This document shows, one piece after another, positions 1 through 64,000 of a stretch of 64,000 bases of DNA. The notes below the pieces were generated by a model. That model was not told the DNA's origin. It searched no databases and was given only the letters and a program-made list of their open reading frames with translations. Source of the stretch: Methanobrevibacter sp. (GTDB lineage: Archaea > Methanobacteriota > Methanobacteria > Methanobacteriales > Methanobacteriaceae). The position numbers and the translations under genes were made by a program. The stretch lies in assembly GCA_017460025.1 (NCBI GenBank), contig JAFUBV010000001.1, positions 39,444-103,443 on the forward strand, read 5' to 3'. Numbering within the stretch: position 1 is the stretch's first letter; every line of letters begins with the position of its first letter.

Positions 1-125
1 GATTATTATTTTAACACAACTAAAGGAGTTATACCCGTTACTTCAAAGGAATATAATCATTATAATATTTCAGATACATTGAACATTAGTGTGAATGATA
101 AAGGCAGGATTAGGGAGATTTTAAA

Positions 126-1130
126 TTGAAACCTGAAGTATTATCCGCATTAGCAGAATATGAAGAGATATGTGAAAACCCTTGGCCTCATAAACCATCT
201 GATGTGCAGAAATTAGTTGATGAATGGTTGGATGGTTATATTAGTCCTAAAGAATGGGTTATTGTGGAATGTTTGGAATCTGCGAAAGATTTTAAAGAAA
301 TATATGTTGGAGAAGAAAATAAAGGCCATATACTCAGAGTCCATATTTATGGTGGAGTGTATAAAGTTACTGATGAAATAATAGGTAAGGAGTTTATTTT
401 GGATATGGATAAAGGAGTGATGATTAAGGGTTCTAATACTGCACCCATTACAAAGTTTGTATGTTTAAGTAATGATTTTTTATGTGATTATTCAGATTAT
501 CCTAATATTTTATTACCTGTTCCAAAAGATGAAAAAAGAATACGTGAATGTAATCGTAATCCATTTGAAATTAAAAATATTCCTTGCTGTTACCGTACTC
601 CTGAAACATATTGCACTGCAAATGATGAACAATATGCTTATTGTCAGAGAGTGGGAGAAAATCCTAATGATATACAAAGGATAACAGATATTCCAATCAT
701 TAGCACACTACCATGTTCAGGTAAAGTTCTTTCATTAAATGCATCTCTTATTAAGCATGCTATGGAACATCCTAATACTAATAATGTATTTTTATGTCCA
801 CCACCATTAATAGATTCTGAATTTGTAACCATTAAACGATTATTAGATAAATCCCATATTTGTTATAAAGCAGATGATGAAAATAAAATCATTACATTAA
901 CTAATGATTCATCAATACATTTTAAAGCTTCCACTACTGGTGTTTTGAAGAAGACTCCTTATGAAAAACCGATAAGGGATCTCAAAGTAGAGACAGAAGA
1001 ATTAATGAAGTTTAATGATGATATGATTGAAGGGTTTAGTAATAATCCTGTGGCTCAGAGGTATTTTAAGAAGTGGAGATTAAATGAAAAAAAGAAGAGG
1101 AGTTTTAGAAAGAATGGCTGGTTTGTATAA
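126..1130 (+). CDS. Hypothetical protein (334 aa)
   Basis: Long ORF with GGGAG upstream of the TTG start; no recognisable motif. Confidence 0.7.
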   Translation: MKPEVLSALAEYEEICENPWPHKPSDVQKLVDEWLDGYISPKEWVIVECLESAKDFKEIYVGEENKGHILRVHIYGGVYKVTDEIIGKEFILDMDKGVMIKGSNTAPITKFVCLSNDFLCDYSDYPNILLPVPKDEKRIRECNRNPFEIKNIPCCYRTPETYCTANDEQYAYCQRVGENPNDIQRITDIPIISTLPCSGKVLSLNASLIKHAMEHPNTNNVFLCPPPLIDSEFVTIKRLLDKSHICYKADDENKIITLTNDSSIHFKASTTGVLKKTPYEKPIRDLKVETEELMKFNDDMIEGFSNNPVAQRYFKKWRLNEKKKRSFRKNGWFV

Positions 1131-1134
1131 TATA

Positions 1135-1278
1135 ATGAACCGTACAAGAGAAACAATTTGTAAAAATTGCATGCATTTCATTGCTAAGAGAGATATGTGT
1201 ACTTATTATGATACTCCTACAGATGCAGAGAATAATTTAAAATGTTCTGAATATATGGAACCAGGTGATCCAATATAA
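1135..1278 (+). CDS. Small Cys-rich, putative Zn-binding protein
   Basis: CxxCxHF...C...C pattern; ATG at 1135 just after the upstream stop. Confidence 0.5.
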   Translation: MNRTRETICKNCMHFIAKRDMCTYYDTPTDAENNLKCSEYMEPGDPI

Positions 1279-1515
1279 AAATTTTTTTCATAGGTATGTA
1301 TCTAAGATTTTGGCCAAAGGAGACAGACTTTCCAGTATTTGAGAGTGTTAGTGATAAGAGTTCTGAATATCTATTGTTAAAAGAAAATCTTCAACGATGT
1401 AGGTTAGATAATGGTTGTGGTGCAAGATTAACTTATCATCCGAATTTGTTTGATTTGTCTTTAATATAGAATAATGATTAATTATGTTTAAAAAAAGATT
1501 AAAGTGAAATAATAA

Positions 1516-1704
1516 ATGAGAAATGAAGAACAAATAAAAATTGCCTGTGGCAAATTAATAAAACACCTATTAAAAAAATATAAAAAGAAATACGATTTCC
1601 TCGCAGAACAAAACACAGAACTACATAATATTCAACAAGCAATAATCTACGAAGAAAAAAGCAAAACAATAACTGAAATATATAAAGAAATATTCGGAGA
1701 ATAA
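1516..1704 (+). CDS. Hypothetical protein
   Basis: ORF in + strand operon. Confidence 0.55.
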   Translation: MRNEEQIKIACGKLIKHLLKKYKKKYDFLAEQNTELHNIQQAIIYEEKSKTITEIYKEIFGE

Positions 1705-1709
1705 AAAAT

Positions 1710-2081
1710 ATGGGTAAAAGATATAAAAAAGGTAATGTTGGCCGTAAAAGAAAAATCAAACCTAAACAAATATACTTCAGACGAGAAAAACAAATTAACA
1801 ATCTAATAAACGAATTTAAAAAAGAATATTACACTAACAAGGATAAATTAAATACACTAGAAACATATGTTACACTATATAATTTAAAAACTGAAATAAA
1901 ACATTTACTGTACCTCCAGGAAAACATGTTAACAGTACAATCTTATACTCGCCGTACTGTTTATTATAAACAATTAGGTCGTTTTAAAAGAATTTACAGT
2001 AGATGGAAACATGAGACAGTGTATGCATTCTTATCTTATGTTTGTCATGTACCACCATATTTAGCCATGCCTTATTTATAG
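1710..2081 (+). CDS. Basic hypothetical protein
   Basis: GGAG RBS; Lys/Arg-rich N-terminus. Confidence 0.65.
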   Translation: MGKRYKKGNVGRKRKIKPKQIYFRREKQINNLINEFKKEYYTNKDKLNTLETYVTLYNLKTEIKHLLYLQENMLTVQSYTRRTVYYKQLGRFKRIYSRWKHETVYAFLSYVCHVPPYLAMPYL

Positions 2082-2082
2082 T

Positions 2083-2107
2083 AAAGTATTTAAAAGCAAC
2101 TTCTTAC
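2083..2107 (+). promoter_or_regulatory. Conserved viral promoter motif, copy 1 (AAAGTATTTAAAAGCAACTTCTTAC)
   Basis: 24/25 identical to 7037-7061; TATA-like TTTAAAA about 25-30 nt upstream of ATG 2119 (leaderless geometry). Confidence 0.7.
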
Positions 2108-2118
2108 TATCATATCAT

Positions 2119-2298
2119 ATGAATACTTACTATACAGATTTTCGTGTAAAAATACATGCAAAAAGTATTGAAGAAGCCATCGCCAAGAGCAGAAAATTAG
2201 AAGACCATATCATGGATCATCATAATGAAAGTGTTTTCATTAAAAGTATAGGTTTATCATTAACTGATAGACAACGGAAAGTTGGAGATAAAGAATGA
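2119..2298 (+). CDS. Small hypothetical protein (59 aa, MNTYYTDFRVKIHAKSIEEA...), below ORF-track cutoff
   Basis: Read manually; starts just downstream of the promoter motif; ATGA overlap with the next ORF. Confidence 0.6.
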   Translation: MNTYYTDFRVKIHAKSIEEAIAKSRKLEDHIMDHHNESVFIKSIGLSLTDRQRKVGDKE

Positions 2299-2405
2299 TA
2301 CGGGAGATTATTCTTTCAATTGGTTTATTGTTTGTTATATGTTGTTTAATATTATATGTAATACATTTATACGGAGGATTTTATCTATGTGCGAATATGT
2401 TTTAG
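2295..2405 (+). CDS. Small single-TM membrane peptide (36 aa)
   Basis: ATGA overlap and GGAG RBS; hydrophobic stretch IILSIGLLFVICCLILYVIHLY. Confidence 0.45.
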   Translation: MIREIILSIGLLFVICCLILYVIHLYGGFYLCANMF

Positions 2406-2542
2406 AATTAAAAGTATCTTCACAGGAAGGGTCTGATGATTTAAAAGAATTAGGGGAGTTCATCACAGAGGTTATGAATTTAGAATTGGATAAATGGGGT
2501 GTTAATTTTGAATTATTGGACTGTAAAGAATATGAGGAATGA
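2387..2542 (+). CDS. Small acidic hypothetical protein
   Basis: GGAGG RBS before ATG 2387. Confidence 0.55.
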   Translation: MCEYVLELKVSSQEGSDDLKELGEFITEVMNLELDKWGVNFELLDCKEYEE

Positions 2543-2548
2543 TTAAGA

Positions 2549-2782
2549 ATGTTGGATTTAGAGGAGAAAATAACAAAAATTGATAGTAATGTTAATCGTT
2601 TAAGTAATATTGATTATCAAACTGACGAGTTATGTAAATTGTCTAGACAGATCATTAGACGTTTGGAGCATATAGGTCATCAGCAAGAGTTAACTAATAA
2701 TTTGTTGATTACAATAGCTAGAAGCTCATCTAAGGATGATATGGTGGAGCGTATTAATCAGTTAATAGCTATTGAGCATTAA
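2549..2782 (+). CDS. Coiled-coil hypothetical protein
   Basis: GAGG RBS; heptad pattern. Confidence 0.6.
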   Translation: MLDLEEKITKIDSNVNRLSNIDYQTDELCKLSRQIIRRLEHIGHQQELTNNLLITIARSSSKDDMVERINQLIAIEH

Positions 2783-2795
2783 ACGAGGGTTGTTT

Positions 2796-3675
2796 ATGGT
2801 AAGTGAAGTTATTGAATTGAATAATCATCGTTTATTGAATGGGGATGCAACTAACCCTAATGATATTAATCTATTGATTGGGGATTGTAAAGTTGATTTA
2901 TTATTAACTGACCCTCCTTATGGGATTAATATTGTTAAAATAGGGGGGGGCAAATTGGAGGACAAGGTGGTGACTCCATTAGACCATTCCCGAGAGAGAG
3001 AGAGAGAGCAAATTGGATCAATCGGTGGGGCAAAACCACCAAGCTTCGAGAGGAACAGTGGGAACACCAGCAAGACCAGGCTTCAAAAACCTCAGAATGG
3101 GGGGGGGGGGCAAAAAGTCTATGGTAAAGTTGGAAAGCCCAGGCGTTGTTGAACCAAGACTTTATAAACCTGTAATTGGTGATGATAAACCATTTAATCC
3201 TCAACATTTACTGGATTTAAATGTTCCATCAATAATATTCGGTGCAAATAACTTCGCACATGAATTACCGAACAATCACAGATGGCTCGTATGGTTTAAG
3301 AAACCATCATTAGATTTTAAAAGGAATAATTTTAGTGATGTGGAATTATGTTGGACAAATTTAAAAGGCAAATCTTGTTTAATGTATCATCACAGTTGGA
3401 GTGGAATGGTTCGTGAAGGTGATCGTAAAGTAGAATTAACTGAAAGAGTACATCCTACTCAGAAGCCTGTGGGATTATTAGAACAAATGATATTGGAATT
3501 TACTAATCCTGGAGATGTTGTCCTTGACCCGTACGGAGGGGGGGGGAGTACGCTAATTGCGTGTGAACGAACTGGTAGAACATGTTTAATCATGGAATTA
3601 AGTGAAGATTATTGTGAAATCATAGAAAATCGTTACTGGAATTATATGGGTAAAGGACAAGTTAAACTGATGTGA
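2796..3675 (+). CDS. N6-A/N4-C DNA methyltransferase (beta class), currently frameshifted within simple-sequence repeats; probably phase-variable
   Basis: Motif IV TDPPY in ORF 2772-3152; HPTQKP and motif I DPYGGGGST in ORF 3013-3675; tracts G8, (GA)8, G12, G9. Confidence 0.88.
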
Positions 3676-3680
3676 TAATA

Positions 3681-3872
3681 ATGGTAAATTTTCTTACAGT
3701 ACGGATAGATGATAAAAAATGTGAACACTGCCTAACATGTGTAAGTGAATGCCCAACAGGAGCATTAACATATTATAAAGCAGGTTTCATGCATTCTGCA
3801 TATGAATGTAGCTACTGTGAATCCTGCATGATGGTATGTCCAAATGACGCAATAAACATACTAGATATGTGA
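3681..3872 (+). CDS. 2[4Fe-4S] ferredoxin
   Basis: Two CxxCxxCxxxCP motifs (CEHCLTCVSECP, CSYCESCMMVCP). Confidence 0.9.
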   Translation: MVNFLTVRIDDKKCEHCLTCVSECPTGALTYYKAGFMHSAYECSYCESCMMVCPNDAINILDM

Positions 3873-3878
3873 TTTAAA

Positions 3879-4088
3879 ATGACTAAAGATATTAAAATAC
3901 CTGTTAAAATCAAAACAGAAATATTAGAAAAAAAATTAAATGAATTAGATTTAACTGAAATGACTCCAACAGAATTGGAGAAAATCATTAAAGAAAACGT
4001 GGAAGTGGTCCTAATAGAAAAACAACATAATACTGATGAAATTACAGAAAAAATATTTCATATGGATATAAACACAGGAGAAGAATAA
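3879..4088 (+). CDS. Hypothetical protein
   Basis: ORF in operon context. Confidence 0.55.
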   Translation: MTKDIKIPVKIKTEILEKKLNELDLTEMTPTELEKIIKENVEVVLIEKQHNTDEITEKIFHMDINTGEE

Positions 4089-4279
4089 TGAACTTAAATA
4101 ATCAACATTTACTCGCTTTGAAAACAACAAAAATCGAGTACCGAAAGAAACTAGAAGAAACAGATAATCCTCATGAAAAAGAAGTTTATCAGCAAATGAT
4201 AAATGAATTAACTCATGAAGAAAAGAAGATTTTAAACGAAAGAAACATTTTATTAGATAAATTTGAAAAAGGAGACTAG
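4088..4279 (+). CDS. Hypothetical protein
   Basis: GGAG RBS; TAATG stop-start overlap. Confidence 0.55.
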   Translation: MNLNNQHLLALKTTKIEYRKKLEETDNPHEKEVYQQMINELTHEEKKILNERNILLDKFEKGD

Positions 4280-4286
4280 AATAAAA

Positions 4287-5021
4287 ATGATATTGGAATT
4301 AACAGATAATATTATATTGAAAAATTGTTTTGAAGCAATAAGTACTATTGTAGATGAAGTGAGTCTTGAATGTGATAGTGAAGGTATGCGTTTAAGAGCA
4401 TTGGATCGTAGTCACATAACATTTGTGAAAATGGAATTGAATGCAGGATTATTTGATGAATATATATGTGAAACTCCTGAAAAATTAAATGTAGATACTG
4501 ATGAATTAATGCAAATCTTGAAAAGATGTAAACCTAAAGATTTACTTAAATTAGAAACAGATGAGAGTAATATTAAACTCACTTTTGAAGGAGATAGTAC
4601 CCGTAACTTTAATTTAAGATTAATTGATATAAATTATGATTCTCCAACTCCACCAAGAATTGAAATTCCTGTTAAATTGAATTTACCTGTTGAATTATTA
4701 GGCGATTTCCTGGAAGACATGTTAATATTTGGTGAGAATGTTAAGTTCATTGTTGATGAAGATTACTTAAGATGTGAAGGGCAAGGCGAATTCGGTGATA
4801 GTGAAGTGAAATATATTCATGGTGAGAATGTCCAGGAAATAATTGAAAGTAAATTCAGCATCAATAAAATTAAGGATATGTTAAAAGCTAAGAAGTTGGC
4901 TTCTATGGTTACTTTAAGTTTAGGTACGGATATGCCATTATTTTTAACTTATAATATTGGTAATGGTGATGGTTTGTTAGAATTCATGTTGGCTCCGAGA
5001 TTAGAATCCGAGGACGAATAA
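4287..5021 (+). CDS. pcn: DNA sliding clamp (PCNA)
   Basis: ALDRSHITFV, GTDMPL and C-terminal LAPR motifs; ~245 aa. Confidence 0.95.
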   Translation: MILELTDNIILKNCFEAISTIVDEVSLECDSEGMRLRALDRSHITFVKMELNAGLFDEYICETPEKLNVDTDELMQILKRCKPKDLLKLETDESNIKLTFEGDSTRNFNLRLIDINYDSPTPPRIEIPVKLNLPVELLGDFLEDMLIFGENVKFIVDEDYLRCEGQGEFGDSEVKYIHGENVQEIIESKFSINKIKDMLKAKKLASMVTLSLGTDMPLFLTYNIGNGDGLLEFMLAPRLESEDE

Positions 5022-5040
5022 CATAGGGGGTTAGTTTTTT

Positions 5041-5307
5041 ATGGTAGATGATAATTACAGGAAATTAGCTGAAGCATTCAAAGAAAAAAATACTGCTATA
5101 ACCAGTAAGGATGAACCATCCTATTATAACAGTAACGGATTATCACCACTACAATCATTCCATAAAGGATTACTAAGCCAAGAAGAATATCAAGGTTTCC
5201 TTAAAGGCAACATTATTAAATATGCTGTTCGTTGCGATAAAAAGAATGGTAAAGAAGACATGGATAAATGCATTGATTATTGTAATCACTTGCGAGAGAT
5301 ATTATGA
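5041..5307 (+). CDS. DUF3310 (SaV-like) phage protein
   Basis: PSYY...GFLKGNIIKY..R...KNG.ED..K pattern. Confidence 0.8.
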   Translation: MVDDNYRKLAEAFKEKNTAITSKDEPSYYNSNGLSPLQSFHKGLLSQEEYQGFLKGNIIKYAVRCDKKNGKEDMDKCIDYCNHLREIL

Positions 5308-5600
5308 AGCTTAATTTAAAAAAAATCTTCAAAAGAAAAAATCATGAAGAACCTATAGATTATGAATCAAAAAATAATGATCATATCCTAGAATTATTAC
5401 AATTATATTATGGGAAATATGATTATATTATTGAATATGGGAATAATCAAAGGTTAAGTGTAGGTAAAAACACAATACTATCTATTCTTGGAGACTTCAT
5501 AGAATATTATGGGAGAGACTTCGATGATTCTAAAGATAATATTCCTTTAGGGATTATTTATATACCATCCATCACCGCAATAAAAAGAAGTACGGTGTAA
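5304..5600 (+). CDS. Hypothetical protein
   Basis: ATGA overlap. Confidence 0.55.
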   Translation: MKLNLKKIFKRKNHEEPIDYESKNNDHILELLQLYYGKYDYIIEYGNNQRLSVGKNTILSILGDFIEYYGRDFDDSKDNIPLGIIYIPSITAIKRSTV

Positions 5601-5606
5601 AAAATT

Positions 5607-5873
5607 ATGGCTAATGATGAAATATTGAAAAAATGGGCGTATGTGCAATGCAGCACTTATCGTGTGAAAACATTAGAATATTTAGAGAAAACAGGTTATG
5701 ATATGCCTAAAAATATTGCAAATAATGTAGGTATATTACAGAATCATATTAGTACTGTTTTAAGTGAATTAAAAAAAGCAGGGCTTGTGGAATGTATAAA
5801 TCCTGAAGCACGCAAAGGAAGATTATACCGTTTAACAGATACTGGTGTGGAAGTTGCTAACTTAGACTTATAA
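5607..5873 (+). CDS. Winged-helix transcriptional regulator (ArsR/MarR-like)
   Basis: PKNIA...HISTVLSELKKAGLV...RLYRLTDTG. Confidence 0.85.
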   Translation: MANDEILKKWAYVQCSTYRVKTLEYLEKTGYDMPKNIANNVGILQNHISTVLSELKKAGLVECINPEARKGRLYRLTDTGVEVANLDL

Positions 5874-5889
5874 AGAGTGTGGTAATATT

Positions 5890-6537
5890 ATGTATGTGAA
5901 AATTGATAATCGAGAAAAGGACAGGACACAAATTGCATGTGATTATTACACTCAAAAAGGTTTAAATGCGGAAATAACAACATTACCTGTTGGAGACTAC
6001 ATATTCAATGACAAGGTTGTTTTTGAATGGAAACTAATCTCAGATTTCATAGCTAGTGTAAAATTAAAACGAGTTTTTAATCAGAGCATTGAAATGTATG
6101 AGAATTTTGATTATCATTATGTAATTATCGTAGGAAGTGATGTTGAATTAGAGAACTGTCTTGTGCTTGATGGTTTAAGACCATCAGCATATTATGGTGC
6201 GATTACAAGATTAAATACTTACACTACTGTAATTAATGCTCCTGATGAATTCACAGCTTATGAATTGATGATGTGTCAGGCTGAAAAGTGTTTGGATGAT
6301 GATTTTGTTTATAAAAGATTACCTATTAAAACACCTAATCCTGCACAGAATCTATTATTACTCTGTAAAGATATTGGTGATGAGACTGTGAAATTATTGA
6401 AAGATGAATTACATATTTACAGTTTCAAAGATTTGAAACAACTTTCTTATAATGATTTAATAAACATACATGGCATAGGTCCTAAAACGGCAAATATGAT
6501 ATTAGAATATATAGGGGAAACAATCCCATCAAACTAA
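5890..6537 (+). CDS. ERCC4/XPF-family nuclease with HhH motifs (candidate resolvase)
   Basis: IDNRE, LPVGDY, E-x-K motif, C-terminal IHGIGPKTA. Confidence 0.88.
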   Translation: MYVKIDNREKDRTQIACDYYTQKGLNAEITTLPVGDYIFNDKVVFEWKLISDFIASVKLKRVFNQSIEMYENFDYHYVIIVGSDVELENCLVLDGLRPSAYYGAITRLNTYTTVINAPDEFTAYELMMCQAEKCLDDDFVYKRLPIKTPNPAQNLLLLCKDIGDETVKLLKDELHIYSFKDLKQLSYNDLINIHGIGPKTANMILEYIGETIPSN

Positions 6538-6565
6538 ATTTTTTTATATTTTCTTTTTTGGAATA

Positions 6566-7030
6566 ATGAAAGATATACAACAAAAACTTGATAAATACAA
6601 CAACCTCTTTGTTCCTGGAGAAAAAAGAACAAGTGAATATGAAAAACATATTAAACAGAAACAAAGAATTAAAATGCGGAAACAAATAGCTAAAAGCATG
6701 AAATATGAAGCTAAATATTTATTGATAACAGATAATCATTTAAAACAGGTTTATTATCTGATTGATATTTTCGGGGATAAATTCAAAATGTTACATAAAC
6801 GTGCTTCAGAAGAAACCATTATTTTAGCATTTATTTTTTATTGTATTCGTATTGATAACAGTACTATTAATCTGAATAATTATCGGATTAGTAAGAAGTA
6901 TAAGTTAACGGATCAAGTTTTTAGTTTGATTATTAGTAGAATGTTACATTATTTTATGAAGCAACATCCTATTGCTCCTGTGGAGACTACTGAGTATGAT
7001 CATGATTTGTTGTTGCGTGGAGGTTTTTGA
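6566..7030 (+). CDS. Hypothetical helical protein, possibly TFB cyclin-repeat-like
   Basis: KRASEETIILAFIFYCIR loosely resembles the TFB core motif RS.E...AA.LY..CR. Confidence 0.45.
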   Translation: MKDIQQKLDKYNNLFVPGEKRTSEYEKHIKQKQRIKMRKQIAKSMKYEAKYLLITDNHLKQVYYLIDIFGDKFKMLHKRASEETIILAFIFYCIRIDNSTINLNNYRISKKYKLTDQVFSLIISRMLHYFMKQHPIAPVETTEYDHDLLLRGGF

Positions 7031-7061
7031 AACCGCAAAGTATTTATAAGCAACTTCTTAC
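7030..7061 (+). promoter_or_regulatory. Conserved viral promoter motif, copy 2 (AAACCGCAAAGTATTTATAAGCAACTTCTTAC)
   Basis: BRE-like element plus TTTATAA box; repeated at 2083 and 51197. Confidence 0.7.
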
Positions 7062-7069
7062 AGGTATAT

Positions 7070-7770
7070 GGTAGAGGTGCTGAGAAAAACAATAAAATTA
7101 TTTTATTCGGTGCCTTTCGACATGTTATGTAAGTTCTAATACTATATATTTGGAAAATGGATAGTATCAATCAATACAATTATTTCAAACCATAGAATAA
7201 AAAGATGCAGGGGAAAAATACTGGATTTAAAATATTAAAAAATTTAAGGGAAAAAAATTAAAAAAGGGGAGAAAAAAGAGAGAGAAGAAAAAAAATTATT
7301 TTTAATTTTTTTTATATTCATGATTTCGGGTTTATTCCTTATTGTGAATCATAAAATTTTCTTTCTACAAATTATAGGGAAATCAGCAAAAAAAGTGTGT
7401 TTTTTGCATCATTGCTTTTATTACCGTCATAAATATTTCATTTATTTGTTCTTCTAATAATTTTTTGGTAAAATTGGAAAAATAATATTTTTTTCTTTTA
7501 TTAATTTTTTTTATGTATTTTTTTAATTCCCCTAAAATCTTTTTATATTTTTGGTTTAAAAAATAATTTTGGAACTATTAATAGAATATGCTTGAAAAAA
7601 ATGATATGAAAAAGATTTTAAAGATTTTTTTCTTTAATTTAGCCTCCATAATGGGAAAAATGAAAAAAAGGAGAAATGATTAAACACGAATAATTTTTTT
7701 ATGGGTTTTTTTCGTACCTTTGTTTTCTCATGAAATTAGAATAGTTTCTTCTTTTTTTCTCTCTTTTTTC
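7070..7770 (+). ncRNA. Candidate long structured non-coding RNA
   Basis: ~700 nt without an ORF, directly behind the promoter; 5' G-U-rich hairpin; long-range IR 7271-7290/7745-7770. Confidence 0.4.
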
Positions 7771-8919
7771 TTAATTTTTACGAAATTTAGCTAGAATATC
7801 ATCATCGGATTTGTTTTCCAATGCTTCGATTCTCTGTAGGATTGTATCATATTTATTTTGCTGTTCTTTTATTGTTTCTTGTAATTCTCTATTATCGTTT
7901 TCTAATTTTAAAAATTCTTGGCTTTTAACTGTTATTTTTTCAACATCTTTATTCAATAATAATGATGGTAGATGATTCACATATTCATTGAGGAGATCTT
8001 CTGTACGTAACATAAAATAGGATTCATCAGTTATTGTTTTTGATTTACCTTGTAAATCATTGATTAGGTCTCTGCTCATTCCATCTCCTGCTAATGTCGA
8101 TGCATGATATTTCCTCAGCATGTGGCTTCTGAATCTACGATAGTGTCCTATTTTACCTAAGTTTAGTTTATCGTTGATTTCTTCAAAGGATAATGTGAAT
8201 GTTGTGGGGTTTATTTTGAATAATTTGCTTTCTAATGTTATGTTGTCAGTTCTATCTTGTAAGTAATGGTTGATTGCAGTTACACTTTCAGGGCTGCTGA
8301 AGGTAGTGTAATATTTATCTGTTTTGACACGTTTAATTTGCCAAGTGGGTACTACATCACTTGTTTGGTTTAATGTTTCTATTATTTTATAGATATTATT
8401 ATTGTTGTGGTAATTTTTTGTTGCTTTTATATAATCTTTAATGGTTAAACTTAATGTTTCTGCACGTGCAGAACCTGAACTAGACATGAATAGTATGATG
8501 GCTTTCATTACTGGTGATGCTATTTCAATTGCAGAGCGGAGTACCTCCTTGTCAGGCAAGTCTTCTGGACGGATAGGTTCTGGCCTGTTAACATTCTTCT
8601 CATTAAAATTAGGTAAGTTATGGATTTCAATATCAAAGTGACGGTAGAATGCTTGTATTTTGTTGAAGCGTTCACGTGCTGTTTTTTGGGAATGTTTGTC
8701 GTATAAATATACTCGGTATTCTGTTAATCTTTTTTTTAATGTTCGATGTTTCCATCGTATTCCGTTTTCTTCTTCGTTTTCTGCTTCATCAAGTAATTGT
8801 TGTAGTGTCATATTATAATATGAAGTGTATTCGTTCAAGTATATTTTGTATGCTCTGGTGGTGGTGTCTTGTATGTTTCGGGTTTTCTGGAGGTAGTTTA
8901 TTAGGTCTGTGTCTTTCAT
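7771..8919 (-). CDS. Tyrosine recombinase/integrase 1 with C-terminal coiled coil
   Basis: SSGSARAETL (catalytic R), HMLRKY (HxxR), LQGK...Y. Confidence 0.9.
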   Translation of the reverse strand: MKDTDLINYLQKTRNIQDTTTRAYKIYLNEYTSYYNMTLQQLLDEAENEEENGIRWKHRTLKKRLTEYRVYLYDKHSQKTARERFNKIQAFYRHFDIEIHNLPNFNEKNVNRPEPIRPEDLPDKEVLRSAIEIASPVMKAIILFMSSSGSARAETLSLTIKDYIKATKNYHNNNNIYKIIETLNQTSDVVPTWQIKRVKTDKYYTTFSSPESVTAINHYLQDRTDNITLESKLFKINPTTFTLSFEEINDKLNLGKIGHYRRFRSHMLRKYHASTLAGDGMSRDLINDLQGKSKTITDESYFMLRTEDLLNEYVNHLPSLLLNKDVEKITVKSQEFLKLENDNRELQETIKEQQNKYDTILQRIEALENKSDDDILAKFRKN

Positions 8920-8986
8920 TTTTTATCATCTCAAAAATATTTCTCATTATTCTTATGTATATGAGGTATATTTTTATTATGATTTA

Positions 8987-9213
8987 AAAGTATTGGAATA
9001 CTTTAAGGTGTTTGCACTAAACTTATTTTATTATTCCAATACTTATGTGGTGTTTGTTATTGTTTTTAGTGTGTTTGTGTGTAGTATGGTTTTGTTCACT
9101 GAATGTGAACATTTTATAACATCGTTATACTATAATATTATAAAAAAAATAACCTCATAAAAAAAATAATTATGAGGTTAACCTGCCTAAAAGGCAAAAG
9201 AAGTATTCCAATA
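8987..9213. repeat. Three TATTGGAATA sites (one direct, two inverted) between the recombinase genes; candidate att/operator/invertible element
   Basis: 13-bp IRs 8988-9000/9032-9044 and 8991-9003/9201-9213; palindrome AAAGTATT-GG-AATACTTT at 8987-9004. Confidence 0.55.
9142..9180 (-). terminator. Hairpin plus T-tract downstream of recombinase 2
   Basis: Perfect 11-bp IR TAACCTCATAA (9150-9160)/TTATGAGGTTA (9170-9180), followed by a T run on the minus strand. Confidence 0.55.
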
Positions 9214-9249
9214 AAAATAATATAATCATCATCATATAAAAAACTTAAC

Positions 9250-10287
9250 TCATAAAATATTCAACTCCTTACCCGACAAAAAAACATTCACAACAACAGT
9301 AAACTCCTGCTTAACCACATCAGAACTACCAACACTCCCCACCATCACATTACCCATAACATCCATATAAATCTTCTTCAAACGCTTAGGATTCGTCTTA
9401 ATATAAGTCTCATGAACAACATTCTTCGACCTACCCTGCAACGAATCAACATACTCAGCAGTCAAACCAATATTAGAAGCATGAAACTTACGCAAAGTAT
9501 GACTCCTAAAAAAACGATAATTACCTTTAAAACCCCAACCCATCTTATCATTAATCTCCTGAAACCTCAACAACAAATTAGAAGCACTAAAATCAAACAA
9601 CTTATCAGACAATTTCAAATCCTTCCTCGTTTTCAAATACTTCACTATATACAAAGAAGCTTCAGGACTACAAAAAGTATAATAATACTTATCAGTTTTA
9701 ATACGACGTAAATAAAAAGTAGGAACAACATTCTTCTTACGTTCTAATGTATCAAGAATATATTCTAAACTACCACCATTATGATAATCCCTAGTACCAT
9801 TAACAAACTGCTCAACAGTTAAAGACAAAGTCTCCTCCTTGACAGTACCCGAAGATGACATGAACAAAATAACAGCCTTCAAATCAATACTGCAAATATC
9901 TAAAGCCTGACGAATATGAAACTTAGTTGGAAGATCTAAATAATTAATCTCATAATCTTTATTATATTTAGCAACAGGAAGATTAGGAACTTCAATCTCA
10001 AAATGATTATAAACTGTTTTAACCTTCTGCAAATATGTTTTCAAAGTATTAGGAGACATATCACTATCAAAAAGATAATTACGATAATCCAACAATCTTT
10101 TCTTAAGTTTCCTATCTTTCAAAGGAACCTTCTGTTTTTCTTCAAAATTAGCTTCATCTATTAATTCACTTAAAGATTTCTTCTGCACTTTCAAATAATG
10201 TTGGATGGCAGATTGATAACCTTTTCGTGTGCTTTCTTTGATATGTCGTTCTTTGCAGAACTTTTCGAATAATTTTTCATTATACAT
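9250..10287 (-). CDS. Tyrosine recombinase 2 (paralogue of recombinase 1; first catalytic Arg replaced by Lys)
   Basis: SSGTVKEETL, KTDKYYYTF, HTLRKF, LQGRSK...Y; aligns along its length with 7771-8919. Confidence 0.88.
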   Translation of the reverse strand: MYNEKLFEKFCKERHIKESTRKGYQSAIQHYLKVQKKSLSELIDEANFEEKQKVPLKDRKLKKRLLDYRNYLFDSDMSPNTLKTYLQKVKTVYNHFEIEVPNLPVAKYNKDYEINYLDLPTKFHIRQALDICSIDLKAVILFMSSSGTVKEETLSLTVEQFVNGTRDYHNGGSLEYILDTLERKKNVVPTFYLRRIKTDKYYYTFCSPEASLYIVKYLKTRKDLKLSDKLFDFSASNLLLRFQEINDKMGWGFKGNYRFFRSHTLRKFHASNIGLTAEYVDSLQGRSKNVVHETYIKTNPKRLKKIYMDVMGNVMVGSVGSSDVVKQEFTVVVNVFLSGKELNIL

Positions 10288-10516
10288 AAAAAAGATTATA
10301 TTAAAATTTAAATAAAAAAATAGGGAGGATTTTATTTAAAATCCCCCCATATATTTTTTTACCTCATCTCAACATTAATATATTATATTCTTTTTCTTAT
10401 TTTATAGTGATTTAGTGATTAGTAACTTATTTTACTTATATTATTATGTGTATTTAAAATTTTTAAGAAAAAATATAATAGATAAAACAATGCATCACAG
10501 ATGAAAAAAAAGAATG

Positions 10517-10699
10517 TTATTGTACGAAATCCTCATATAATTTGTCTTCCAAATCATCAGGAATATCATACTTATTACGAAGACTATTTAACTCAACTTG
10601 TTTATCTAAAACTTCATCAGTCAAACCTTCTTCAGCAAACTTCTTATTCAATGCTTCCTGCCTAAGCTGAATATCAACTTTCAATTTCTCTATATTCAT
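10517..10699 (-). CDS. Small hypothetical protein
   Basis: ORF overlapping the HNH gene end. Confidence 0.6.
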   Translation of the reverse strand: MNIEKLKVDIQLRQEALNKKFAEEGLTDEVLDKQVELNSLRNKYDIPDDLEDKLYEDFVQ

Positions 10700-11387
10700 T
10701 TAAATCAATCCATTCTAAATTTTTAGCTAATACTTTTTCTTTTAATTTATTAATGTCAACACTTTTAATTTCTTTTCGTTTACCATTATCATCCACATAA
10801 ATATAACGATATCTATATCCTTTCCTATTATTATAAGAATACTCTTTAGAAACTCTATAAAATCCAGTTTCATTCTTTGCTTTAGATAATGATATTTTAT
10901 GGTTCATGTTAAATTTTTTCCCATAATTCGGATTATTTTCACCAGAAAAATGTAATTTTGAATGTTCAGAACTACAAATTAACTGAAGATTAGATATGTT
11001 ATTATTTAATTTGTTTTTATCAATATGGTGTATATGATAACCTTCAGGTATTTTACCATAATGTTTTGACCATACTACCCTATGATACATTCTGGTTTTA
11101 TCAGGGCAATATATAATCATATAACCCTCTTTATTAAAACCACATCTTCCAAATTCTGTTTCAAAAGTTTCCTGATAAAATTTTAATTCCAAATTTGAAA
11201 TATCAAAGTTTTTTTTATTACCGTCTTTGAAAACAATATATGAATGTTCAGGTTTTTCACCATAATATTCTTCCCATACTAAATGATGAACAAATTTCTT
11301 ATGATTATTTTCTTTTCTGCTGGTTATACGGTAGCCTCTTTTTTCATCAAAAGATGCTGACCCATATTTGGTTCTTATTTTACTCAT
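10674..11387 (-). CDS. HNH homing endonuclease (two HNH-like modules)
   Basis: HHLVW...DGNKKNFDISNL and YHRVVW...IHHIDKNKLNNNISNL; start set at ATG 11387. Confidence 0.85.
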   Translation of the reverse strand: MSKIRTKYGSASFDEKRGYRITSRKENNHKKFVHHLVWEEYYGEKPEHSYIVFKDGNKKNFDISNLELKFYQETFETEFGRCGFNKEGYMIIYCPDKTRMYHRVVWSKHYGKIPEGYHIHHIDKNKLNNNISNLQLICSSEHSKLHFSGENNPNYGKKFNMNHKISLSKAKNETGFYRVSKEYSYNNRKGYRYRYIYVDDNGKRKEIKSVDINKLKEKVLAKNLEWIDLNEYREIES

Positions 11388-11500
11388 AGTTATCGCCCTT
11401 TTACTTTTTTTAAAAATCACCCATCTTTGATAGGCGATGTAGATAGGCTGAGTAAAAGAAAACCTACCTACAATCATAATTATTTGTTATCTTAATATAA

Positions 11501-12640
11501 TTAATTTATGGTTAATATTGCTACACTTTTCTGACTTATACCATTAATATATGATTGCTGGGTGCTTTTCGACCTGTTTTCAATATATCCACAGTAAGCC
11601 GGATAACTACAATATGAACCTAAACTGTTTAATATTGTTAAAGTATCCCCTACACTTTTAATTACTTCATAATGACCGTATTTATCGCGATAACTTAAGT
11701 GAAAGAACAATGCTCCATTATTAATGGCATGTTGTATTTCATCCCAAGTCATTTCACTTTTATTTTTCCAGATCATTTTTAGATTGTAACCATATTTTTT
11801 ATTAAACCATGCGAGACCTGTTTCTAGGCCTTGATGGCTGGTACCTGCTGAAGTGGTTCCGCAGACACTAGCTAATGTTGCTTCGGATAATTCAATACCT
11901 GTTAAACGATAGATACATTGCATCAGGCTGTGGGGTCCGCAACGAACACCATTGGTTTGGCCGAGTTTTCCTCCACCCTGAACGGTAATATATTGATATA
12001 ATTTAGCAGGTGTTGGTTCAGGTGTAGGCGTAGGTTCAGGTTCCGGTTCATTAACAACAATAATATTATCCACACTAGAAGCCAAATGAGTATCATTACC
12101 ACTAAAAACACTATTAACAGGATACTTACCAGGACCAAGATTAATATTCAACCTTGCCAAACCATCAGCACCAATTTCACGAACATAATTAACATTATTC
12201 ACAGTAATAGTGACAGTACCACCCACACGACCAACATCATCATAAACAGCACACATATACTGCGTACCATCCTTATAAATCATATTAACATCAGTACCTT
12301 CCATACGAGTAGCTTTTTTCTGAGCTTTAATAGTAATATGTGCAAATGCAGTGGCAAGATTATAATCATCATCACTGAAAGAAATTAAAGGAGTGTATTC
12401 TCCAGGACCAAGATTAATATTCAATCTAGCCACACCATCACTATCGGTTTTACGAATATAATCTTTTCCATTAACATTAAATCTAACATCTCTATCAGTT
12501 AAAGCAGTTTTACCATCATATAAAGCAACTTCTAACTGGTCTTTTTCACCATAAGTTTTAATTAAATCATAAGTGATTAAATGTGCATCTTTTTTATTAT
12601 TACTAAATAATTCTTTTAAAAAATCAAAAAATCCCATCAA
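11501..12640 (-). CDS. Putative endolysin: two adhesin-type Ig-like repeats, PT linker and C39-like cysteine peptidase (PeiR-like pseudomurein endopeptidase)
   Basis: DG(V/L)ARLNINLGPG(E/K)Y twice; PEPTPTPEP linker; Q....CGPHS, GHYE, NSLG catalytic pattern. Confidence 0.8.
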   Translation of the reverse strand: MMGFFDFLKELFSNNKKDAHLITYDLIKTYGEKDQLEVALYDGKTALTDRDVRFNVNGKDYIRKTDSDGVARLNINLGPGEYTPLISFSDDDYNLATAFAHITIKAQKKATRMEGTDVNMIYKDGTQYMCAVYDDVGRVGGTVTITVNNVNYVREIGADGLARLNINLGPGKYPVNSVFSGNDTHLASSVDNIIVVNEPEPEPTPTPEPTPAKLYQYITVQGGGKLGQTNGVRCGPHSLMQCIYRLTGIELSEATLASVCGTTSAGTSHQGLETGLAWFNKKYGYNLKMIWKNKSEMTWDEIQHAINNGALFFHLSYRDKYGHYEVIKSVGDTLTILNSLGSYCSYPAYCGYIENRSKSTQQSYINGISQKSVAILTIN

Positions 12641-12656
12641 AAAATCCTCCCTTTTT

Positions 12657-12791
12657 TTATTTCATTACATAATGGTCATTTTTTCTAGCTTTCAAAATGC
12701 ATCTTCTACCTACAATGTAACAACATTTTTCTAGGTCATGATCACAAGTTTGTCTTTGACAACAACCATCACATTCAACTATTTTTTTCAT
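12657..12791 (-). CDS. Small Cys-rich protein (44 aa, MKKIVECDGCCQRQTC...)
   Basis: Read manually; ATGA overlap with the upstream gene; 7 Cys. Confidence 0.45.
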   Translation of the reverse strand: MKKIVECDGCCQRQTCDHDLEKCCYIVGRRCILKARKNDHYVMK

Positions 12792-13051
12792 TTTACCACG
12801 ATTTCAGCTTCTTCTTCAAGAACAATTGCTTTAACAGTACACTCTTCTTGTTCGGTGAATCCGCAGATACCAATACCTTTTATGTCAGTGATGGTTTTAG
12901 CTAGAAGATTTCCATTTTTTTCAAATGTGATTGGTTTTTGCGGTTGGTCTGTTTCAGCTGTGATTTCGATTATTTCGATAGTAGTTTCATTTTCGTTTTC
13001 GTCTTCGAATTTTTCTTCTTTTTTTTCAAATTTTAATTGTATCATAATCAT
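12788..13051 (-). CDS. Small acidic hypothetical protein
   Basis: GAGG RBS; ORF. Confidence 0.6.
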   Translation of the reverse strand: MIMIQLKFEKKEEKFEDENENETTIEIIEITAETDQPQKPITFEKNGNLLAKTITDIKGIGICGFTEQEECTVKAIVLEEEAEIVVK

Positions 13052-13115
13052 ACCTCGGTAATTTTTTTTCTGTTGAGTTTTGTATGAGAAATGAATCTGA
13101 TTATATTTTGGTTCA

Positions 13116-13568
13116 GTGAAAGATACAGCTAATTTATTAAACCATAGTCAATGGAGTGCTGGCGACTATGATAACACAAATATATATAATACTTTAAACA
13201 CTATTAGAACTACCAATGCATTTTACACTAATGAATATTCTGGAATTGGAGAATACTCTATCAAAATGATAAAACAAGCAGCAACTGGAGCATATTGCAG
13301 GGTAAAATATAATAATAGTATTCATAATAAAACTGTTGTCGCATCAGCAGCAATTAAAACAAATAATTATAATTCACAGTTAATTTTATTAGAAATTAAA
13401 AATGATACTATAATTCAACAAGAAACGGTAGTTATACCAGCAAATACTGAAGGAATTTTCACTGTTTCGTTAGTTGCTGGAAATGATAATGATTCTTTTA
13501 TTATTCAATTTAATAATTTAGGTCCTATTGATTCTTTTATACATGTTGATGATGTTTGCTTAATTTAA
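13116..13568 (+). CDS. Silent tail-fibre C-terminal cassette A (CBM-like domain), inverted
   Basis: VKDTANLL...WSAGDY...IGEYS...VDDV; homologous to the fibre C-terminus; begins at GTGAAAGATAC. Confidence 0.82.
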   Translation: MKDTANLLNHSQWSAGDYDNTNIYNTLNTIRTTNAFYTNEYSGIGEYSIKMIKQAATGAYCRVKYNNSIHNKTVVASAAIKTNNYNSQLILLEIKNDTIIQQETVVIPANTEGIFTVSLVAGNDNDSFIIQFNNLGPIDSFIHVDDVCLI

Positions 13569-13573
13569 AGTTA

Positions 13574-14038
13574 GTGAAAGAAAACCAAAACTTGATGGAC
13601 ATCAACTTATGGAGTGGTGGCGAATACAATAACACCCTAAACAATATACAATGCAATCAAGATAATCAAAAAGTAATAATATCTGACGAATACTCTATTA
13701 ATGGTGAAACATCATTCAAGATAATGCGTGGTGGAGGAACAGGATATAATTGGACTCGATTCAGAGTTCCGTGCACAGAAACGGGAAAAACAATGACTGT
13801 GAAATGTAGAATATATTCACCTAACGCATCAGCAGACATATGGTTGTGTGATATGAATGGTGGATCAACCGAAGGAGAACGTACAAGTATTAGAGTGTAT
13901 CCATCAAAGAATGTAATGGAAATAAGTTTAACATATACTGGGAAATTAACTACTTTAACCCATTATGCATTACGTATTAACTTATTAAATGATGATACAT
14001 ACTTATTCGTTGATGATTTAAGTTTAACGAGTAGTTAA
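13574..14038 (+). CDS. Silent tail-fibre C-terminal cassette B (CBM-like domain), inverted
   Basis: VKENQNLM...WSGGEY...NGETSF...FVDDL; begins at GTGAAAGA. Confidence 0.8.
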   Translation: MKENQNLMDINLWSGGEYNNTLNNIQCNQDNQKVIISDEYSINGETSFKIMRGGGTGYNWTRFRVPCTETGKTMTVKCRIYSPNASADIWLCDMNGGSTEGERTSIRVYPSKNVMEISLTYTGKLTTLTHYALRINLLNDDTYLFVDDLSLTSS

Positions 14039-14464
14039 TCTAATATTATCAATATAAAATAATGCATCAGCACTACGAGTTAATAATGTGGCTTGTACTT
14101 GTTGAGTACTTGATATTGTACGTGAAACCGTGAATTCACCTGTACTGCCTGCAGGAATGTTTACATCAGTCATTAAATTAGTGGATATTTCTTGAAGTCT
14201 TAATTGTATTGTTCCTCTTATGACTTTAATATTTGCTTGTAAAGTAAGGACACTGTTTATTTCTCGGGAAGCACGGTTAATTATGAAATTGGTTGCGTCT
14301 GCACTTTTACTTCTTATTCTGAAACTTGTTTCACCGATATATGACCATTCATTGCTTATTATTATTTCATGATTTGCATTTGTACGGTATATTCCGCTTA
14401 AGTCATTACTATATTCTCCTGCACTATATGGATTATAATCAAGTAAGTTAGTTGTATCTTTCAC
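14024..14464 (-). CDS. Tail-fibre C-terminal cassette C (CBM-like domain)
   Basis: VKDTTNLL...YSAGEY...IGETSF...YIDNI; begins at GTGAAAGATAC, overlapping the fibre stop codon. Confidence 0.82.
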   Translation of the reverse strand: MKDTTNLLDYNPYSAGEYSNDLSGIYRTNANHEIIISNEWSYIGETSFRIRSKSADATNFIINRASREINSVLTLQANIKVIRGTIQLRLQEISTNLMTDVNIPAGSTGEFTVSRTISSTQQVQATLLTRSADALFYIDNIRLTTR

Positions 14465-16026
14465 TGAATTAACTCTAATTTTATATTATCAATATAAATA
14501 TATCCTGTGAAAACATTCCATCTACACAGTAATGAAGTGTAATCTCCTGAATTAATAGTAACACTTACGTTTTGGGGTTTATTTGATGCATAAATAGTGA
14601 TATAATTATATTCCCCACCATTTTGTTGAATTAACATATTTACTCTTGATACTGGTGCGTAAATGGATGCTGATAATTTATAATTTTTATTTTTTTCAAC
14701 ATCGACTGATAATGTAGTATAAGCTTTTACAGAACTAGTATTATTTATTAGTTTTAAACTGTTTTCACCAATATCCGAATAAATTTTAGTTATTTCATAA
14801 ATGTTATTTGATGATTCGTAAAAACCATCAATATTATTTGAATATTCTCCTGCTGACCAAACATTATGTCTAAACAGGTTTTCTGTATCTTTCACAAACA
14901 CTGATAATATATTACTTCTCACAACAGAACCATTAATCGTAGCTTCAGCATACATATAATGAATACCCACACCAAGATTCTCACATGAAATATCGGTTAA
15001 TTTAATAGCATGATCAATCATAGTGTATCCAGTCATACTATTTCCACTGTTTGTAGAAGAAGTACCTAATACTGTTCCGTCTAATAATTTAAAAGTAACT
15101 GATTGAGTAGTACTTTCTTGTTTCACACCATTTTTATAAACTTCACAATACAAATCCATACCTTTGGTGTTTTCAGCAGGTAATTTATCTGAACTTGTCT
15201 GAGAGTATTGTACTTGTGCAGGAAGATACACACCAGTTAATTTTAATGAATAATACTCTTTATTATAAAAGCTAACAAAAGGACTTGGTATATTAGCTGC
15301 AGTCATGAGGTTAGCATTATTTATAAAATCTAATACCCTTCCAATGTTAATACGGTCTTTTTCAGTGAACCCTACAATTTTTGATTGAGTATCAGCAGCA
15401 TTTTGTTTAGCATCCAAAGCAGTAAACAAACCGCCACTAGTAACAGCATTATTGGAAGCATCAACAGGTGCTGCATCTAATTGAACTAAACCTTTAGCAC
15501 TAGTAGAAGCATTAGTATCAGGGATTTTGATTGTGCGGTCTGTAACACTGGTAACATGACCCATATTATCTGTTGCCACTTGAGAAACAGTAGCAGTACC
15601 CCCAAAACTTGGTGTTTGGTTAGCAGTAGGCTTACCTGTTAAAGCATTACTTATAGTATTATGATTTACTGTGGTTCCAGATTTACTTAAACCGGTTCCT
15701 GCAGTATCTAATTTACCACTAATATCTTGATGAGTAACTTTGTTTGCAGGTAATTTACTAATTGTTTTTAAGTTATTTGATGCGTCTGTAACAGCAATCT
15801 TATTAACTGTAGTAATATCACTGTTCAAAGTACCTGCATTCGCTAAACTACCATGTGTATGACTTGAAGCGGCACGACTTGTATCTGTTGGGTGAACATG
15901 GTCTTCTCTTGCAACATTTTCACTTGTACCTGCACTTTGAGTTCCATTCATTTTAATTTGTGATGCTGTTGAACCTAATTGGGTTCTGAACCATTCTTTT
16001 ATGTTTGCTGTAAATCTTGTAACCAT
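14461..16026 (-). CDS. Tail fibre/receptor-binding protein with exchangeable C-terminal CBM-like domain (cassette D, 14461-14895)
   Basis: Fibre motifs (AREDHVHP, HTHG, KGLVQL); C-terminus VKDTENLF...WSAGEY...YIDNI. Confidence 0.85.
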   Translation of the reverse strand: MVTRFTANIKEWFRTQLGSTASQIKMNGTQSAGTSENVAREDHVHPTDTSRAASSHTHGSLANAGTLNSDITTVNKIAVTDASNNLKTISKLPANKVTHQDISGKLDTAGTGLSKSGTTVNHNTISNALTGKPTANQTPSFGGTATVSQVATDNMGHVTSVTDRTIKIPDTNASTSAKGLVQLDAAPVDASNNAVTSGGLFTALDAKQNAADTQSKIVGFTEKDRINIGRVLDFINNANLMTAANIPSPFVSFYNKEYYSLKLTGVYLPAQVQYSQTSSDKLPAENTKGMDLYCEVYKNGVKQESTTQSVTFKLLDGTVLGTSSTNSGNSMTGYTMIDHAIKLTDISCENLGVGIHYMYAEATINGSVVRSNILSVFVKDTENLFRHNVWSAGEYSNNIDGFYESSNNIYEITKIYSDIGENSLKLINNTSSVKAYTTLSVDVEKNKNYKLSASIYAPVSRVNMLIQQNGGEYNYITIYASNKPQNVSVTINSGDYTSLLCRWNVFTGYIYIDNIKLELIQ

Positions 16027-16148
16027 ATTAACGATTCCTCCTTAAAAAAAATAATGATCTTGAATAAAAATTAAAATATTAAAATTTGTGAATAAAAATG
16101 AAAAAAGAAAAAAAAGAGAATAGGTAAGAAAATTTAAATATTTTCTTT

Positions 16149-17303
16149 TTATTCTCCTGAGGTTTCCCCTACTTCAATTGTTAAAATACCTGTGGTGGTG
16201 TCGAATGATACATCAATATCTGATGCTTCTAGTTTACTGTCTAATTCATCAGTGACAGCAGTTGCTAATTTTGCACGGGTTACTCCACCATTTTTAATGC
16301 TGAAAGTATTGTTCTGACTGTTTAATTCTAATGTAGAATTATCTGCATTGTATGTGTCGATTAAATCATTTACTGGTAAAATTAAATCAGTTGGGTCGTC
16401 TGATTCTTGAGTGTTGACAATGAAGAGTATGTATTTGTCACCAGTGTTTAAACCAGCAGCTGATTCTTCTTCGGATGGTGTTGCACCAACAGTTTCCAAT
16501 GTTGCGGATTTGACAAGATAATCTTTAGGTATATTAATTTTACTACCGACTTGTGTACCGTTTTGTTTTACAACATACGTTGCAGTGTAATTAGAGTCAG
16601 CGGTTGCTTGTTTTTCAACTGTTACAACCCCACCAAGGTCGGATAAAGTTGGTTTGTTTGATAAATCAGCATAACTACCACTAGTTGCTACAGTTGCAAG
16701 GTCAGATGAATCTGCTTTAGCATCCAATTCATCTTGAAGGTCAGTGACATCACTTATTGCATGACTGTGGCTGGATGCTGCTTTTCCAGCTAAACCATCA
16801 TATACTGCTTTTGCAGAAGGATATTGAGTATCAGTGGAGGATGCGGTTAAACTAGTTACTTTATTAGATGAATCTTCTTTACCAGAAACATCTGATGCAA
16901 CAAGATAACCAGAATCATTAGTTAATTCAGATACAGCAGTAGGAATATCTGCAGTGTCTGCTTTATCAGCTAATTCATCATAGACTAATTTAGCAGATGG
17001 GTATTGATCATCAGTTGAAGCGGAAGATAAAGTGGTTACTTTGTTAGATTTATCTTCTTTACCTGTGATAGATTGATGTTCAGTTAAAAAACCACTATCA
17101 TTAGTTAACTCTGAAGTTTTAGTTGGGATATCAGAAGTATCTGCTTTACCATTCAACATGGTGTCTATTTCAGTTTCTGTATAGTATATGTCACCGTGTT
17201 CGTGTGATGCATCTGCTTTACCATTCATCATGGTGTCTACTTCATCTTTATCATATACTAAGCTTTTAATAAAATTTTTAATATTTACTGTAAATTTAGC
17301 CAT
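16149..17303 (-). CDS. Tail fibre-like repeat protein
   Basis: Repeats IPT..SELTNDSG, KED.SNKVT....STD.QYPSAK, H.H..SDVTDLQ. Confidence 0.75.
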   Translation of the reverse strand: MAKFTVNIKNFIKSLVYDKDEVDTMMNGKADASHEHGDIYYTETEIDTMLNGKADTSDIPTKTSELTNDSGFLTEHQSITGKEDKSNKVTTLSSASTDDQYPSAKLVYDELADKADTADIPTAVSELTNDSGYLVASDVSGKEDSSNKVTSLTASSTDTQYPSAKAVYDGLAGKAASSHSHAISDVTDLQDELDAKADSSDLATVATSGSYADLSNKPTLSDLGGVVTVEKQATADSNYTATYVVKQNGTQVGSKINIPKDYLVKSATLETVGATPSEEESAAGLNTGDKYILFIVNTQESDDPTDLILPVNDLIDTYNADNSTLELNSQNNTFSIKNGGVTRAKLATAVTDELDSKLEASDIDVSFDTTTGILTIEVGETSGE

Positions 17304-17341
17304 ATAAGTTTCCCTCAAAAAAAAGATTTAATTTGTTTTTT

Positions 17342-17962
17342 TTATTTTTCGAAAGTCAATTCACCAGTACTGAAATCAAAATCAAGGTTTTTAATATAAC
17401 CTTCTTCTTCAAGAAAAGCTTTAATTTCAGTTTTAGTTACTATATCTTGTATCAACTCGTTTAATTGAGCTTCATCTACAAAACTATTTAAACAAACACT
17501 ATCAACCAGTTTATCATTATTGTAACATTGTAGGCATTTATCTACTACTACCATGCTGTCAATAACATTGTCCAAGCGATCGAAAATATCGACGAAAATG
17601 TCTTTTTCATCATGACCGCAGTTATTTGTGTGATGATGGTGTTTTGTGTAACCACTACTCATTAATGGTATTGTAACATTGTTTGTAGTGATTAGGTCTC
17701 CGCCGTAGACGGTGATTTTGAAAAAAGTACCTGTTAAACAACTGTCTGGTACAATACAACTACATAAATCTGCTTTTCCCAGATGTATGGTTGTTTTGTT
17801 TCCCCATGAATCTGTGAATATTGCGAATTTGTTTACATCATGCCATAATGATCCTTGGAAACAGAATGATGTTTTCACAATATTTTTTGATTTTGCTATG
17901 AGGGTTGTTTTGTCGGTTCTTTCGAGTAGTTGATCAGTTACTGTATATTCGGTTTTAATCAC
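17342..17962 (-). CDS. Baseplate/fibre-attachment protein (BppU-like N-terminal domain)
   Basis: F.F....W.....AIF...C.VP...L pattern; fibre cluster context. Confidence 0.5.
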   Translation of the reverse strand: MIKTEYTVTDQLLERTDKTTLIAKSKNIVKTSFCFQGSLWHDVNKFAIFTDSWGNKTTIHLGKADLCSCIVPDSCLTGTFFKITVYGGDLITTNNVTIPLMSSGYTKHHHHTNNCGHDEKDIFVDIFDRLDNVIDSMVVVDKCLQCYNNDKLVDSVCLNSFVDEAQLNELIQDIVTKTEIKAFLEEEGYIKNLDFDFSTGELTFEK

Positions 17963-18005
17963 AAGATATCATCCTCCAAAGATAATAACATATTTTTTTT
18001 TGAAT

Positions 18006-18968
18006 TTAATCTACTCTTAATTTTATGCTGCGATAAATTTGATAGTAGTTTCCGGAACCTACAAACATGAAATGCATGTCATATGTTCCTGGGTCTAAAT
18101 TGATACCTATTGTTCCACCATTATCAATATTCCTATTTGCACCGTTAATAGTATATTGTATTGTTGTGTTTGGGATTTGATAGTTACTGATAGTAGGATA
18201 TGAGTCTGCAGGGTTACCTACAGATTCTTGGTCAAAAAGTATAACTTTTAAACGAGTACCTCTATCAATAGCAATTAAGTTTTGATTAGTAGCATCTTTA
18301 TCTGAACTAATGTATAATCCAGGAATTCTTTTTTTAGCTTTCGCACCTTCGGTGATGCCATCTAATTTTATTTTATCTGCACTAGACATTAAACCTCTAT
18401 TAGAACTACTTGCCATAGTTAATCCTGCTTTTTTATCTAGTTCGGCGAGGATTAATCTTGATTCTATTGGATTTGTACTTTCTTGAATCCATTGATTATC
18501 CACAGTAACTAATTCATCTTTATCTGCTTTATCTGCCAAATCATCTGCTAAACCTGTAATATTATTAATTGTATGAGTATGATTAGCATTTGCTTTATTA
18601 CTTAGAGCTGAATTAATCACTTTGTTTTGTACCGGATTGGTGGATGAATTATTTAATGCTGTGTCGATTGCATGAGTATGATTTGCATTAGCTTTATCAT
18701 CTATAGCTTCTTTAAGTATTTTATTTTGAACTGGATTTGTAGATGAACTGCTTAATGATGAATCGACTGGATGTGTATGATTAGTATCTGATTTGGCATT
18801 TAATTTTGTTGTTACTTCGGTTTCAGTGAAATAACGGTCATCATGAATATGGTCCACATCAGATTTTGCATCTAAAAGAGTATCCATATCACTTTTCGGA
18901 TAAAAATGTGATTTCATAGCTTCTTTAATATTGCATAATAAGTCACTTATACTGTCTATTTCAACCAT
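18006..18968 (-). CDS. Tail fibre-like repeat protein
   Basis: HxH repeats, SSTNPVQNK twice, GLMSSADKIKLDGI; C-terminal Ig-like INLDPGTY. Confidence 0.75.
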   Translation of the reverse strand: MVEIDSISDLLCNIKEAMKSHFYPKSDMDTLLDAKSDVDHIHDDRYFTETEVTTKLNAKSDTNHTHPVDSSLSSSSTNPVQNKILKEAIDDKANANHTHAIDTALNNSSTNPVQNKVINSALSNKANANHTHTINNITGLADDLADKADKDELVTVDNQWIQESTNPIESRLILAELDKKAGLTMASSSNRGLMSSADKIKLDGITEGAKAKKRIPGLYISSDKDATNQNLIAIDRGTRLKVILFDQESVGNPADSYPTISNYQIPNTTIQYTINGANRNIDNGGTIGINLDPGTYDMHFMFVGSGNYYQIYRSIKLRVD

Positions 18969-18972
18969 ATTA

Positions 18973-19764
18973 TCATTCCTCCATTGTTATCCAAGATGCC
19001 TGACCATGAAATACCCCATTACCTCCGCTACTGATAAAAGCAGAGATGCCTCCATCTTCATGTACCACAATATGCTGACTTCCAACGACAACATCATCAA
19101 TATAAATTTTTGTTGGAGGAAGACAATTATCCGGTATTTTTAGGTTTGTGGGGAAATACATGTCTCTTGCCTGACTATTTGCATGCCATTCTACAATATG
19201 TAATGAAACAACATTTCCTGATTTATAGAGTTTCCACTTACTATGGCGAATTTCATCACTATCTATTTTTGTTGGAGAAAATGAACCTTTTAAATCCGTG
19301 ATTTTTTCATCAAGGACATATCCTTGTTTTGCAGATAATGCTTCACCGTTACGGAATGTTTCACTATTTAAATTATCTATTGTTTTTACATGACCATAAA
19401 CACTATTAGTTCCTAAGCCATATTCTGCAGTAGTGCTTGAATGTGATTTAGGAGTATAAGTGTAATTAGGTATGTTTTCTATTTTAAGAAATTTATCACT
19501 AGTTATTCCATTAAATAAGGTTGCATTAATAGTATTTTTTCTTAAAGAATTAGTTAAAATGTCTTTTAATTCTCTGACACTTATATACGTAGAATCTAAG
19601 TTATCTAATTTGCTTGTTAATTCATCCAATCGTGTCTGGTCAACTAATGTGATTTTATCAATTACATCTTCTCCATCATAGATAACTACTTCGGCACCAA
19701 TACTGTCTCCAGTACTGTTTGTTTTGTAACATCTTACTTTAAATTCTGTCATAAAATAAAACAC
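18973..19764 (-). CDS. Tail fibre-associated protein
   Basis: YGHVK and ALSAKQGYVL fibre motifs; beta-rich C-terminal tip. Confidence 0.65.
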   Translation of the reverse strand: MFYFMTEFKVRCYKTNSTGDSIGAEVVIYDGEDVIDKITLVDQTRLDELTSKLDNLDSTYISVRELKDILTNSLRKNTINATLFNGITSDKFLKIENIPNYTYTPKSHSSTTAEYGLGTNSVYGHVKTIDNLNSETFRNGEALSAKQGYVLDEKITDLKGSFSPTKIDSDEIRHSKWKLYKSGNVVSLHIVEWHANSQARDMYFPTNLKIPDNCLPPTKIYIDDVVVGSQHIVVHEDGGISAFISSGGNGVFHGQASWITMEE

Positions 19765-19773
19765 CCCATTTTT

Positions 19774-22065
19774 TTATGATTTGTATTCTATGTAATTTGG
19801 TTCAATGACCACTTTGTCATCTGTATTAATACGTGATGCACGATAGCCTAGACTAATGCTGTTATCATCTAGGTTTGGAGTGTAAACTATAGTTATGATA
19901 TCATTTAATTGTATTCTTGGTGATTCTCCATCGAAATTAACAATGTCTAATATAATTGCTTGTTCTTCAATGTGATAGTCAATGTTTTCAATTAATTGGT
20001 ATTCATTAGCCGTTCCTGATTCACTGTTTATCACTACTTTTCGTATTGGGTCTACAGGTTCAGCTCTTAAATCTATCCTGTAATTACTAATCATATCTTC
20101 GGATACAACAATATTCTCTTCGAAATAATCAAGTATTAATCCTTCGGTTCCATCTTCTCTCAAACCTACTTCGTTACTGTTTAATCCTTCAATGAAGATT
20201 GGATTATAACTTACACTTAATGTTCCTTTAGGTAAAAGGATATCATCAAAGAATGTTAATGTGTTTTCATCGTAATCAACAAGATAATCATACCATTCAC
20301 CATAATTAACATTTAATTCTCCGCTTGTTGATGGTTGTAAAACACAGCGAAGTGTTGGATATGCAGGTTTATTTTTGAATTGGAAATCTGTTATGAATCC
20401 ACGAATATAAAGGTTTTCGTTTCTTAAACGAGCTATTAAAGTAGGTTTACCTTCCAAATAATCAATTATTTGTGATTCACTTTTACCAGTTATATCTGAT
20501 GCGATATTTAAATCTTTTAGTGAAGGTAGGTTTGCATAATTTATTAGGTCTGTTGGATCTATTATGATGAAATGTTCCATTACTTCTTTTTCACGTATGA
20601 TTTCTACTGTGCATTCTGTGTTTGGGTCGTTTTTGAATGGTGCGTATATTCTGCCCCACACATTAGCAGATAATATTCCTGTTAATGGTGGTGAGTATGC
20701 TTTTGTTCTAACATACATTTCAGTTGGCACTTCCATTTCTAAAGATAATGTTATATCTTCAATGTATGGTGTTACTTGACCGTTACTTTTCATTATTGCT
20801 CTTAAGAATAATACGTTAGTTGGATTATTGAATATTAAGCTTCCACTTTCTGATATAGGTTGCCATGTTCTACCGTTTTGGGAGACTTCAAATCTTAATG
20901 TATGTCCTTCTGTTGCAGTGTCTCCTGAACAGTTACTTGCTAACATTATTTCTTTTATTGGATTAGCGAAAATTGGTTTGAAATAAACATAAAACTCTTG
21001 ACTTGAATCATAACCTGTTTTTAATTCTTTAATATGGCATTGGAATGCAAAATCTTGTGGAGCATATTTTCCTTGATGGTAATCTACTTCTTCATCATCT
21101 TTACCATATCGAATCCAAGTATAACCACAATTGAAACTGTAGAATGCATTTCCCTCTTCATAAACATCTGCATGGCAATGTGCGTTCCATCCGCCAATCC
21201 AGTAACAATTGGTTGGATGTGATAATGGGGATAATACTACGATAGCATATGTTTCATTTTTCTCAACTGTGCAAGGATGGTCAAATACTACACTATAAAC
21301 TCCAGGGTCAGTGTTATTGAATTTAACTTCTTGATAAGCTAAATGATTCACACCACTATCCACAGGCACATATATTCCATCAATTAGTTCTGTTTTTCTT
21401 ATTTGTACTATTAATGGCATTCCGGTATTATTTGTTCCATGAAGATTTAACACTACTGATTCAAGTAAACCTGTTGATTTCGCTTTGAATGTTTGAGCTC
21501 TTGAAATACCTGGTATCTCACCATTCAACATGTTTTGTAACCAGTTAGGTCTTGTTTCATAATGTCTGTTCCTATCAAAACCAACATACCAAAATTCATT
21601 ACAGGTCATATCATCAGATATAACATTTCCATCTTCATCTCTAATAGTCCACGGGCTGTAATTCCTTGTATCATTATTAACTGATGATTCTGTGATTCTG
21701 GGTACTTCAAACTTCTGAACAACACCATTATTACTAATAAGGCTTGTTCTAACAGCAGTAGTTTTATCAATATCAATATAATCTAAATCATTGAAATCGA
21801 ATTGCAGAATCTTATGTGTATTACTATCAAAAGTTATTGTTTTATTTTCATTTTCATTATTGTACCCATAACTGTATAATTCTTCAACAGGTATTGTGGA
21901 GAATACTTTTCTTACTGCAGGTGGTGTTAAATATTCTAATTTATCCACCATCTTTTTAAGGTAAGCATCGTTTTTACAGAACTGTCTTAACATATCGGCA
22001 GTCACATATTTTTGTTCACCGAAACTATTCAAACCTAAGTTCCGATATTCAGCTGGACATGGCAT
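19774..22065 (-). CDS. Large virion structural (baseplate/fibre) protein
   Basis: 763 aa, beta-rich, located in the baseplate cluster. Confidence 0.6.
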   Translation of the reverse strand: MPCPAEYRNLGLNSFGEQKYVTADMLRQFCKNDAYLKKMVDKLEYLTPPAVRKVFSTIPVEELYSYGYNNENENKTITFDSNTHKILQFDFNDLDYIDIDKTTAVRTSLISNNGVVQKFEVPRITESSVNNDTRNYSPWTIRDEDGNVISDDMTCNEFWYVGFDRNRHYETRPNWLQNMLNGEIPGISRAQTFKAKSTGLLESVVLNLHGTNNTGMPLIVQIRKTELIDGIYVPVDSGVNHLAYQEVKFNNTDPGVYSVVFDHPCTVEKNETYAIVVLSPLSHPTNCYWIGGWNAHCHADVYEEGNAFYSFNCGYTWIRYGKDDEEVDYHQGKYAPQDFAFQCHIKELKTGYDSSQEFYVYFKPIFANPIKEIMLASNCSGDTATEGHTLRFEVSQNGRTWQPISESGSLIFNNPTNVLFLRAIMKSNGQVTPYIEDITLSLEMEVPTEMYVRTKAYSPPLTGILSANVWGRIYAPFKNDPNTECTVEIIREKEVMEHFIIIDPTDLINYANLPSLKDLNIASDITGKSESQIIDYLEGKPTLIARLRNENLYIRGFITDFQFKNKPAYPTLRCVLQPSTSGELNVNYGEWYDYLVDYDENTLTFFDDILLPKGTLSVSYNPIFIEGLNSNEVGLREDGTEGLILDYFEENIVVSEDMISNYRIDLRAEPVDPIRKVVINSESGTANEYQLIENIDYHIEEQAIILDIVNFDGESPRIQLNDIITIVYTPNLDDNSISLGYRASRINTDDKVVIEPNYIEYKS

Positions 22066-22098
22066 GGTTAATTATTCCCTCCTAGAAAAAATTTTTTT

Positions 22099-22776
22099 TT
22101 ATTTTGTCTGAACAACAATTTCTAAAGTTGTTGGATCATCTATTGAATTTAAAGTTTTAATATAAACATTTTTTGAGTTCACATCATAGTAATATGAACC
22201 TTCATATAATTCAGTTAAACAGCTAACTTGATTGTATCCTGAACCGCTACTGTATTCCACTACACCAACAACATTATTAGGTTCATATACATAGAATGCT
22301 CCATTATCTGCAGTTTTCCAGTCACTACGAACCCCACCAGTTATTAGGCTGAAGTCATAATTAATGTGGATGGTACTTGTGCTGTTTCCGAGAAACGTTG
22401 ATGATATTCTTTTGAATATATCGTGGCTTATTAATATTTCATCATTAGCTACTCCGATTTCTGTAGTGTCTAATACTTCACTTGCAGTTACATCGCAGGT
22501 TAAGTTTAGTTTTTTTGTTTTAATGTCTGCTTTTCCAGTACAGTTTTTACGGACTGTTTCCCGTCCAAGTTGGATATCTGTTTTTAATGGTCTTGCAGTT
22601 CCTTTTCCTAATACGATGTATTTAATAACATTGAATTCATTGTTTATCCATCTGTTTAGGAAGAATGATTCTCCTTGTAATGTTATTAAATTTGTGCCTT
22701 TGATAAGTATTTTTGTATTTAAAAACATTGTTTGGAGAGGAATACTTATTGTATACTCTCCTTTCACATTAATCAT
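22099..22776 (-). CDS. Baseplate/tail-collar protein
   Basis: NLITLQG...YIVLGKG...EIGV pattern typical of fibre-collar N-terminal domains. Confidence 0.55.
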   Translation of the reverse strand: MINVKGEYTISIPLQTMFLNTKILIKGTNLITLQGESFFLNRWINNEFNVIKYIVLGKGTARPLKTDIQLGRETVRKNCTGKADIKTKKLNLTCDVTASEVLDTTEIGVANDEILISHDIFKRISSTFLGNSTSTIHINYDFSLITGGVRSDWKTADNGAFYVYEPNNVVGVVEYSSGSGYNQVSCLTELYEGSYYYDVNSKNVYIKTLNSIDDPTTLEIVVQTK

Positions 22777-23039
22777 ATTATATCAACTCTTTTAACTGTA
22801 TTATCTATAGTTAATGATAGTTCTGAAACTATATCTATTGTATTATTTAATTCTTTTTCACCAGTATCTAAGTCTAAATGTACTGTTTTTGATAATGGTG
22901 TTAATTTCTGAATTCTATCAGATAAGTTCGGAACATCTTCTATTGGGATGTTTGATGGTATTTCATCATGTTTAAATGATAAATCATAATCGTTTGGTGT
23001 CCAGTTGAATTTGGACCTCATGTATTTACAATTTTTCAT
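22773..23039 (-). CDS. Hypothetical virion protein
   Basis: ATGA overlaps on both sides. Confidence 0.6.
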   Translation of the reverse strand: MKNCKYMRSKFNWTPNDYDLSFKHDEIPSNIPIEDVPNLSDRIQKLTPLSKTVHLDLDTGEKELNNTIDIVSELSLTIDNTVKRVDII

Positions 23040-26000
23040 TCTTCATCACCTTCATTAATTAATAGAATATCAGGTTCTTCATCAGTATCAACTATGAGAA
23101 TGTCGTCATCGCTTAAATCTGATGTGTCATAATCTACATCTGTTGTGATTATTAATTTAGGATAATCATCAGTTAGTTCCGTTAAAACAAGATATTCTTC
23201 ACTGCTTTCTGATGGGAATGAGTTATCCACTAATTTTATATCCCATGGGCTATCTTTGTTACAGGAAATAATGTAATATGGCATGTGTACTTTAATTGTT
23301 ATATTAATACTAACTGGATTAATGTAGTCATTTCCTTCATATGTTAATTTACATGGGATTTCTTCAATATCTTCAAGAAGAACAGTTACTCCGTTTGCAT
23401 TAACATCCGCTGATGCTATTTCAGAGTTATCATCTGTTCTGGTTAATATTACATTTCCGGTCAATGGGATTCTTGTGTTTCTTGAGACACTGAATGGGAT
23501 AATAGTTGATTCGAAAGCTGGAATTGAATGGCTTGATTCTGCAGTTAATACTGGTGTTACTTTAGATATTGTAATGTTTTTAGTGGTATTTGATGTTTTG
23601 TAGAATGTATTTTCAACGAATTTGAATTGTACTGTGTATGTTCCTGGTCGTAGTACATCTGTGTCCTGTTGGTTGAAAGTTCCATCAGTGATTGTTTTTG
23701 AGTAGTTTTGACTGTTTAATGTAATGTTTAATGTTCCTGTATCTACTGGTCGGTTGTTTTCATCCAGTATTTCACCAGTAATATTTATTAAGTCCCCTGC
23801 AGATAATGTCATGTCTGATGTGATTATTTTGGTGTTTAACTGTTTGAATTCCACAGTAATGTCTTTTGTGAAATTGTTGTATTTATTAGTGGTTTTGTTA
23901 TATTTGATTTGGAATTTAATGTTTTCACCACGAATAGTACTGTTTGTGGTGAATGTTGTTTCCCATTCTCCAAAGATATTTGTTGTTAATGTTTTACTTT
24001 CGATTGTTGCATCATCAACAATCATATTAACAACAATATTCTCATTAGGAACAGGATCTTCTTCTTCATCAACAAGATATCCATTTACATGAATCACATC
24101 ATCAGAATAACTGTAAAAAGATTCATCAGTGAAAATATCTCCAGTTATAGAAAGTTCAGGTTGTATGGTATAAACTACATGTGCAACATTACTGTAAACA
24201 TCTTCATCAACAGTACTGACTGCTTGCAAGTATGTTCCATCACAATTCATAATAGCTTGTGTTGGTAAATTAACTGTACACCAACCATCATCTCCTGTTG
24301 TGTAAACTTGACCAGTATTATTCTCACAAGAACTATTATAAGTATCCCAAATCTTAAATGTGGTTCTTAAAGGATTACCATCATTATTGCTTGCAAAAAC
24401 TTTCAAAGGAATAGTTGGTGATTTTGTTAATAAGATTTTATGTTCTGGATATAATTTTAATTTAATATCCGCTAATTCAGAATCTCTTACTCTTACACGA
24501 TAACTATTACTGATGCTGGAGTAATATTGTCTTGTTTCAGGATATTCAAAGTGCAGATTATGTGTTCCTTTAGCTAATTTACCTGTCCATGACACTTCGC
24601 CCTGATTATTACTTGTTAATGTGGCTTTTACTGAATCATTATCATATAATTTTAAAGTAGCATTTTTGACAGGGTCATTGTTTTCATCAAGAATTGTACC
24701 TGTTAAATGAATATCTTCAGATATTGAGTATATGGATTTTCCTTCACCTAATAATATTACTGAAGTTTCTAATTTAACAATAGATATTGTAAATTGAACA
24801 CTGCTTGTAACATAAGATGTGCCATTTGAATAAACAAGATTATAATTATATGTTCCTTCATTAGCTGGTTTATAAGTTAATGTTTCACCATTACTTATTG
24901 TTTTTACTAAAACTCCATCTTCATATAATTTTAAAGTACCTGTATTAATCACTTCATTATAATAATCTTTTATATGATAATTTACTGTGAATGAATCGTC
25001 AATGAATATTTTATCTACTGTAGAAGCAACCATTGTTGTTGGCATTGCTTCCACTATTGCAGTATAAATTACATTGCTGTTACAATATTTTTTAGATTCT
25101 TCATATTGTGCTTTGAAATTAAATGATCCAATACCTGTGAAGTTATGTTCAAATGAATATTCTCCATTATCATTAGTTGTTGTTGATGCTATTATTCTTT
25201 CATCAGAATCATATAAATTTACAGTTTCATCTGTAATTGGTTCTTCAGTATCTTCAGTAGATAATACTCCACTTACATTATATGAGTGGTGGGCATAGAA
25301 ATTATATGTATTTTGATTCATATGCATCACAGTATTCTTTTTACAAACCCAATCCGGTATAGTAACTGTGATTGGATAATTTAACCTGTTTTCATTAGTG
25401 AAAGTAGTTGAATCAGCTACTAATTCGCAACATTTATGTTTTAATGTGATATTTTGTAAATATAATTTAGTATCTTGTCTTATTTTGAAGATATCCCACC
25501 CATCATTCTGATAGATTACTGCACCTGCAGGACATGAGATTATACTACATGAATCTTCTATTTTAAGAACATTTTCAATGTAAAAATGATTATTTTTATT
25601 TAATAAGACAATTACATTATTTAAACCTTGTATTTTATTAATAGCTTGGGTTAATGTTCTTAAAGGTTTGTCTTTTGTACCTTCATTATTATCATTACCG
25701 TTTACACAATCCACATATAAATCTGCATTTTCGCAGCCTTTAATCATTACGCGTATGGTATCTGATTCAAGATAATTTGTATTGTCTGCTTCTAAATCAG
25801 ATAATTTTTCATATGCTCTGAATGTGAAATCGAATTGATATATTGATTCTATGTTTGGGAAGTCATCTGTTGGAATAGTCCAGTTAGAATTTTTATTTGT
25901 ATCGATAGGTTCAGGTAATGAGAATAATTCGCCGTTAATGTATACTGTGATGTAGAATTGATTATCTACCTTGCGTGCGAATTCATTGAAGAAATTAAAA

Positions 26001-27004
26001 TTAAATGTTATTGATTGTCCTTGTATTGGATTGCTATTATTCACATTTGCGAAAAAGAATATGTTTTCATCTTCTTTACCACACATTAAGTCTTTATGTT
26101 CCCATATGTGGGGTTGCCAGTTAGAATCATATTCTCCGTCACTGTTTAAATGTCTGGATTCTTCAAACATTTTGCAGAGATATTTCTCCCTATTGGTTAA
26201 TGTGATTTCTTCTAATGGTAAACCGTATAATTTCCAGATTTCCAGTACGGGCAATGGTGTATCATGTGAATGATGAATATAATTGATTATCCTGTTCATA
26301 TAGTGATAATCGTCTTCAGTTGATTTATCATTAAAGGAGGGTTCTGTTTTTTGATAGTATGAGATGATCATTCCCCTTGACATTCCATCTAAATCATCTT
26401 CTGTTAATGTATTATAATTTTTTCTTGGAATGTCCCATAATGCTCCGATTTCATCAAGGCTTTCATCATGGTCATAATTGTTTCCTTGAATGGTGTCATT
26501 TTCTGGGAAACATTTGGTTAATGTGTATTCTTCCCATGTTTCCACGATGATTTTGAATGTGTCGTCAGGTATGATTTTAGACTCATCTTTAAGTAGTCTA
26601 TTTCCTTCATTATCTATGATATATGATTCATTATCTTCATCAATATAGAAACCATCAGGTATATTACTTACACCATCATAAGAATAAATGAATGTATCTA
26701 CTTCATCACTATAATTATAAGATTCACTATATATGACTTCATCATTTTTATAACAAGTAACACTTTTCAAATAAGGAAAGTTAGCAATAAAATTAACAGA
26801 ATAATTATACGCTTCACCTTGCTCTTTCCAAACAAATAAACGCTTACCTAAATGCAAACTCTGATACACTTCAAACAAATCATTATACAAACCCTTAAAC
26901 AATTCATTAAAAACATATTCAGATTTATAAAAATTACTATCGGATGATTTCTTCAAAAAATAAGGGAATTTAGCTAATAACTTATCTAAACTAGAATAAA
27001 CCAT
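23036..27004 (-). CDS. Baseplate wedge-type protein fused to adhesin-like Ig repeats
   Basis: LDEIGALWDIPR...DDYHY wedge motif; YVDCVNGNDNNEGT..PLRT motif; multiple Methanobrevibacter-type Ig-like repeats. Confidence 0.7.
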   Translation of the reverse strand: MVYSSLDKLLAKFPYFLKKSSDSNFYKSEYVFNELFKGLYNDLFEVYQSLHLGKRLFVWKEQGEAYNYSVNFIANFPYLKSVTCYKNDEVIYSESYNYSDEVDTFIYSYDGVSNIPDGFYIDEDNESYIIDNEGNRLLKDESKIIPDDTFKIIVETWEEYTLTKCFPENDTIQGNNYDHDESLDEIGALWDIPRKNYNTLTEDDLDGMSRGMIISYYQKTEPSFNDKSTEDDYHYMNRIINYIHHSHDTPLPVLEIWKLYGLPLEEITLTNREKYLCKMFEESRHLNSDGEYDSNWQPHIWEHKDLMCGKEDENIFFFANVNNSNPIQGQSITFNFNFFNEFARKVDNQFYITVYINGELFSLPEPIDTNKNSNWTIPTDDFPNIESIYQFDFTFRAYEKLSDLEADNTNYLESDTIRVMIKGCENADLYVDCVNGNDNNEGTKDKPLRTLTQAINKIQGLNNVIVLLNKNNHFYIENVLKIEDSCSIISCPAGAVIYQNDGWDIFKIRQDTKLYLQNITLKHKCCELVADSTTFTNENRLNYPITVTIPDWVCKKNTVMHMNQNTYNFYAHHSYNVSGVLSTEDTEEPITDETVNLYDSDERIIASTTTNDNGEYSFEHNFTGIGSFNFKAQYEESKKYCNSNVIYTAIVEAMPTTMVASTVDKIFIDDSFTVNYHIKDYYNEVINTGTLKLYEDGVLVKTISNGETLTYKPANEGTYNYNLVYSNGTSYVTSSVQFTISIVKLETSVILLGEGKSIYSISEDIHLTGTILDENNDPVKNATLKLYDNDSVKATLTSNNQGEVSWTGKLAKGTHNLHFEYPETRQYYSSISNSYRVRVRDSELADIKLKLYPEHKILLTKSPTIPLKVFASNNDGNPLRTTFKIWDTYNSSCENNTGQVYTTGDDGWCTVNLPTQAIMNCDGTYLQAVSTVDEDVYSNVAHVVYTIQPELSITGDIFTDESFYSYSDDVIHVNGYLVDEEEDPVPNENIVVNMIVDDATIESKTLTTNIFGEWETTFTTNSTIRGENIKFQIKYNKTTNKYNNFTKDITVEFKQLNTKIITSDMTLSAGDLINITGEILDENNRPVDTGTLNITLNSQNYSKTITDGTFNQQDTDVLRPGTYTVQFKFVENTFYKTSNTTKNITISKVTPVLTAESSHSIPAFESTIIPFSVSRNTRIPLTGNVILTRTDDNSEIASADVNANGVTVLLEDIEEIPCKLTYEGNDYINPVSINITIKVHMPYYIISCNKDSPWDIKLVDNSFPSESSEEYLVLTELTDDYPKLIITTDVDYDTSDLSDDDILIVDTDEEPDILLINEGDEE

Positions 27005-27005
27005 A

Positions 27006-28163
27006 TTACACCATCTCAATTGTAATTATGTTCGCAGTACCAATTTCTTCATCAGTAATCGTAATATAATTTTCAGGAACATTAAAAGTAATATTTTTCA
27101 ATTCAGGAATCTGTTTATCCAAGAAAGCACCTAGTTTATAAGGAATGAAATCTTCTCCAATACTCAAACCTTTATGATACTCACCAGTGACGATATTTTT
27201 ACCACCATCAATGAATAGTTTAATAGCAGAAACTATTTTAGATTTAATTTCTTCCTTTTCATTACTACTGTAAGGATTAACACGGTCAATATCAACATCC
27301 ACTACCGCATAAACATTAATTGGAATTTTAACTGGAGCGGTCATACAAATATCTTCACTAGCTTGACTAATTTGTGATTGTAAATCATTATATGCTTGAC
27401 CTAACTGATAATCAGTTCCAGGATCTAAAATAATTTTAATTGTTCCAGAACCATCCCAATTAGGAATAAAACTATAACCATCTAAACCATCGAAATTATC
27501 TAGATAATTAATGAAAGCCCATTCGTTCCCTTTTTGGAAGATTTCTTTATGATGTTTTAATAATAAACGGTATTCTTCGTCATTAAAACCTTCACGGCCT
27601 CCACTACTAGCACTTCCATTATTAACTCTTGTGGAAGATTGTGTTGATGATAAATCGGATTCTAATTTAGAAATCTGATTTTCAATAATAATACTACCCG
27701 TTCCAGGGTTTACTGCTACAGCATTAACTGTACCTGTTAATTCACCTGTTGGAATATATAATTCTTCTACAGTACGATAACTAATACCGTTTTGAGTAGT
27801 TACTAATATTCCTGGAGATTCTAACACATCAGTATCCTGATCATGATTTAATGTGAATGTTACTTCCACACTTGCACGTGTAGCTTGAGGCCTAGGAATT
27901 CCTAACATTAATCCAATATCATCTAAATCAGAACCTATTGCATGATTGATTTTATCTGAAAAATAAACTTCAGTCATATCAGAATATACCTGTTCAAAGA
28001 TTTCAGAATGAATGCTTAACAGCATAACATAAAAGTTACTTATGTCTTGTTTATTACTAACGTATCTTTCAAATTCTTCTTGATGACTAATTAAACTTTG
28101 TTTTAAAGCTTCATTCAAAGCTTTTAGAAAAATTTCTTTATAATATTTCCTTACATAAGTCAT
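27006..28163 (-). CDS. Baseplate J-like wedge protein
   Basis: AIGSDLDDIG..LGIPRPQAT.A, AVNPG.G, GG...NDEEYR motifs. Confidence 0.85.
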   Translation of the reverse strand: MTYVRKYYKEIFLKALNEALKQSLISHQEEFERYVSNKQDISNFYVMLLSIHSEIFEQVYSDMTEVYFSDKINHAIGSDLDDIGLMLGIPRPQATRASVEVTFTLNHDQDTDVLESPGILVTTQNGISYRTVEELYIPTGELTGTVNAVAVNPGTGSIIIENQISKLESDLSSTQSSTRVNNGSASSGGREGFNDEEYRLLLKHHKEIFQKGNEWAFINYLDNFDGLDGYSFIPNWDGSGTIKIILDPGTDYQLGQAYNDLQSQISQASEDICMTAPVKIPINVYAVVDVDIDRVNPYSSNEKEEIKSKIVSAIKLFIDGGKNIVTGEYHKGLSIGEDFIPYKLGAFLDKQIPELKNITFNVPENYITITDEEIGTANIITIEMV

Positions 28164-28600
28164 AAATTCACTCTCCCCATCACAGTCTTATCTGATATGC
28201 TTGTTACGTTGAATTCTACTAAGTATTTGTAAGTGTTACCTTTGGGATTATCGGTTATATTGACATAATTAACCTTTTTAACTCTTCGCATGTGCGTTAA
28301 GACGTCTTCGATGAATAATTCGATTTTATATTCAACCATTCTGGATTTATTGGCTTTGATTAATTCGTGGACTCTACAACCGAACTCATTGTATAATTGG
28401 TTATGTGATAATTCTTTGTAACGAGTCATTATAGCAATGCAAATAGCATTGCGTAAGCTGTCATGGCCGGTTAGATTGATTATATCTCCATTTTCAAAGG
28501 TCATGTCCCATTGGTTATGTTCATCGGGTTTTAATTCTATATCTTCATTTAACGTTTTGTAGAACCTGTATCCTTCATCTTCATAATCAATCGGAAGCAT
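28160..28600 (-). CDS. Baseplate wedge/sheath initiator (gp25/W-like)
   Basis: SLRNAI...MT...E....YNEFGC motif; position upstream of J. Confidence 0.75.
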   Translation of the reverse strand: MLPIDYEDEGYRFYKTLNEDIELKPDEHNQWDMTFENGDIINLTGHDSLRNAICIAIMTRYKELSHNQLYNEFGCRVHELIKANKSRMVEYKIELFIEDVLTHMRRVKKVNYVNITDNPKGNTYKYLVEFNVTSISDKTVMGRVNL

Positions 28601-29273
28601 TATTATCCTCTCCTAATAACTCGTTTTTCAAATCATCAATAGCTTTGCTTATTAATTCATCCACTTCTTTTTTAGTGTAGACTTCTTTTTTAGTGTAAAC
28701 AGTACTGGAATTAGCATAAGTCATAACATTAGTTTCTGATGGAGTTTCACCTTCATTGAAAGTCACTCCTTTTGCAGAATCCATATTAATATCTCCTAAA
28801 CCAATGTCTAAACCGAATTCATTGGTTCCTCCAATGTCTGTTATACGATAATGGCCTTCAGCTGCTGGAGAAGTGTAAAGGATATCATCTTTGATGTAAT
28901 ATCCTAAAAGCAACATTTCTTTAGTGTTATCATTAACATCTGCAATAAGACAGTCAAGTTCACCTCTTGGAATAACACAAGGCTCTTGTAATGTTTCGCA
29001 GAAACTGTAATCGCCTTGGGGTGTGAAAAAATCAATTAATGAACCAGTCATACGATGTAGGATTTTGCAGAGGATTAATTTTTTATTAACTCTAACTTCT
29101 GCTTTATCTAAGTAAGGGTAATATTTAGTTAAAACTCCTAAATGGATTTTTGAAGTGTTAACTTCTTTTTTAATCTCTTTATCCAGTTTATCATTCACAA
29201 CAGATTCTATGATTGGTGACATTGCGTTAATTACTCTTCCATCAGTGGTTGTAATATTATTTGAGGTTTTCAT
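28587..29273 (-). CDS. Baseplate spike (gpV-like)
   Basis: Position between hub and wedge; OB-like N-terminus. Confidence 0.5.
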   Translation of the reverse strand: MKTSNNITTTDGRVINAMSPIIESVVNDKLDKEIKKEVNTSKIHLGVLTKYYPYLDKAEVRVNKKLILCKILHRMTGSLIDFFTPQGDYSFCETLQEPCVIPRGELDCLIADVNDNTKEMLLLGYYIKDDILYTSPAAEGHYRITDIGGTNEFGLDIGLGDINMDSAKGVTFNEGETPSETNVMTYANSSTVYTKKEVYTKKEVDELISKAIDDLKNELLGEDNNASD

Positions 29274-30562
29274 GTTGATTCCTCTTCAGTTTCGTCTGTT
29301 TCTTCTTCATCTTCTTCATCATCGGAATCTGCTTCTGGTGGATCTCCAAATCCTGGAGGATAATCTACTAATGTTAAGTTACATGTCCATCCATTATATG
29401 ATTCGTCCTGATTTACTTTTGTAATGTACATGTAACCGTCTTCTTCAAAGCTTGGAATGTATACTCTAACCCATAATCCTTGTTGCCAGGTAGGTGAACC
29501 ATCAACTTTACATTCAATAACATGTCCGTTGTCACGACGTATCTTCGCCCATTCAATATTGGCGAATGTTAATGCTTCTTCATATGTTTCGACAGGTACT
29601 TCTTCAGTTTTAGTGGTGGTTTTAGTTTCAGTAGTTGTTGTTGATGATGTTGATGTTGTATCGGAAGATGTGGTGGAATCTGTAGTTGATGTTGCAGTAT
29701 CACTAGCTACTTCTTCAGTTTCAGTAACCTGTATTTTTTTAACTGCATCCAACTCTAAAGGTTTTTCACCAAAACGGTCAATGAGATTATCATCCATGAA
29801 AACAATATCTTCTCCACCTTGCCAATGAACAATTAGTTTGTTAACAGTATCAGGATTAACATCAGTAACATCTATGCTACCTTGAATGATATCTAATCCT
29901 TCAATCAAAGTTAATTCACTAGTTTCAGGGTCAGGAATCTTATTAATATAAACAATATCATTAACCACCCTACATTCTATTTCACCATCACGATAAGCAA
30001 GAATATCTTTTATAGCTTCCTTAATACTTGATGCAGAAGAACCTTCTTCATCTTCACTTCCACCATTAGCTAATTTGGTGGCTATACTGTCAAATGTACA
30101 TCCTAATTTACCACAAACATAATTAATGTACTGCTTATTCTTATCAAAGTAAGCTTTTGCAGGTTGACCAACAGATTCAATAGTACTTCCACTATAATTA
30201 TCGTCATGAGCTCTGACAAGTGGTGTAGTAGCTAAACCTTTGCAGGTTAACCATTTGTCTGTAGTAGCAACATTTGAGGCGAATACAACCCACATATACT
30301 TGTAATGATAGTAACCAGTTTTCAATCCATTTACGAAGTCAACGAACATTCCTGCATCAGAACCATTGACAATGAAGACTCCAATTTTTCCAGAGGCTTT
30401 AGATGATAATCCATATGATTGAATTGTATTAGGACCAACACCTGCGTTTTCACAAGTATGGCCTTTAGCTTCCAATTTCTTAATAACAGTATCAATCCAA
30501 CCTTTCTCAGTTGCATGATTACCATTCGAATAATTATCGGCTGCCACTACATATGTAGACAA
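29270..30562 (-). CDS. Baseplate hub C-terminal part with an N-terminal putative cell-wall enzyme domain
   Basis: VN.L.V...IDRFG...G.WVRV...MYITKV hub-like motifs; N-domain ADN...GVGPN...NGSDAG. Confidence 0.55.
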   Translation of the reverse strand: MSTYVVAADNYSNGNHATEKGWIDTVIKKLEAKGHTCENAGVGPNTIQSYGLSSKASGKIGVFIVNGSDAGMFVDFVNGLKTGYYHYKYMWVVFASNVATTDKWLTCKGLATTPLVRAHDDNYSGSTIESVGQPAKAYFDKNKQYINYVCGKLGCTFDSIATKLANGGSEDEEGSSASSIKEAIKDILAYRDGEIECRVVNDIVYINKIPDPETSELTLIEGLDIIQGSIDVTDVNPDTVNKLIVHWQGGEDIVFMDDNLIDRFGEKPLELDAVKKIQVTETEEVASDTATSTTDSTTSSDTTSTSSTTTTETKTTTKTEEVPVETYEEALTFANIEWAKIRRDNGHVIECKVDGSPTWQQGLWVRVYIPSFEEDGYMYITKVNQDESYNGWTCNLTLVDYPPGFGDPPEADSDDEEDEEETDETEEEST

Positions 30563-30580
30563 ATTAACTCACCTCCCTTT

Positions 30581-31621
30581 TTAACATGATGGGAAATCCC
30601 ATAATCTACTTACACTTTGATTTTGATACACCTGACCAAGACTTCTACGAGAATATCCAGGATCTGAATTTTGCCATGAGCCATCAACATAATATTGAAC
30701 CCATACATGACCAGTACCATAAACTCCACGAGCTTTTAATTTAACCACTTTAGCCATTTCATAACCTAAACGGGCTCTGTCACAACAATTGCTATAACCT
30801 GATTTCAAAACTTCACTTGGACATTTATGATGATCACTGTAATTTGGTGATGGATATTGCACATGGTCTGCGATAAAAGCAGTTATTGCATTAGCCTTTG
30901 CCTTTGCAGATTTCTTACCTTTACAGACTTTTTTAGCCATTGCTTTAACATCTGAAGATACAGTACCGCTGTAATCCCCGCCTTCATCGTCACTATCTTC
31001 ACTACTGGAAACGTTGCTGTAATCAATGACTTCATCTTCCATTCCAGTGAAATCAACTACGGGTGTTAAACCGGCAGTTTTAATCATTTCTTCAAGGATA
31101 CTGGACATTTTCATTTGACTGAAATCAAACTGATACTTTTTATCCAATAACTTAGTCATACCAGATAATGTTATGTCAACGCCTTTTTCACTAAACCTTT
31201 GTTCAGTAATGAAAGCTAATAAAACTTCATCTAAATCCTCTAAAGTTGTTACGACACCTTCTTCCTCCCAACATTTACGCAAACAAGTACGAACGCCTTT
31301 ATAGAATCTTTTTTTATCAATGGAAGGTACTTGAATACTTCCATTGTTACTTATAGATTCATAATCATACTCATGCTCAGTTTGGAACATATCTCCATAG
31401 TAATATGTTTCTAAGATTTCACCTTGATGTAATGTGAAACCATCATTATCATCACTAACTTCTTCCTCTTCTTCTGTGTTTTCTTCAGAATCAGATGAAT
31501 CCGATTCTTCTTCTTTTTCGCCCATAAAAGGTTCATACGGGACAAAGTTTTCTTCATCAGTCTTATAAACTTCAAAAATATTACGAGGAATACTGTAAGG
31601 TTTAACGCTCATGAGTTCCAC
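30581..31621 (-). CDS. Baseplate hub N-terminal part plus transglutaminase-like cysteine peptidase (candidate pseudomurein endoisopeptidase)
   Basis: NCCD...GHVWVQ...W...DP catalytic triad. Confidence 0.7.
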   Translation of the reverse strand: MELMSVKPYSIPRNIFEVYKTDEENFVPYEPFMGEKEEESDSSDSEENTEEEEEVSDDNDGFTLHQGEILETYYYGDMFQTEHEYDYESISNNGSIQVPSIDKKRFYKGVRTCLRKCWEEEGVVTTLEDLDEVLLAFITEQRFSEKGVDITLSGMTKLLDKKYQFDFSQMKMSSILEEMIKTAGLTPVVDFTGMEDEVIDYSNVSSSEDSDDEGGDYSGTVSSDVKAMAKKVCKGKKSAKAKANAITAFIADHVQYPSPNYSDHHKCPSEVLKSGYSNCCDRARLGYEMAKVVKLKARGVYGTGHVWVQYYVDGSWQNSDPGYSRRSLGQVYQNQSVSRLWDFPSC

Positions 31622-32190
31622 CTTGATTTAATATATTTTTTAATTTCATCCAAATCATTCAATGAATCTAATTCCTTAGTATTGTTGGAAGTTTCTTTAA
31701 TTGAAGTGATGTTTGATTCAGTTTCGGTTTCAGTGACTTCAGCGTTATCTTCTTGCAATATGTCTTCAGGTATAACGAAAGATTCTCCAGGAATATTTGG
31801 TTGAGCTTCAGGAATCTCATTAACAGTAACATCTAAAACCCAATGTTCCGGAGTACATTCTTCAGCCCGACGCTCAAAAATAACTTCCGCCATGAATTTT
31901 CCACCCATATATTCACTGATTACTTCACATTGTTTATTTGACATTTCAAGAAGTATATCATCGAATATTTTAGGATTGCCTTCAGTATACACGGTAGTAG
32001 TGAAACTGTATTCTCTAGGCAAATATTTTCCACGAGTAACACTTTCAGTTCCACCTAATAATTTTTGACGGACTAATTCTCTTCTATTAAAACTGTTATC
32101 TCCACGAATATCCTCTGCATAGAATGGGAAACCATCTATTTCAAGAGTTTCGTTTACTCCTTCTACAATATCCTTATACATATTAGGCAT
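31609..32190 (-). CDS. Tail tube initiator-like protein
   Basis: Position directly after tape measure; tube-like beta pattern. Confidence 0.5.
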   Translation of the reverse strand: MPNMYKDIVEGVNETLEIDGFPFYAEDIRGDNSFNRRELVRQKLLGGTESVTRGKYLPREYSFTTTVYTEGNPKIFDDILLEMSNKQCEVISEYMGGKFMAEVIFERRAEECTPEHWVLDVTVNEIPEAQPNIPGESFVIPEDILQEDNAEVTETETESNITSIKETSNNTKELDSLNDLDEIKKYIKSRWNS

Positions 32191-32196
32191 GATTAT

Positions 32197-35100
32197 CTAC
32201 GCTCCTGTGGATTGTGGATTTGGATCATATAAATTCAAAGATTCTAAAGCAAGTATTAACATTTGTTTTGCTTCTTTAGTTGTCATGTCACGTGCATCAA
32301 TTGGCATTGCTCCTTCTTGGAAAATAATAGTGGTGGTATTACCTGGTTGTGGTGTTGATACCCTACTATTAGCCAAGTCCATTGATTGTAAAGATGATGG
32401 GTTTAATGGTCCCATTGCAAAGTCTAATGATGGTGTTCCGAATGCGGATACAACAGAACTGCTTATTGTTTTTGCAGCGGAGATAAGTTTTCCCGCACCA
32501 TCGTATATTTTTTGTGGTGAGTATACTCCGAATTCTTTACCCCACATTCTTGCAATAGCACCTGGTGAGTGAGCGTCAGAACCTTCTTTTGCAGCGGCCA
32601 CTGCTTTTTCTGCTGCTGCTCTTGCAGCATCTGCCAAAGCACCACTACCACTGTTGATAGCTTGAACTGCATAATTCATTTCGTCTTTAGCTATTTGTCC
32701 TAATTTCAAACTATTTTTAAATGCATTTGTAACATTCGTACCTAAAGTATTTCCACCAGATGTTGCTACACCACTAGCAGATAAGATTCCTGATGATACT
32801 GCTCCTTGAACAGCACTTCCTAGTGGTGATAATCCTGCTGTAACACCAGATACAATACTTGAACCAATTCCTTGAGCAGGTGCTGCGAAACCTCCCGCTG
32901 CTGCAGATAATGTCTCACTTAAACTAGATAATGCTGTTTGAATGCTTCCAAGAACAGATTCTGTTCCTTCACCTAAAGTGATATCTCCGATTTTAGCTAA
33001 TTCTTCTGCAACTGTTGAAACATTAGTGACTGCTGTGGAAATAATGGTTGAGTCAAAACCTTCCATTGGTGGCATACTAGTCATTGTAGTTGCCACTTCA
33101 CTAATTTTAGTCATAGCAGAAGATATTTTACCTAACCCTTCAATTTTTGCATCATCTACACCTTCAACATTTATTCCTGCGATTGCTGTTGCTGCATCTT
33201 GAAGGTCTGTGATAACATTATTTAAAGCAGTTTTAATATCTGTTCCACCGAATATTCCATCCATCCAACCATCCCAATTACCATTATCACGCATGGTTCT
33301 TAATGTTTGGAATGCATCAGAAATAGATTGTAATGCAGAGGATACTTTACTGATTTTATCTCCTAATCCTTCAGGGATTTCAGGTAAAGTCCATCCACTT
33401 AATGCTGTTGCTGCATCATAAATATCTGTTTTAACTGCATCTAATGCTTCTTGAATATTTACTCCACCGAATAATCCATTCAATAAATCTGTGAACATTG
33501 AATCCCAGTTTTGACCATCACGAATACTCCTAAGAGCACCCATTGCATCACCAACACTAGCCAAACTATCACAAACATTTTGAATGTTCTGTGCAACACT
33601 AGTGTCTAACGGTGTTAATCCACTGAATTCATTTAATTTCGTAGAAGCCTGCATAATGTCATCTTTTGCCTGTTCCAAAGCAGATGTAATATCTCCAAAT
33701 TGGAAAGCCCAAGCAATAAAATTACCAAAACCTGTAGTAACAGTAACACTGGTTAATCCCATCATGGCATTAGAAACACTACTTAAACTATCACTTATAG
33801 TTTGAAGATTTGTAGCTACAGATGGATCTATAGTGACAGTTTCAAAACTTTTTAACTGTGCTGCGGCTTCTTTCAATGAACTAACTGCAACTTTTAATGG
33901 TCCGGTAATACCTGTGAAACCACCTATCATTGCTGCTATTCCAGTCATTATACTCGTGAATGTCATTGCAGCCATTGCTGCACCAACATATAATAATGCT
34001 TCTGCAATCTGTTTAATTCCTTCAATACTTCCTTTCAAGTTAATATTATTGAAGTTTAATGATTCCATAAATTCTCCAAGAAGTTTAATGAAAACCATTG
34101 CTTCAGCAGCAATAACTGATATAACAGGAATCATAATCATAATAACGGCGGATAAAGCTAGTGCAGGTACAATCATTGATGTAAATGCAGCACTTAATGA
34201 TGTTGTTGCTACGGCTGCGGTTTCAGCTCCTGCTGCTCCAGCTTCCATTGCTGGTGCTGCTGCCCCTACTCCTGCTGCAACTTCACCTACTTCTTCAACG
34301 CCTGAGACTACAGTTTTCATTTCTGAAGCAGCATCAGTTGCTCCCCGTAGTCCAGATAATTTATCCTTTAACCCACTAAAAGTGTCTTTAAAACTAAATC
34401 CACTTATGCTTTGGTATAATGATTTATTTAATCCGTTTAACTTGCCTTTAATGTCTGGCATTTTAATATTTCGGATAGATTCACCGAATGAAGATAATTT
34501 TCCACTGATGCCTCTTGTGATATCTCCTAATCCACCAAAGCCTTTTTCTAATGCATTTTGTAATGATTCACCAACACTAAATCCTTTAACACTAGAAGCT
34601 ATTTTAGTGAATGGTGCTGTTAATTTACCTTTTAAATCAAAATTTTTTATACTACTAAATGCGTCAGTTAATTTAGTTTTAAATCCGGAAAATTTATTTT
34701 TAATTGCACCAGTAAAAGTCATTTCTGCAGCTTCTTCCGCAGCTTCCCATTCTTTGATTAAATCATCATCAAGGAAATGCCCTCCTTCTTTAAGAGCCTC
34801 TGATAATCCTTCAGTTGATTTTTTACCAAAGATAGTTTCAGGGTCATAACCTAAATCAGTGATTCTTTTCTTAGTTAATCTTTCATTAGTTTGTGCATTA
34901 ATTTCAGCTATTTTTTCAAAGGTATCATCTGATTTTTCAAGTTCTTTAAGATATTTAGCTAAATCTTTATTCTCGGATTTACTGCCTTTAAGTAAGTCTG
35001 CTGCGAATAATGCATCAGTACCTGCCTCAACTGCTTTCTCACCTTTACCCACAGTTTTACCAGCACTTGCAACACCCGCACCAGCTGCACCCATACCAGT

Positions 35101-36138
35101 AACATTAGCTCCGATTTCACCAGCATTACTTACACTTGACATTGCATTAGTCATGTCATTAACTGCATCCGCAGCATCATGTGCAACTCCAGCTACATCA
35201 CCAGCACCTTTAATCCAATTACGTAACTTTTTAACTCCTTTACTCAAATCTTTAACACCACGAACCGCAGTGGAGACATTGAATAAAGCACTATTCATTA
35301 CATCAATACCTTCACCAACAAGAAGAATAATTGCAGTTAAGTTTCCACCTAAAGCATTATCCAAATCCAAGAATCCTCTTTTAACATCTTTAATAATTGG
35401 TAAGAATTCATTACCTATTTTCTTACCACCACGACTAAAAGCTTTTTGGATTAAAGCATCTAAACCTTGATTAGTTTCCATTAACTCTTTTGTAGAACCC
35501 ATTACCTCAGTAACTGCAGCCATGAATCCACGAATATCATCTTCTTCACCAGACCATAAGCCAGTACGTTTTAATGCATCTTCAGAAACTCCATATTGGT
35601 CGAGTGATGCGAATGCCCCTTTAATACCTTTAGATAATGACATCATTGCGGTTTCAGCTAATGCTGTTGAACCTGTTTGAGCTAATACTGCTGCACCAAA
35701 GTTAGCCATATCATCAGTGATATCTTTAACTTCATCATCAGATGCTCCAGTCGCAGCTTTGAATGCATTTAATGCAGGGATTAAATCTTGCATTGAAGTT
35801 AAACTGGAATCTGTGACTTTATCTACTGTATCATATAAGTCCTCAGCAGCTTCTTTGGTACTAGTCATGTTATTGATTAATACCTTATTAGTTTCTGCTT
35901 TACTTGCATTACCAAAGATGATGTCTGATGCAGATTTCCCACTATTCAATGAACCAATTAAACTGTCACTAACAGTGCTTAAACTAGCCATTCCACTAGT
36001 CATACTAGCTAAAGCAGATTGTGCTGATGCAGCCATTCCCTGAACACTATCATCTATCTGTCCTGCTACACTAGATACTTCATCTTTCGCACGAAAGATT
36101 AACATGAGTTCTTCAAGGCTAGCCATAATAATTCCCAT
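32197..36138 (-). CDS. Tape measure protein
   Basis: 1313 aa Ala/Gly/Ser-rich helical protein with hydrophobic segments and an HSPG motif; canonical position. Confidence 0.9.
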   Translation of the reverse strand: MGIIMASLEELMLIFRAKDEVSSVAGQIDDSVQGMAASAQSALASMTSGMASLSTVSDSLIGSLNSGKSASDIIFGNASKAETNKVLINNMTSTKEAAEDLYDTVDKVTDSSLTSMQDLIPALNAFKAATGASDDEVKDITDDMANFGAAVLAQTGSTALAETAMMSLSKGIKGAFASLDQYGVSEDALKRTGLWSGEEDDIRGFMAAVTEVMGSTKELMETNQGLDALIQKAFSRGGKKIGNEFLPIIKDVKRGFLDLDNALGGNLTAIILLVGEGIDVMNSALFNVSTAVRGVKDLSKGVKKLRNWIKGAGDVAGVAHDAADAVNDMTNAMSSVSNAGEIGANVTGMGAAGAGVASAGKTVGKGEKAVEAGTDALFAADLLKGSKSENKDLAKYLKELEKSDDTFEKIAEINAQTNERLTKKRITDLGYDPETIFGKKSTEGLSEALKEGGHFLDDDLIKEWEAAEEAAEMTFTGAIKNKFSGFKTKLTDAFSSIKNFDLKGKLTAPFTKIASSVKGFSVGESLQNALEKGFGGLGDITRGISGKLSSFGESIRNIKMPDIKGKLNGLNKSLYQSISGFSFKDTFSGLKDKLSGLRGATDAASEMKTVVSGVEEVGEVAAGVGAAAPAMEAGAAGAETAAVATTSLSAAFTSMIVPALALSAVIMIMIPVISVIAAEAMVFIKLLGEFMESLNFNNINLKGSIEGIKQIAEALLYVGAAMAAMTFTSIMTGIAAMIGGFTGITGPLKVAVSSLKEAAAQLKSFETVTIDPSVATNLQTISDSLSSVSNAMMGLTSVTVTTGFGNFIAWAFQFGDITSALEQAKDDIMQASTKLNEFSGLTPLDTSVAQNIQNVCDSLASVGDAMGALRSIRDGQNWDSMFTDLLNGLFGGVNIQEALDAVKTDIYDAATALSGWTLPEIPEGLGDKISKVSSALQSISDAFQTLRTMRDNGNWDGWMDGIFGGTDIKTALNNVITDLQDAATAIAGINVEGVDDAKIEGLGKISSAMTKISEVATTMTSMPPMEGFDSTIISTAVTNVSTVAEELAKIGDITLGEGTESVLGSIQTALSSLSETLSAAAGGFAAPAQGIGSSIVSGVTAGLSPLGSAVQGAVSSGILSASGVATSGGNTLGTNVTNAFKNSLKLGQIAKDEMNYAVQAINSGSGALADAARAAAEKAVAAAKEGSDAHSPGAIARMWGKEFGVYSPQKIYDGAGKLISAAKTISSSVVSAFGTPSLDFAMGPLNPSSLQSMDLANSRVSTPQPGNTTTIIFQEGAMPIDARDMTTKEAKQMLILALESLNLYDPNPQSTGA

Positions 36139-36149
36139 CCCATTATTTT

Positions 36150-37265
36150 TTATAATTTACTCCAATTTTTATAATTATGAGCTTTCAAATAGTTATTTAA
36201 TAATCGTTCACTAATATTCAATTCATTTAATATGCTTTTCATAGTTTTAGAAGATTTTTTGGATTGTTTTAGGTAAGATATCCCTCCTGCATCATCTATG
36301 ATTTTGAACTTACGTTTTCTTCCTAAATCATACCAACCAGAATATCCATGTTCTTTTAAATATCTATAAAAGGATTTATGTCCAATATTAAATTCTTCTA
36401 ATAAATTTTCTAATGTGTTATTTGATGCTTCTGATTTTATGATATACTCCATACCTCCTGCATCATCAATTATTTGCCATTTACAATCAGTATGGTTTTT
36501 ACCACTAGAAGATTCACGTTTACCTGTTAAACTTTCCCAATTAACTTTATTCTGTTTAAGATAATTGTCTAGTACAAAAATAGAAACACCAAGATTATCT
36601 GATACTTCTTGTTTAGATAATCCTTTAATCTTACAGGATTTTATGAAATTTAAACCTCCAGCATCTTTAATTAGTTGTTGTTTATAATTATAATGATTCA
36701 CACCAGTTGAAGATTCTCGTTTCCCTGTTAATTCATGCCACCCAGTGTAACCCTGGTCTTTAAGATAATTATAAAATGCTTTATCAGATATCTTAAATTC
36801 ATTAAGCATGTCTTCTAAAGATTTGCCTGATGCCTTTGATTTTTTCAGATAATCAATACCTCCAGCATCATCAATAATTTTTCCTTTATAATTAGGATGA
36901 TCTTCTTTATAACCTAATCCCTCTCCACCAGGAGTCATATTATAATGAAAATCATTTTTATCAAAAGTTTTAAAAATTTTAATGAAATATTGCTCATATT
37001 CATTTAAAATTAATTTATTCTCAGGCAAAACTTTTAAAATATATAATTTAAAATTATCTGGAGTGTATTTCTTTATAGCTCTATCAATACGGAAAGAACT
37101 CCTACTATCTTTACAATGTTCATACCATCTTCGAAGAATGTCTCTAGATTGACCGATATAAAGTTGATTAGTTAATCTATTTTTGATAAGATAGATACCA
37201 CATAATTTATTATGCAAACCTACTTGCAGAGTATTAGTTTCAATTGGAATTATATAATTAGTCAA
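36150..37265 (-). CDS. GIY-YIG homing endonuclease with four C-terminal repeats
   Basis: GIYLIKN...YIGQS...RW..H; YNMTPGG; (I/L)I(D/K)DAGG repeat four times. Confidence 0.85.
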   Translation of the reverse strand: MTNYIIPIETNTLQVGLHNKLCGIYLIKNRLTNQLYIGQSRDILRRWYEHCKDSRSSFRIDRAIKKYTPDNFKLYILKVLPENKLILNEYEQYFIKIFKTFDKNDFHYNMTPGGEGLGYKEDHPNYKGKIIDDAGGIDYLKKSKASGKSLEDMLNEFKISDKAFYNYLKDQGYTGWHELTGKRESSTGVNHYNYKQQLIKDAGGLNFIKSCKIKGLSKQEVSDNLGVSIFVLDNYLKQNKVNWESLTGKRESSSGKNHTDCKWQIIDDAGGMEYIIKSEASNNTLENLLEEFNIGHKSFYRYLKEHGYSGWYDLGRKRKFKIIDDAGGISYLKQSKKSSKTMKSILNELNISERLLNNYLKAHNYKNWSKL

Positions 37266-37266
37266 C

Positions 37267-37486
37267 TTAATACCTCATTCTTCGTCCTCGACGGGATCTA
37301 TTTTTCTTAGCTTCTTTTTCAGCATTGCGGATTTGTTTTTGTTCTTCTTTGATGATTTCACCATATTTCCGCATTAACATGATGATGTCTAAATGGTTTC
37401 TTTTGTAGATTACTTCACTAATCGGGATGCATAAGTGTTTACTTACACGGAAGTATACTTCACCGAGAAAACTATCTAACAGATGG
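37267..37486 (-). CDS. Tail assembly chaperone frameshift extension (gpT-like), no own start
   Basis: +1 frame HLLDSFLGEVYFRVSKHLCIPISEV...RMRY* overlapping the chaperone end. Confidence 0.65.
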
Positions 37487-38206
37487 AAATAAGTCTTCTT
37501 TGAAAGTTTCGTTTAATTGTAATCTTCCACGGACTTCATGGAATAAACTTACACGTGTTCCCAAGTCAACTTCTTCCCAAAATTTAAGATTATCTTCAAA
37601 ACTAGTTTCAGGATCATCAACAAATTCAATCCTGTCAGATAAAAATTCATTAACCATTTGGATTAAGAATTCTTCATCTTCCACTTTCTCATTGATTTTA
37701 TCCATAATGGATTGGTACATTTTAGTTTCTTCAGGAGATAATGGTTGTTTAGCTTCTGCTTTTCCCATTACTTTTCTTTCAGTTTTACTTAAATCATCGA
37801 AGATACCAAATTGATTTTCCTGTGCTTCCAAGTATTGTTTATCGGTGAATGGTTTGATACGCATTTGTAACAGATATTTCTCACCGTTAATCCAGTAATT
37901 CATATCTATACGATAGCAGTTTTTATCATGTATTAATGCTAATAATTGTGATTGTGTTTTAACAATGTTTTCGGATTTTTCCATTGTTTTTTCAATTTTA
38001 TCAGCATCGTATTCATCGAAAAAGCCCCTGTAATCTTTTAATAATCCAAGAATACTTTTTCTTTCTTCTTCTGTTAAATCTTCTTTATCTATACATTTAT
38101 CCACTAATTGTTTTTCGTCGTCTTCTAAATATTCGTAGGGTAATTTTTTACATTCTCGTGGATATTTGGTGTCCCATAAAAATTTTTCTGTTTTTTCACT
38201 AACCAT
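37472..38206 (-). CDS. Tail assembly chaperone (gpG-like)
   Basis: Between tube and tape measure genes; GAGG RBS before ATG 38206. Confidence 0.7.
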   Translation of the reverse strand: MVSEKTEKFLWDTKYPRECKKLPYEYLEDDEKQLVDKCIDKEDLTEEERKSILGLLKDYRGFFDEYDADKIEKTMEKSENIVKTQSQLLALIHDKNCYRIDMNYWINGEKYLLQMRIKPFTDKQYLEAQENQFGIFDDLSKTERKVMGKAEAKQPLSPEETKMYQSIMDKINEKVEDEEFLIQMVNEFLSDRIEFVDDPETSFEDNLKFWEEVDLGTRVSLFHEVRGRLQLNETFKEDLFPSVR

Positions 38207-38291
38207 AATTTCCTCTCTCCAAAAAAAAATTTTAAAAAAAAAATACACTAAAAGAAAAATTAAATCCCTGTAGTGTATCATTTTTTTTAGT

Positions 38292-38696
38292 TTATCTAGG
38301 GTCTTTGAAACCTAAAGCAATGAATTCTAAATCAAAACTTAAACCTTCATCTTCCATTGATGGACTAATAGATTCAATCCTACAATGTAAGAGAGTACCA
38401 ACTTCCTTATAATCTCCATCATCACCATAAGCAAAAACACTTATAGGGAAATTAGCACGTTTGGCTTGGTATTGTCTGCATAATTTTAAGTATTCTGGAC
38501 TGATTCCGTTAGCACTACCACTATATTCGTTTTTACCTCCAGCATATCTGTAAGGGTCACGGCTATTAGTGGCAGTTTTAGTATTGTTTTCAGTAGATAT
38601 TTCGAAATCAAAATCTTCACAGATGATGACTTCATTATCTAATCTTAATTCAGCTAAGTCGTAGCTGTTGTCATCTGGATCTACAGTGATGGCCAT
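38292..38696 (-). CDS. Tail tube protein
   Basis: 134 aa, directly after the sheath gene. Confidence 0.75.
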   Translation of the reverse strand: MAITVDPDDNSYDLAELRLDNEVIICEDFDFEISTENNTKTATNSRDPYRYAGGKNEYSGSANGISPEYLKLCRQYQAKRANFPISVFAYGDDGDYKEVGTLLHCRIESISPSMEDEGLSFDLEFIALGFKDPR

Positions 38697-38698
38697 AT

Positions 38699-39859
38699 TT
38701 AATTACCTCCTGTGGTTGCGTTTGGTGCTTCAACAAACATGCTGAAACCGATGAATAAGGTTGAGTTAACTGGTACTGATACTCCTTCTGCGATTAACCT
38801 GTAAGGGTTTGCATTGGATTCAACAACATTAACTGCGGTTCCATCCATCATGTGTCCTGCGTCTAAAAATCTGTTGACGATTACATCAACGTCAGTTTGG
38901 CAGTAGATGATATTGGTTTCAGTTTCGTTTCTTTTGATTTGTTTGTATAATGCAGTGTAGACTTCTCTGATTAATTGGTCTACGTTTCTTCTAGCATGTA
39001 ATAAACAATCATTAGGTCTTGCGTCTTGACCTGCAGCGAATGCGGTTGATACTGCAAGATTGATTCTTGGGTGGATTTCAGGTCCTGCTAATTCATCTTT
39101 GATGAAAATAATACCTGCGTCTTGCATGTTGTTTTCAATTGTTGGTGTACGGTTATTGAATTCTCCAGGAGCAATACTTCTGAAGTCAGTGTATCCTGGT
39201 TCTTCATAATATGGTGTAGTCATGATTTTAGCAAGTATACGGCCAAAGTATTTTGGTTCGCATAATCCAAGACGGGTGTTTTGAATGTAGTTGTCTTGTT
39301 CATCATCAGTGTATAACATTAATTGAGCATCAGTAGCACCAATAAAAGTAGTGTAAGCTATTCTTGGGTTACCGTATTCATTGTCTTGTTTAATGCAGTT
39401 TAATGCACTGTTTAATATGCTGATTACTTTGACTTTATCATCAGTTGCTTTGAAACCAACGTAAACTTCTGCACTGATTTCTCTTTTAGTTTTAGCAATT
39501 TCCATTGCATCTGTCCATTTTTTAACATCAGCTGCTTCGGATATACCTATTGCACCTAAATCAATAACATAAACATATGGGATTCCAATGTCTTCTGCTT
39601 CATTTTTTCTTCCTTCAGTGAAGTAATCTTTTAAAACAGCTAATAATGGGTTAGTTGCTGGGTTGGTTCCTATCCCACCATTTGCAATTGTTCTTTCAGC
39701 TGCTTGATATGATTTAAATTTTTGTATACCTGCAGTTGGTGAAGTATTTCCGGATAATCCAATGAAAATAGGGATTTGTGCTCCTTCACCTGATAAACCA
39801 GGATTACTATCTGATTCATAATATCTTACTTTAGGTGTTTCAGTTATGGTGATAGTCAT
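38699..39859 (-). CDS. Tail sheath protein
   Basis: TPKVRYYE...IPIFIG N-terminus; late RR..D motif; baseplate genes imply a contractile tail. Confidence 0.75.
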   Translation of the reverse strand: MTITITETPKVRYYESDSNPGLSGEGAQIPIFIGLSGNTSPTAGIQKFKSYQAAERTIANGGIGTNPATNPLLAVLKDYFTEGRKNEAEDIGIPYVYVIDLGAIGISEAADVKKWTDAMEIAKTKREISAEVYVGFKATDDKVKVISILNSALNCIKQDNEYGNPRIAYTTFIGATDAQLMLYTDDEQDNYIQNTRLGLCEPKYFGRILAKIMTTPYYEEPGYTDFRSIAPGEFNNRTPTIENNMQDAGIIFIKDELAGPEIHPRINLAVSTAFAAGQDARPNDCLLHARRNVDQLIREVYTALYKQIKRNETETNIIYCQTDVDVIVNRFLDAGHMMDGTAVNVVESNANPYRLIAEGVSVPVNSTLFIGFSMFVEAPNATTGGN

Positions 39860-39866
39860 GGTATCT

Positions 39867-40118
39867 TTATTCTCCTATGAAATTTTTAATTATTTTATTT
39901 AATTCATCAATGGTAATGGATGGTTTAATGTCTTCTTTACCGTAGATGACTTCTTCTTCACGGTATTGTTTTATTAAACCTGCATTGGTTAATGCTCCAA
40001 TTATGATGTATTCTCGTTCAGGATGTTCCTGTACAGCTTCGAATAAAATTAATTTTTTTGAAGTAGTGGTGTCATCTTTTTTTGGAGCTTTATCTGTTTT
40101 AGTTTCTTTTTTAGTCAT
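39867..40118 (-). CDS. Hypothetical protein
   Basis: ORF in the neck region. Confidence 0.6.
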   Translation of the reverse strand: MTKKETKTDKAPKKDDTTTSKKLILFEAVQEHPEREYIIIGALTNAGLIKQYREEEVIYGKEDIKPSITIDELNKIIKNFIGE

Positions 40119-40750
40119 ATTTTAGTCTCCAATTCAAATTCATCGAAGGGTTTTCCTCCGATTTTATGGTAATGGTAATAATCCATTTCTAATTTGAAAA
40201 TAGTTCGTAGTATTTGACCTGTGGGGTCTAATTCATCTAGATCTGTTACACTATCTATTCTGAAAGTGTTTTTGATGATATGATGTTTTTGGAAGAATGA
40301 TTGGTAATCATTGATGCGTGGGCATTGTGATTTGTTTGTTCTTCCTGTATTGTGAGTTAACGCTTCACATCTGCTTTCCAGTAATTTGCAAGAATCATCT
40401 TCATAATATTTACAAGTAGTGTAATGATTGGTTTCGGCTTGTAGGATACGATGGTCGATTTGTTTCGTTAATGTGTGGCGTTCTTTTTCAGTGTTACACC
40501 AAATATTAATCCAGATGGTTGCATTATATCTTTTTCGAAGATATTCTGCTCCATCGATTTGGACATATCTTCTTCTGATAAATCGTTCGTCGGCTTGGTT
40601 AATTGTGAAGCATGGTGAGCGATCTATTTCAGCATAATTTTTCACAAAAGGAATTATCGTATTTTCATAAACTATTTGATTCTTTAGTAAGTCTAGAAAA
40701 GCAGTTTCCATTGGATGCATTCTTTTGTTTTTATAATAATCCGTTTTCAC
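40115..40750 (-). CDS. Tail terminator/completion protein
   Basis: Position; P.FTI...IWINIWC pattern. Confidence 0.55.
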   Translation of the reverse strand: MKTDYYKNKRMHPMETAFLDLLKNQIVYENTIIPFVKNYAEIDRSPCFTINQADERFIRRRYVQIDGAEYLRKRYNATIWINIWCNTEKERHTLTKQIDHRILQAETNHYTTCKYYEDDSCKLLESRCEALTHNTGRTNKSQCPRINDYQSFFQKHHIIKNTFRIDSVTDLDELDPTGQILRTIFKLEMDYYHYHKIGGKPFDEFELETKI

Positions 40751-41192
40751 TTAAGACTTGATGGTAATACTCTTTGAATTTAGGTATTGATTTGTGCAAT
40801 GTACGTGTGACAAATGGGTTAGGTGCTGTTCCAGGATGATTAACTTTCCTGGCAAACACTTTTTTACCATTTACTTCGAAAGCAAGGAATTTCCCGTTTT
40901 TAGGAGTTATTGTATGTGCTGCTGTACCGTATTGTACATCTTGCCAATATGTACGACCATTGCTTCTTGCGTTACTATGTAACTCACCAATTAAAGGTGA
41001 TGGTTTTCTTTTAGTAATACTACGACGTAAGTTTCCTGTTAATATTGGTGCTTCACGTCTAGCTATATTATTAGCTTCGTTCAATCCATAATCTAATGTT
41101 TCACTTATCATGTCTTCGAATCTTTTCTTTTTCAATCCGAGTTTACGATAATATGAGTCATTGAATTTCACATCTAAACTTAAGCTAATCAT
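40731..41192 (-). CDS. Neck protein (HK97 gp10-like)
   Basis: APILTGNLRRSI, VQYGT, HPGT.PNPF. Confidence 0.8.
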   Translation of the reverse strand: MISLSLDVKFNDSYYRKLGLKKKRFEDMISETLDYGLNEANNIARREAPILTGNLRRSITKRKPSPLIGELHSNARSNGRTYWQDVQYGTAAHTITPKNGKFLAFEVNGKKVFARKVNHPGTAPNPFVTRTLHKSIPKFKEYYHQVLSENGLL

Positions 41193-41199
41193 AATTGGA

Positions 41200-41535
41200 T
41201 CATTGTTTTCTTTGCTTTTGAATTGTCATTCTTTTATGATGTATTATATGATTCCATACTTCAATTGAACCAATAACACTATATTTAACTCCATCAATCA
41301 CAATAAGGTCAGTGTCATAGATTTCTGTATCAATACTCATGTATACAACATATGTATCTTGCAATATCTTACCAAATTCCTCCATCGAAGATTTAGCGGA
41401 TATTGGTTGGAAATCAACTTCAACTTCATCTCTTAAAGTATATTCTGGTAATGGTTCACCCCATTCAGTATATTCTCCAGTAGATTGATTATAAGAGTAT
41501 AATTCCATCATTGCATTTGGGAAAAAAGGAGGCAT
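41200..41535 (-). CDS. Head closure protein
   Basis: EWGEP...D.IVIDGVKYSV; position. Confidence 0.7.
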   Translation of the reverse strand: MPPFFPNAMMELYSYNQSTGEYTEWGEPLPEYTLRDEVEVDFQPISAKSSMEEFGKILQDTYVVYMSIDTEIYDTDLIVIDGVKYSVIGSIEVWNHIIHHKRMTIQKQRKQ

Positions 41536-41536
41536 A

Positions 41537-42034
41537 TTATATCAACCTCGCAGTTGCATTATATTGATTTTTCAAACTAGTAATCAATGAATTAATAACA
41601 CCCCATTGACCGCCACTAGTGTCAAGTGAAACAGTAACTCCACCTTCACTAATACTGGCTGCTCTTTTATCCCATCCAGGATTATTCTCATAATCCACCA
41701 TCAAATCAATTATATGTGAATACGCTGCTTCAGGAATACAATAAATGTATTGGATGTATAACCGACCAGTATAAGATTGGTCCAGATATATTAAACCAGA
41801 TTCTTCATCGATTATACAATCATTTATGCAAATACATTTTTTATCAATCATGATCTTGTTGATTGATTGTATTGGATAATGATCAACAATTATTACATCA
41901 TCATCAAAATCAGGAACTATTTGTTTGGCAGGTGTAGGTGATAATGGTAGACCAGTTTCTACTGCTAATTGTTTTATTAGTAATTCTCTTTGTTTTGAAT
42001 TAGTAATTTCTTCAGTATTTTCTTCATTAGTCAT
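41537..42034 (-). CDS. Head-tail adaptor
   Basis: SISEGGVTVS motif; position. Confidence 0.7.
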   Translation of the reverse strand: MTNEENTEEITNSKQRELLIKQLAVETGLPLSPTPAKQIVPDFDDDVIIVDHYPIQSINKIMIDKKCICINDCIIDEESGLIYLDQSYTGRLYIQYIYCIPEAAYSHIIDLMVDYENNPGWDKRAASISEGGVTVSLDTSGGQWGVINSLITSLKNQYNATARLI

Positions 42035-42067
42035 ATTTTCTCACCTAAAAAAAAATTTGATTTAAAT

Positions 42068-42389
42068 TTAAAAATCGTCATCTACTTCTTCTGCCATGAT
42101 AATATTGGCAGTGTTAGCTCCTGCAACAATGGTTATGTTTCCATAATATTGGTCATAACCTTCCTTAATAGCGAGTAACTCATAAGTTCCTACAGGTACA
42201 TTATTAATGTTGCAGCCTCCTGCAGAACCTGTTGTGCCTTCGTATTCATCACCAGTGTTACCATCGCCAATGATGACATCTACACCTTGTAATGGGTTAC
42301 CATCACTATCTTTAACACTTACACTAACATTACCTGTTTGTGGAGCATTATTTGTTTGGTTGTTTTCAGGATTCTCCTCAGTCACTGGG
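42068..42389 (-). CDS. Ig-like (carboxypeptidase-regulatory-like) domain, probable +1 frameshift extension of the major capsid protein
   Basis: VKDSDGNPLQGVDV...NVPVGTYEL..KEGY; overlaps the capsid stop in the +1 frame; no credible start. Confidence 0.65.
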
Positions 42390-43352
42390 ATCTGCAATAC
42401 CAGTGATTAAACCATTTTTGTATTCTGCTACGTTTTGAGCAGTGACAAATGATACAATAGCATCACGGGTACCTAATTTGTTAGTTGGTAAATCAGTTAA
42501 CAAAGTAGGTGCGAGTAATCTTTTAACTTCAATGGTAGCGGAGTCAACGAATAACATTGCATCGGATTCAAGGTTGGAATCAATTAAGATTGGTATTTCT
42601 GCACCGTTTGGAGCTTCGTAAGCAACAACTCTGTGTCCTAAGCCAATATCGATTTTGTCGTTGTATCTTCTGTAAGGTGCAACGATTTTTTTAAGTTGTT
42701 TAGCAACAAGGTTAGTGGTTACAATAACATCTGGAGTACCGTTGTTTTGGTCGATGATGTCAGTTAACATGTCATCGATTAAATCTTCGGTGACTGGTTC
42801 GTTAGTTAAAGTTTCTTTGTTAGTGGTAACTTGGTTTACGAAACCTTTGAAGTCTTTATCAGCAGCATTACCAGTTCCTTGGAGTAAAGTGTTATCTAAA
42901 TCGTTAGTGACTTTGATAAATCCATCTTGGATTTCAGATTGTAATAAGTCAACTACATTATTACCCATTTGAGATAATAAGGAAACATCAATTGGGTAGA
43001 TTAATGTTTTCATTTTCTCCATTTTTTCATCGTAGGATGAAGCTACTGCTTGAGGAATGTCATCGTTTTCATTGATGAACTGGGATACACCAGAACTGTT
43101 TTTAAGGTAGAATGCAGCGTAGGTGCTGTTGAAGTTATCATCCACTCTTCCTTTTGATTCAAGGAATCTGAAGTATGGTGCTTTTTCAAATACACGTGAT
43201 TGTAATTCAGGACTGTATGCGATTTGCATACTGGTTGGTGCTGCATCAGTTAATTGCATAGCTTTTTGTAAATCAGCAATTTGTTTGTTGTTTTTTTCGA
43301 TTTTTGCTTCTAAATCTTTCATAGTAAGTTCGGTCATGGTTAATTTCTCCAT
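42378..43352 (-). CDS. Major capsid protein (HK97 fold)
   Basis: LLQGTG....FKGF, PDVIVT; follows the prohead protease. Confidence 0.85.
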   Translation of the reverse strand: MEKLTMTELTMKDLEAKIEKNNKQIADLQKAMQLTDAAPTSMQIAYSPELQSRVFEKAPYFRFLESKGRVDDNFNSTYAAFYLKNSSGVSQFINENDDIPQAVASSYDEKMEKMKTLIYPIDVSLLSQMGNNVVDLLQSEIQDGFIKVTNDLDNTLLQGTGNAADKDFKGFVNQVTTNKETLTNEPVTEDLIDDMLTDIIDQNNGTPDVIVTTNLVAKQLKKIVAPYRRYNDKIDIGLGHRVVAYEAPNGAEIPILIDSNLESDAMLFVDSATIEVKRLLAPTLLTDLPTNKLGTRDAIVSFVTAQNVAEYKNGLITGIADPSD

Positions 43353-43408
43353 TTGAAAGTTTTTTTTAATTTAAATTAGAATATAAAAAAATTATTAATT
43401 TTAGTTTT

Positions 43409-44545
43409 TTATAATAATGATTTAAGGAAATCTTCTTTAGTTTGTTTAGCAACTAACATTTCAGCTGCTTCACGACTGGTGAATTCAGTTTTTTCCGCAT
43501 CATTATCTTCATCGTTTTTATCGATTTCTTCTTCATTGTATTGGAAATCTGGTTGACGATTTTTATTTAAATCTTTGAATAATTTATCCATTTGTTCAGA
43601 TACAGCTTTATCCACAGTATCTTTAACTGTTTCAGTTACATCAGTTTCAGAAATAGATTTAATTTCAGATTTCACAGATTCTAATTCTGTGTGGAATAAA
43701 CCTTTGATATCTTCAAGGGTTAAGGATTTTTCTTCCTCTTCTTCCTCTTCTTCTTCGTTGGTTTCGGCAGGTTTGCCTTCACCTTCATCTTCATCGTCTT
43801 CTTCGGATGCGGATTTAATAGCATCTTTAACAATTTTCTCTAATTGTTTAGATACTGCTTGAACAGTATCATTTAATAATTCTTCTTTCAAAGAAACTGA
43901 ATTTTCATTAATTAAATCAATTACATCTTGTTTAGTTAATGTTTCTACTTCTTCGTTATTTTTTTGAGTCATATTTTGCACCTCATTTTTCATAATAGTA
44001 TAACATGCACCAGTTAAGCAAGTGGATTTCACTAATCCTTTACTGGTAGTGATGGTTCCGTAAGTATCCCAATTTGCAGGCATACTTGTTAAGCTTATTT
44101 CTCTTAAGGTGATGTCTTTTATCTCCCACCCACCATCTTCTAATTGGGTGTGTTCAGTTACTCTCCCTCCAATTGACAATCCTAGTTTAACACCGATGTC
44201 TAACATTTCTTTGATGTCTTGAGCATATTTTGGTAAGATTGTAGCTTTGATACGTAAACTGTACGCATCTGTATCTACTACATGTGTGATTGCTCCAATG
44301 ACACCATCGAATAATCCATACCAGTGATCACCATGCAAGTTTAAACCTGCTTGTAATTGTCTTTTCATGGATTCAATACATGTTGGTGTTACAATGTCTA
44401 ATTGAAGGTCTTTGTTGGTTGTTGAAGCTATTCCTTCTATGGTTAATGAACCGTCCTCATTGAGAGTATAACTTTTTGTGGTTTCTGGATAGATTTGAGG
44501 ACGTGCGTAGAGTTGGAATTGCTTTTCTAATACTTCAGTTGACAT
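43409..44545 (-). CDS. Prohead protease with C-terminal scaffold region
   Basis: IEGIAST..DL..D, H, GLSIGG, LREISLT..PAN; acidic coiled-coil tail. Confidence 0.88.
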   Translation of the reverse strand: MSTEVLEKQFQLYARPQIYPETTKSYTLNEDGSLTIEGIASTTNKDLQLDIVTPTCIESMKRQLQAGLNLHGDHWYGLFDGVIGAITHVVDTDAYSLRIKATILPKYAQDIKEMLDIGVKLGLSIGGRVTEHTQLEDGGWEIKDITLREISLTSMPANWDTYGTITTSKGLVKSTCLTGACYTIMKNEVQNMTQKNNEEVETLTKQDVIDLINENSVSLKEELLNDTVQAVSKQLEKIVKDAIKSASEEDDEDEGEGKPAETNEEEEEEEEEKSLTLEDIKGLFHTELESVKSEIKSISETDVTETVKDTVDKAVSEQMDKLFKDLNKNRQPDFQYNEEEIDKNDEDNDAEKTEFTSREAAEMLVAKQTKEDFLKSLL

Positions 44546-44613
44546 GAATATTTATTCCACAATCTATTTTTTTTGAATTATTTTTACATACTATAAAATT
44601 TTTTTTTTTAGAA

Positions 44614-44670
44614 GTGGGTTTCAGGATTTAAACCTGACTATTATGTAAAAAATGATTCTTTTTAACCCAC
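44614..44670 (-). ncRNA. tRNA-like element (7-bp acceptor stem plus T-arm; 26-nt linker)
   Basis: Minus strand: GTGGGTT-N26-TCAGG TTTAAAT CCTGA-AACCCAC. Confidence 0.6.
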
Positions 44671-45169
44671 ATTTTTTCAAATTAATCCTTATTTTTTTTT
44701 AGTTTTTACATGGGAGGACCACCTCTCCATGAAAAACTAAAAAGAAAGAGAGTACATTTAAGGGTAAAAAAATGTGAAATGAATTATGTTACCCCTTTAT
44801 GTAAATGAGAGAAAAAAAAATAAATTAGGAAATTTTTTTTTGAATGTTTTGTCATTATTTTTGAACAATGGTGATTTAAAAAAAAATAAAAGAAGTTACG
44901 GCTGGCTGAATTTTAATTATATTTTTTTTTAAACATTATTTTTTTTTCTCTCAATGATTTTTACATTATCTAAAGATTCATTTCATTACCCTTTTTCTTT
45001 TGTCGACGTGTTTTTATTGTATTTTTTCCCCTGAAAATGGAAAAAAAATACTGGCCTAATATTTTTTTTTTAAACAAAGGTGAAATATAGGTGTTTTTTT
45101 TTTAGAGACGAACGCATATTTTTTCCCTATTTTTTTTGGAGCGAAAAAATGTTTTTTTTGAGAACTGTA

Positions 45170-45209
45170 GGTGGAACAGGGAATCGAACCCTGCAAAGAT
45201 TATTCCACC
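45170..45209 (-). ncRNA. 40-nt tRNA minihelix (acceptor stem plus canonical T-arm; no D or anticodon arm)
   Basis: Minus strand: GGTGGAA-TAATCTTTG-CAGGG TTCGATT CCCTG-TTCCACC. Confidence 0.72.
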
Positions 45210-45524
45210 ATCCATTTAAAATAAGAATAAAAAAAATATGAGAGGAATATGAAAAATAAAAATTGGAAATTTAGAAACGTGAGGATAAAAAAAATTTCCT
45301 AATTATTTTTAGATCATCCAATAGCTACTCTCCCATATTTTAATTTTTTTATTCTTATTTTCTTTTAACCAAAATAAAGGAAGTTATTTACTTTTCGTTG
45401 TTTTTTTTTAGAACCAGAGCAAAGTAGTTATATATTTTTTTTTCTTTGTTTTTGATAAGGGAGAAAAAGAATTTGAGTGTATGTTTAAAAAAAAAATAAG
45501 CTAGAAAAAACTCCCAAGAAAAAA

Positions 45525-46469
45525 TTAGCTTTCAGGTATGTTGGGATTGAATGCTTGTGCCCAATCTTCCAAAGGTGTTAAATTAACAACATAATGCACC
45601 TCATCCTCAGGCTTAACCTTAGACTCCCAAACAGACAAATAAGTACATCTACAATTCGGATGAAACGGTGGATACTTCCCACCTTTAATCAAATCTTGGA
45701 TATTATGAACAAGTTCTTCACCACGATTCTCAAAGGTAATCTTATCATTTTTATTGAATTCATAAGCATATTGCAAACAAGTAGTGCAGACATGTTCATC
45801 TTCAGCAGTTAACAACTTAACCTGAGTGTAGCCTTCATTCACATAAGACTGTAAAATACCAGTATTTTGAATACGTGAAGTTTCAGTCCTGGCAATCATA
45901 GTTGCCCTTTGACGTGGAGTGAAAGTACTTCCAGGCAACTGGGTTATACCTAACTCTAACAGTTTAGGTGCAAGGCTTAAAGGGTTTTCACCTTCAATGG
46001 CTGCACGAGTCATACGATTTTTAACAGCACCACGCAAATCATCATTAAGGTTTTGTATTAAACCATAATTATAATTCCTTGCGAAAGCGAAAGCTAATCT
46101 GTCAGTGTCAGTGTATCGTAAGTGTTCAGCTATGTTACTGTATCCTTTGCTTTTACCATAACTGTAGATTTCATTTAACAATCCATCTACTGTATCGTAA
46201 GTACCTGCAAGGATAGTATCCCAATCATTCTCCAATGACTCCCATATCTCCTGTTGATAATAAGCTTCATTGAAAAAGAATTCTTTAGCTTCATCACTAT
46301 CAATCCAGTTAATACTGGCCTGTAAAACATCATCGATTTGTTTGGATAGTAATTTATAATATTTCATTACTTGGATATTATCACGTAGACTTTTTTCTGT
46401 GAACTCTTCTTCGAGTCCTAAGTCTTCAATTAATAATTGATTTGTTAATATCCTTTCAGCTGATATCAT
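45525..46469 (-). CDS. Head morphogenesis protein (MuF/SPP1 gp7-like)
   Basis: RATMIARTETSR, D..VC..C, PPFHPNCRC. Confidence 0.9.
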   Translation of the reverse strand: MISAERILTNQLLIEDLGLEEEFTEKSLRDNIQVMKYYKLLSKQIDDVLQASINWIDSDEAKEFFFNEAYYQQEIWESLENDWDTILAGTYDTVDGLLNEIYSYGKSKGYSNIAEHLRYTDTDRLAFAFARNYNYGLIQNLNDDLRGAVKNRMTRAAIEGENPLSLAPKLLELGITQLPGSTFTPRQRATMIARTETSRIQNTGILQSYVNEGYTQVKLLTAEDEHVCTTCLQYAYEFNKNDKITFENRGEELVHNIQDLIKGGKYPPFHPNCRCTYLSVWESKVKPEDEVHYVVNLTPLEDWAQAFNPNIPES

Positions 46470-47791
46470 AAATTATACTCCTTACCAAGACGCTCCATGA
46501 GTAATGCTTTCTTTAAAGCTTTAGCTTCTAAATCCACTTTGGGATTGATTAGTTTTGCATCTTCAACATTATCAATTGTTGGTGCTAATGCAAATTGTGA
46601 ATAGTTCATGGGTACATTTCCCCAATCAACTGGATCTAAACCATAATTTGACCTGACTTCATTGATGTATGTTGAGCCGTTACGTAATTGTTTGTCTTCA
46701 ATTTCTGCACGGTTTAATTTGTTCTCTGCATCCTCACGATTAAATGTGAATACTTCACTGAAACCAGAACGACCAAGTGATTTGTTGAATTGGTCCTCTA
46801 TCACACGGGCTGTACCATTTAATACTTTTTGGAAATCTTTATTCTGTGATTCACCCGTACCTGAACCGAGACTGGCGGTTTCAATAATATCCACTTTGTG
46901 TGGTGGAACACCGAAGTTAACAAGAATCACGTCACGACTATATTTCATTAAGTCCAGGAATTCCATATCCCTGTTACTGTTGGATGTTCTTAGGTAGTTG
47001 GCTGCTTGTAGGATTAATGTTCCTTTTTTGTTTTTTTCTTCACGTAATCTTTTACGGTTTGCTTCAACAGCTACTTGTCCTAAGTCTTTGTCGAATGTGA
47101 TTATTCCTCTCGGGTCTAATCCACTGTTTTTGAATATATCTTTATTGTGGTCTTTACCGAGAATTTCTAATGTAATATCCGCAGATATGGAATCAATTAA
47201 ACTTGTACCCCATCTACTACCTTTTAATTCAATCTTCGGTTCATAAATATGAATTAACTGTTCAGGTTCATAACGGATTTTTGTATTACGTATACCCCAT
47301 TGACTAGTCTCTTGATCCCAACCAATCAACTCAGTAGGTATAAACTTAAACCCGTTAGGCACACGATTAAAAACTCTGTCATGATTAACTTCAATGAAAG
47401 CATCACCAGTAATCTTCCATGATGGCAATATCTGCTTGACTAGGCTACTGAATGTAGCTTCATCATATAATCCTCCAGGATGTCTGAAGAGATTATTCAA
47501 ATAATTAACACGACCAAAATTAACATAATCATTGTATGGATTGTTAATATTGAATCCATTGTTTAATAATTCATCACAGTAGACTCCGCAGCATCTGCGA
47601 ACCCATACATTGTAATGGTATGCGTCGTAGTATGTTTGGAGTAAGCTTATGCTTTTATCATGATCTGGTAATGCCCATTTGTATTCTCTGAAGTACTGCT
47701 CTAGTAAGCTACTGTATTCAGGTTTTCTTAGTGATGGTATAATATTTGTGAATGAGCTTATTGTTGATTTTACACGGTTAGTTATATTCAT
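46466..47791 (-). CDS. Portal protein
   Basis: TGDAFIE, RWGTS, FKNSG.P.GI, DMEF, FGVPP, INEVR...GLDP. Confidence 0.92.
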   Translation of the reverse strand: MNITNRVKSTISSFTNIIPSLRKPEYSSLLEQYFREYKWALPDHDKSISLLQTYYDAYHYNVWVRRCCGVYCDELLNNGFNINNPYNDYVNFGRVNYLNNLFRHPGGLYDEATFSSLVKQILPSWKITGDAFIEVNHDRVFNRVPNGFKFIPTELIGWDQETSQWGIRNTKIRYEPEQLIHIYEPKIELKGSRWGTSLIDSISADITLEILGKDHNKDIFKNSGLDPRGIITFDKDLGQVAVEANRKRLREEKNKKGTLILQAANYLRTSNSNRDMEFLDLMKYSRDVILVNFGVPPHKVDIIETASLGSGTGESQNKDFQKVLNGTARVIEDQFNKSLGRSGFSEVFTFNREDAENKLNRAEIEDKQLRNGSTYINEVRSNYGLDPVDWGNVPMNYSQFALAPTIDNVEDAKLINPKVDLEAKALKKALLMERLGKEYNL

Positions 47792-47839
47792 TATTTATTA
47801 CCATCCTATCTAAATTTTTAATTTTTTAATTTTATTTTT

Positions 47840-49249
47840 TTATAAGTCTATAATCTCGAAAACAACTTCTCCAATATAATTTTTCTTCAAATAATTGAAT
47901 GCATGAGCTGTAGCATCGACAATATCATCATGTTGCCCGTTTGGAAATGCTTTGAATTCGTTGATGAATATTTGTCTTAATTTATCATCAACAATATCAA
48001 CATAGACATGTCCATCATAAATATAATTCTTTAATGGTGTTGCACGGTCAGCTTTACTATTGTTTGGTACAGCTACACCTCGTTCAACAAAGTAACCCAT
48101 TAAATCTTCTTCCCAGGTATCGTATAATATTTTTCCTGCTGCGGCCACACCAGTTTCAATGATACTGATGTTATCATGACCGTCACGTATTACTGTGTCT
48201 TTAACGATGTGTGCGGTGTCTTTTCCGAATTGGCCGTATAGGAAATCTGTTATTAGGATGCTTTTACCATCTTCTAATAAGTATACGGGTACTCCTGCGG
48301 TGGAGTCGTTTTTACCTGGGTCTGATGATGCTATATCGTATCCTCTTACTTGTTGTAGTGTTCCCATTTCTGGACGGTACCAATGAATATTTTTCAATTC
48401 GAAGAAGTCCGAGGTGTCATCTATAGGTTTTTGCTGATATATTGATTGGAACACTCTTTCTCCAACAGATTCTCTTTTCTTTTCTAATTTTTCTATTGGA
48501 TATCTTTCAGGCCATAATGGTGTTCCATCTTCTTTTATGGCTGAAAATTCTATGAAGTAATAATCTTCTTTTCGTTCTCTTTTGAATACTCCTTGCAGGT
48601 CTCCACTTGACCAGCGGGTATGGAGTAAAACAAGTTTGGTTTGTGGTTCGATACGTTGTTCGATGATTGTGTCAAACCAGTCTACTTTTTTCTGTAGTAA
48701 AGTTGGTGTTATATCATCAAAGCCTTTGTAAGGGTCGTCTATGATGATGTAGTCTGCATCTTGACCAGTGATAGATCCACTTGCACCAACTAATCTGATA
48801 CTCCCTTGATATAATGTACCTTCACGGTCACAGAACATTAAATGGTCTTTAGCATGTTTAACATCTGATAAATAAACATTGAAGTATTCACCATAACGGC
48901 CAACAGCTTCTTTTAATTGTATACCAAATTTTTCAGATAATGTGGCTGCATTGTTAACAATTAAAATGTTTAAATCAGGGTCTTGGAATATTAACCATAA
49001 TGGGAACGTTAAAGTCACCATTGAAGACTTTGAATGTCTTGGTGGCATTGCAACACATAAACGCTCAATATCACCTAAAAACACCATCGTCAATAATTCA
49101 GATAACTCATTAATATGATCAGCATCAACAATATCTTTATATCTTGATGCAACAAAAGTCATGTAGAATTCATAGAGATCATTTAATATTTCCTCCCATT
49201 CTTCAATGGTCAGATTTGGATTTAGATTTTCTAAATTTTCGCTTTGCAT
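47840..49249 (-). CDS. terL: Terminase large subunit
   Basis: Walker A PPRHSKS, Walker B YIIIDD, GYDIA, FPNGQHDDIVDA. Confidence 0.95.
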   Translation of the reverse strand: MQSENLENLNPNLTIEEWEEILNDLYEFYMTFVASRYKDIVDADHINELSELLTMVFLGDIERLCVAMPPRHSKSSMVTLTFPLWLIFQDPDLNILIVNNAATLSEKFGIQLKEAVGRYGEYFNVYLSDVKHAKDHLMFCDREGTLYQGSIRLVGASGSITGQDADYIIIDDPYKGFDDITPTLLQKKVDWFDTIIEQRIEPQTKLVLLHTRWSSGDLQGVFKRERKEDYYFIEFSAIKEDGTPLWPERYPIEKLEKKRESVGERVFQSIYQQKPIDDTSDFFELKNIHWYRPEMGTLQQVRGYDIASSDPGKNDSTAGVPVYLLEDGKSILITDFLYGQFGKDTAHIVKDTVIRDGHDNISIIETGVAAAGKILYDTWEEDLMGYFVERGVAVPNNSKADRATPLKNYIYDGHVYVDIVDDKLRQIFINEFKAFPNGQHDDIVDATAHAFNYLKKNYIGEVVFEIIDL

Positions 49250-49826
49250 TTAATCTCTCACGAATCCTATTTGTATCAAATAATTGGCCAAGGTCATTCA
49301 TATTATTCTCAACATTAACTTCCACATTAGACTCATTCTTCTTGAAATAATCATTATACAATTTATTCGCATCTAATGCTAAACGTGCAACATCTTTAGA
49401 TGTCACATTACTATCTTCATCTTCAGCATCACGGCATGCTTGCTCGAACTTTTCAGGAAATTGACTTGCAACTTTAGCAACACCTTCCATGTTTTCAGCT
49501 ATAGTTCCCGCAACAATATTCGGAATATTATTAATAGCTTCAATTTTATCCGCTTGTGCTTGAACTTTCTGTTTAACTTCAGGAGGGTCCTCTTTCGGTT
49601 TTCGTCTTTCCGCTCTCCTATTTAATTCGGCTTCGACTTTACTTTCCATGGATATTTTATCATTATAATATCTGGCTATGGCTGCATGTGAAATCTTTTC
49701 ATTAAATTCATTTTCCAACCATCTAGAAATACTTCTTGCACTTTGGCCTTCAGATAATCGAAGCACTATTTCTTCAAAATGAGGAGACTTTTCAACTTTG
49801 CTTTTCCTGACCAAGTTCATCACCAT
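49203..49826 (-). CDS. terS: Terminase small subunit (putative)
   Basis: N-terminal HTH-like region; overlaps the terL start. Confidence 0.65.
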   Translation of the reverse strand: MVMNLVRKSKVEKSPHFEEIVLRLSEGQSARSISRWLENEFNEKISHAAIARYYNDKISMESKVEAELNRRAERRKPKEDPPEVKQKVQAQADKIEAINNIPNIVAGTIAENMEGVAKVASQFPEKFEQACRDAEDEDSNVTSKDVARLALDANKLYNDYFKKNESNVEVNVENNMNDLGQLFDTNRIRERLNAKRKFRKSKSKSDH

Positions 49827-49860
49827 GTGATAGTTAATATTTCAGATTTTTTGTAATTCT

Positions 49861-49898
49861 TGTAATATTACATTGTAACGTTACACTGTAATGTTACA
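49861..49898. repeat. Three tandem 12-bp palindromes TGTAAYRTTACA (13-bp period) upstream of terS
   Basis: TGTAATATTACA 49861, TGTAACGTTACA 49874, TGTAATGTTACA 49887. Confidence 0.8.
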
Positions 49899-49908
49899 CC
49901 ATAATGTG

Positions 49909-50304
49909 TTAATGTACCATGTTGAAAAATACATTCACAATAATTGTAATAGCAGTCAATACTGCACCAATAATTAGTATTTGATTATTAAATCTTCTTT
50001 GTTCATCAGCTTCTTTTTCTTTAATACTATCCTTTAAATTCTGATAATCAGTTTCAATTGCTTTTAATCGTAATTCTAACTCCACATCTCCTTTCTGTGA
50101 ATCTATTTTGAAATCATTGAAACCTTGAATTAATATGTCAAGTTTATTATCCATGCTATTGATTTTATCATTCAATTCATCAATCCTTTTTTCTTTATAA
50201 TCTGCACGGGCTTCTAATTCGGCGGTTTTCCGACTGATGCCTTGTATTTGTTCTTCATGTATACAATTATGTTCAATTGACATCATCTTCACCCACTGCA
50301 TCAT
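49909..50304 (-). CDS. Coiled-coil protein with C-terminal TM helix (possibly lysis-related)
   Basis: Heptads, then ILIIGAVLTAITIIVNVFF. Confidence 0.6.
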   Translation of the reverse strand: MMQWVKMMSIEHNCIHEEQIQGISRKTAELEARADYKEKRIDELNDKINSMDNKLDILIQGFNDFKIDSQKGDVELELRLKAIETDYQNLKDSIKEKEADEQRRFNNQILIIGAVLTAITIIVNVFFNMVH

Positions 50305-50581
50305 TTGTATTTAATGAAGAATATTCTGCAGCAGGATCAATGGTTTGATTATTTTCAGCTTCATAGTTTATTACAGCTAATTTTTCTGCTCTTTCAACAC
50401 GTGTGTTTTCTGTTGATTGAACAACTACATAACCTGCGATTAAAACTATTATTGGTGAAAGATAAGCTAATTCTTTAGGTAATATTTCTACTAAAGCATC
50501 TTTTCCAATATATGTTATTAGTCCTGCTAGGAACACTATTGCGTTGGCTGCTTTGGATTTGATTTTATATGATTGTACCAT
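50273..50581 (-). CDS. Holin-like two-TM protein
   Basis: Two hydrophobic helices and a polar C-terminal tail. Confidence 0.55.
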   Translation of the reverse strand: MVQSYKIKSKAANAIVFLAGLITYIGKDALVEILPKELAYLSPIIVLIAGYVVVQSTENTRVERAEKLAVINYEAENNQTIDPAAEYSSLNTNDAVGEDDVN

Positions 50582-50628
50582 TTAATTAGTCTCCAAATTA
50601 TTTTTTTTATACTTTTAAAAAGAATTAT

Positions 50629-50873
50629 TGGTGATGTCCGGATTTGCACCGGAGAATAATATTTTCAAAAAAAAATATATTATAAAAAAAAATTTTTTAT
50701 TATTCCTTTTTTTATTACCCTTTATGAAAAGAATTACACACCATTTTTTTTGTTTTTAAATTATTTTTTTGAAAATTAACAAATGTCTGAAAAATATTAA
50801 AATTTAAACAAGAACCAAGAAAATAAAATAAAAATATATTTTTTTTATGTTTTTTAATTTTTTTTACATCACC
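50629..50873 (-). ncRNA. tRNA-like element with ~210-nt AT-rich insert
   Basis: Minus strand: GGTGATG-TA...-TCCGG TGCAAAT CCGGA-CATCACC-A. Confidence 0.55.
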
Positions 50874-50875
50874 AT

Positions 50876-51100
50876 TCAGATTAGGATGTGATAGGGATAT
50901 TTTGCTTTTCGTAATCCTGTGTATTCTAATGATGCTCTTGTCACTAATCCACATACCGTACAGTAGTCTAGGCAGTGTTCTTCATCATATGTTACAGTAT
51001 TGGTTTTGCATTCTGGACATTTGTTGAAGTTGATTTTTGCTTTTTTTATTTTCGCCCTTTTCCTGGGCTTGTAGGTTAATGGTTTTTTATCGTGACACAT
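50876..51100 (-). CDS. Stand-alone TFIIB/TFB-type zinc-ribbon protein
   Basis: CPEC....VTYD......YCTVCGLV. Confidence 0.75.
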   Translation of the reverse strand: MCHDKKPLTYKPRKRAKIKKAKINFNKCPECKTNTVTYDEEHCLDYCTVCGLVTRASLEYTGLRKAKYPYHILI

Positions 51101-51196
51101 TGATATTCCAGGATTAATTTTTTTTAATATTTCCCTTCATTATACTATAGGACATAGTCACAACATTTTATAATTTTTTCATTTATGATGATTTTA

Positions 51197-51228
51197 AAAC
51201 CGAAAAGTATTTAATAGAAACTTTTTAC
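51197..51228 (+). promoter_or_regulatory. Conserved viral promoter motif, copy 3 (AAACCGAAAAGTATTTAATAGAAACTTTTTAC)
   Basis: 27/32 identical to 7030-7061; no + strand ORF downstream. Confidence 0.65.
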
Positions 51229-51665
51229 TATATATTTTTGTGAAGAGATTTTATTTGTTAGAGTGAATTTTTTCATTTCATTTAAATAAAATTTTTTCCA
51301 TTGGTATATACTCAATTGTTAAACACTTTTAGTCAATTGTTTAGACATTGTAAATTTATATTCAATAGGAATGGTAAATGGGAGAAAAAAAAGATAAGGA
51401 TTATTTAAATTTTTTTTTTTAAATGTTTATCCTTTTTTTTAAAGATTCAATTTCGTAACCTTAAAAACATTTGTCTTAAAAAAAAAGAATTTATACATAC
51501 TCTATAATTATCTAAAACATACAAATTTTCTTCTAACGAAAAAAAATGGTGATCCTTTCATTTTTTTTCTCTCTTTTTAATCATTCGTATAATATAAAAA
51601 AAATAGCTGGATTTTATTTTACCATTTTTTTAATAATGAAAAAGAAGAATTAATGGGATTTTATA

Positions 51666-52370
51666 TTATTTTTTTGTTTTTTTTTTGAGTAATTTACGTG
51701 CTGCTTTTAAATCAGTGTAATATATATGTCCTGATGTTGAATGATAATGTATTCCGCCAAAACTAATTTTAGTATTTATCAAGTCTTTATTTAATTCTTC
51801 AGTCATTTTTAATCCAATATATGTTATGAAATACATATTGGAGTAGAATGCTCCGTAGATATCATTGCTTCTGAAGATACAATGTATTGTTAGTTCATTG
51901 TTTCTGATTATTACTTGTATGAATTGTAGGCAGGGTATGTCTTCTCTATCAGCATCTAGTGGTGGGTCATATGTTACTGCTACTGCACGGTTGCTTCCAG
52001 GATTATGTTGTAATCTTTTTTTCATTACGTTGAATTGGTTTATATTGAAATGTGCTAATATCCTATTTGGATAGGAGTAGACGAATCCTTGGTCGGATTC
52101 ATCTTCAAATGATTTTACATATTCATATAATGCATCACTTTTAATAGGGCTTCCTGGCAGATCATATTCTCCATTTTTGATATCTGTTAGCATTCGGGTT
52201 GTTGTGTAGTGTTGGTAATTTATCCTGTATTTTAGGTTTAATGGGTCCTCTATTAGATAGTAGTTACCTAATTTTTCTATTAGGTGATGGTTGCTGTCTT
52301 TATATGTTTCTTTCCCGTTTTTAATTATTTCTTTTATGAATTGTATGTAGCATTGGTTAATCGTCATCAT
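51666..52370 (-). CDS. thyA: Thymidylate synthase (ThyA family, archaeal type)
   Basis: YSYPNR, SNRAVA, PCLQ, FRSND.YGA..SN, SGHIY. Confidence 0.88.
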   Translation of the reverse strand: MMTINQCYIQFIKEIIKNGKETYKDSNHHLIEKLGNYYLIEDPLNLKYRINYQHYTTTRMLTDIKNGEYDLPGSPIKSDALYEYVKSFEDESDQGFVYSYPNRILAHFNINQFNVMKKRLQHNPGSNRAVAVTYDPPLDADREDIPCLQFIQVIIRNNELTIHCIFRSNDIYGAFYSNMYFITYIGLKMTEELNKDLINTKISFGGIHYHSTSGHIYYTDLKAARKLLKKKTKK

Positions 52371-52656
52371 TGTTTATCACCATCACTTCTTTTGTGGTTA
52401 TTTCATGTATGATTATTTCAAGTACTTTATGTAATTCTTCGTTTCTGGCTTTTAGATTAGTATTATAATTCATTATTCTTGTTAACTCATCATTACGTTT
52501 TTTATCTTTTTTGTCTAATTCTTTATTTAGTTCTTTTAAATTGGTTATTGTTTTTTCTAATGTTTCGATTTTTTTGTTTTTAGCTATGATTAATTTTTCT
52601 AGTTTTTCTTCTTTTGTAAATGTTGGTGCTGGTTCTACTTCTGCTATTTTTGTCAT
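52357..52656 (-). CDS. Coiled-coil hypothetical protein
   Basis: ORF; TAATG overlap. Confidence 0.6.
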   Translation of the reverse strand: MTKIAEVEPAPTFTKEEKLEKLIIAKNKKIETLEKTITNLKELNKELDKKDKKRNDELTRIMNYNTNLKARNEELHKVLEIIIHEITTKEVMVINNDDD

Positions 52657-52998
52657 TATGAAGTCCTCCTTGTTTCGCTGGTTAATGTTATTGTTCCGTC
52701 AGGTTCTATTATTATACTTCTCAATAATTTTCCACTGGACATATTTTGTGTAGATATGTATATGTCTGTGTCTTCAGGATATTTGGATAATGTTTTAATT
52801 AATTCTCCTAAAGCTATAGGTGTAGTTGGGTTTCCTTTAACCATTTTTAGAGTCACCTTTCCATTCTATATTTAAATCCTATCTTATCACTAGTTGTATC
52901 TGCTTGACGGTTAATTTTATCATGCCTTTTACATGAACTGTTTAATGGGTTTGCATTAAAATATTGGTGATATGTTGCATCACAGAATAATCTTTTTT

Positions 52999-53313
52999 TC
53001 ATAATTCCACTCCTTTTTCATATTCACTGTATAATTCATTTAGTTCATCTAATAAACTTATTATTTTAGAATCATCTTTATATTTCTTATATAATGTTTC
53101 TATTGCTTGTTCATAGCAGTTACTGTATGCTAGGTTGGTGAATGCTCTTTTTCTCCATTTGTCACGTGATTCTAGTAAATAGTTGTTGGATGTGATGTTG
53201 TGTATTTTGCCGGCGAATTTTTCATTTGCTTGTTGATCCATATCTTGGATGAATCGTGTTAATGTTTTTTCACTTGCATTATGGTAGTTTAGTTCGATTA
53301 GTAAGGTTTTCAT
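52999..53313 (-). CDS. Hypothetical protein
   Basis: GGAG RBS. Confidence 0.6.
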   Translation of the reverse strand: MKTLLIELNYHNASEKTLTRFIQDMDQQANEKFAGKIHNITSNNYLLESRDKWRKRAFTNLAYSNCYEQAIETLYKKYKDDSKIISLLDELNELYSEYEKGVEL

Positions 53314-53315
53314 TT

Positions 53316-53861
53316 TTATTCTCCATATTTTATGTCGTATCTGTCAAGTATTCTTTTTAACTCTTTATTTTCTTGTTTTAATTCTTTGTTTTCTTTTTTT
53401 AATTCTCGTAATCTATCTGACACATCATATTCTTTTACTTCGGAATAAAATAATTCTTTAAGTGCTTTTTTTATTTCACCATCAGTATTATCAATAAATT
53501 CTTTTATTGTAAGAATACGATTATTAATTTCTTTTTCTCTTATTTCAGATAATTGTTTATACCGTTCTGAACTTTTTTTTAACTGCTCATTTTCTTTTTC
53601 TAATTCTTTAATTCTTTCACTTGCTTTATCAGACCAATATTTGCACCCATCATATAAATCAACAATGGCTTGATTTTGGTCATTAAGAAATACTACTAAT
53701 TGTGCTACAAATTGTTGAGCATTCAAATCATTATGTTTCAATACAATCACATCACCACTACGATTCTCTTTCACACCGATTTCATCATCATAATCCAATA
53801 TTATTGTAAATCTGTCTTCTACTTTTTTTCTACCAACAAACAATCGTTTATTTTCAGTCAT
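53316..53861 (-). CDS. Coiled-coil protein, LNxQ-motif family
   Basis: GGTGA RBS, ATGA overlap, FLNDQ motif. Confidence 0.65.
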   Translation of the reverse strand: MTENKRLFVGRKKVEDRFTIILDYDDEIGVKENRSGDVIVLKHNDLNAQQFVAQLVVFLNDQNQAIVDLYDGCKYWSDKASERIKELEKENEQLKKSSERYKQLSEIREKEINNRILTIKEFIDNTDGEIKKALKELFYSEVKEYDVSDRLRELKKENKELKQENKELKRILDRYDIKYGE

Positions 53862-54010
53862 TCCACATCACCCTTTAACTGTTTAATTTTTTTATCTTGA
53901 AAATTGAGTAATATTGCTATTTGTTCAAATGTAACTGGCATTACTACTTCCTTATCATCATCAAATAACATAATTGCTTCTTTTGTAACTTCAAATGAAT
54001 ATCTACTCAT
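53858..54010 (-). CDS. 50-aa protein, LNxQ-motif family (below ORF-track cutoff)
   Basis: MSRYSFEV...LLNFQDKKIKQLKGDVE; ATGA overlaps at both ends. Confidence 0.6.
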   Translation of the reverse strand: MSRYSFEVTKEAIMLFDDDKEVVMPVTFEQIAILLNFQDKKIKQLKGDVE

Positions 54011-54159
54011 TCAGAATCACCTTTTTCTTCAAAAACACTATTAACAAAAGCATTATATTCCTCAGGCAACCTACCTGCAATCAATTCACCTTTTCGTTGA
54101 GCGATGAATAAATCAGGAGCATCTACTTCAATATGAATCGTAATATGATATTTACTCAT
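54007..54159 (-). CDS. 50-aa hypothetical protein (below ORF-track cutoff)
   Basis: MSKYHITIHIEVDA...KGDSE; ATGA overlaps at both ends. Confidence 0.6.
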   Translation of the reverse strand: MSKYHITIHIEVDAPDLFIAQRKGELIAGRLPEEYNAFVNSVFEEKGDSE

Positions 54160-54485
54160 TCTGAATCACCATATTCTCTTTTTAACTCTTCCATTCTCAT
54201 CAAATCACATTTATTGATTGCTTTTATGCAATCGTGAATGAATGATAAGTCTTTATTGTCCAATTCATTTAATAATCTACAATAATCTACTTTTGATTCT
54301 GCACCTGCGAAATCAACACTTAATAATTTGTATGTTAATTCTTGTATGGTCATTAATGTGTCATCACAAGCAGTACAACACTTGTTTAATTCATTAATTG
54401 TTTCATTTTGTTCATTTAACAGATTAGTTATTTGTAGTACAGTCATTTCCCGTACATTATCCGTCCTATATAGTTTTTTAGTCAT
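54156..54485 (-). CDS. Hypothetical protein, LNxQ-motif family
   Basis: LLNEQNETINEL; ends GDSE. Confidence 0.65.
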   Translation of the reverse strand: MTKKLYRTDNVREMTVLQITNLLNEQNETINELNKCCTACDDTLMTIQELTYKLLSVDFAGAESKVDYCRLLNELDNKDLSFIHDCIKAINKCDLMRMEELKREYGDSE

Positions 54486-54772
54486 TCAGAATCCTCCCCA
54501 CATTTTCCAAAATATTTGATAAACATTTTTTCTATTTTTTCAAAATCATCTTCAGAAATATGTGTATTTAACATTAAGGGTCTTGTTCTAAGTTGTTCTT
54601 CATATAATTTATTGGATAAGTCGTTTAATTCATCAACTATCCTTTCGCCAATACTTTTATGGTCTAAACTTAATGCTCCAAGTTTCCTGTCTCTTGTTTT
54701 CTCACGGATTACTAAACAATCGCCTTCTTGACACTTATAAAGCCTTATTTCGTATTCTTGTTTTTCAGTCAT
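54482..54772 (-). CDS. Hypothetical protein
   Basis: ATGA overlaps; ends GEDSE. Confidence 0.65.
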   Translation of the reverse strand: MTEKQEYEIRLYKCQEGDCLVIREKTRDRKLGALSLDHKSIGERIVDELNDLSNKLYEEQLRTRPLMLNTHISEDDFEKIEKMFIKYFGKCGEDSE

Positions 54773-55296
54773 TTTCTTTTCACCTCTTCAAAACATTCAC
54801 AAGCTTCACCTAAAGGATTAATATTCATATACCTTAAATCAGCCATACCTCTGCCATGACAACCTCCAGGATACTTTTTATTATTCACAGTCCAAGAATA
54901 CCATTCACAATTACCATGAATCCTTAATAAACCATCAGATTTTTTATTAAAATCAAGATTATCGTCTTTAAGATATTTATCATTTAACTCTTCCTCATCA
55001 ACAAGAATAACTTCATGCAACATACCATCATGCTCAAAAAAATCAACTAAACCAACATTTTTAACCTTTAATAATTTAGCTATTAATGTATGGCTTGTTT
55101 TCTCATGATTCCATTCATCTTTTTTTAAATTGAAATCTAAAGCATAATATTCTTTTTCACCAATATTTACTCTTGAAACTTCATCTACACAGAATCCATT
55201 TTTTATTAAATGTTCTCGTAATTGTCCCGTTAATCTATAATTAATATTATATTCAGGGTCGGTTGGATAGATGATTGCAGTATTATCAAATAACAT
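54769..55296 (-). CDS. Hypothetical protein with Cys-containing C-terminus
   Basis: ORF with RBS. Confidence 0.6.
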   Translation of the reverse strand: MLFDNTAIIYPTDPEYNINYRLTGQLREHLIKNGFCVDEVSRVNIGEKEYYALDFNLKKDEWNHEKTSHTLIAKLLKVKNVGLVDFFEHDGMLHEVILVDEEELNDKYLKDDNLDFNKKSDGLLRIHGNCEWYSWTVNNKKYPGGCHGRGMADLRYMNINPLGEACECFEEVKRK

Positions 55297-55299
55297 TTT

Positions 55300-55662
55300 C
55301 TAATCCTCCACATATGCAGTAAATGGTATGTAAATCATGAAATATTCCACACCATCCTCAAAATGATTAAAATGAAGTTTTATTTTCTCATCCCCATTTA
55401 TCATAGCTGCATCAACAACACTATGAACAATACTTAAAACATCAACTACTTGGTTTTTTGGTGGACGATATGGTAATTCAACTGACTCAACCATTTTAAA
55501 TTTCAAATAAACCCCATGTATATCATAATAGCTACCATAGATTGTATAATATGGTCCTATTTTACGATTTATTTTTCTGGTTAACCATTTCACTTTTTTA
55601 TCTAGTTCCTCGGATAGTTCATTGCATTTTTTCCCGATGAATCTTGCGGATTTACGAGTCAT
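55300..55662 (-). CDS. Hypothetical protein
   Basis: GGAGGTG RBS. Confidence 0.6.
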   Translation of the reverse strand: MTRKSARFIGKKCNELSEELDKKVKWLTRKINRKIGPYYTIYGSYYDIHGVYLKFKMVESVELPYRPPKNQVVDVLSIVHSVVDAAMINGDEKIKLHFNHFEDGVEYFMIYIPFTAYVED

Positions 55663-55961
55663 TTTACTTTCCCACCTCCTTCCTCAGGACAACTTTTTTT
55701 AGGGAAATTATTAAAACCTACTTTTTCTAAGTATTCTAATGCTTTCTTGTCTGCACATTCCCAACTTTCACAGTAATGTTCATGTTTTAAGAAATATGAT
55801 AATATACTCATTGGTCTTAAAACAATATCCTGGCAATGTGGTGCGTAACCTCTAGTGATTTTTTCTTGTTTCAATAAACAAGTACCTTCAGGTTTTGATG
55901 GATCATCATACTTGAAGTAAACACAATGTAAATGTCTATCAGTCATATTAATATTCCTCAA
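55659..55961 (-). CDS. Cys/His-rich hypothetical protein
   Basis: ORF. Confidence 0.55.
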   Translation of the reverse strand: MRNINMTDRHLHCVYFKYDDPSKPEGTCLLKQEKITRGYAPHCQDIVLRPMSILSYFLKHEHYCESWECADKKALEYLEKVGFNNFPKKSCPEEGGGKVK

Positions 55962-56376
55962 AATCTTTACAATTTTTAACTGGTTCTTTATGTCCTTCCA
56001 GGCATCCGAAGGATAATCCTTTTTCCCAATCTATTTTGTCATTATTGTGGATGCAGAATTTACAATCGGATTCCAAATATGTGACAGGTACATGGTATGC
56101 TTTGGCTATTGCATGTTCTAATCTGCAGCCCCTGGCATGTTGCCACCCATAACCCATTGCAAGAACATCCGCCATACTCATGAATAATATTGATTCAGCG
56201 AAGCATTCTAGGTCAGATTTATTCTCATGATCTTCAATTACTGTAGCCATTATCTCACAATTATCATTGAATTTATCAAATAATTGGTTGGCCATTTCAT
56301 TTCTTTCTTTATCAATTTCTTCTTTTGTTTTACCATTCATTGGTGAGCTTAACATTATTTTTAATTTCTCAGCCAT
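55948..56376 (-). CDS. DUF4406 / nucleoside 2-deoxyribosyltransferase-like protein
   Basis: MLSSPMNG...ADVL...GWQHARGCRLEH.IA. Confidence 0.75.
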   Translation of the reverse strand: MAEKLKIMLSSPMNGKTKEEIDKERNEMANQLFDKFNDNCEIMATVIEDHENKSDLECFAESILFMSMADVLAMGYGWQHARGCRLEHAIAKAYHVPVTYLESDCKFCIHNNDKIDWEKGLSFGCLEGHKEPVKNCKDFEEY

Positions 56377-56586
56377 CCATATCACCACTAATTTTATCAA
56401 CTACTTCTTTTAATCTTGTAAAATTGCTTTTCAACCTTTTCTTTTCATATTCCATTATTCTTTTCATTTCATCTTCATCAGGAGGATAATATTTCATTCA
56501 AATGTTAATCTCTTCTTTTCTACAGAAAAAATGAAATAATCCTGTGCACATATTCATACAAGCACGATATAATTCCCAATCCATTT

Positions 56587-58159
56587 TTATTCCTCCCAAT
56601 GATTTAAAACTTCATTTAAATTTAAAATCATCTTACCCTCGATAATTTTAGGATTATACCCTGCTAATCTACGAAGTAACACTTGTACTTGTTCTTCTGA
56701 AGCATTACTAATATCTAATTCTGCGAATTCACCAACCCACCAATCAATATCATCATCTTTTAATGTGAATTGTGCTGTTTTTGATAGGAATGTTAATTCA
56801 TCGCAGAATAATATAACACTACAAGCCATTATTTTATTCCCCCTATTTTGTTTTTATAATCTACTTTCTCCAAGATAATATCCAAAGTAATAAACATCAC
56901 ATCAAAATCAATATTACCTGAATTCAATGCAGAATCACATAACCTATAAATTTCTGCTTGTAAGTTATTGTCTTTGATTATTGCATTGATTAAATCCCCA
57001 ATTTCTTCTTCATATTCAGTTAATTTATTGTCTTGTTGGTTTAATATATCGCAGACTTCATCAACACTTAGATAGTTATTGTCTTCATCCGCAATTTGAC
57101 CTAGTTCCTCTGTTTCCCATTCCACATGATATTTATCAGTCATTTTTATCATTCTCGGAATCTTTTTTTAGTAATTCTTTGAAATCTAATCTCCAACTGT
57201 TTTTAAACTCAGGATTATCTGCAACATATAAACCATCAATACTGGTTAATTCATGTTCATATGATTTATTACGTTTCTCAAGAGTGTGAGAATAATAGGC
57301 TAATTTAATAATGATTTTGCCCGTAATCTCATTACTTTCTAATAAAGATTTAATCATTTTACTGTTTAGTTTATCGGATATTATGAATCCTAAGCTTATT
57401 CCACATATGAATATTAACATGAAACTTATTCCTTGCATTATTGGTTCAATCATAATTTTACACCTCTCCTTTAAAAAAATAATAAATAATGGAATTTTTT
57501 TTATAAGTAAACTCCATTAATTATAACAAATAACTTACCAGGACCACTAAACACACCATCATCATAATTTTTGAATTGTACTTTAATCTGATCCAAAGGC
57601 ACATCTAAAACATTACCCAGTAACCATTTTGATGGTACAAAATTATGTTCTTCTGCTTTGAAATGTGCTCTAAGATTATTATTTTTTTTAGTTACGTGTA
57701 CTGTGATATTTGGAAAAATATCTAATAATTTCATTGCTAATTCGCCTTCATTCATAAATATTCTACCTCCATTTCATTAATATTTCATCTACTAATTCGC
57801 TGAATTTTTTATCTGGATTTTCTTCTATTTTTGTTAACATTTTAACTACTTCATCTCTTGTGAATGCTCGCATTGTTAATTTTAATATTGTTAACATGTT
57901 TTGTATGCGTAGTTCCTGCTTAACTTCTTGTAGTTCTTTTTTAATTTGATTTAAGTTATAGGATTCTTTCATTATTTTATTCCTCCATGCAGTCTTCTAA
58001 GTAGGTATGGTCTACTAATATTATTTTTTCATTGTTTAGTGGGCTTTTTAGTATGTCCACTAGTTTGGATTCATATTGTTTTATGCCGATTTTTACTTGG
58101 GCATTATCTGGGCATTGTTCCAGATATTTTTTTAGTTGTTTTACTGTTAGTGGTTTCAT
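56587..58159 (-). other. Run of small hypothetical ORFs (56587-56829, 56829-57152, 57136-57453 with N-terminal TM, 57501-57755, 57763-57972, 57977-58159)
   Basis: Tightly packed same-strand ORFs, mostly with RBS-like sequences. Confidence 0.6.
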
Positions 58160-58337
58160 TGCATCCTCCCTGTGCTGATTTGGATTATTGGATATCCATC
58201 AACAACTCCATCATCATTATTATTTTTTTGTTTAGGTCTTGGCAGATGTAAATCTGCTACGTTTATATAGAATGGATTCCTTGTTAAAGGACCATTTCTA
58301 TTATAATTTCTTCTAATTTTATAAGCCACCATAAAAG

Positions 58338-58493
58338 TTATTCTCCATTATATTTTTTTATATAATCAGTCATTGCTTCAGTTATGGCTTCTTTAAACCA
58401 TCCACGATTGAAGCTTTTGCTGCATGCTATTGTTCTGAATTCAACATATGTTTCTGTGGGTACTCCTACAGTAAACCTGATATCATCAGACAT
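58338..58493 (-). CDS. Ribbon-helix-helix-like small DNA-binding protein (51 aa)
   Basis: Read manually: MSDDIRFTVGVPTETYVEFRTIA...AITEAMTDYI; GGAGG RBS. Confidence 0.55.
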   Translation of the reverse strand: MSDDIRFTVGVPTETYVEFRTIACSKSFNRGWFKEAITEAMTDYIKKYNGE

Positions 58494-58494
58494 T

Positions 58495-58824
58495 TTATTT
58501 CCTCCCAAATTCTTTTAATATTCCATTAAAAACATCTTCATCATTTGGACCATATTTTTCACGATATTCGATATCATAAAAACTATTGAGTTCTTTTAAA
58601 CTCATTCCGCTTCTGTAAACATTTCTCATAATTTTTTCGATAGTGTTTATTATTTGAAGATCATTTTTATTTCTTAGATAATTTTTATAATATTCCGTTT
58701 GTTTTAATGAAGTAGGGATAGATGGATTTTCAGATTCAAATTTGTCAACACCAAATATTGCTGATTCTTTTAATTCAGCTAATTCTTTTTTCATTGTTTC
58801 ATAAAATTGTTCACTAGAAATCAT
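58495..58824 (-). CDS. Hypothetical protein
   Basis: ORF. Confidence 0.6.
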   Translation of the reverse strand: MISSEQFYETMKKELAELKESAIFGVDKFESENPSIPTSLKQTEYYKNYLRNKNDLQIINTIEKIMRNVYRSGMSLKELNSFYDIEYREKYGPNDEDVFNGILKEFGRK

Positions 58825-58832
58825 AAAATCGC

Positions 58833-59867
58833 CTATTTCATTATTTTATCACCAATTAATTCATCAAGAGTAGATTGAGTATTCTTTAAAGAATAAGAAT
58901 TATAATCTCGTATAAATTTAGCAAAAGTAAATGGGGTAACATCATTTTTACCATAAATACTATGATATTTTTTATGACAATCATTACAAAGAGTTACACA
59001 ATTACTATCTTCAATACGATAATCTAAATGGTCTTTATATCCATAGATATGATGGACTTCTAACCCATGATTAATCTTTTCAGTATTATGATACCCACAA
59101 CATTGGCAAGTAAAATTATCTCTTTCACGAACTCTCATTTTCATAGCCCTATATTCCGGATCATTTCTTGTTGGAGCAGTAACCTCTTTTTTCCATTCTT
59201 TAAGATTATCATATAATTCAAAACCAATTTTTCCTTTTTGTTTATATAAAGGTTCATCACTCCATTGTAGAATATGTAATCCATCATATGAAGACTCTCC
59301 ACCCACCATATCCTGTAATTCTATAATTCCTTCTTCTGAAAAGAAAAAATATATATAATAATTGCATTTTTGAATCCCATAATTTAATAAAAATAATTGG
59401 AAATAAGGATTCATATTTTTAATAAACACAATATCATATTTTTTAACTTCATCAAATATCTTAAAAATATCAAATTTACTATTAAAATACTCTTTTGCAT
59501 CTATAAATAATGGATTAACATCAATATCTTCAAGAAAATGCTGAGTGGTATACCATAATTCTTTACCTCTATGTTCATCACCTACAAAAGTATAAACTAC
59601 ATCCTTTTCCATTATTTCATTGTTTGATTCAGCATACATTAATCCATTAGTGTGTTTAAACCATTTTTCGTTATCAGGATTCCAATTATTCAATTTTCTA
59701 TTAATTGCACCATTTATTCCTCCAAAGTATATCCCATAACTTTCTTTTTTAGATGAAGATTGAAAGAAATTATATAACCACTTTTCAAAAGGTCCTGGAA
59801 AATATACATCTATGAAATTTAATTTTCGTAATTTTTTATGTTTTTCTGCACTAACCATTTTTTTCAC
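58833..59867 (-). CDS. Protein with C-terminal HNH nuclease domain
   Basis: RDNFTCQCCG...LEVHH...NCVTLC..CH..YH. Confidence 0.82.
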   Translation of the reverse strand: MKKMVSAEKHKKLRKLNFIDVYFPGPFEKWLYNFFQSSSKKESYGIYFGGINGAINRKLNNWNPDNEKWFKHTNGLMYAESNNEIMEKDVVYTFVGDEHRGKELWYTTQHFLEDIDVNPLFIDAKEYFNSKFDIFKIFDEVKKYDIVFIKNMNPYFQLFLLNYGIQKCNYYIYFFFSEEGIIELQDMVGGESSYDGLHILQWSDEPLYKQKGKIGFELYDNLKEWKKEVTAPTRNDPEYRAMKMRVRERDNFTCQCCGYHNTEKINHGLEVHHIYGYKDHLDYRIEDSNCVTLCNDCHKKYHSIYGKNDVTPFTFAKFIRDYNSYSLKNTQSTLDELIGDKIMK

Positions 59868-59882
59868 CAGCCCATTGAATGT

Positions 59883-60164
59883 TTACCATAAGTGATCCCA
59901 AGCTTTAGTCTTCACAACACCAACCTTCTCAGGATGAATATAACAATACTCACCAAAAGGATAACCCTGACTAGCACCATACTCAGTCAAAGCCTTATAC
60001 CAGCCATGAAAACGGTCTAAATTAACAGACTTACTAATATAACCAATCATAATTAACGCATTACGATAACTATGACCTTCATCCAAATGTGGTTTAATAC
60101 GTTCAAATAATTCTTTCGTTTCTTGTTTTCTTTCGCTTGTAGATTGCTCTACTATTGTTATCAT
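59883..60164 (-). CDS. Hypothetical protein (possible HTH)
   Basis: ORF. Confidence 0.55.
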   Translation of the reverse strand: MITIVEQSTSERKQETKELFERIKPHLDEGHSYRNALIMIGYISKSVNLDRFHGWYKALTEYGASQGYPFGEYCYIHPEKVGVVKTKAWDHLW

Positions 60165-60343
60165 ACATTCACTCTCCTAGGTCTTCTTAATTTAATATCC
60201 TCATTTTTTCTAGCTTCCTGGAATAATCGGTAATATTTTGTTGATCCGATTCCAAGGAGTTTTTTTATTTTGTTTACACTGTAGCCTTTGTTGTAGTATT
60301 CAACAAAACGTGGATACAATTCATTAAAATAATCAGGAATCAT
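60161..60343 (-). CDS. Small HTH protein
   Basis: YNKGYSVNKIKKLLGIGSTKYYR. Confidence 0.6.
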   Translation of the reverse strand: MIPDYFNELYPRFVEYYNKGYSVNKIKKLLGIGSTKYYRLFQEARKNEDIKLRRPRRVNV

Positions 60344-61233
60344 CTTTTCACTCCAAATCTTTTAATAAAATCAATAAAATCAACTGGATTAATATTTTTC
60401 AAACCATAAACACTGTGATATTTATCATGACAGAATTTACATAATGTAACACCATTATTTTCATTGACGGCTAGTTCAGGGTTTTCTTTGTATCCAAATA
60501 GGTGGTGTACTTCCAAGTGTTTGTCTAATCCGCAGCAGACACATTGTTGATTGTCTCTTGATAACACTTGTTTTTTCCAGTTATCATATCCAGGTATTTC
60601 ATCTTCACGAGTTATGGTGATTGGTTCATCAGATTCTTCAAGTTTATTAACAAAATTAACATCTAATGATATTTTAGCTGATGGATGATAATATCCTATT
60701 AATTGTATATGATCTCCATTTTTCCATTTATCAAATTCTGCACAGGAATTTCCAAAGGTAGCAGTAATTGTTTTTTCAGTGTCATTGTCATAAATTGTGA
60801 CTCCTTGATAATATCCTTTGTAATTGACATGAGGTTTTAATACATTCTTAATTTTACAATCCAAACACACATATCCTTTTTCTCTTAAATTAAAATCCTT
60901 TAATTTAGTATAAAATAATTCACCATTAGAAAATGATTTTATCACATTAATCAAATCATCGTCAGATAATCTTAGGCTTAATCCATAATTTCGTCCAACA
61001 TTTAATGCTTTGATTATATCATTTCCTGTAGTAATTGGATAATTAATTATGTAACGTTTCAATCCTTCATCCCAGAATATATGCTTAACATCTTCTTCAT
61101 AAAATGCAGAATCAACTACAGCTCTTAACTCTCGTTGTTCACCAGAACGTTTTGGAATTATGGATAAACTATCCACATCCTTTTTAAATGAATACGCATT
61201 TAAATTAATTTCCATTTTTATCAATGCCTCCAT
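60340..61233 (-). CDS. Protein with C-terminal HNH nuclease domain
   Basis: RDNQQCVCCG...LEVHH...NGVTLC..CH..YH. Confidence 0.82.
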   Translation of the reverse strand: MEALIKMEINLNAYSFKKDVDSLSIIPKRSGEQRELRAVVDSAFYEEDVKHIFWDEGLKRYIINYPITTGNDIIKALNVGRNYGLSLRLSDDDLINVIKSFSNGELFYTKLKDFNLREKGYVCLDCKIKNVLKPHVNYKGYYQGVTIYDNDTEKTITATFGNSCAEFDKWKNGDHIQLIGYYHPSAKISLDVNFVNKLEESDEPITITREDEIPGYDNWKKQVLSRDNQQCVCCGLDKHLEVHHLFGYKENPELAVNENNGVTLCKFCHDKYHSVYGLKNINPVDFIDFIKRFGVKR

Positions 61234-61240
61234 CCTTTTT

Positions 61241-62956
61241 TTATTTTCCTATTGGAACTTTCACTTTTCTACGTTTACGAGTAACACTTAAACCATCAAT
61301 AGCTTCCAAGAAATACTCATTAAACAAATACCTATAATTAGATAACAAACCTTCAAAATCAGCATCCAAAACATAAGTAACACAATAATCATCCATATCC
61401 CGGATACCTCTACCATAAGCCTGCATCAAAGGCATTATAGTCTGATACATATACCAGGACAAATCATATCTTTTACGAATGTTAATCTGTTTTCCTGCAA
61501 GACTTGGGAATGGCATTTTATAAATTATCTGAAAACGACATTTATCTCCTTTAAAATCCACTCCATCTTTAACTCCAGCACCTATAAGTATTGTTGGTTT
61601 GTGTGATTTTTCGAATTGTTCTATGAATTTGTTACGGTCTTTTCCTCCAGCTATCATTATTTTATGTGATGTGGATAATTCTTGTTTTAACCACCAGGCT
61701 TGTTGGTTACTAGATACATGGATTACTCCTTTTTCATTTTTGTGTTTGTGGAGTATTTCTTCGATTTTGTATAATCCATTAACGTTTTTCCAGTTTCCTC
61801 TTTTCATGTTCCCCACATAATCTCTGATGATTGGTCTGTTCTTTTTGGGGAATGGTGATTTTACATATATGTAATATGTTTCATCGGGATTGATTCCTAT
61901 CCAGTAGCAGAATTTGTCTTTGTTTCCTAATGTTCCTGTCATGAATAGTCTTGTTTCTCCGAATTGTAAGAGATTTTCACTATGGTTTTTAATCATTAAT
62001 GGTTTGAATTCTGCTTTTAATCCAGTATGATAATCATCTTGTTGGATCTCTTTTTTAGTTGGTATTTCGATGATTAATTCACCATCTTTTAATTGTTTCC
62101 TTAATTCTTCAAATTGGTTAATTTTTCTTTCATAATGATTTAATGTATCATCATTGAAAGTATCTGATATACTTATGTTTTCACGACCACCATAAGTTTC
62201 ATTAATATATCTGATGAATTGGATTTTTGTTTCATTTATTAATTTATCACATACTCCAATCCAATATATTGGACCTTCCATTTTCTTCAAAGTCAAACCA
62301 TGTTCCAAACCATCAAAAATATCAAAATCATAATCTTTCTTAATAGTTTTACGATTCAAAGTAGTAGTTACTAATTGCATTACTTTTTTCTCAAAATTAT
62401 GGGTTTCATCCAATATTAATAAATCTCTTTCAGGCAATACTTGAGCGAATCTTCCAGCGAAATATAAATAATCATAATTAGTTATAATTGTTGGAGAAGC
62501 TAATGCTTCCTGCACTGCCTTATTGTATCTGCAATCTTTACATTTTTTAGATTTTTTAGGTTTTTCAGGTTTAGCATATTTATTAGGATTATTTTTATGT
62601 TGTTGTAATGCTACACGATAACTTTCCAACATTTTAGCATATTGTTGATTAATAGTGCATGGTTCACAGGAACCTTCAAGAAGACATTCATAATTACTTC
62701 TTCCTTTGATTTCTTTTAACATATAATCGAAATCCTGTAAGTATTGTTCCTGAAGTTGATTTGTCATTGTGCAGATATATGATGTGACGAAGTAGTTTGC
62801 TATTGTTGTTGCAATAGCTGATTTACCAGTTCCAGTTCCTGCTTCTAATATAATGTTTTTATATCCTTCATCGATTGCAGTTAATATTTCATCAATGATT
62901 TTTCTTTGTTCTGGTCTTGGATTGTATCCTTTTAAACTCCATTTTTCCATATCCAT
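61241..62956 (-). CDS. XPD/DinG (Rad3)-family SF2 helicase
   Basis: PRPEQ, EAGTGTGKS, KGRSNY.C, LDETH, MTGT, GVDF, QAYGRGIR...D. Confidence 0.9.
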   Translation of the reverse strand: MDMEKWSLKGYNPRPEQRKIIDEILTAIDEGYKNIILEAGTGTGKSAIATTIANYFVTSYICTMTNQLQEQYLQDFDYMLKEIKGRSNYECLLEGSCEPCTINQQYAKMLESYRVALQQHKNNPNKYAKPEKPKKSKKCKDCRYNKAVQEALASPTIITNYDYLYFAGRFAQVLPERDLLILDETHNFEKKVMQLVTTTLNRKTIKKDYDFDIFDGLEHGLTLKKMEGPIYWIGVCDKLINETKIQFIRYINETYGGRENISISDTFNDDTLNHYERKINQFEELRKQLKDGELIIEIPTKKEIQQDDYHTGLKAEFKPLMIKNHSENLLQFGETRLFMTGTLGNKDKFCYWIGINPDETYYIYVKSPFPKKNRPIIRDYVGNMKRGNWKNVNGLYKIEEILHKHKNEKGVIHVSSNQQAWWLKQELSTSHKIMIAGGKDRNKFIEQFEKSHKPTILIGAGVKDGVDFKGDKCRFQIIYKMPFPSLAGKQINIRKRYDLSWYMYQTIMPLMQAYGRGIRDMDDYCVTYVLDADFEGLLSNYRYLFNEYFLEAIDGLSVTRKRRKVKVPIGK

Positions 62957-62963
62957 GTTTTTT

Positions 62964-63452
62964 TCACCTCCATTTTGGGTAGTGTTCTTTGACGTATTTC
63001 CATTCGTCTAGTAGGTCTGCTTGGTATTTTAGTTCGTGTGTGAAGTCTTCGTATGCGTCCCACATTATGTCTTCTAGTTCTTCTTCAGTTAGTTCTAGGA
63101 TTTTTGTTGCTTCTGTCATGGCTTTTGGTTGGTATGTTGTTGTTCTTCTGTAGTCTTTCCAGATGTTTAGCCATGCTCTGGTTTTTTTCTCGTTTTCGAT
63201 TTTTTCTTCTATGTTTTCTTCGTAGTAGCTTGATTCTAGTAGTAGGCAGATTTTCATTTTTGCCATGTTCATTGTTTCGAATTGTTGTCTTAGTTCTGCT
63301 CCTCTTTCGTCTCCGTTTTTGTCTTGGTATTCTAGCCATGCTTCTAGGCATTGTGTGAAGAATTTGCTTAAGTTTGGTATGTTCTTTTTTGCGATTTTTA
63401 GTAAGTTTTCATCTATGCTTACATGTATTGTTTCTTTTCCCATTTTTCTCAC
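62964..63452 (-). CDS. Putative DNA-binding protein with RHH-like N-terminus
   Basis: KETIHVSIDENLLKIAKKNIPNLSKFF. Confidence 0.6.
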   Translation of the reverse strand: MRKMGKETIHVSIDENLLKIAKKNIPNLSKFFTQCLEAWLEYQDKNGDERGAELRQQFETMNMAKMKICLLLESSYYEENIEEKIENEKKTRAWLNIWKDYRRTTTYQPKAMTEATKILELTEEELEDIMWDAYEDFTHELKYQADLLDEWKYVKEHYPKWR

Positions 63453-63519
63453 CGTCCAGTAATACTTTTTTTATTATATTGTAATACACTAAAAATAGGT
63501 GTCACCCCCCTAAAACCAA

Positions 63520-63568
63520 ATATGGCCATATGGATATTATGGCCATACGGCCATAATCGGGTATACCC
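63520..63568. repeat. Cluster of GC-rich palindromes (GGCCATA x3; GGGTATACCC)
   Basis: ATATGGCCATAT 63520-63531, TATGGCCATA 63538-63547, GGGTATACCC 63559-63568. Confidence 0.7.
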
Positions 63569-63599
63569 CCTATATACCTTTTTCAGAGTAAAAAAAACA

Positions 63600-64000
63600 T
63601 TACACTTTATTACTCCTAACATTATCAACAGCCTCCTCAAAAATCAGATCCAACTCACAACCAACTTCCTTACAACGAGGACCCAACTCAAAACGAACCT
63701 CAGACAAAACATTATCATCCAAAACACCATCATTCATACTAATACGAGTACGCAACATACTCTCTGCCTCATTAACAAGCTTAACCTCCTCATTAGACCA
63801 AACCTGCTCCAAAACACCAGCACTCTCAGGAGACAAACCAATACTCTCCAAAGCCTTACTATAAATAAGAATAGCTTCACGAGCATCATCAACAGTAACA
63901 ACATCACGCAACTCAGTTTTAGCACGAGCAATACTTAAACGAGAAATAGCCTTCAAATCCCTAGCAGTAATAGGTTTCGCAGAATCATCCCTTTGAGCAA
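63600..64000 (-). CDS. mcm: MCM replicative helicase, C-terminal part (5' end outside window)
   Basis: KPITARDLKAISRLSIARAK..L...VT..DA.EAI sensor-2 region. Confidence 0.85.
   Translation of the reverse strand, partial: AQRDDSAKPITARDLKAISRLSIARAKTELRDVVTVDDAREAILIYSKALESIGLSPESAGVLEQVWSNEEVKLVNEAESMLRTRISMNDGVLDDNVLSEVRFELGPRCKEVGCELDLIFEEAVDNVRSNKV

Follow-up and report, generated by a model that had tools for sequence, protein, structure and literature searches.

A probable multiple-inversion, shufflon-type switch of the tail-fibre receptor-binding tip in a Methanobrevibacter virus

Introduction

The closest analogues of the locus reported here are the Rin system of Bifidobacterium, the Min system of p15B, the Rci system of R64 and the Int1 system of phiCh1. 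The Rin shufflon is located in Bifidobacterium dnaJ2-integrated prophages (Mavrich et al. 2018, PMC6109161), with about 3-5 cassettes that encode TP901-1 RBP-like tips. In R64/IncI1, the Rci recombinase acts on seven sfx sites with four segments, and multiple inversions exchange the pilV tips of a conjugative pilus adhesin in frame. In the Gin (Mu), Cin (P1) and Min (p15B) systems, the C-termini of phage fibres are exchanged by serine invertases with an enhancer and Fis, the inverted segments include a fibre assembly gene, and the host range is changed. In haloarchaeal myoviruses, the Int1 invertible region of phiCh1, phiH1 and ChaoS9 has been described (PMC6210493; Klein et al. 2012, via PMC10791045). 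According to these reports, inversion by a tyrosine recombinase switches fibre proteins of different adhesion, two convergent full fibre genes flank int1 inside the invertible segment, and the crossovers fall in intragenic repeat clusters with essentially two partners. No other archaeal precedent was found in the literature searched.

Methanobrevibacter is the main methane producer in the rumen and the human gut. To our knowledge, almost nothing is known about how methanogen viruses find their hosts. Herein, a tail-fibre locus was analyzed in a circular, tailed virus of 77,099 bp with a gut Methanobrevibacter host. The window is the whole stretch of this DNA that was analyzed, 64,000 nucleotides long. 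The analysis of the 77-kb element and its relatives supports its designation as a methanogen virus in the initial annotation. The locus is likely to be a multiple-inversion, shufflon-type switch of the receptor-binding tip of the tail fibre.

Results

The coordinates of the locus are listed in Table 1. The positions of the fibre gene and of the A, B and C reading frames in the initial annotation were all reproduced. Cassettes A, B and C align end to end with the expressed tip at about 27-31% identity, and the motifs K-[DE]-x-x-N-L, WS-G-[DE]-Y, IGE-S and [IV]D[DN] are common to the four tips, as expected of homologous but divergent domains. The stop codon of the expressed tip, TGA, overlaps with the GTG of cassette C; the site at 14464 indeed supplies the fibre stop codon. 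Cassettes A and B are antisense to a one-directional late gene block of roughly 40 kb, the minus-strand region to which they had been placed opposite. The tail-to-tail overlap of the B and C stops is the sole boundary between direct and inverted cassettes, and in L007 and L008 the same stop-overlap motif lies where the expressed tip meets the first inverted cassette. The N-terminal part of the fibre is 36-62% identical to the fibres of relatives, and TGTTT precedes the core at nine of nine fused junctions. The small ORF at the far-side border has 95% identity in L008 (37 aligned residues) and 46-52% in L007, G247 and L065.

Table 1 Features of the tail-fibre locus and its neighbourhood in the window.
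Feature	Coordinates	Strand	Description
Tyrosine recombinase 1	7771..8919	-	382 aa, coiled-coil tail; paralogue of recombinase 2 (39% identical)
Tyrosine recombinase 2	9250..10287	-	345 aa; HxLR and Tyr kept, Lys at presumed first Arg
Ig-like (Big_3_5) protein	11501..12640	-	Belongs to conserved distal flank
Small ORF	12788..13051	-	87 aa, conserved, far-side border of array
Silent cassette A	13116..13568	+	Inverted orientation, 150 aa, core 13116-13123
Silent cassette B	13574..14038	+	Inverted orientation, GTG at 13574, 154 aa, core 13574-13581
Tail-to-tail overlap of B and C stops	14024..14038	.	15 nt
Silent cassette C	14024..14464	-	Direct orientation, 146 aa, core 14457-14464
Expressed tip E	14461..14887	-	144 aa including core codons, plus stop; CBM4/9/22-like beta-sandwich
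Expression-site core GTGAAAGA (V-K-D)	14888..14895	-	Proposed crossover site
Fibre constant part	14896..16026	-	aa 1-377, ends S-V-F (TGTTT) before core
Fibre gene	16026->14461	-	521 aa

The sequence GTGAAAGA is present at all four junctions in one codon phase and GTGAAAGATACA at three, as proposed at the outset, and both perfect inverted repeats are exact (16 bp, 13112-13127/14453-14468; 13 bp, 13116-13128/14883-14895). The pattern GTGAAAGAWA occurs five times in the 64-kb window against an expectation of 0.89, a number reached in none of 100 shuffles, and four of the five lie at the tip junctions within 1.8 kb. With two cores on each strand, the array has more than two sites in both orientations, as a shufflon has. 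Each site is asymmetric and consists of a short core with one conserved and one free arm, and the conservation extends past the 8-bp core over ~40 nt, about the first 14 codons of the cassettes. Inversion in silico between 14895 and 13116 or 13574 produced uninterrupted fibres of 527 and 531 aa, respectively, and fusion of cassette C took two steps and gave an open fibre of 523 aa. These results agree with the earlier proposal that A and B are one inversion, and C two steps, away from in-frame fusion.

The same design recurs at 12 or more loci of Methanobrevibacter viruses or proviruses, where the silent cassettes number from 3 to at least 27: four each in L007 and L008, 14 in L055 and at least 27 in G262:C71. 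It is also found in G250, G247, G282, L051-53 and L065, and the arrays of relatives hold up to 28 cores. Among 86 cassettes, the core is uniform inside each genome, the fibre junction included, and differs among lineages, reading GTG-, GTA- or ATA-AAAGA. The core is GTGAAAGA in this virus, L006-8 and L051-55, GTAAAAGA in G250, G254 and G092, and ATAAAAGA in G262 and G282. In all 86 cassettes the junction site lies at the border of the constant and variable parts in one phase, which is the layout of an in-frame C-terminus swap. Within a genome, the first two core codons show no synonymous variation, in contrast to the codons that follow. Complete silent cassettes of 130-165 codons account for 74 of 77, and the remaining three are cut by contig ends. 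No in-frame stop was present in 43 cassettes, compared with 563 and 871 stops in the other two frames. ATG is the first codon in none of the 86 cassettes, over 40 of which belong to GTA or ATA lineages, and the frame is open upstream of the core for a median of 6 codons. GTA and ATA are not start codons, and therefore the cassettes are not independent genes.

In every array, the direct cassettes adjoin the fibre and the inverted ones lie beyond, and the silent cassettes are overwhelmingly inverted. By our own derivation, this direct-then-inverted order is the pattern preserved by inversions between oppositely oriented 5' sites. Tips of type A are fused to the fibre in P0004 and P0010 (43-44% identity to cassette A), and a tip of type B is fused in P0121 (66% identity to cassette B); these are the nearest relatives of the two cassettes among fused tips. 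Between this virus and its closest relative, L008, the flanking genes are 90% identical and no pair of tips exceeds 34% identity, which implies recent tip turnover. A comparison of cassette order between these two was dropped, as they have no orthologous tips.

The fibre protein pattern, a single-fibre query, found no relatives in IMG/VR or the species genomes, tblastn of the fibre against GenBank phages gave no match, and the exact junction patterns had no matches in IMG/VR. The single junction-pattern match in JGI metagenomes and one of two in the species genomes were set aside as chance matches without tips.

Inversion isomers were found among the relatives. Positions 2663-3787 of L065 and 8828-9952 of L051, from different samples, are 99.91% identical over 1,125 nt; L051 comes from SAMN15829904 and L065 from ERZ28018966. 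L051 has this block as part of the fibre gene, whereas L065 carries it silent and inverted beside the distal flank, and the homology begins 1 nt upstream of the core. L051 and L065 are isomers that differ by an inversion with its breakpoint at the core, the kind of difference for which a comparison of cassette order in related genomes had been suggested. The constant parts of L051, L052 and L053 are 95% identical in protein and 95-98% in nucleotide sequence, but their expressed tips are merely 25-33% identical, and L051 carries the expressed tip of L052 in silent form (94.7% nt). At its end, contig G247:C86 has a possible minority junction. The last cassette of G247:C90 was considered as the reciprocal product of that junction and rejected because it is 93.6% identical to tip 1, and it is instead a paralogue. 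The claim that tips are exchanged by inversion at GTGAAAGA is supported by the recurring architecture, the co-variation of the cores, the orientation rule and the L051/L065 isomers.

The tips had been described as CBM-like, and the suggested structure prediction agrees. The tip model has a pLDDT of 87.8, with TM about 0.7 to CBM22, CBM4, CBM16 and tailspike domains, and the structural match to CBM22/4/16 has a probability of 1.0. At the sequence level, CBM_4_9 (PF02018) was detected in 2 of 18 tips at 23.4 bits, below the gathering cut-off of 25.9, and the tip profile also matches true multi-CBM_4_9 proteins. The model thus supports a predicted CBM4/9/22-like jelly roll for the tip.

Both recombinases lie outside the array at a distance of 3-5 kb. 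Recombinase 2 is conserved beside arrays (56-91% identity); its orthologue adjoins the arrays of L007, L008, G247:C90 and G254, and the synteny covers five loci in total. In G262 and G250 no recombinase is next to the array. G262 and G282 have the recombinase 2 orthologue on another contig, and G250 is without a close orthologue (best match 39%). HxLR and Tyr of recombinase 2 align with XerA, which is also its PDB profile match (E 3.5e-4). At the presumed Arg I position, every orthologue of recombinase 2 (79-91% identity) has Lys, and Arg or Lys occupies the site of the third His. The shared Lys points to function under selection, not decay. Pfam Phage_integrase was passed by recombinase 1 only (30.4 vs 27.1 bits), and NCBIfam gave only remote XerA/XerC matches for the recombinases, far below the cut-off. 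Recombinase 2 is the best candidate invertase; recombinase 1 is probably the integrase, although it could act as the invertase. The Pfam scan of the neighbours showed no serine recombinase. A DGR was also considered but rejected: ten ORFs scanned from 7771 to 22065 contained no reverse transcriptase, and no template repeat was noticed near the locus.

The arrangement in this virus itself was examined in Logan contigs, which are assembled material, not raw reads. Contigs from three samples span 11000-18000 without differences and with no alternative arrangement; the reference arrangement is found in samples X1, X3 and X4. Cassette C is on 20 contigs from several samples of a single study, all in one arrangement, and 16 of these 20 were reported with the gene neighbourhood of this virus (one aligned). 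The five places compared and L054, which was found via P0001, share the linear order of the window in the parts that match. None of the recombinant junction words for the 12 possible pairings occurs in the assembly to which the window belongs. As rare variants are lost in contigs, the one arrangement rules out frequent switching only. Inversion was thus not seen in this particular virus, in which activity of the switch is presumed.

Several irregular ends were set aside. An odd joint in X1 (14970->13010, with 34 foreign letters) and many loose ends in the Logan data are 18-30-nt matches to unrelated contigs and not cores. The terminal 33 nt of L054, unlike the window, lie inside C and off the core, and were taken as a scaffold-end artefact. 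Contig C273 ends at window position 14062, within the array and off any core, to which no meaning is attached. X5, from another study, consists of fragments of a ~91%-identical relative in which no tip is covered.

Discussion

In the proposed mechanism, the constant part of the fibre would be joined at the 8-bp core GTGAAAGA (Val-Lys-Asp/Glu) to one of four ~145-aa tips. The silent tips are assumed to have no promoter, RBS or upstream reading frame, each beginning with the core in the same phase. A site-specific recombinase, for which recombinase 2 is judged likeliest, would cut and rejoin within the core. When the fibre core pairs with an oppositely oriented cassette core, the intervening DNA would invert, the cassette would be fused in frame to the constant part, and the previous tip would be parked as a silent cassette. 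Cassettes A and B would each require one inversion, and C two inversions or one deletion. The different tips presumably bind different surface glycans, and therefore the switch would change the host strains adsorbed. The acting enzyme, the exact crossover point, the rate and the host-range effect are putative elements of this scheme. Since the conserved cassette start of ~40 nt extends beyond the core, homologous recombination may have been the agent of the events between relatives.

A wider role for homologous recombination is unlikely. The array would then be a cassette archive on which homologous recombination or gene conversion draws for rare tip replacement, with no dedicated invertase. 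Exchange would proceed via the conserved 5' stretch and a 3' motif, as in pilS/pilE or vls, and the neighbouring recombinases would be integrases. The 23-nt direct repeat (91%) that tips E and C share at their 3' ends and the conservation into the first ~14 codons are consistent with such an archive, but the first two core codons are synonymously invariant per genome and the later ones are not. Similarly, the large arrays of G262 and G250 without an adjoining recombinase fit it, whereas the linkage of a recombinase paralogue to the array in five loci does not. The single arrangement across the 20 contigs is also as an archive would have it. However, gene conversion sets no orientation, yet the direct-then-inverted rule holds in every array, and L051 and L065 differ not by a patch but by a reciprocal-type rearrangement that starts 1 nt upstream of the core.

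It is quite improbable that the locus is a fossil shufflon that worked in ancestors and was frozen in this virus, either by the Lys for Arg I in recombinase 2 or by an HNH insertion. The Lys is common to all recombinase 2 orthologues and is a poor sign of decay, but two features are peculiar to this virus: recombinase 2 reads SSGTVKEETL here and SSGTAKAETL in the orthologues, and only here do recombinase 2 and the Ig-like gene have an HNH endonuclease gene between them. One arrangement throughout the samples of the study would also suit a frozen locus. Against this, the three silent cassettes are intact, the four cores are perfect, and the divergence of the tips from those of L008, next to flanking genes of 90% identity, implies recent turnover.

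Hardly any weight is given to the cassettes as independent small genes for free 145-aa CBM-like proteins with a GTG start, for example an accessory adhesin docking on the fibre through the conserved N-terminal peptide, with those downstream of the fibre translated by stop-start coupling (GTGA overlap): each cassette in the window does open with a possible GTG start, the overlap of the GTG of C with the fibre TGA is a classic coupling layout, and hundreds of such tips are called as stand-alone proteins of 140-155 aa. Against it stand the non-start GTA and ATA codons, upstream of which only about 6 codons are open, the lack of ATG, the recurrence of the same codons within the fibre gene where the tip is fused, the antisense position of A and B, and the cassette that one genome has in fused and another, 99.9% identical, in free-standing form.

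With the shufflon-type switch as the preferred reading, a broader proposal is made tentatively, at slightly less than even confidence: that these shufflons are the first in Archaea and, at 14 and at least 27 spare tips, exceed all known programmed-inversion arrays in size, and that they are driven by a new tyrosine recombinase clade that works with Lys for the first catalytic Arg. If true, each virus would be equipped with its own library of host-range variants, taken from a pool of several hundred tip types. Such a reversible library would explain how the viruses track strain-level variation of the pseudomurein cell surface. The arrays of 14 and at least 27 far exceed those described for R64, Min and Rin. 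Shufflon-type switches, earlier known from bacterial plasmids and phages, with only the two-partner phiCh1 inversion in Archaea, would be extended to archaeal viruses. The locus yields defined candidate adhesins, one 8-bp site and one or two enzymes, all directly testable. For annotation, several hundred catalogued "hypothetical 145-aa proteins" would be silent fibre tips, not genes. The literature searched, which excluded Medvedeva et al. 2023 (Nat Microbiol 8:2170), does not describe fibre shufflons for methanogen viruses, and within that coverage the initial suggestion that the system may be undescribed holds.

Comparison with known systems

The proposed exchange of fibre C-termini by inversion is shared with Gin, Cin and Min, and the multiple crossover sites are shared with Min. 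In contrast to their serine invertases, no serine recombinase is among the neighbours scanned here, and each cassette is a tip alone, without a fibre assembly gene.

Like the phiCh1-type viruses, as described in the reports cited above, the present virus is an archaeal tailed virus. In place of two convergent fibre genes around a recombinase inside the segment, it has an array of tip-only cassettes, a single 8-bp core without repeat clusters, and recombinases outside the array.

The likeness to R64 consists of more than two sites, multiple inversions that would swap adhesin C-termini in frame, a tyrosine recombinase (a candidate here), and asymmetric sites with a short core, one conserved arm and one free arm. 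The asymmetry of the Rci site favours inversion over deletion. R64 differs in being a bacterial plasmid. In NCBIfam and PDB profiles, the recombinases here have no specific similarity to Rci, and their best matches are remote XerA/XerC-like ones. Likewise, a review of archaeal recombinases does not connect them with Rci (PMC8371274).

Rin differs in its bacterial host, in its tip type (CBM4/9-like here), in its smaller number of cassettes (3 to at least 27 here) and in the position of its recombinase, which is directly beside the cassettes; here the small ORF, the Ig-like gene and, in this virus, the HNH gene intervene. Both are systems of gut viruses in which a constant RBP N-terminus is followed by several small start-less C-terminal cassettes, a short asymmetric site of 11 bp in Rin and 8-10 bp here precedes each cassette, the array has a tyrosine recombinase at its flank, and inversion isomers are found between relatives.

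The fibre gene and its silent tips

All elements listed by the initial annotation, namely the fibre ORF and the tips downstream of it, were present in the window (see table). The tips had been described as homologous but divergent. They align from the first to the last residue at 22-31% identity, the silent tips being 28-31% identical to the expressed tip E and 22-29% identical among themselves. The common start GTGAAAGA opens all four tips and is read as Val-Lys-Asp/Glu, and both inverted repeats, of 16 bp and 13 bp, are exact. The motif GTGAAAGAWA was found five times in 64 kb, four of these at tip starts, against an expectation of 0.89, and none of 100 shuffles reached five. The proposed in-frame fusions were reproduced by simulation: inversion between 14895 and either 13116 or 13574 gave uninterrupted fibres 527 and 531 aa long, and two successive inversions brought C into a 523-aa fibre.

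Features of the window and of the related arrays (positions of related arrays refer to their own contigs)
Feature	Position	Strand	Description
Fibre ORF	16026->14461	-	521 aa; last 144 aa are tip E
Silent tip C	14464->14024	fibre strand	Downstream of fibre ORF
Silent tip B	13574-14038	opposite fibre	Downstream of fibre ORF
Silent tip A	13116-13568	opposite fibre	Downstream of fibre ORF
Small ORF	12788-13051	-	87 aa, oriented like fibre; far-side border of every array
Ig-like gene	11501-12640	-	Distal flank, with small ORF
HNH_3 endonuclease gene	10674-11477	-	Between recombinase 2 and Ig-like gene
Recombinase 2	9250-10287	-	Tyrosine recombinase
Recombinase 1	7771-8919	-	Tyrosine recombinase
L007 array			4 silent cassettes, all inverted
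L008 array			4 silent cassettes, all inverted
L055 array	9604-16215		Fibre and 14 silent cassettes, all inverted, nearly back to back; 69-kb contig, other sample
G262:C71 array (L039/L040)	16029-31056		Fibre, then at least 27 intact silent cassettes, all inverted, all starting ATAAAAGA; 15 kb
G250 array			6 cassettes, all inverted
G247 array			At least 5 cassettes on 2 contigs
G282 array			3.2-kb contig, cassettes only
L051, L052, L053, L065			Partial arrays

The tips had also been proposed to be CBM-like. Structure prediction by AlphaFold with an 18-tip alignment gave a confident beta-sandwich (pLDDT 87.8), in agreement with this proposal. The best PDB matches were CBM22, CBM4, CBM16 and distal domains of phage tailspikes, at TM ~0.7. 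The Pfam CBM_4_9 score of the tips is just below threshold, and the tip profile also matches true multi-CBM_4_9 proteins. Glycan binding by the tips is a reasonable prediction. The 87-aa ORF bordering the array may act as an accessory factor or in fibre assembly.

Cassettes rather than independent genes

Among 86 cassettes, the first eight bases (the core, proposed as the crossover site) do not vary inside a genome, and the fused fibre junction shares them. Across lineages the core differs, being GTGAAAGA, GTAAAAGA or ATAAAAGA. ATG is never used as a start in these cassettes, the open frame upstream has a median of 6 codons, and neither GTA nor ATA is a start codon. Complete cassettes of 130-165 codons make up 74 of 77, the remaining three being cut by contig ends. 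No in-frame stop occurs in 43 cassettes, compared with 563 and 871 in the other two frames; the cassettes are clearly coding. A recombination cassette would be expected to combine intact coding without a start with a core that evolves together with the expression site. The reading of the tips as independent genes does not predict this combination.

TGTTT precedes the core in all nine fused junctions, and silent copies carry unrelated sequence there. The site therefore consists of a conserved core, a conserved coding-side arm and a free other arm.

Rearrangement between near-identical relatives

Alternative orientations, which the initial annotation proposed to look for, were found in relatives. 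The constant parts of L051, L052 and L053, three loci from three samples, are 95% identical in protein and 95-98% in nucleotides; their expressed tips share 25-33%. In L051, the tip that L052 expresses is present as the second, silent cassette (94.7% nt). L065, from a further sample, has 1,125 nt in common with L051 with a single mismatch. This common block holds three cassettes and starts a single base ahead of the core. L051 has it joined to the fibre in frame, and L065 has it inverted, behind the 3' end of a different cassette and adjoining the conserved distal flank of small ORF and Ig-like gene, oriented as in the window. From this comparison, L051 and L065 are read as inversion isomers of one virus, the fibre orientation of L065 being taken from the synteny that is conserved in every complete array.

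One cassette of this block, tip X (L051:8829-9191, L065:2664-3026), has 120 aa whether fused or silent, with no C-terminal [IV]D[DN] strand of the usual kind; this may be a naturally short tip, or a defective one that L051 expresses all the same. Both independent assemblies break ~235 nt into cassette Z (L051 ~9952-9959, L065 ~3787-3800), and the final 28 nt of L065 duplicate part of cassette Y.

In G247:C86 (L046), positions 1-78 join 34 nt of the fibre constant end in frame to inverted cassette 4. The junction adjoins a 30-bp perfect fold-back of the kind common at contig ends. A minority recombinant and an assembly artefact are the two readings of this junction, and little weight is given to it.

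Distribution and orientation of the arrays

Arrays were sought by fibre protein search, by contig look-ups of the encoding loci and by a survey of 300 genomes from the family. They were confined to the genus of the window, in 7 of 89 genomes. These relatives share the design of the window, and the orientations of their cassettes follow one rule. To our knowledge, the G262:C71 array far exceeds every known shufflon. In a set of 1.8 billion representatives, the 18-tip profile matched 386 clusters (50% identity) at E <= 1e-10; the majority are gene-called as stand-alone proteins of 140-155 aa. Between the window and L008, flanking genes are ~90% identical and no tip pair exceeds 34%, which points to a far quicker turnover of the tips than of the remaining genome.

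The rule was derived as follows. If sites lie at the 5' starts of cassettes, recombination occurs only between oppositely oriented sites and all silent cassettes are initially inverted, the reachable states would have one form: direct cassettes nearest the fibre, inverted ones farther away, and a single tail-to-tail boundary that would never be broken. All arrays seen obey this rule. Every silent cassette is inverted in L007, L008, L055, G262 and G250; the order is direct, inverted, inverted in the window and direct, direct, inverted, and so on in G247. In the window, the tail-to-tail boundary is formed by the stops of B and C, which overlap by 15 nt (14024-14038), and its motif recurs in L007 and L008 where the expressed tip meets the first inverted cassette.

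The virus and its own arrangement

The window comes from contig C273, within a 2.36-Mb, 423-contig bin of the genus Methanobrevibacter. C273 (130,604 bp) is an exact self-repeat with a period of 77,099 bp, a 1.69-fold concatemer. No difference was seen across 11000-18000 in Logan contigs that measure 77,129 bp (the 77,099-bp period and an overlap of 30 bases) and 77,115 bp. In these samples the element is therefore a 77.1-kb genome, circular or circularly permuted, rather than an integrated provirus. Genes for terminase, portal, prohead protease, SU10-type capsid protein, baseplate J and fibre-repeat proteins mark it as a tailed virus. A pseudomurein-binding-repeat protein adjoins the array in one relative. 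C273 ends at window position 14062, within the array and not at a core. The HNH_3 gene is probably a mobile insertion, because L007 and L008 carry only a 59-63-aa ORF at its position.

For this virus itself, the expectation of alternative orientations was not borne out in assembled contigs. Three Logan contigs contained no alternative arrangement, with zero differences, and no recombinant junction was found in the window's own assembly. In one study, several samples together yielded 20 contigs with cassette C, 16 of them reported with the window's gene neighbourhood (one aligned). Five fetched places and L054, a locus found via P0001, were colinear with the window over the matching parts. This rules out frequent switching only, because contigs hide minority forms; rare switching is compatible with the data. 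Phage Mu likewise stays in a single orientation while growing lytically.

Recombinases

The two tyrosine recombinases, located 3-5 kb from the array, are paralogues with 39% identity. Recombinase 2 is the better conserved (tblastn: 91% in L008, 80% in G247, 79% in L007, 56-59% in G254) and is found beside the array in all four. For recombinase 1, tblastn identity is 61-63% in L007 and L008; no copy was found within 2.2 kb beyond recombinase 2 on G247:C90, nor near the G254 cassettes. Both show a weak alignment to archaeal XerA in which HxLR and the tyrosine are kept. Lys stands at the presumed Arg I in all recombinase 2 orthologues and in recombinase 1 of L007, and Arg/Lys at the usual third His (LQG[RK]S) in the recombinase 2 alignment, a predicted catalytic set that is unusual for a tyrosine recombinase. 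The recombinase 2 orthologue is on another contig than the array in G262 (C81) and G282, no recombinase was found beside the G262:C71 array, and no close orthologue was found in G250. Conserved beside arrays, yet located elsewhere in G262 and G282 and lacking a close counterpart in G250, recombinase 2 is the likely candidate invertase, with chances about evenly balanced.

Comparison with known systems

The finding is well supported as real, and the system is probably a shufflon in function, of interest for archaeal virology and programmed DNA rearrangement. No prior description of such arrays in methanogen viruses was found in a literature search, one key paper being beyond its reach. Min, Gin and Cin rely on serine invertases, and none was found at the virus locus among the neighbours scanned. 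The archaeal precedent is given by phiCh1/phiH1 (PMC6210493), whose layout differs from the cassette array. The asymmetric site logic is common to R64 Rci/sfx and the virus array. The closest likeness in architecture is Rin of Bifidobacterium prophages (PMC6109161).

Follow-up and report, generated by a model that had tools for sequence, protein, structure and literature searches.

In plant mitochondria, t-elements mark both the 5′ and the 3′ ends of mRNAs (Forner et al. 2007, PMC1920247). They are tRNA-like folds that do not decode and have an acceptor stem and a T arm, and in plants they were found by the T-arm motif GGTTCGATTCC, a match to GGTTCRANYCC (PMC1920247). In the archaeon Haloferax volcanii, a t-element lies upstream of the 5S rRNA, and a t-element has been used to release crRNA (PMC4326828). 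In the vertebrate, nuclear mascRNA/MEN-beta family (RF01684), an RNase P cut forms the 3′ end of the long RNA upstream. A tRNA-like gene of the halovirus HF2 has been proposed to be a tRNA remnant or an attP site (PMC8707807).

Here I describe a 77-kb tailed virus of the rumen and gut methanogen Methanobrevibacter that carries three conserved RNA elements, (i) to (iii), which resemble the upper half of a tRNA in shape and adjoin its head and lysis-like genes. All coordinates refer to the window, a 64,000-nt stretch of Methanobrevibacter sp. DNA (GCA_017460025.1 JAFUBV010000001.1:39444-103443). The initial annotation had appealed to t-elements as a precedent, which is real, Archaea included (PMC4326828, PMC1920247). 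Like t-elements, the viral elements have a non-decoding acceptor stem and T arm and lie between genes, shortly before what would be mRNA 5′ ends or shortly after 3′ ends; the archaeal host, like H. volcanii, has RNase P and tRNase Z. Unlike the known t-elements, they are viral, and their cleavage is a proposal of this study. They are also more reduced, (i) having no more than a 9-nt linker where the D and anticodon arms would be; (ii) and (iii) hold variable inserts of 26–222 nt, and the non-canonical T-loops UUUAAAU and UGCAAAU occur in most copies of (ii) and in (iii).

Results

All three elements lie on the minus strand, which is the coding strand, and upon re-reading their sequences agree exactly with the initial annotation. 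Each stacks a 7-bp acceptor-like stem on a 5-bp stem whose loop is T-loop-like and 7 nt long, giving 12 perfect Watson-Crick pairs; the D and anticodon arms, and with them any decoding capacity, are absent. Element (i) (45170–45209) is a 40-nt minihelix composed of the 5′ acceptor strand GGTGGAA (45209–45203), the linker with a conserved core ATCTT(T/G)G, the T arm CAGGG-TTCGATT-CCCTG (45193–45177), and the 3′ acceptor strand TTCCACC (45176–45170), followed by a discriminator T at 45169. Its MFE and centroid folds are both the minihelix (z −2.2). Element (ii) (44614–44670) has the acceptor strands GTGGGTT and AACCCAC, a discriminator T, and the T arm TCAGG-TTTAAAT-CCTGA. Its 26-nt insert is variable and forms an A5/T6 hairpin in the clade of the window virus. 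Element (iii) (50630–50873) has the 5′ acceptor strand GGTGATG (50873–50867), an A+T-rich insert of 213 nt, the T arm TCCGG-TGCAAAT-CCGGA (50653–50637), and the 3′ strand CATCACC (50636–50630) with a discriminator A; a 79-aa ORF overlapping it is probably spurious. The t-element motif GGTTCRANYCC is matched by (i) (GGTTCGATTCC) and not by (iii) (GGTGCAAATCC). The corresponding sequence of (ii) is GGTTTAAATCC in the window, while the canonical GGTTCGATTCC or GGTTCAAACCC is found in L003, L034, L065, and L004, with the canonical T-loop TTCGATT in the first three of these relatives.

The genes which the initial annotation had guessed around the elements were confirmed. A Mu-F-like minor head protein gene (45525–46469, minus strand; PF04233, phrog_115) is the upstream neighbour of the gap holding (i) and (ii), and it immediately precedes (i) in several relatives. 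The gap is followed by a prohead serine protease gene of the S78 type (43409–44545, minus strand; PF04586, phrog_80), which (ii) always precedes. In the window, (ii) ends 68 nt before the protease ATG and (iii) ends 48 nt before the next ATG, both as annotated. The latter opens the gene of a 102-aa protein (50273–50581, minus strand) with two hydrophobic segments and an acidic tail, a putative holin-like protein which has homologues and no Pfam or PHROG family match. Directly upstream of (iii), whose first residue is 3 nt past the stop codon, lies the gene of a 74-aa protein with a TFIIB-type zinc ribbon (50876–51100, minus strand; PF08271, E 8e-5, below the curated cut-off). The same order is found in L009 and L010, and the zinc-ribbon gene is also present in L011, which has no (iii).

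Would such shapes arise by chance? A bare descriptor (7-bp and 5-bp stems, 7-nt loop, N≤250) is common, giving 18 matches against 8.3 in shuffles. G+C-rich matches with N≤30 numbered 2, against 0.017 expected. When T-loop hallmarks were also required, exactly three matches remained in 154 kb of virus strand, all on one strand. The same stricter descriptor gave 22 matches in 2.23 Mb of host contigs, about 17 of them real or intron-bearing tRNAs and the other five A+T-rich, from which about 0.17 matches would be expected for the virus. Elements (i) and (ii) lie well outside what chance would produce. With its 213-nt insert, (iii) by itself exceeds chance only marginally, and its case rests on its conservation in two relatives.

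The covariation analysis proposed in the initial annotation was performed, and compensatory pairs were found in (i) and (ii). Element (i) is kept in seven distinct Methanobrevibacter viruses or proviruses (model R1, 58–74 bits) and (ii) in 15, with inserts of 26–77 nt; (ii) is missing from close relatives of the virus (L029/L041, vir080). The stems of (i) are 97.6% paired (at most 60% in slid controls), with four pairs changed on both sides, and those of (ii) are 94.4% paired (at most 58%), with three such pairs. Both the acceptor and the T stems show compensatory changes, among relatives with 34–89% protease identity. The T stem of (i) occurs as CAGGG, TCAGG, TTAGG, CAAGG, CTAGG, and CGAGG, each with its matching partner, and that of (ii) as TCAGG, TAGGG, TATGG, and TTGGG; acceptor pair 6 of (ii) is U-A in some copies and A-U in others. 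Loss of the outer T-stem pair (AAGGG/CCCTA) goes with lengthening of the acceptor stem to 8 bp, so that the 12-bp stack is retained. In every instance listed, G52-C62, G53-C61, U54, and A58 are invariant, which points to tRNA mimicry rather than a generic hairpin. A T at position −1 is found in 25 of 25 instances. The protease start is 30–68 nt downstream of (ii) in every relative having the element. Selection on shape rather than decay, as initially suggested, is supported by this covariation in (i) and (ii). Element (iii) is limited to three close relatives, namely the window virus, L009 (222-nt insert), and L010 (146-nt insert), and was not found in G004:C61. Its T stem shows one compensatory change (TCAGG/CCTGA in L010), and no covariation was found in the closing stem among the three. 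In each of the three, both the MFE and the centroid fold contain the long-range closing stem; the inserts (146–222 nt) are not conserved in sequence and contain many T-runs. Element (iii) is the weaker case.

Two G·U pairs, in (i) of L033 and in (ii) of L039, would be A·C on the opposite strand. Since G·U pairs occur on the sense strand only, (i) and (ii) appear to act as sense-strand RNA. The alternative that the elements are DNA-level inverted repeats, serving as a viral-protein site or a cruciform (a regulatory site, origin, or packaging signal), is very unlikely in this light. The gap is indeed A+T-rich and rich in inverted repeats, and TATA-like sequences lie within the inserts of (ii) and (iii). 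However, the gap's long A/T inverted repeats lack conservation, the spacing of the 7-mer arms of (ii) (26–77 nt) is too variable for a dimeric protein site, the cumulative GC skew has no inflection at the gap, and a tRNA-type T-loop sequence has no rationale at the DNA level. On the reading favoured below, the elements are sense-strand RNA mimicking the acceptor/T-arm half of a tRNA, with a 12-bp coaxial stack and a T-loop.

Neither a tRNA nor a tmRNA was found in the window by ARAGORN or by Rfam at gathering thresholds. For canonical tRNA (RF00005), ARAGORN reported 0 genes and Rfam no match even at E≤10. For tmRNA (RF00023), ARAGORN reported none, and the Rfam match was confined to the 17-nt T arm of (i) (11.4 bits). 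Element (iii) does resemble the tRNA-like domain of tmRNA in that an acceptor stem and a T arm close a long internal insert, but it has no tag reading frame, pseudoknots, or G3:U70, and the insert is unconserved and rich in T-runs. To my knowledge, Archaea lack trans-translation. The best partial Rfam match of (i) was mascRNA-menRNA (RF01684; 24.4 bits, below the gathering score of 42.5). The alignment covers the acceptor stem and T arm over their full length, although the internal arms are deleted in (i), and homology with this vertebrate nuclear family is not implied.

It was assessed whether the elements could derive from former tRNA genes or be attP sites through which the virus integrates into a host tRNA gene. 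The virus encodes several tyrosine recombinases, and the 3′ half of (i) resembles a genuine tRNA 3′ end. However, the 3′ halves of the elements match no tRNA or other host locus (the host MAG; 24 genomes for (i), 102 for (ii) and (iii)); the sole matches among same-genus genomes sit upstream of the protease genes of related viruses. In proviruses integrated in host contigs of 160–268 kb, the elements keep an internal position and are not at the provirus junctions. More than 35 kb separates the elements from the recombinase genes (7771–10287 in the window; L051:8061-10095), and the 5′ acceptor strand, which an attP does not need, is present and covarying. A full tRNA is found at these sites in no relative (ARAGORN, 32 related loci), so the condition that the initial annotation had set for its own refutation, full tRNAs in relatives, was not borne out. 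This reading is thus already largely refuted, and I regard it as barely credible. The halovirus HF2 case is similar in that a tRNA-like sequence that does not fold normally occurs in an archaeal tailed virus. It differs in that here no host tRNA matches, no integrase adjoins the elements, and three different elements keep both acceptor strands, which covary.

The gap that separates the Mu-F-like gene from the protease gene (44546–45524, minus strand) has no ORF, is 979 nt long with 24% G+C, and is poorly conserved apart from (i), (ii), a hairpin between them, and a few short islands. The hairpin (44699–44740, minus strand) is bulged; its core GGAGAGGTGGTCCTCCC (44728–44712) is invariant, its loop is Shine-Dalgarno-like, and in L003 and L004 its lower stem has a different sequence yet remains paired. 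On its sense strand, the gap has 11 runs of at least six T and 16 runs of at least six A. Such T-runs are about 55-fold denser here (11 in 979 nt) than in the late coding sequence (7 in 34 kb), where they are strongly avoided. Two T9 runs (50692–50684 and 50675–50667) also lie within (iii), flanking the TATA-like ATAATATA. Because of these runs, transcripts probably stop and restart in the gap, and it is doubtful that one transcript spans the Mu-F-like gene, (i), and (ii), or both strands of the closing stem of (iii). A conserved T6 run (45144–45149, minus strand), part of the motif ACATTTTTTC(G/A)CTCC and located about 20 nt past (i), is a candidate archaeal terminator of a short (i) transcript; the L014/L019 clade has GAGCCGTTTTT(TT)CTGCG at this position.

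Since T-run terminators crowd the gaps, a serious rival is that the elements, at least (i), are stand-alone genes of tRNA-like small RNAs, each with its own promoter and ending at the next T-run. The precursor would be trimmed in the manner of a tRNA, perhaps with CCA added, and the stable minihelix of 40–60 nt that results would work in trans, whether by regulating, by titrating an enzyme, or as a decoy. I consider this possible, if somewhat unlikely. The terminator-like T-run 20–30 nt past (i) is conserved in both clades, and T-runs are dense both ahead of (i) and in the stretch from (i) to (ii). L018-type proviruses have a divergent upstream gene; there, TATATAAA stops 25 nt short of G1 of (i), a spacing that suits initiation at or just before G1. 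The T(−1)/G(+1) junction is also compatible with an archaeal initiator, and the conserved linker of (i) suggests more than a shape signal. Against this, (ii) holds its distance to the protease start, and A-runs rather than terminators follow it in most relatives, although L031, L035, and L042 also have T6–T9 between (ii) and the protease start. No CCA is encoded in the elements, and a search of the virus for a CCA-adding enzyme (PF01743) found none. The discriminator base differs among instances (U/A/G/C), which speaks against a conserved aminoacylation identity. No exact TATA consensus is present on the sense strand of either gap, and promoter calls are unreliable in such A+T-rich DNA. A decoy against host defence, which the initial annotation had offered, is unsupported; the elements have no anticodon loop and a variable discriminator.

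Discussion

The reading I favour, with roughly an even chance of being right, is that the elements are t-element-like RNase P/tRNase Z signals that define the ends of late transcripts. From their structure, conservation, strand, and position, and from the enzymes found in the host, I infer that they are transcribed within these messages and cleaved. An archaeal RNase P RNA was found in the host MAG (202.6 bits), and all 12 good genomes from the host genus have an RNase Z that scores above the cut-off. Host RNase P would cut at the invariant U(−1)/G(+1) junction and host tRNase Z past the discriminator base. Cleavage at (ii) would create the 5′ end of the downstream late message, that of the protease/capsid operon, and the T-arm side of (iii) would probably do likewise for the operon of the small membrane proteins and terminase; the cut message would retain an unstructured, A-rich leader. 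At (i), RNase P cleavage would form a 3′ end after the Mu-F-like gene, as proposed by analogy with mascRNA/MEN-beta, or release a short RNA. Host tRNA genes are followed by T-runs, whereas the trailers of the elements are A-rich, so transcription is expected to continue past (ii) and (iii) into the next gene. In L034/L065 the start of a divergent gene is only about 75 nt upstream, so that (ii) almost certainly lies in the protease leader. Counting against t-elements are the T-runs described above, including those between (ii) and the protease start in some relatives, and the close relatives that have no (ii). In addition, tRNase Z cleavage would give the message a 5′-monophosphate, and this might make the message less stable instead of protecting it (aRNase J).

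In another reading, the minihelix would stay on the message as an uncleaved 5′ leader, blocking 5′-to-3′ exonuclease or aiding translation, its tRNA likeness being incidental or only recruiting a tRNA-binding protein. The probable 5′ ends of late operons carry (ii) and the T arm of (iii), the TATA-like sequence between the two T9 runs is about 27 nt upstream of that T arm, and the predicted helices are stable (z about −2.2). But a generic stabiliser needs no invariant U54, A58, and G53-C61, exact 12-bp stack, or U(−1), and no gene lies downstream of (i). I consider an uncleaved leader improbable.

In the boldest form of the t-element reading, (iii) would be a split-level device, whose closing stem forms only if the transcript extends beyond the T-runs of the insert. 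Processing would then report, or couple to, termination read-through from the zinc-ribbon regulator gene into the lysis/packaging operon. Tentatively, and at somewhat less than even confidence, I propose that a family of Methanobrevibacter tailed viruses punctuates its late expression via host RNase P and tRNase Z, using minimal tRNA mimics. If true, viral t-elements would be new to Archaea, with a role so far undescribed for any archaeal virus.

Genome context of the elements

The elements lie on contig C273, which belongs to an archaeal Methanobrevibacter MAG (86% complete, with archaeal tRNAs). The window corresponds to C273:39444-103443. Over its 130,604 bp, the contig sequence recurs identically at intervals of 77,099 bp, so that it holds about 1.7 copies of a virus genome. 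This makes C273 an assembly concatemer of one complete virus genome of 77.1 kb, circular or terminally redundant, binned with the MAG, and the element copies that occur at C273:7.5 kb and at 84.6 kb reflect this repeat rather than paralogues. The related loci are from rumen and gut Methanobrevibacter.

Around the elements, the minus strand carries a head module of a tailed virus. Its first listed gene, for thymidylate synthase, is followed by a gene for a TFIIB-type zinc ribbon protein of 74 aa (50876-51100; PF08271, E 8e-5, below the cut-off) and the gap with element (iii) (50582-50875). Next come two genes for small proteins of membrane or coiled-coil type, then those of a 207-aa protein, the large terminase, the portal, and the Mu-F-like head protein (45525-46469). 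An ORF-free gap of 979 nt holding (i) and (ii) (44546-45524) separates the Mu-F-like gene from those of the S78 prohead protease (43409-44545) and the SU10-type major capsid protein. The zinc ribbon gene is kept directly upstream of (iii) and is also present in one relative lacking (iii); its product may be a viral protein that regulates transcription initiation in the host. Elsewhere, two segments (window 7771-10287 (-) and L051:8061-10095 (+)) encode three tyrosine recombinases, a fourth ORF matching only the SAM-like N-terminal domain, two N6/N4 DNA methylases, one N-6 methylase, PCNA, an ERCC4 nuclease, and several HNH endonucleases, a large replication and recombination module for a 77-kb virus.

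Three armless tRNA-like elements

The initial annotation described three minus-strand elements, (i) at 45209->45170, (ii) at 44670->44614, and (iii) at 50873->50630, each with a 7-bp acceptor-like stem stacked on a 5-bp T stem with a 7-nt loop, and their sequences were confirmed exactly. The bare descriptor (7 bp, a spacer of up to 250 nt, 5 bp, and a 7-nt loop) is not rare, giving 18 matches versus 8.3 in dinucleotide shuffles, while G+C-rich matches with a short spacer were observed twice versus 0.017 expected. With the T-loop hallmarks added (NNNGG-T[TG][CT]RA-NN-CCNNN), there are exactly three matches in the virus, all on the coding strand. This stricter descriptor has 22 matches on 2.23 Mb of host contigs, about 17 of which are true or intron-bearing tRNAs; the remaining five, all A+T-rich, correspond to about 0.17 chance matches for a virus-sized genome. 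ARAGORN and Rfam at gathering thresholds had no match at the elements. At E<=10, the best Rfam match of (i) is mascRNA-menRNA (24.4 bits against a threshold of 42.5 bits), aligned end-to-end with the inner arms deleted. In RNAfold, the minihelix is both the MFE and the centroid structure for (i), (ii), and three relatives (stability score z of about -2.2).

Two further minihelix-like matches, both with A+T-rich acceptor stems, lie elsewhere in the MAG. One is in C285 (G000:C285:2078-2121 (+)), with the sequence GTAATTA-N13-TCCGG-TTTAACT-CCGGG-TAATTAC, and the other, GAAATTT-N23-TCAGG-TGCAATT-CCTGC-AAATTTT, is in C274 (G000:C274 (-), 2476-2529 on the reverse complement). They may be chance matches or further elements.

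Conservation and covariation in relatives

With the protease as anchor, about 20 distinct viruses or proviruses with 34-89% protease identity were collected, and five more were added from a pattern search across the genus. Across these relatives, (i) and (ii) are conserved with compensatory changes. Element (ii) is kept in 15 distinct genomes and always ends 30-68 nt 5′ of the protease ATG, while its insert (26-77 nt) is not conserved in sequence. Its T stem may be TCAGG, TAGGG, TATGG, or TTGGG, matched each time by the partner strand, and acceptor pair 6 is U-A or A-U. Paired cells make up 94.4% of the (ii) alignment versus at most 58% with the partner slid. Where the outer T-stem pair has been lost (AAGGG/CCCTA), the acceptor helix is one pair longer, so that the 12-bp stack is kept. 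Element (i) was found in seven distinct genomes (58-74 bits with its search model R1), with six different T stems, one acceptor-stem change from A-U to G-C, and a short linker whose sequence ATCTT(T/G)G is kept. Here, the paired cells amount to 97.6% versus at most 60% in the slid controls, and four pairs are changed on both sides. G52-C62, G53-C61, U54, and A58 are invariant throughout the instances, and a T directly precedes G1 in all 25 cases. Two G·U pairs, in (i) of L033 and in (ii) of L039, are compatible with the sense strand only; since such pairs occur on one strand only, the spacing of the arms is variable, and the loop sequence is of tRNA type, it is unlikely that the elements are protein-binding sites at the DNA level.

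Element (iii) is shared with just the two nearest related viruses, whose inserts measure 222 and 146 nt, and is missing from the next relative (G004:C61). There is one compensatory T-stem change, and none in the closing 7-mers, which are invariant; for each of the three viruses, both the MFE and the centroid fold contain the closing stem. In IMG/VR, the pattern of (i) matched the same virus family only, while the T arm and 3′ strand of (iii) matched its own virus family and unrelated phage tRNA arrays. Two jumbo-phage contigs there have tRNA-like elements inside tRNA gene arrays that ARAGORN does not call (L071:4434-4454 (-) and L076:3428-3448 (-)); both share the T-loop TGCAAAT and the 3′ strand CATCACC with (iii), and L076 has GGTGATG 59 nt upstream.

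Are the elements decayed tRNAs? The initial annotation had favored selection on shape over decay, and the covarying stems agree with this. Full tRNAs were sought at the element sites of 32 related loci with ARAGORN and none was found, and the armless form, with its covarying stems, persists in relatives of as little as 40% protease identity. Neither was a tmRNA found by ARAGORN. An attP identity was also rejected. The MAG itself has no tRNA or other locus carrying these 3′ halves; in same-genus genomes (24 for (i), 102 for (ii) and (iii)), the matches are all found 5′ of viral protease genes. Moreover, the elements stay internal in proviruses within host contigs of 160-268 kb, and the recombinase genes are far from them.

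Small ORFs starting from a conserved ATG before each element were discarded, as the frames are not conserved; in the window, the fourth codon of the frame at (i) is a stop. A replication origin in the 979-nt gap was likewise discarded, as the GC skew has no inflection and the long A/T inverted repeats are not conserved. An antisense role of (i) against the protease ribosome-binding site (repeat D9) was rejected because the complementarity is lost in the L014 and L018 clades. The 18 nt 5′ of the protease start (AAATAGATTGTGGAATAA, sense) match the 5′ part of (i) (AAATGGATGGTGGAATAA) at 16 of 18 positions (window 44552-44569 and 45200-45217 (+)), a likeness absent in more distant clades.

Other conserved structures near the elements

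A hairpin at 44699-44740 (-) has the invariant core GGAGAGGTGGTCCTCCC, also found in the related loci L003 (~3795-3830) and L004 (~3815-3850). Its loop is nearly the full Shine-Dalgarno sequence, paired with a CCUCC strand, and its lower stem covaries. In other clades, this site is occupied by another conserved hairpin, TTGGAGTA-AGTGGCTAAAC-TACTCCAA (L029/L041), with similar ones in L039 and L066. Two short G+C islands are conserved just past the Mu-F stop codon, TGGGAGTTTT and, 50-130 nt later, TTTTCTCCCTTATCAAAAA (window 45440-45520 (-); L003 3060-3140; L004 3320-3480); judging from the sequences, their GGGAG and CTCCC could pair. The hairpin GTTTTAAG(A/G)CTGGTGTCTAAAAC, about 70-85 nt downstream of (i), is conserved in L014, L018, L019, and L032, in clades of 40-48% protease identity, and is not present in the window's clade.

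Possible roles in late gene expression

The part of a tRNA generally taken to be recognized by RNase P, by tRNase Z, and by the CCA-adding enzyme is the acceptor stem together with the T arm on which it stacks. An RNase P RNA is present in the host MAG, and RNase Z is encoded in all 12 good genus genomes checked. A CCA-adding enzyme of the virus itself was also sought. PF01743 is absent from the virus. PF12627 is the RNA-binding region of poly(A) polymerases and CCA enzymes, and its match in a 124-aa ORF (L051:12561-12935 (+), equal to C273:38860-39234) covers 30 residues at 22.7 bits; this is too slight and probably not meaningful, and the catalytic head domain was not found anywhere in the virus genome.

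In plant mitochondria, mRNA ends are marked by t-elements, the 5′ ends through RNase Z and the 3′ ends through RNase P (PMC1920247). By analogy, the viral elements may be t-element-like signals that define late-message ends via host RNase P and tRNase Z, a reading whose chances seem about even. Since a divergent gene starts only about 75 nt upstream of (ii) in L034 and L065, (ii) almost certainly lies in the protease leader. Directly 3′ of the viral elements stands N73-YCY-A7-11, while host tRNA genes are followed by T-runs at once; with such A-rich flanks and no immediate T-run, transcription should run on into the next gene. Element (ii), and probably also the T-arm side of (iii), would then set the 5′ end of late messages via tRNase Z and/or RNase P. 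Where (i) adjoins the Mu-F stop codon (L014, L019, and L032), it would set a 3′ end or free a short RNA.

A run of six or more T residues is an archaeal terminator signal. On the sense strand, there are seven such runs in 34 kb of late coding sequence (window 14461-50581 (-)) versus 11 in the 979-nt gap, three just past the Mu-F stop codon and five between (i) and (ii), while A-runs of this length are common inside late genes (42). The pattern suggests that archaeal terminators are selected against within genes and that the gap is a termination zone. It fits at least as well with short, separately initiated transcripts, among which (i) would be a tRNA-like small RNA in its own right, with (ii) and the T arm of (iii) as the first structures of new messages. 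Such transcripts are also favored by a conserved T-run 20-30 nt downstream of (i), by two T9 runs in the (iii) insert on either side of a TATA-like ATAATATA about 27 nt before the T arm, and by a TATATAAA box ending 25 nt 5′ of G1 of (i) in L018-type proviruses, where the upstream gene is divergent. No exact TATA consensus exists on the sense strand of either gap, and looser matches are everywhere at 24% G+C. Both strands of the (iii) closing stem may rarely be on one RNA. Because these T-runs and boxes suit short transcripts too, I hold the processing of late messages by tRNA-maturation enzymes with only half confidence.

Significance

The tRNA-maturation machinery is also known to act on mammalian long non-coding RNAs. 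To my knowledge, almost nothing is known about late gene expression in methanogen viruses. Full-text literature searches gave no account of tRNA-like processing elements for viruses of Methanobrevibacter or for archaeal viruses in general; the archaeal-virus cases were one decoding viral tRNA and one attP-type tRNA-like gene. In vir080, the one annotated public relative examined, (ii) is missing and no feature of this kind is annotated. By analogy, the elements would be t-elements, but viral, archaeal, and more reduced than the known ones, with some bearing inserts. As ARAGORN and Rfam miss them, they offer a search handle for annotation. In Haloferax, t-elements are already used to free defined RNAs (PMC4326828), and their small size makes the viral elements a candidate tool for RNA release in methanogens as well. 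The use of tRNA maturation to shape messages is known in organelles (PMC1920247) and in one archaeal rRNA operon (PMC4326828). If the tRNA mimics before the protease/capsid operon do act in this way, these viruses would borrow the tRNA-maturation machinery of their hosts to shape their messages.

Follow-up and report, generated by a model that had tools for sequence, protein, structure and literature searches.

The spacer between a zinc-ribbon gene and the packaging genes of a Methanobrevibacter virus raises the question of whether two distant strands, which could close a tRNA-like end around an AT-rich insert, form a genuine RNA element and what such an element would do. From comparison of sequences, the closure is a real sense-strand RNA structure under selection and part of a conserved RNA family, because related viruses keep the fold at the same spot with matching mutations. 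The carriers of this family appear to be tailed viruses and proviruses of rumen and gut Methanobrevibacter.

The window, meaning the whole 64,000-nt stretch that was analysed, covers positions 39444-103443 of contig C273 (130,604 bp). Because the first and last 53,505 bp of this contig are identical, the replicon is a 77,099-bp virus genome, circular or concatemeric, which was assembled 1.7 times over. The virus encodes a terminase, a helicase, HNH endonucleases, and a thymidylate-synthase-like protein; the HNH endonuclease genes (58833-59867 and 60340-61233) adjoin a DEAD/Helicase_C_2 helicase gene (61241-62956), and the thymidylate-synthase-like gene lies at 51666-52370 of the window. No DNA match was obtained among public phage records, and its relatives were found in Methanobrevibacter MAGs from goat gut and rumen-type metagenomes. 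The 20 tRNAs found in the MAG are archaeal in type. All genes around the element are on the minus strand, and the features of the locus are the following.

50876..51100, minus strand: zinc-ribbon ORF of 74 aa ending in UGA (50878-50876), the upstream neighbour
50867..50873, minus strand: 5′ acceptor-like strand GGUGAUG, with G1 at 50873, UA after it and U at position −1
50654..50866, minus strand: AT-rich insert of 213 nt, with A-runs of up to 8 and U-runs of 5, 5, 9, and 9
50833..50846, minus strand: 5′ arm AAAAAAAAUAUAUU of an A-U helix inside the insert, a 14-bp perfect inverted repeat
50736..50743, minus strand: motif UGGUGUGU within the insert, (U)GGUGU-like
50668..50681, minus strand: 3′ arm AAUAUAUUUUUUUU of the A-U helix, whose U-run is also a potential archaeal terminator
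50637..50653, minus strand: T-arm-like hairpin of 5 bp with a 7-nt loop, UCCGG (50653-50649), UGCAAAU (50648-50642), CCGGA (50641-50637)
50629..50636, minus strand: 3′ acceptor-like strand CAUCACC and a discriminator-like A (50629), abutting the hairpin with zero gap
50273..50581, minus strand: 102-aa membrane-like ORF, the first gene of the block leading into the small and large terminase subunits
47840..49249, minus strand: large terminase subunit (phrog_38, E = 2e-74)

The 7-bp acceptor-like closure is formed by GGUGAUG (50873-50867) and CAUCACC (50636-50630). The earlier note on this DNA had placed the 5′ strand GGTGATG-TA 2-3 nt behind the zinc-ribbon stop codon, and the distance is in fact 2 nt (AU), with UA following the strand. 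The distant pairing with CATCACC-A after a T-arm, which had also been proposed, is borne out as a 7-bp RNA stem within a 9-bp inverted repeat at the DNA level (TGGTGATGT/ACATCACCA), and the unconstrained MFE fold of the 245 nt is likewise closed by the acceptor-like stem together with the hairpin. The 9-mer itself occurs four times in the window against 0.73 expected, and the fold z-score of the element is only −2.1. The arrangement is that of a tRNA top half, in which a 7-bp acceptor stem abuts a 5-bp T-stem with a 7-nt T-loop (U54, C56, R57, A58, and the pair G53-C61). The loop in the window carries U54, G55, C56, A57, and A58 with G53-C61 present, and position 55 is G rather than U in the window clade and in two other lineages. 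CCA is not encoded after A73 (50629). The element takes up 245 nt of the 294-nt spacer between the two ORFs, and the 47 nt from its 3′ end to the AUG of the 102-aa gene hold a GGAGAC ribosome-binding site. Behind the 102-aa ORF, the gene order is a 131-aa ORF, a candidate small terminase subunit, and the large terminase subunit; the small subunit is a probable assignment based on position and a helix-turn-helix-like N-terminus, and shows no family match.

Several known identities were tried for the element and rejected. ARAGORN reported no tRNAs in the window, nor, whether or not introns were allowed under its default settings, in eight elements, and the only two calls it made under relaxed settings (-i200 -ps90) were spurious; a D-arm or anticodon arm is lacking in every member. 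Rfam gave no tRNA match at E ≤ 10 and no tmRNA match on the window. The third pair of the tmRNA acceptor stem, G3-U70, is an alanine identity pair. At this place the window has U-A, and across the family U-A, C-G, or G-C is found, never G-U. In addition to G3-U70, a tag ORF and pseudoknots are missing, and SmpB (PF01668) was absent from the MAG (86% complete) in a search that found it in ten bacterial control genomes. The earlier note was therefore right to claim a tmRNA-like topology without tmRNA function. It had also described the insert as A/T-tract-rich with no convincing tag ORF, which agrees with comparison to the relatives L009 and L020: no ORF in the insert is conserved on either strand, and neither a 43-aa plus-strand ORF (50628-50759) nor the small sense ORFs persist, so that a coding explanation was dropped. 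The splicing of the insert, which had been suggested as something to look for, is not indicated, since no bulge-helix-bulge motif spans the insert and only the continuous A-U helix was matched; an intron-bearing tRNA was rejected on the same ground. GUGAUGU resembles a C box, but a D box is not conserved, and a C/D-box sRNA was thus discarded. A look-alike tRNA-Cys in G242 (UCCGG-UUCAACU-CCGGA-CAUCAUC) is a true tRNA in a ten-tRNA cluster and not a relative of the element. That cluster (L015 = G242:C10:19379-22402), with ten tRNA genes of AT-rich acceptor stems within about 1.3 kb, may be a viral tRNA array.

The closest relatives show which parts of the spacer are kept. Two IMG/VR contigs, L009 and L010, were found by an exact 23-mer of the hairpin and 3′ strand, and an 87-kb virus, L020, through its large terminase subunit; the protein identity of this subunit is 85-88% for L009/L010 and L020. 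All of them retain AUGGUGAUGUA and the hairpin plus CAUCACCAAU, and the rest of the spacer has diverged in sequence and length. Between the window and L009, the perfectly conserved blocks are one of 19 nt (AAUGGUGAUGUAAAAAAAA) and one of 27 nt comprising the hairpin and the strand after it. The strand GGUGAUG is identical in all of these relatives despite diverged flanks, even in L020, where a 6-nt indel lies just upstream of it. The insert is poorly conserved in sequence and measures 213 nt in the window, 223 nt in L009, and 146 nt in L020. A compensatory change from C-G to A-U and one loop change are seen in the L020 hairpin (UCAGG-UGCAAAC-CCUGA). The acceptor strands are identical across the three window-clade lineages, that is, conserved without covariation. 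L009 has a counterpart of the A-U helix at the same position (element nt 28..216, compared with 28..206 in the window).

Evidence of covariation comes from the family at large. A search of 103 genomes of the genus, of IMG/VR, of GTDB representatives, and of metagenomes supplied homologues of the 102-aa protein, and the 300 nt upstream of them gave 50 non-redundant regions. The architecture was present in sense in 14 of these 50 regions and in none in antisense, with 0.04 in shuffles. The conservation in relatives that the earlier note had named as a check was thus found at both ends of the element in L009/L010 and L020, and the frequency of the architecture at the junction speaks against chance. 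In every case, 23-58 nt separate the 3′ end from the AUG of the 102-aa homologue. The more distant members, from Methanobrevibacter viruses and proviruses, are 83-177 nt long and occupy the same site. About half of the relatives have another spacer cassette without the tRNA-like element, for which the conserved motifs GUUUAAC, UUAAUUUUAACCAAA, and CAUCUCCUACA were recorded (L011, L022, L023, L069, L070, L080, and L085). The zinc-ribbon gene stays beside the element in nearly all relatives, 2-196 nt upstream. The protein it encodes is similar to the TFIIB/TFB zinc ribbon (PF08271, E = 8e-5, short of the Pfam cut-off); this likeness and its place immediately before the junction element make it a possible viral transcription factor for late genes. 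A role as an Rpp21-like RNase P protein was rejected, the TFIIB zinc ribbon being its only notable sub-threshold match. The acceptor strands of members include the following pairs.

GCUGAUG / CAUCAGC
GUCGUGG / CCACGAC
GUUGUGG / CCACAAC
GCUAUGG / CCAUAGC
GCUAUGA / UCAUAGC
GCGGGUU / AACCCGC

The T-stems are varied too (GCUGG/CCAGC, UGGGG/CCCCA, GGCAG/CUGCC, and ACCGG/CCGGU among them), and the T-loops are mostly the canonical UUCAAAU or UUCGAAU (UUCRAAU). In 13 distinct end sets, six of the seven acceptor pairs and four of the five T-stem pairs vary on both sides, and G1-C72, G53-C61, and C56 are invariant, none of which the pattern search had demanded. When 20 distinct relatives are aligned by a covariance model, 96.7% of cells pair, compared to 75.4% after shuffling; both sides vary in 11 of 12 pairs, and the covariation score is 0.506 against 0.159 for shuffled alignments (reached in 0 of 500 shuffles) and at most 0.136 for slid controls. 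As this alignment is fitted to the model, its figures lean towards structure, whereas the pattern counts and the sense/antisense contrast are independent of it. The covariance model R1, built from seven typical members with their inner motifs, also found members that the pattern search had missed (L057 and L094), and non-seed members scored 35-69 bits. Neither the window nor L009 or L020 was recovered with R1 at E ≤ 1. Membership of the window clade in the family is suggested by architecture, position, the shared UGCAAAU loop, and the GGUGU motif: the window element has the same genomic site, strand, and end architecture as the typical junction family, and its loop variant recurs in two other lineages, the typical members L054 and L061. 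The same MAG also holds a second virus or provirus (L037 = G000:C230:10381-13440), with a 102-aa homologue at 57% identity and a typical junction element of 128 nt (L037:1859-1986, minus; GUCGUGG...UGGGG-UUCAAAU-CCCCA-CCACGAC-A). In L030 (G217:C4), a candidate second long-insert closure, GAGUCUG...239 nt...GAGGG-UUUAAUU-CCCUC-CAGACUC-A, is located about 150-400 nt upstream of its junction element.

The inner region of typical members is organized as well. When folded without constraints, nearly all members form the acceptor stem, the T-arm, and an inner arm, and in the typical members these make a three-way junction whose long inner arm is P2. Common inner motifs are UUCUYU, AAUUUCRAUUAAA, and (U)GGUGU; the last of these, located in the 3′ strand of P2 in typical members, occurs in similar form in most members examined (UGGAGC in L054). 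The motifs are weak or absent in the window clade, although UGGUGUGU is kept in the window (50743-50736). In about eleven lineages, moreover, a covarying copy of the 3′ strand lies near the 5′ strand, and the two can pair with a GNRA-like loop between them; L063:1022-1143 is another typical member with such an alternative pairing, and the window clade lacks it. Examples of the two inner features are given below.

L037, P2 helix: CAUGACAU/AUGUCAUG
L061, P2 helix: AUAACACCAAA/UUUGGUGUUAU
L061 (1319-1449), alternative 5′ hairpin: GUUAUGG-GCGAA-CCAUAAC
L060 (1361-1472), alternative 5′ hairpin: GCUAUGA-GCGAA-UCGUAGC
L037, alternative 5′ hairpin: GUCGUG-GAAAA-CAUGAC

Since the alternative 5′ hairpin excludes the acceptor stem, the RNA may have two states. 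The earlier note had proposed a tRNA scaffold that matures and stabilises a cargo RNA, and of this proposal the tRNA-like closure stands, as it is conserved. The cargo part fares badly: the insert of the window clade, being poorly conserved, AT-rich, and interrupted by U-runs, is unlike a cargo, and that of typical members is a structured inner arm and not a payload.

The same end architecture is also found elsewhere in the virus. The 77-kb genome was scanned for a 7-bp stem enclosing, after 3-300 nt, a 5-bp stem with a T-loop-like loop that abuts the 3′ strand. Four matches were obtained, all on the coding strand and none on the other, compared with 0.47 on both strands together in dinucleotide shuffles. 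Three of the four are intergenic, namely the 245-nt element and two minimal minihelices (45209-45169 and 44670-44613), and the fourth is a weak match inside an ORF.

45169..45209, minus strand: minihelix GGUGGAA-N9-CAGGG-UUCGAUU-CCCUG-UUCCACC-U, in the 980-nt head-gene gap
44613..44670, minus strand: minihelix GUGGGUU-N26-UCAGG-UUUAAAU-CCUGA-AACCCAC-U, 67 nt before the 378-aa head gene

The G314 homologue of the first minihelix reads GGUGGGA/UCCCACC, a compensatory change; the second is kept in G314, and an analogous element lies at the same place in G315. The ORF-free gap of 980 nt before the 378-aa head gene (44546-45524, minus) is conserved in the 87-kb relative (G314:37634-38400), where both minihelices and a GGAGAGGUGGUCCUCCC hairpin are retained. 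The short minihelices share with the element the acceptor/T-arm stack, the strand of the late genes, the intergenic position, and the compensatory changes. They differ in the distance from the 5′ strand to the T-arm, which is 9-26 nt compared to 213 nt in the element and 51-223 nt across the family, and in lacking the fixed site between the zinc-ribbon gene and the packaging block that marks the junction family.

What the element does could be addressed by analogy with t-elements. In plant mitochondria, t-elements direct cleavage by RNase P and RNase Z at the ends of mRNAs (PMC1920247), and for Haloferax PMC4326828, citing Hoelzle 2008 and 2012, reports that an RNA flanked by t-elements is cut in vivo by RNase P and tRNase Z. 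As these sources present them, the t-elements of plant mitochondria and Haloferax volcanii resemble the present element in having an acceptor-like stem on a conserved T-arm without a decoding function, and they sit at message ends, cut by RNase P on the 5′ side and by RNase Z after the discriminator. We consider it an even chance that the element is a divergent, expanded tRNA mimic of the t-element kind, at which cutting by RNase P and tRNase Z separates the zinc-ribbon message from the packaging/late message. The host tRNA-maturation enzymes would read the acceptor/T-arm stack as they do in t-elements. RNase P would cut before G1, 2 nt past the zinc-ribbon stop codon, and thereby create the 3′ end of the zinc-ribbon message, and tRNase Z would cut after A73, leaving the packaging/late message with a 47-nt leader that includes its ribosome-binding site. 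The tRNA-like RNA released in this way may survive, perhaps after the addition of CCA. The location between genes, with a stop codon 2 nt ahead of the element and the next AUG 47 nt behind it, fits the position of a t-element, and the two short minihelices in another non-coding gap of the same virus and strand are counted in favour of processing. Fifteen of 17 members have U immediately before G1, and no promoter-like motif is seen at a fixed distance upstream of G1 among the members, both of which fit a processed 5′ end. Against a bare cutting signal, typical members conserve inner motifs and the alternative 5′ hairpin, neither of which is needed for cutting. The element also departs from the known t-elements in being encoded by an archaeal virus, in that its cleavage is a prediction, and in that a long inner arm (83-255 nt total across the family) replaces the degenerate cloverleaf; typical members add conserved inner motifs and the covarying alternative hairpin, and the window clade adds U-runs in the insert.

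The inner conservation could instead point to a stand-alone non-coding RNA that mimics tRNA and acts in trans, with a functional inner arm and with RNase P and tRNase Z merely maturing it; its target, as a decoy or regulator, could for example be a host enzyme, or a defence factor, with specificity for the acceptor/T-arm half of tRNA. In support of it, typical members are compact, at 83-135 nt, conserve UUCUYU, AAUUUCRAUUAAA, GGUGU, and helix P2, and avoid internal U-runs (nine of twelve have no internal run of at least 5 U, and A-runs are common), half of them then having a U5-U8 run after the element; many are located behind U-runs that would end the upstream transcript. The constant 23-58 nt before the same gene, however, suggests a role in cis, a partner protein is not evident, no promoter-like motif stands at a fixed upstream distance, and the inner motifs are weak or absent in the very clade of the window. 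We therefore regard a trans-acting RNA as unlikely.

For the window clade in particular, the closure may no longer lie within one transcript. U-runs are archaeal termination signals. The inserts of the clade have three to six runs of at least 5 U, up to U9, so that few transcripts may contain both acceptor strands. TATA-like tracts accompany U5-U9 runs inside the inserts of all three clade members, unlike in typical members, and since the ribosome-binding site follows only about 18 nt after the element in L009 and L020, their late promoter must be within or upstream of the element. The insert would then consist of one or more terminators of the zinc-ribbon gene and the late promoter; the late message would carry the hairpin plus CAUCACCA as its structured 5′ leader, GGUGAUG would belong to the 3′ tail of the early one, and the match of the strands would be a relic of an ancestral element or would pair in trans. 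A relic 5′ strand would be expected to decay, yet the 19- and 27-nt blocks are perfectly conserved between the window and L009 in an otherwise poorly conserved spacer, and both have, at one and the same position, the A-U helix by which the two ends are brought near each other. A divided closure is for these reasons considered rather improbable. Of the three readings kept for this element, closure in cis on transcripts that read through the insert is preferred to a structured 5′ leader with a relic and to pairing in trans.

The alternative 5′ hairpin allows a further, speculative reading, which we hold to be quite doubtful, namely that the family is a two-state RNA switch at the early/late boundary, with a cuttable tRNA-like form and a form in which the 5′ hairpin abolishes it. 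On this reading, the halves of the window clade, set apart by terminators, might even pair from one transcript to another and serve RNase P as a natural external guide sequence, and the decay of the early message would then be coupled to the maturation of the late one.

A function at the DNA level, as a packaging site, a replication origin with inverted repeats, an operator pair, or a tRNA-derived attP core, is very unlikely. The element adjoins packaging genes, and an AT-rich spacer bounded by a 9-bp inverted repeat would suit such a site. Nevertheless, the architecture occurs strictly in sense orientation (14 versus 0), and the stems covary freely around tRNA-specific T-loop residues and a G53-C61 pair that never change, which is the signature of an RNA fold and not of a protein-binding DNA site. 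The attP variant was rejected: none of the 20 MAG tRNAs has the 3′ end, and no second copy exists in the MAG within three mismatches; similarly, no second copy or tRNA sharing the 3′ half of its own element was found in G217, which is 99% complete. The element is, furthermore, internal to the virus rather than at provirus ends, and the circular or concatemeric 77-kb form contains it. That the element is a tRNA pseudogene in decay, a tRNA with an intron, or a match by chance is scarcely credible, for although L024 scores 26.9 bits against Rfam tRNA (under the 29-bit threshold) and related viruses have viral tRNA genes, the negative ARAGORN results and the missing arms and bulge-helix-bulge stand against a tRNA, and the conservation and covariation seen across many lineages exclude chance and speak against neutral decay.

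The preferred reading, a t-element-like processing signal, places the element among several cases of tRNA resemblance. With tmRNA (SsrA) it shares only the topology, in which the 5′ and 3′ ends form an acceptor stem beside a T-arm and enclose a large insert; the host is archaeal. The bacterial YrlA Y RNAs and the 3′ tRNA-like structures of viruses are, like the element, instances of tRNA mimicry by non-decoding RNA. In YrlA, however, a loop closes the tRNA-like module and the ends pair into a Ro-binding stem, which is not so here, and the tRNA-like structures of plant viruses are 3′-terminal, pseudoknot-built, and aminoacylated, an architecture that is not seen in the element. Rfam has no family matching the junction elements, and no tRNA-like processing signals in archaeal viruses were found in Rfam or the literature searched, the coverage of which is incomplete. 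What appears to be new, as judged from sequence, is a family with long arms and a fixed place at the junction, and the window element would be an expanded and atypical member of it.

To our knowledge, almost nothing is known about how archaeal viruses shape their long late transcripts. The top half of tRNA is reused in Methanobrevibacter viruses in two ways, as a minimal minihelix and as the closure of a long, evolving inner arm. The latter has its fixed place at a regulatory junction, with a TFB-like zinc-ribbon gene on one side and the packaging/late operon on the other. It offers a testable handle on the action of RNase P and tRNase Z on archaeal mRNAs, and it possibly bears on the timing of late genes in viruses of the main gut and rumen methanogens.
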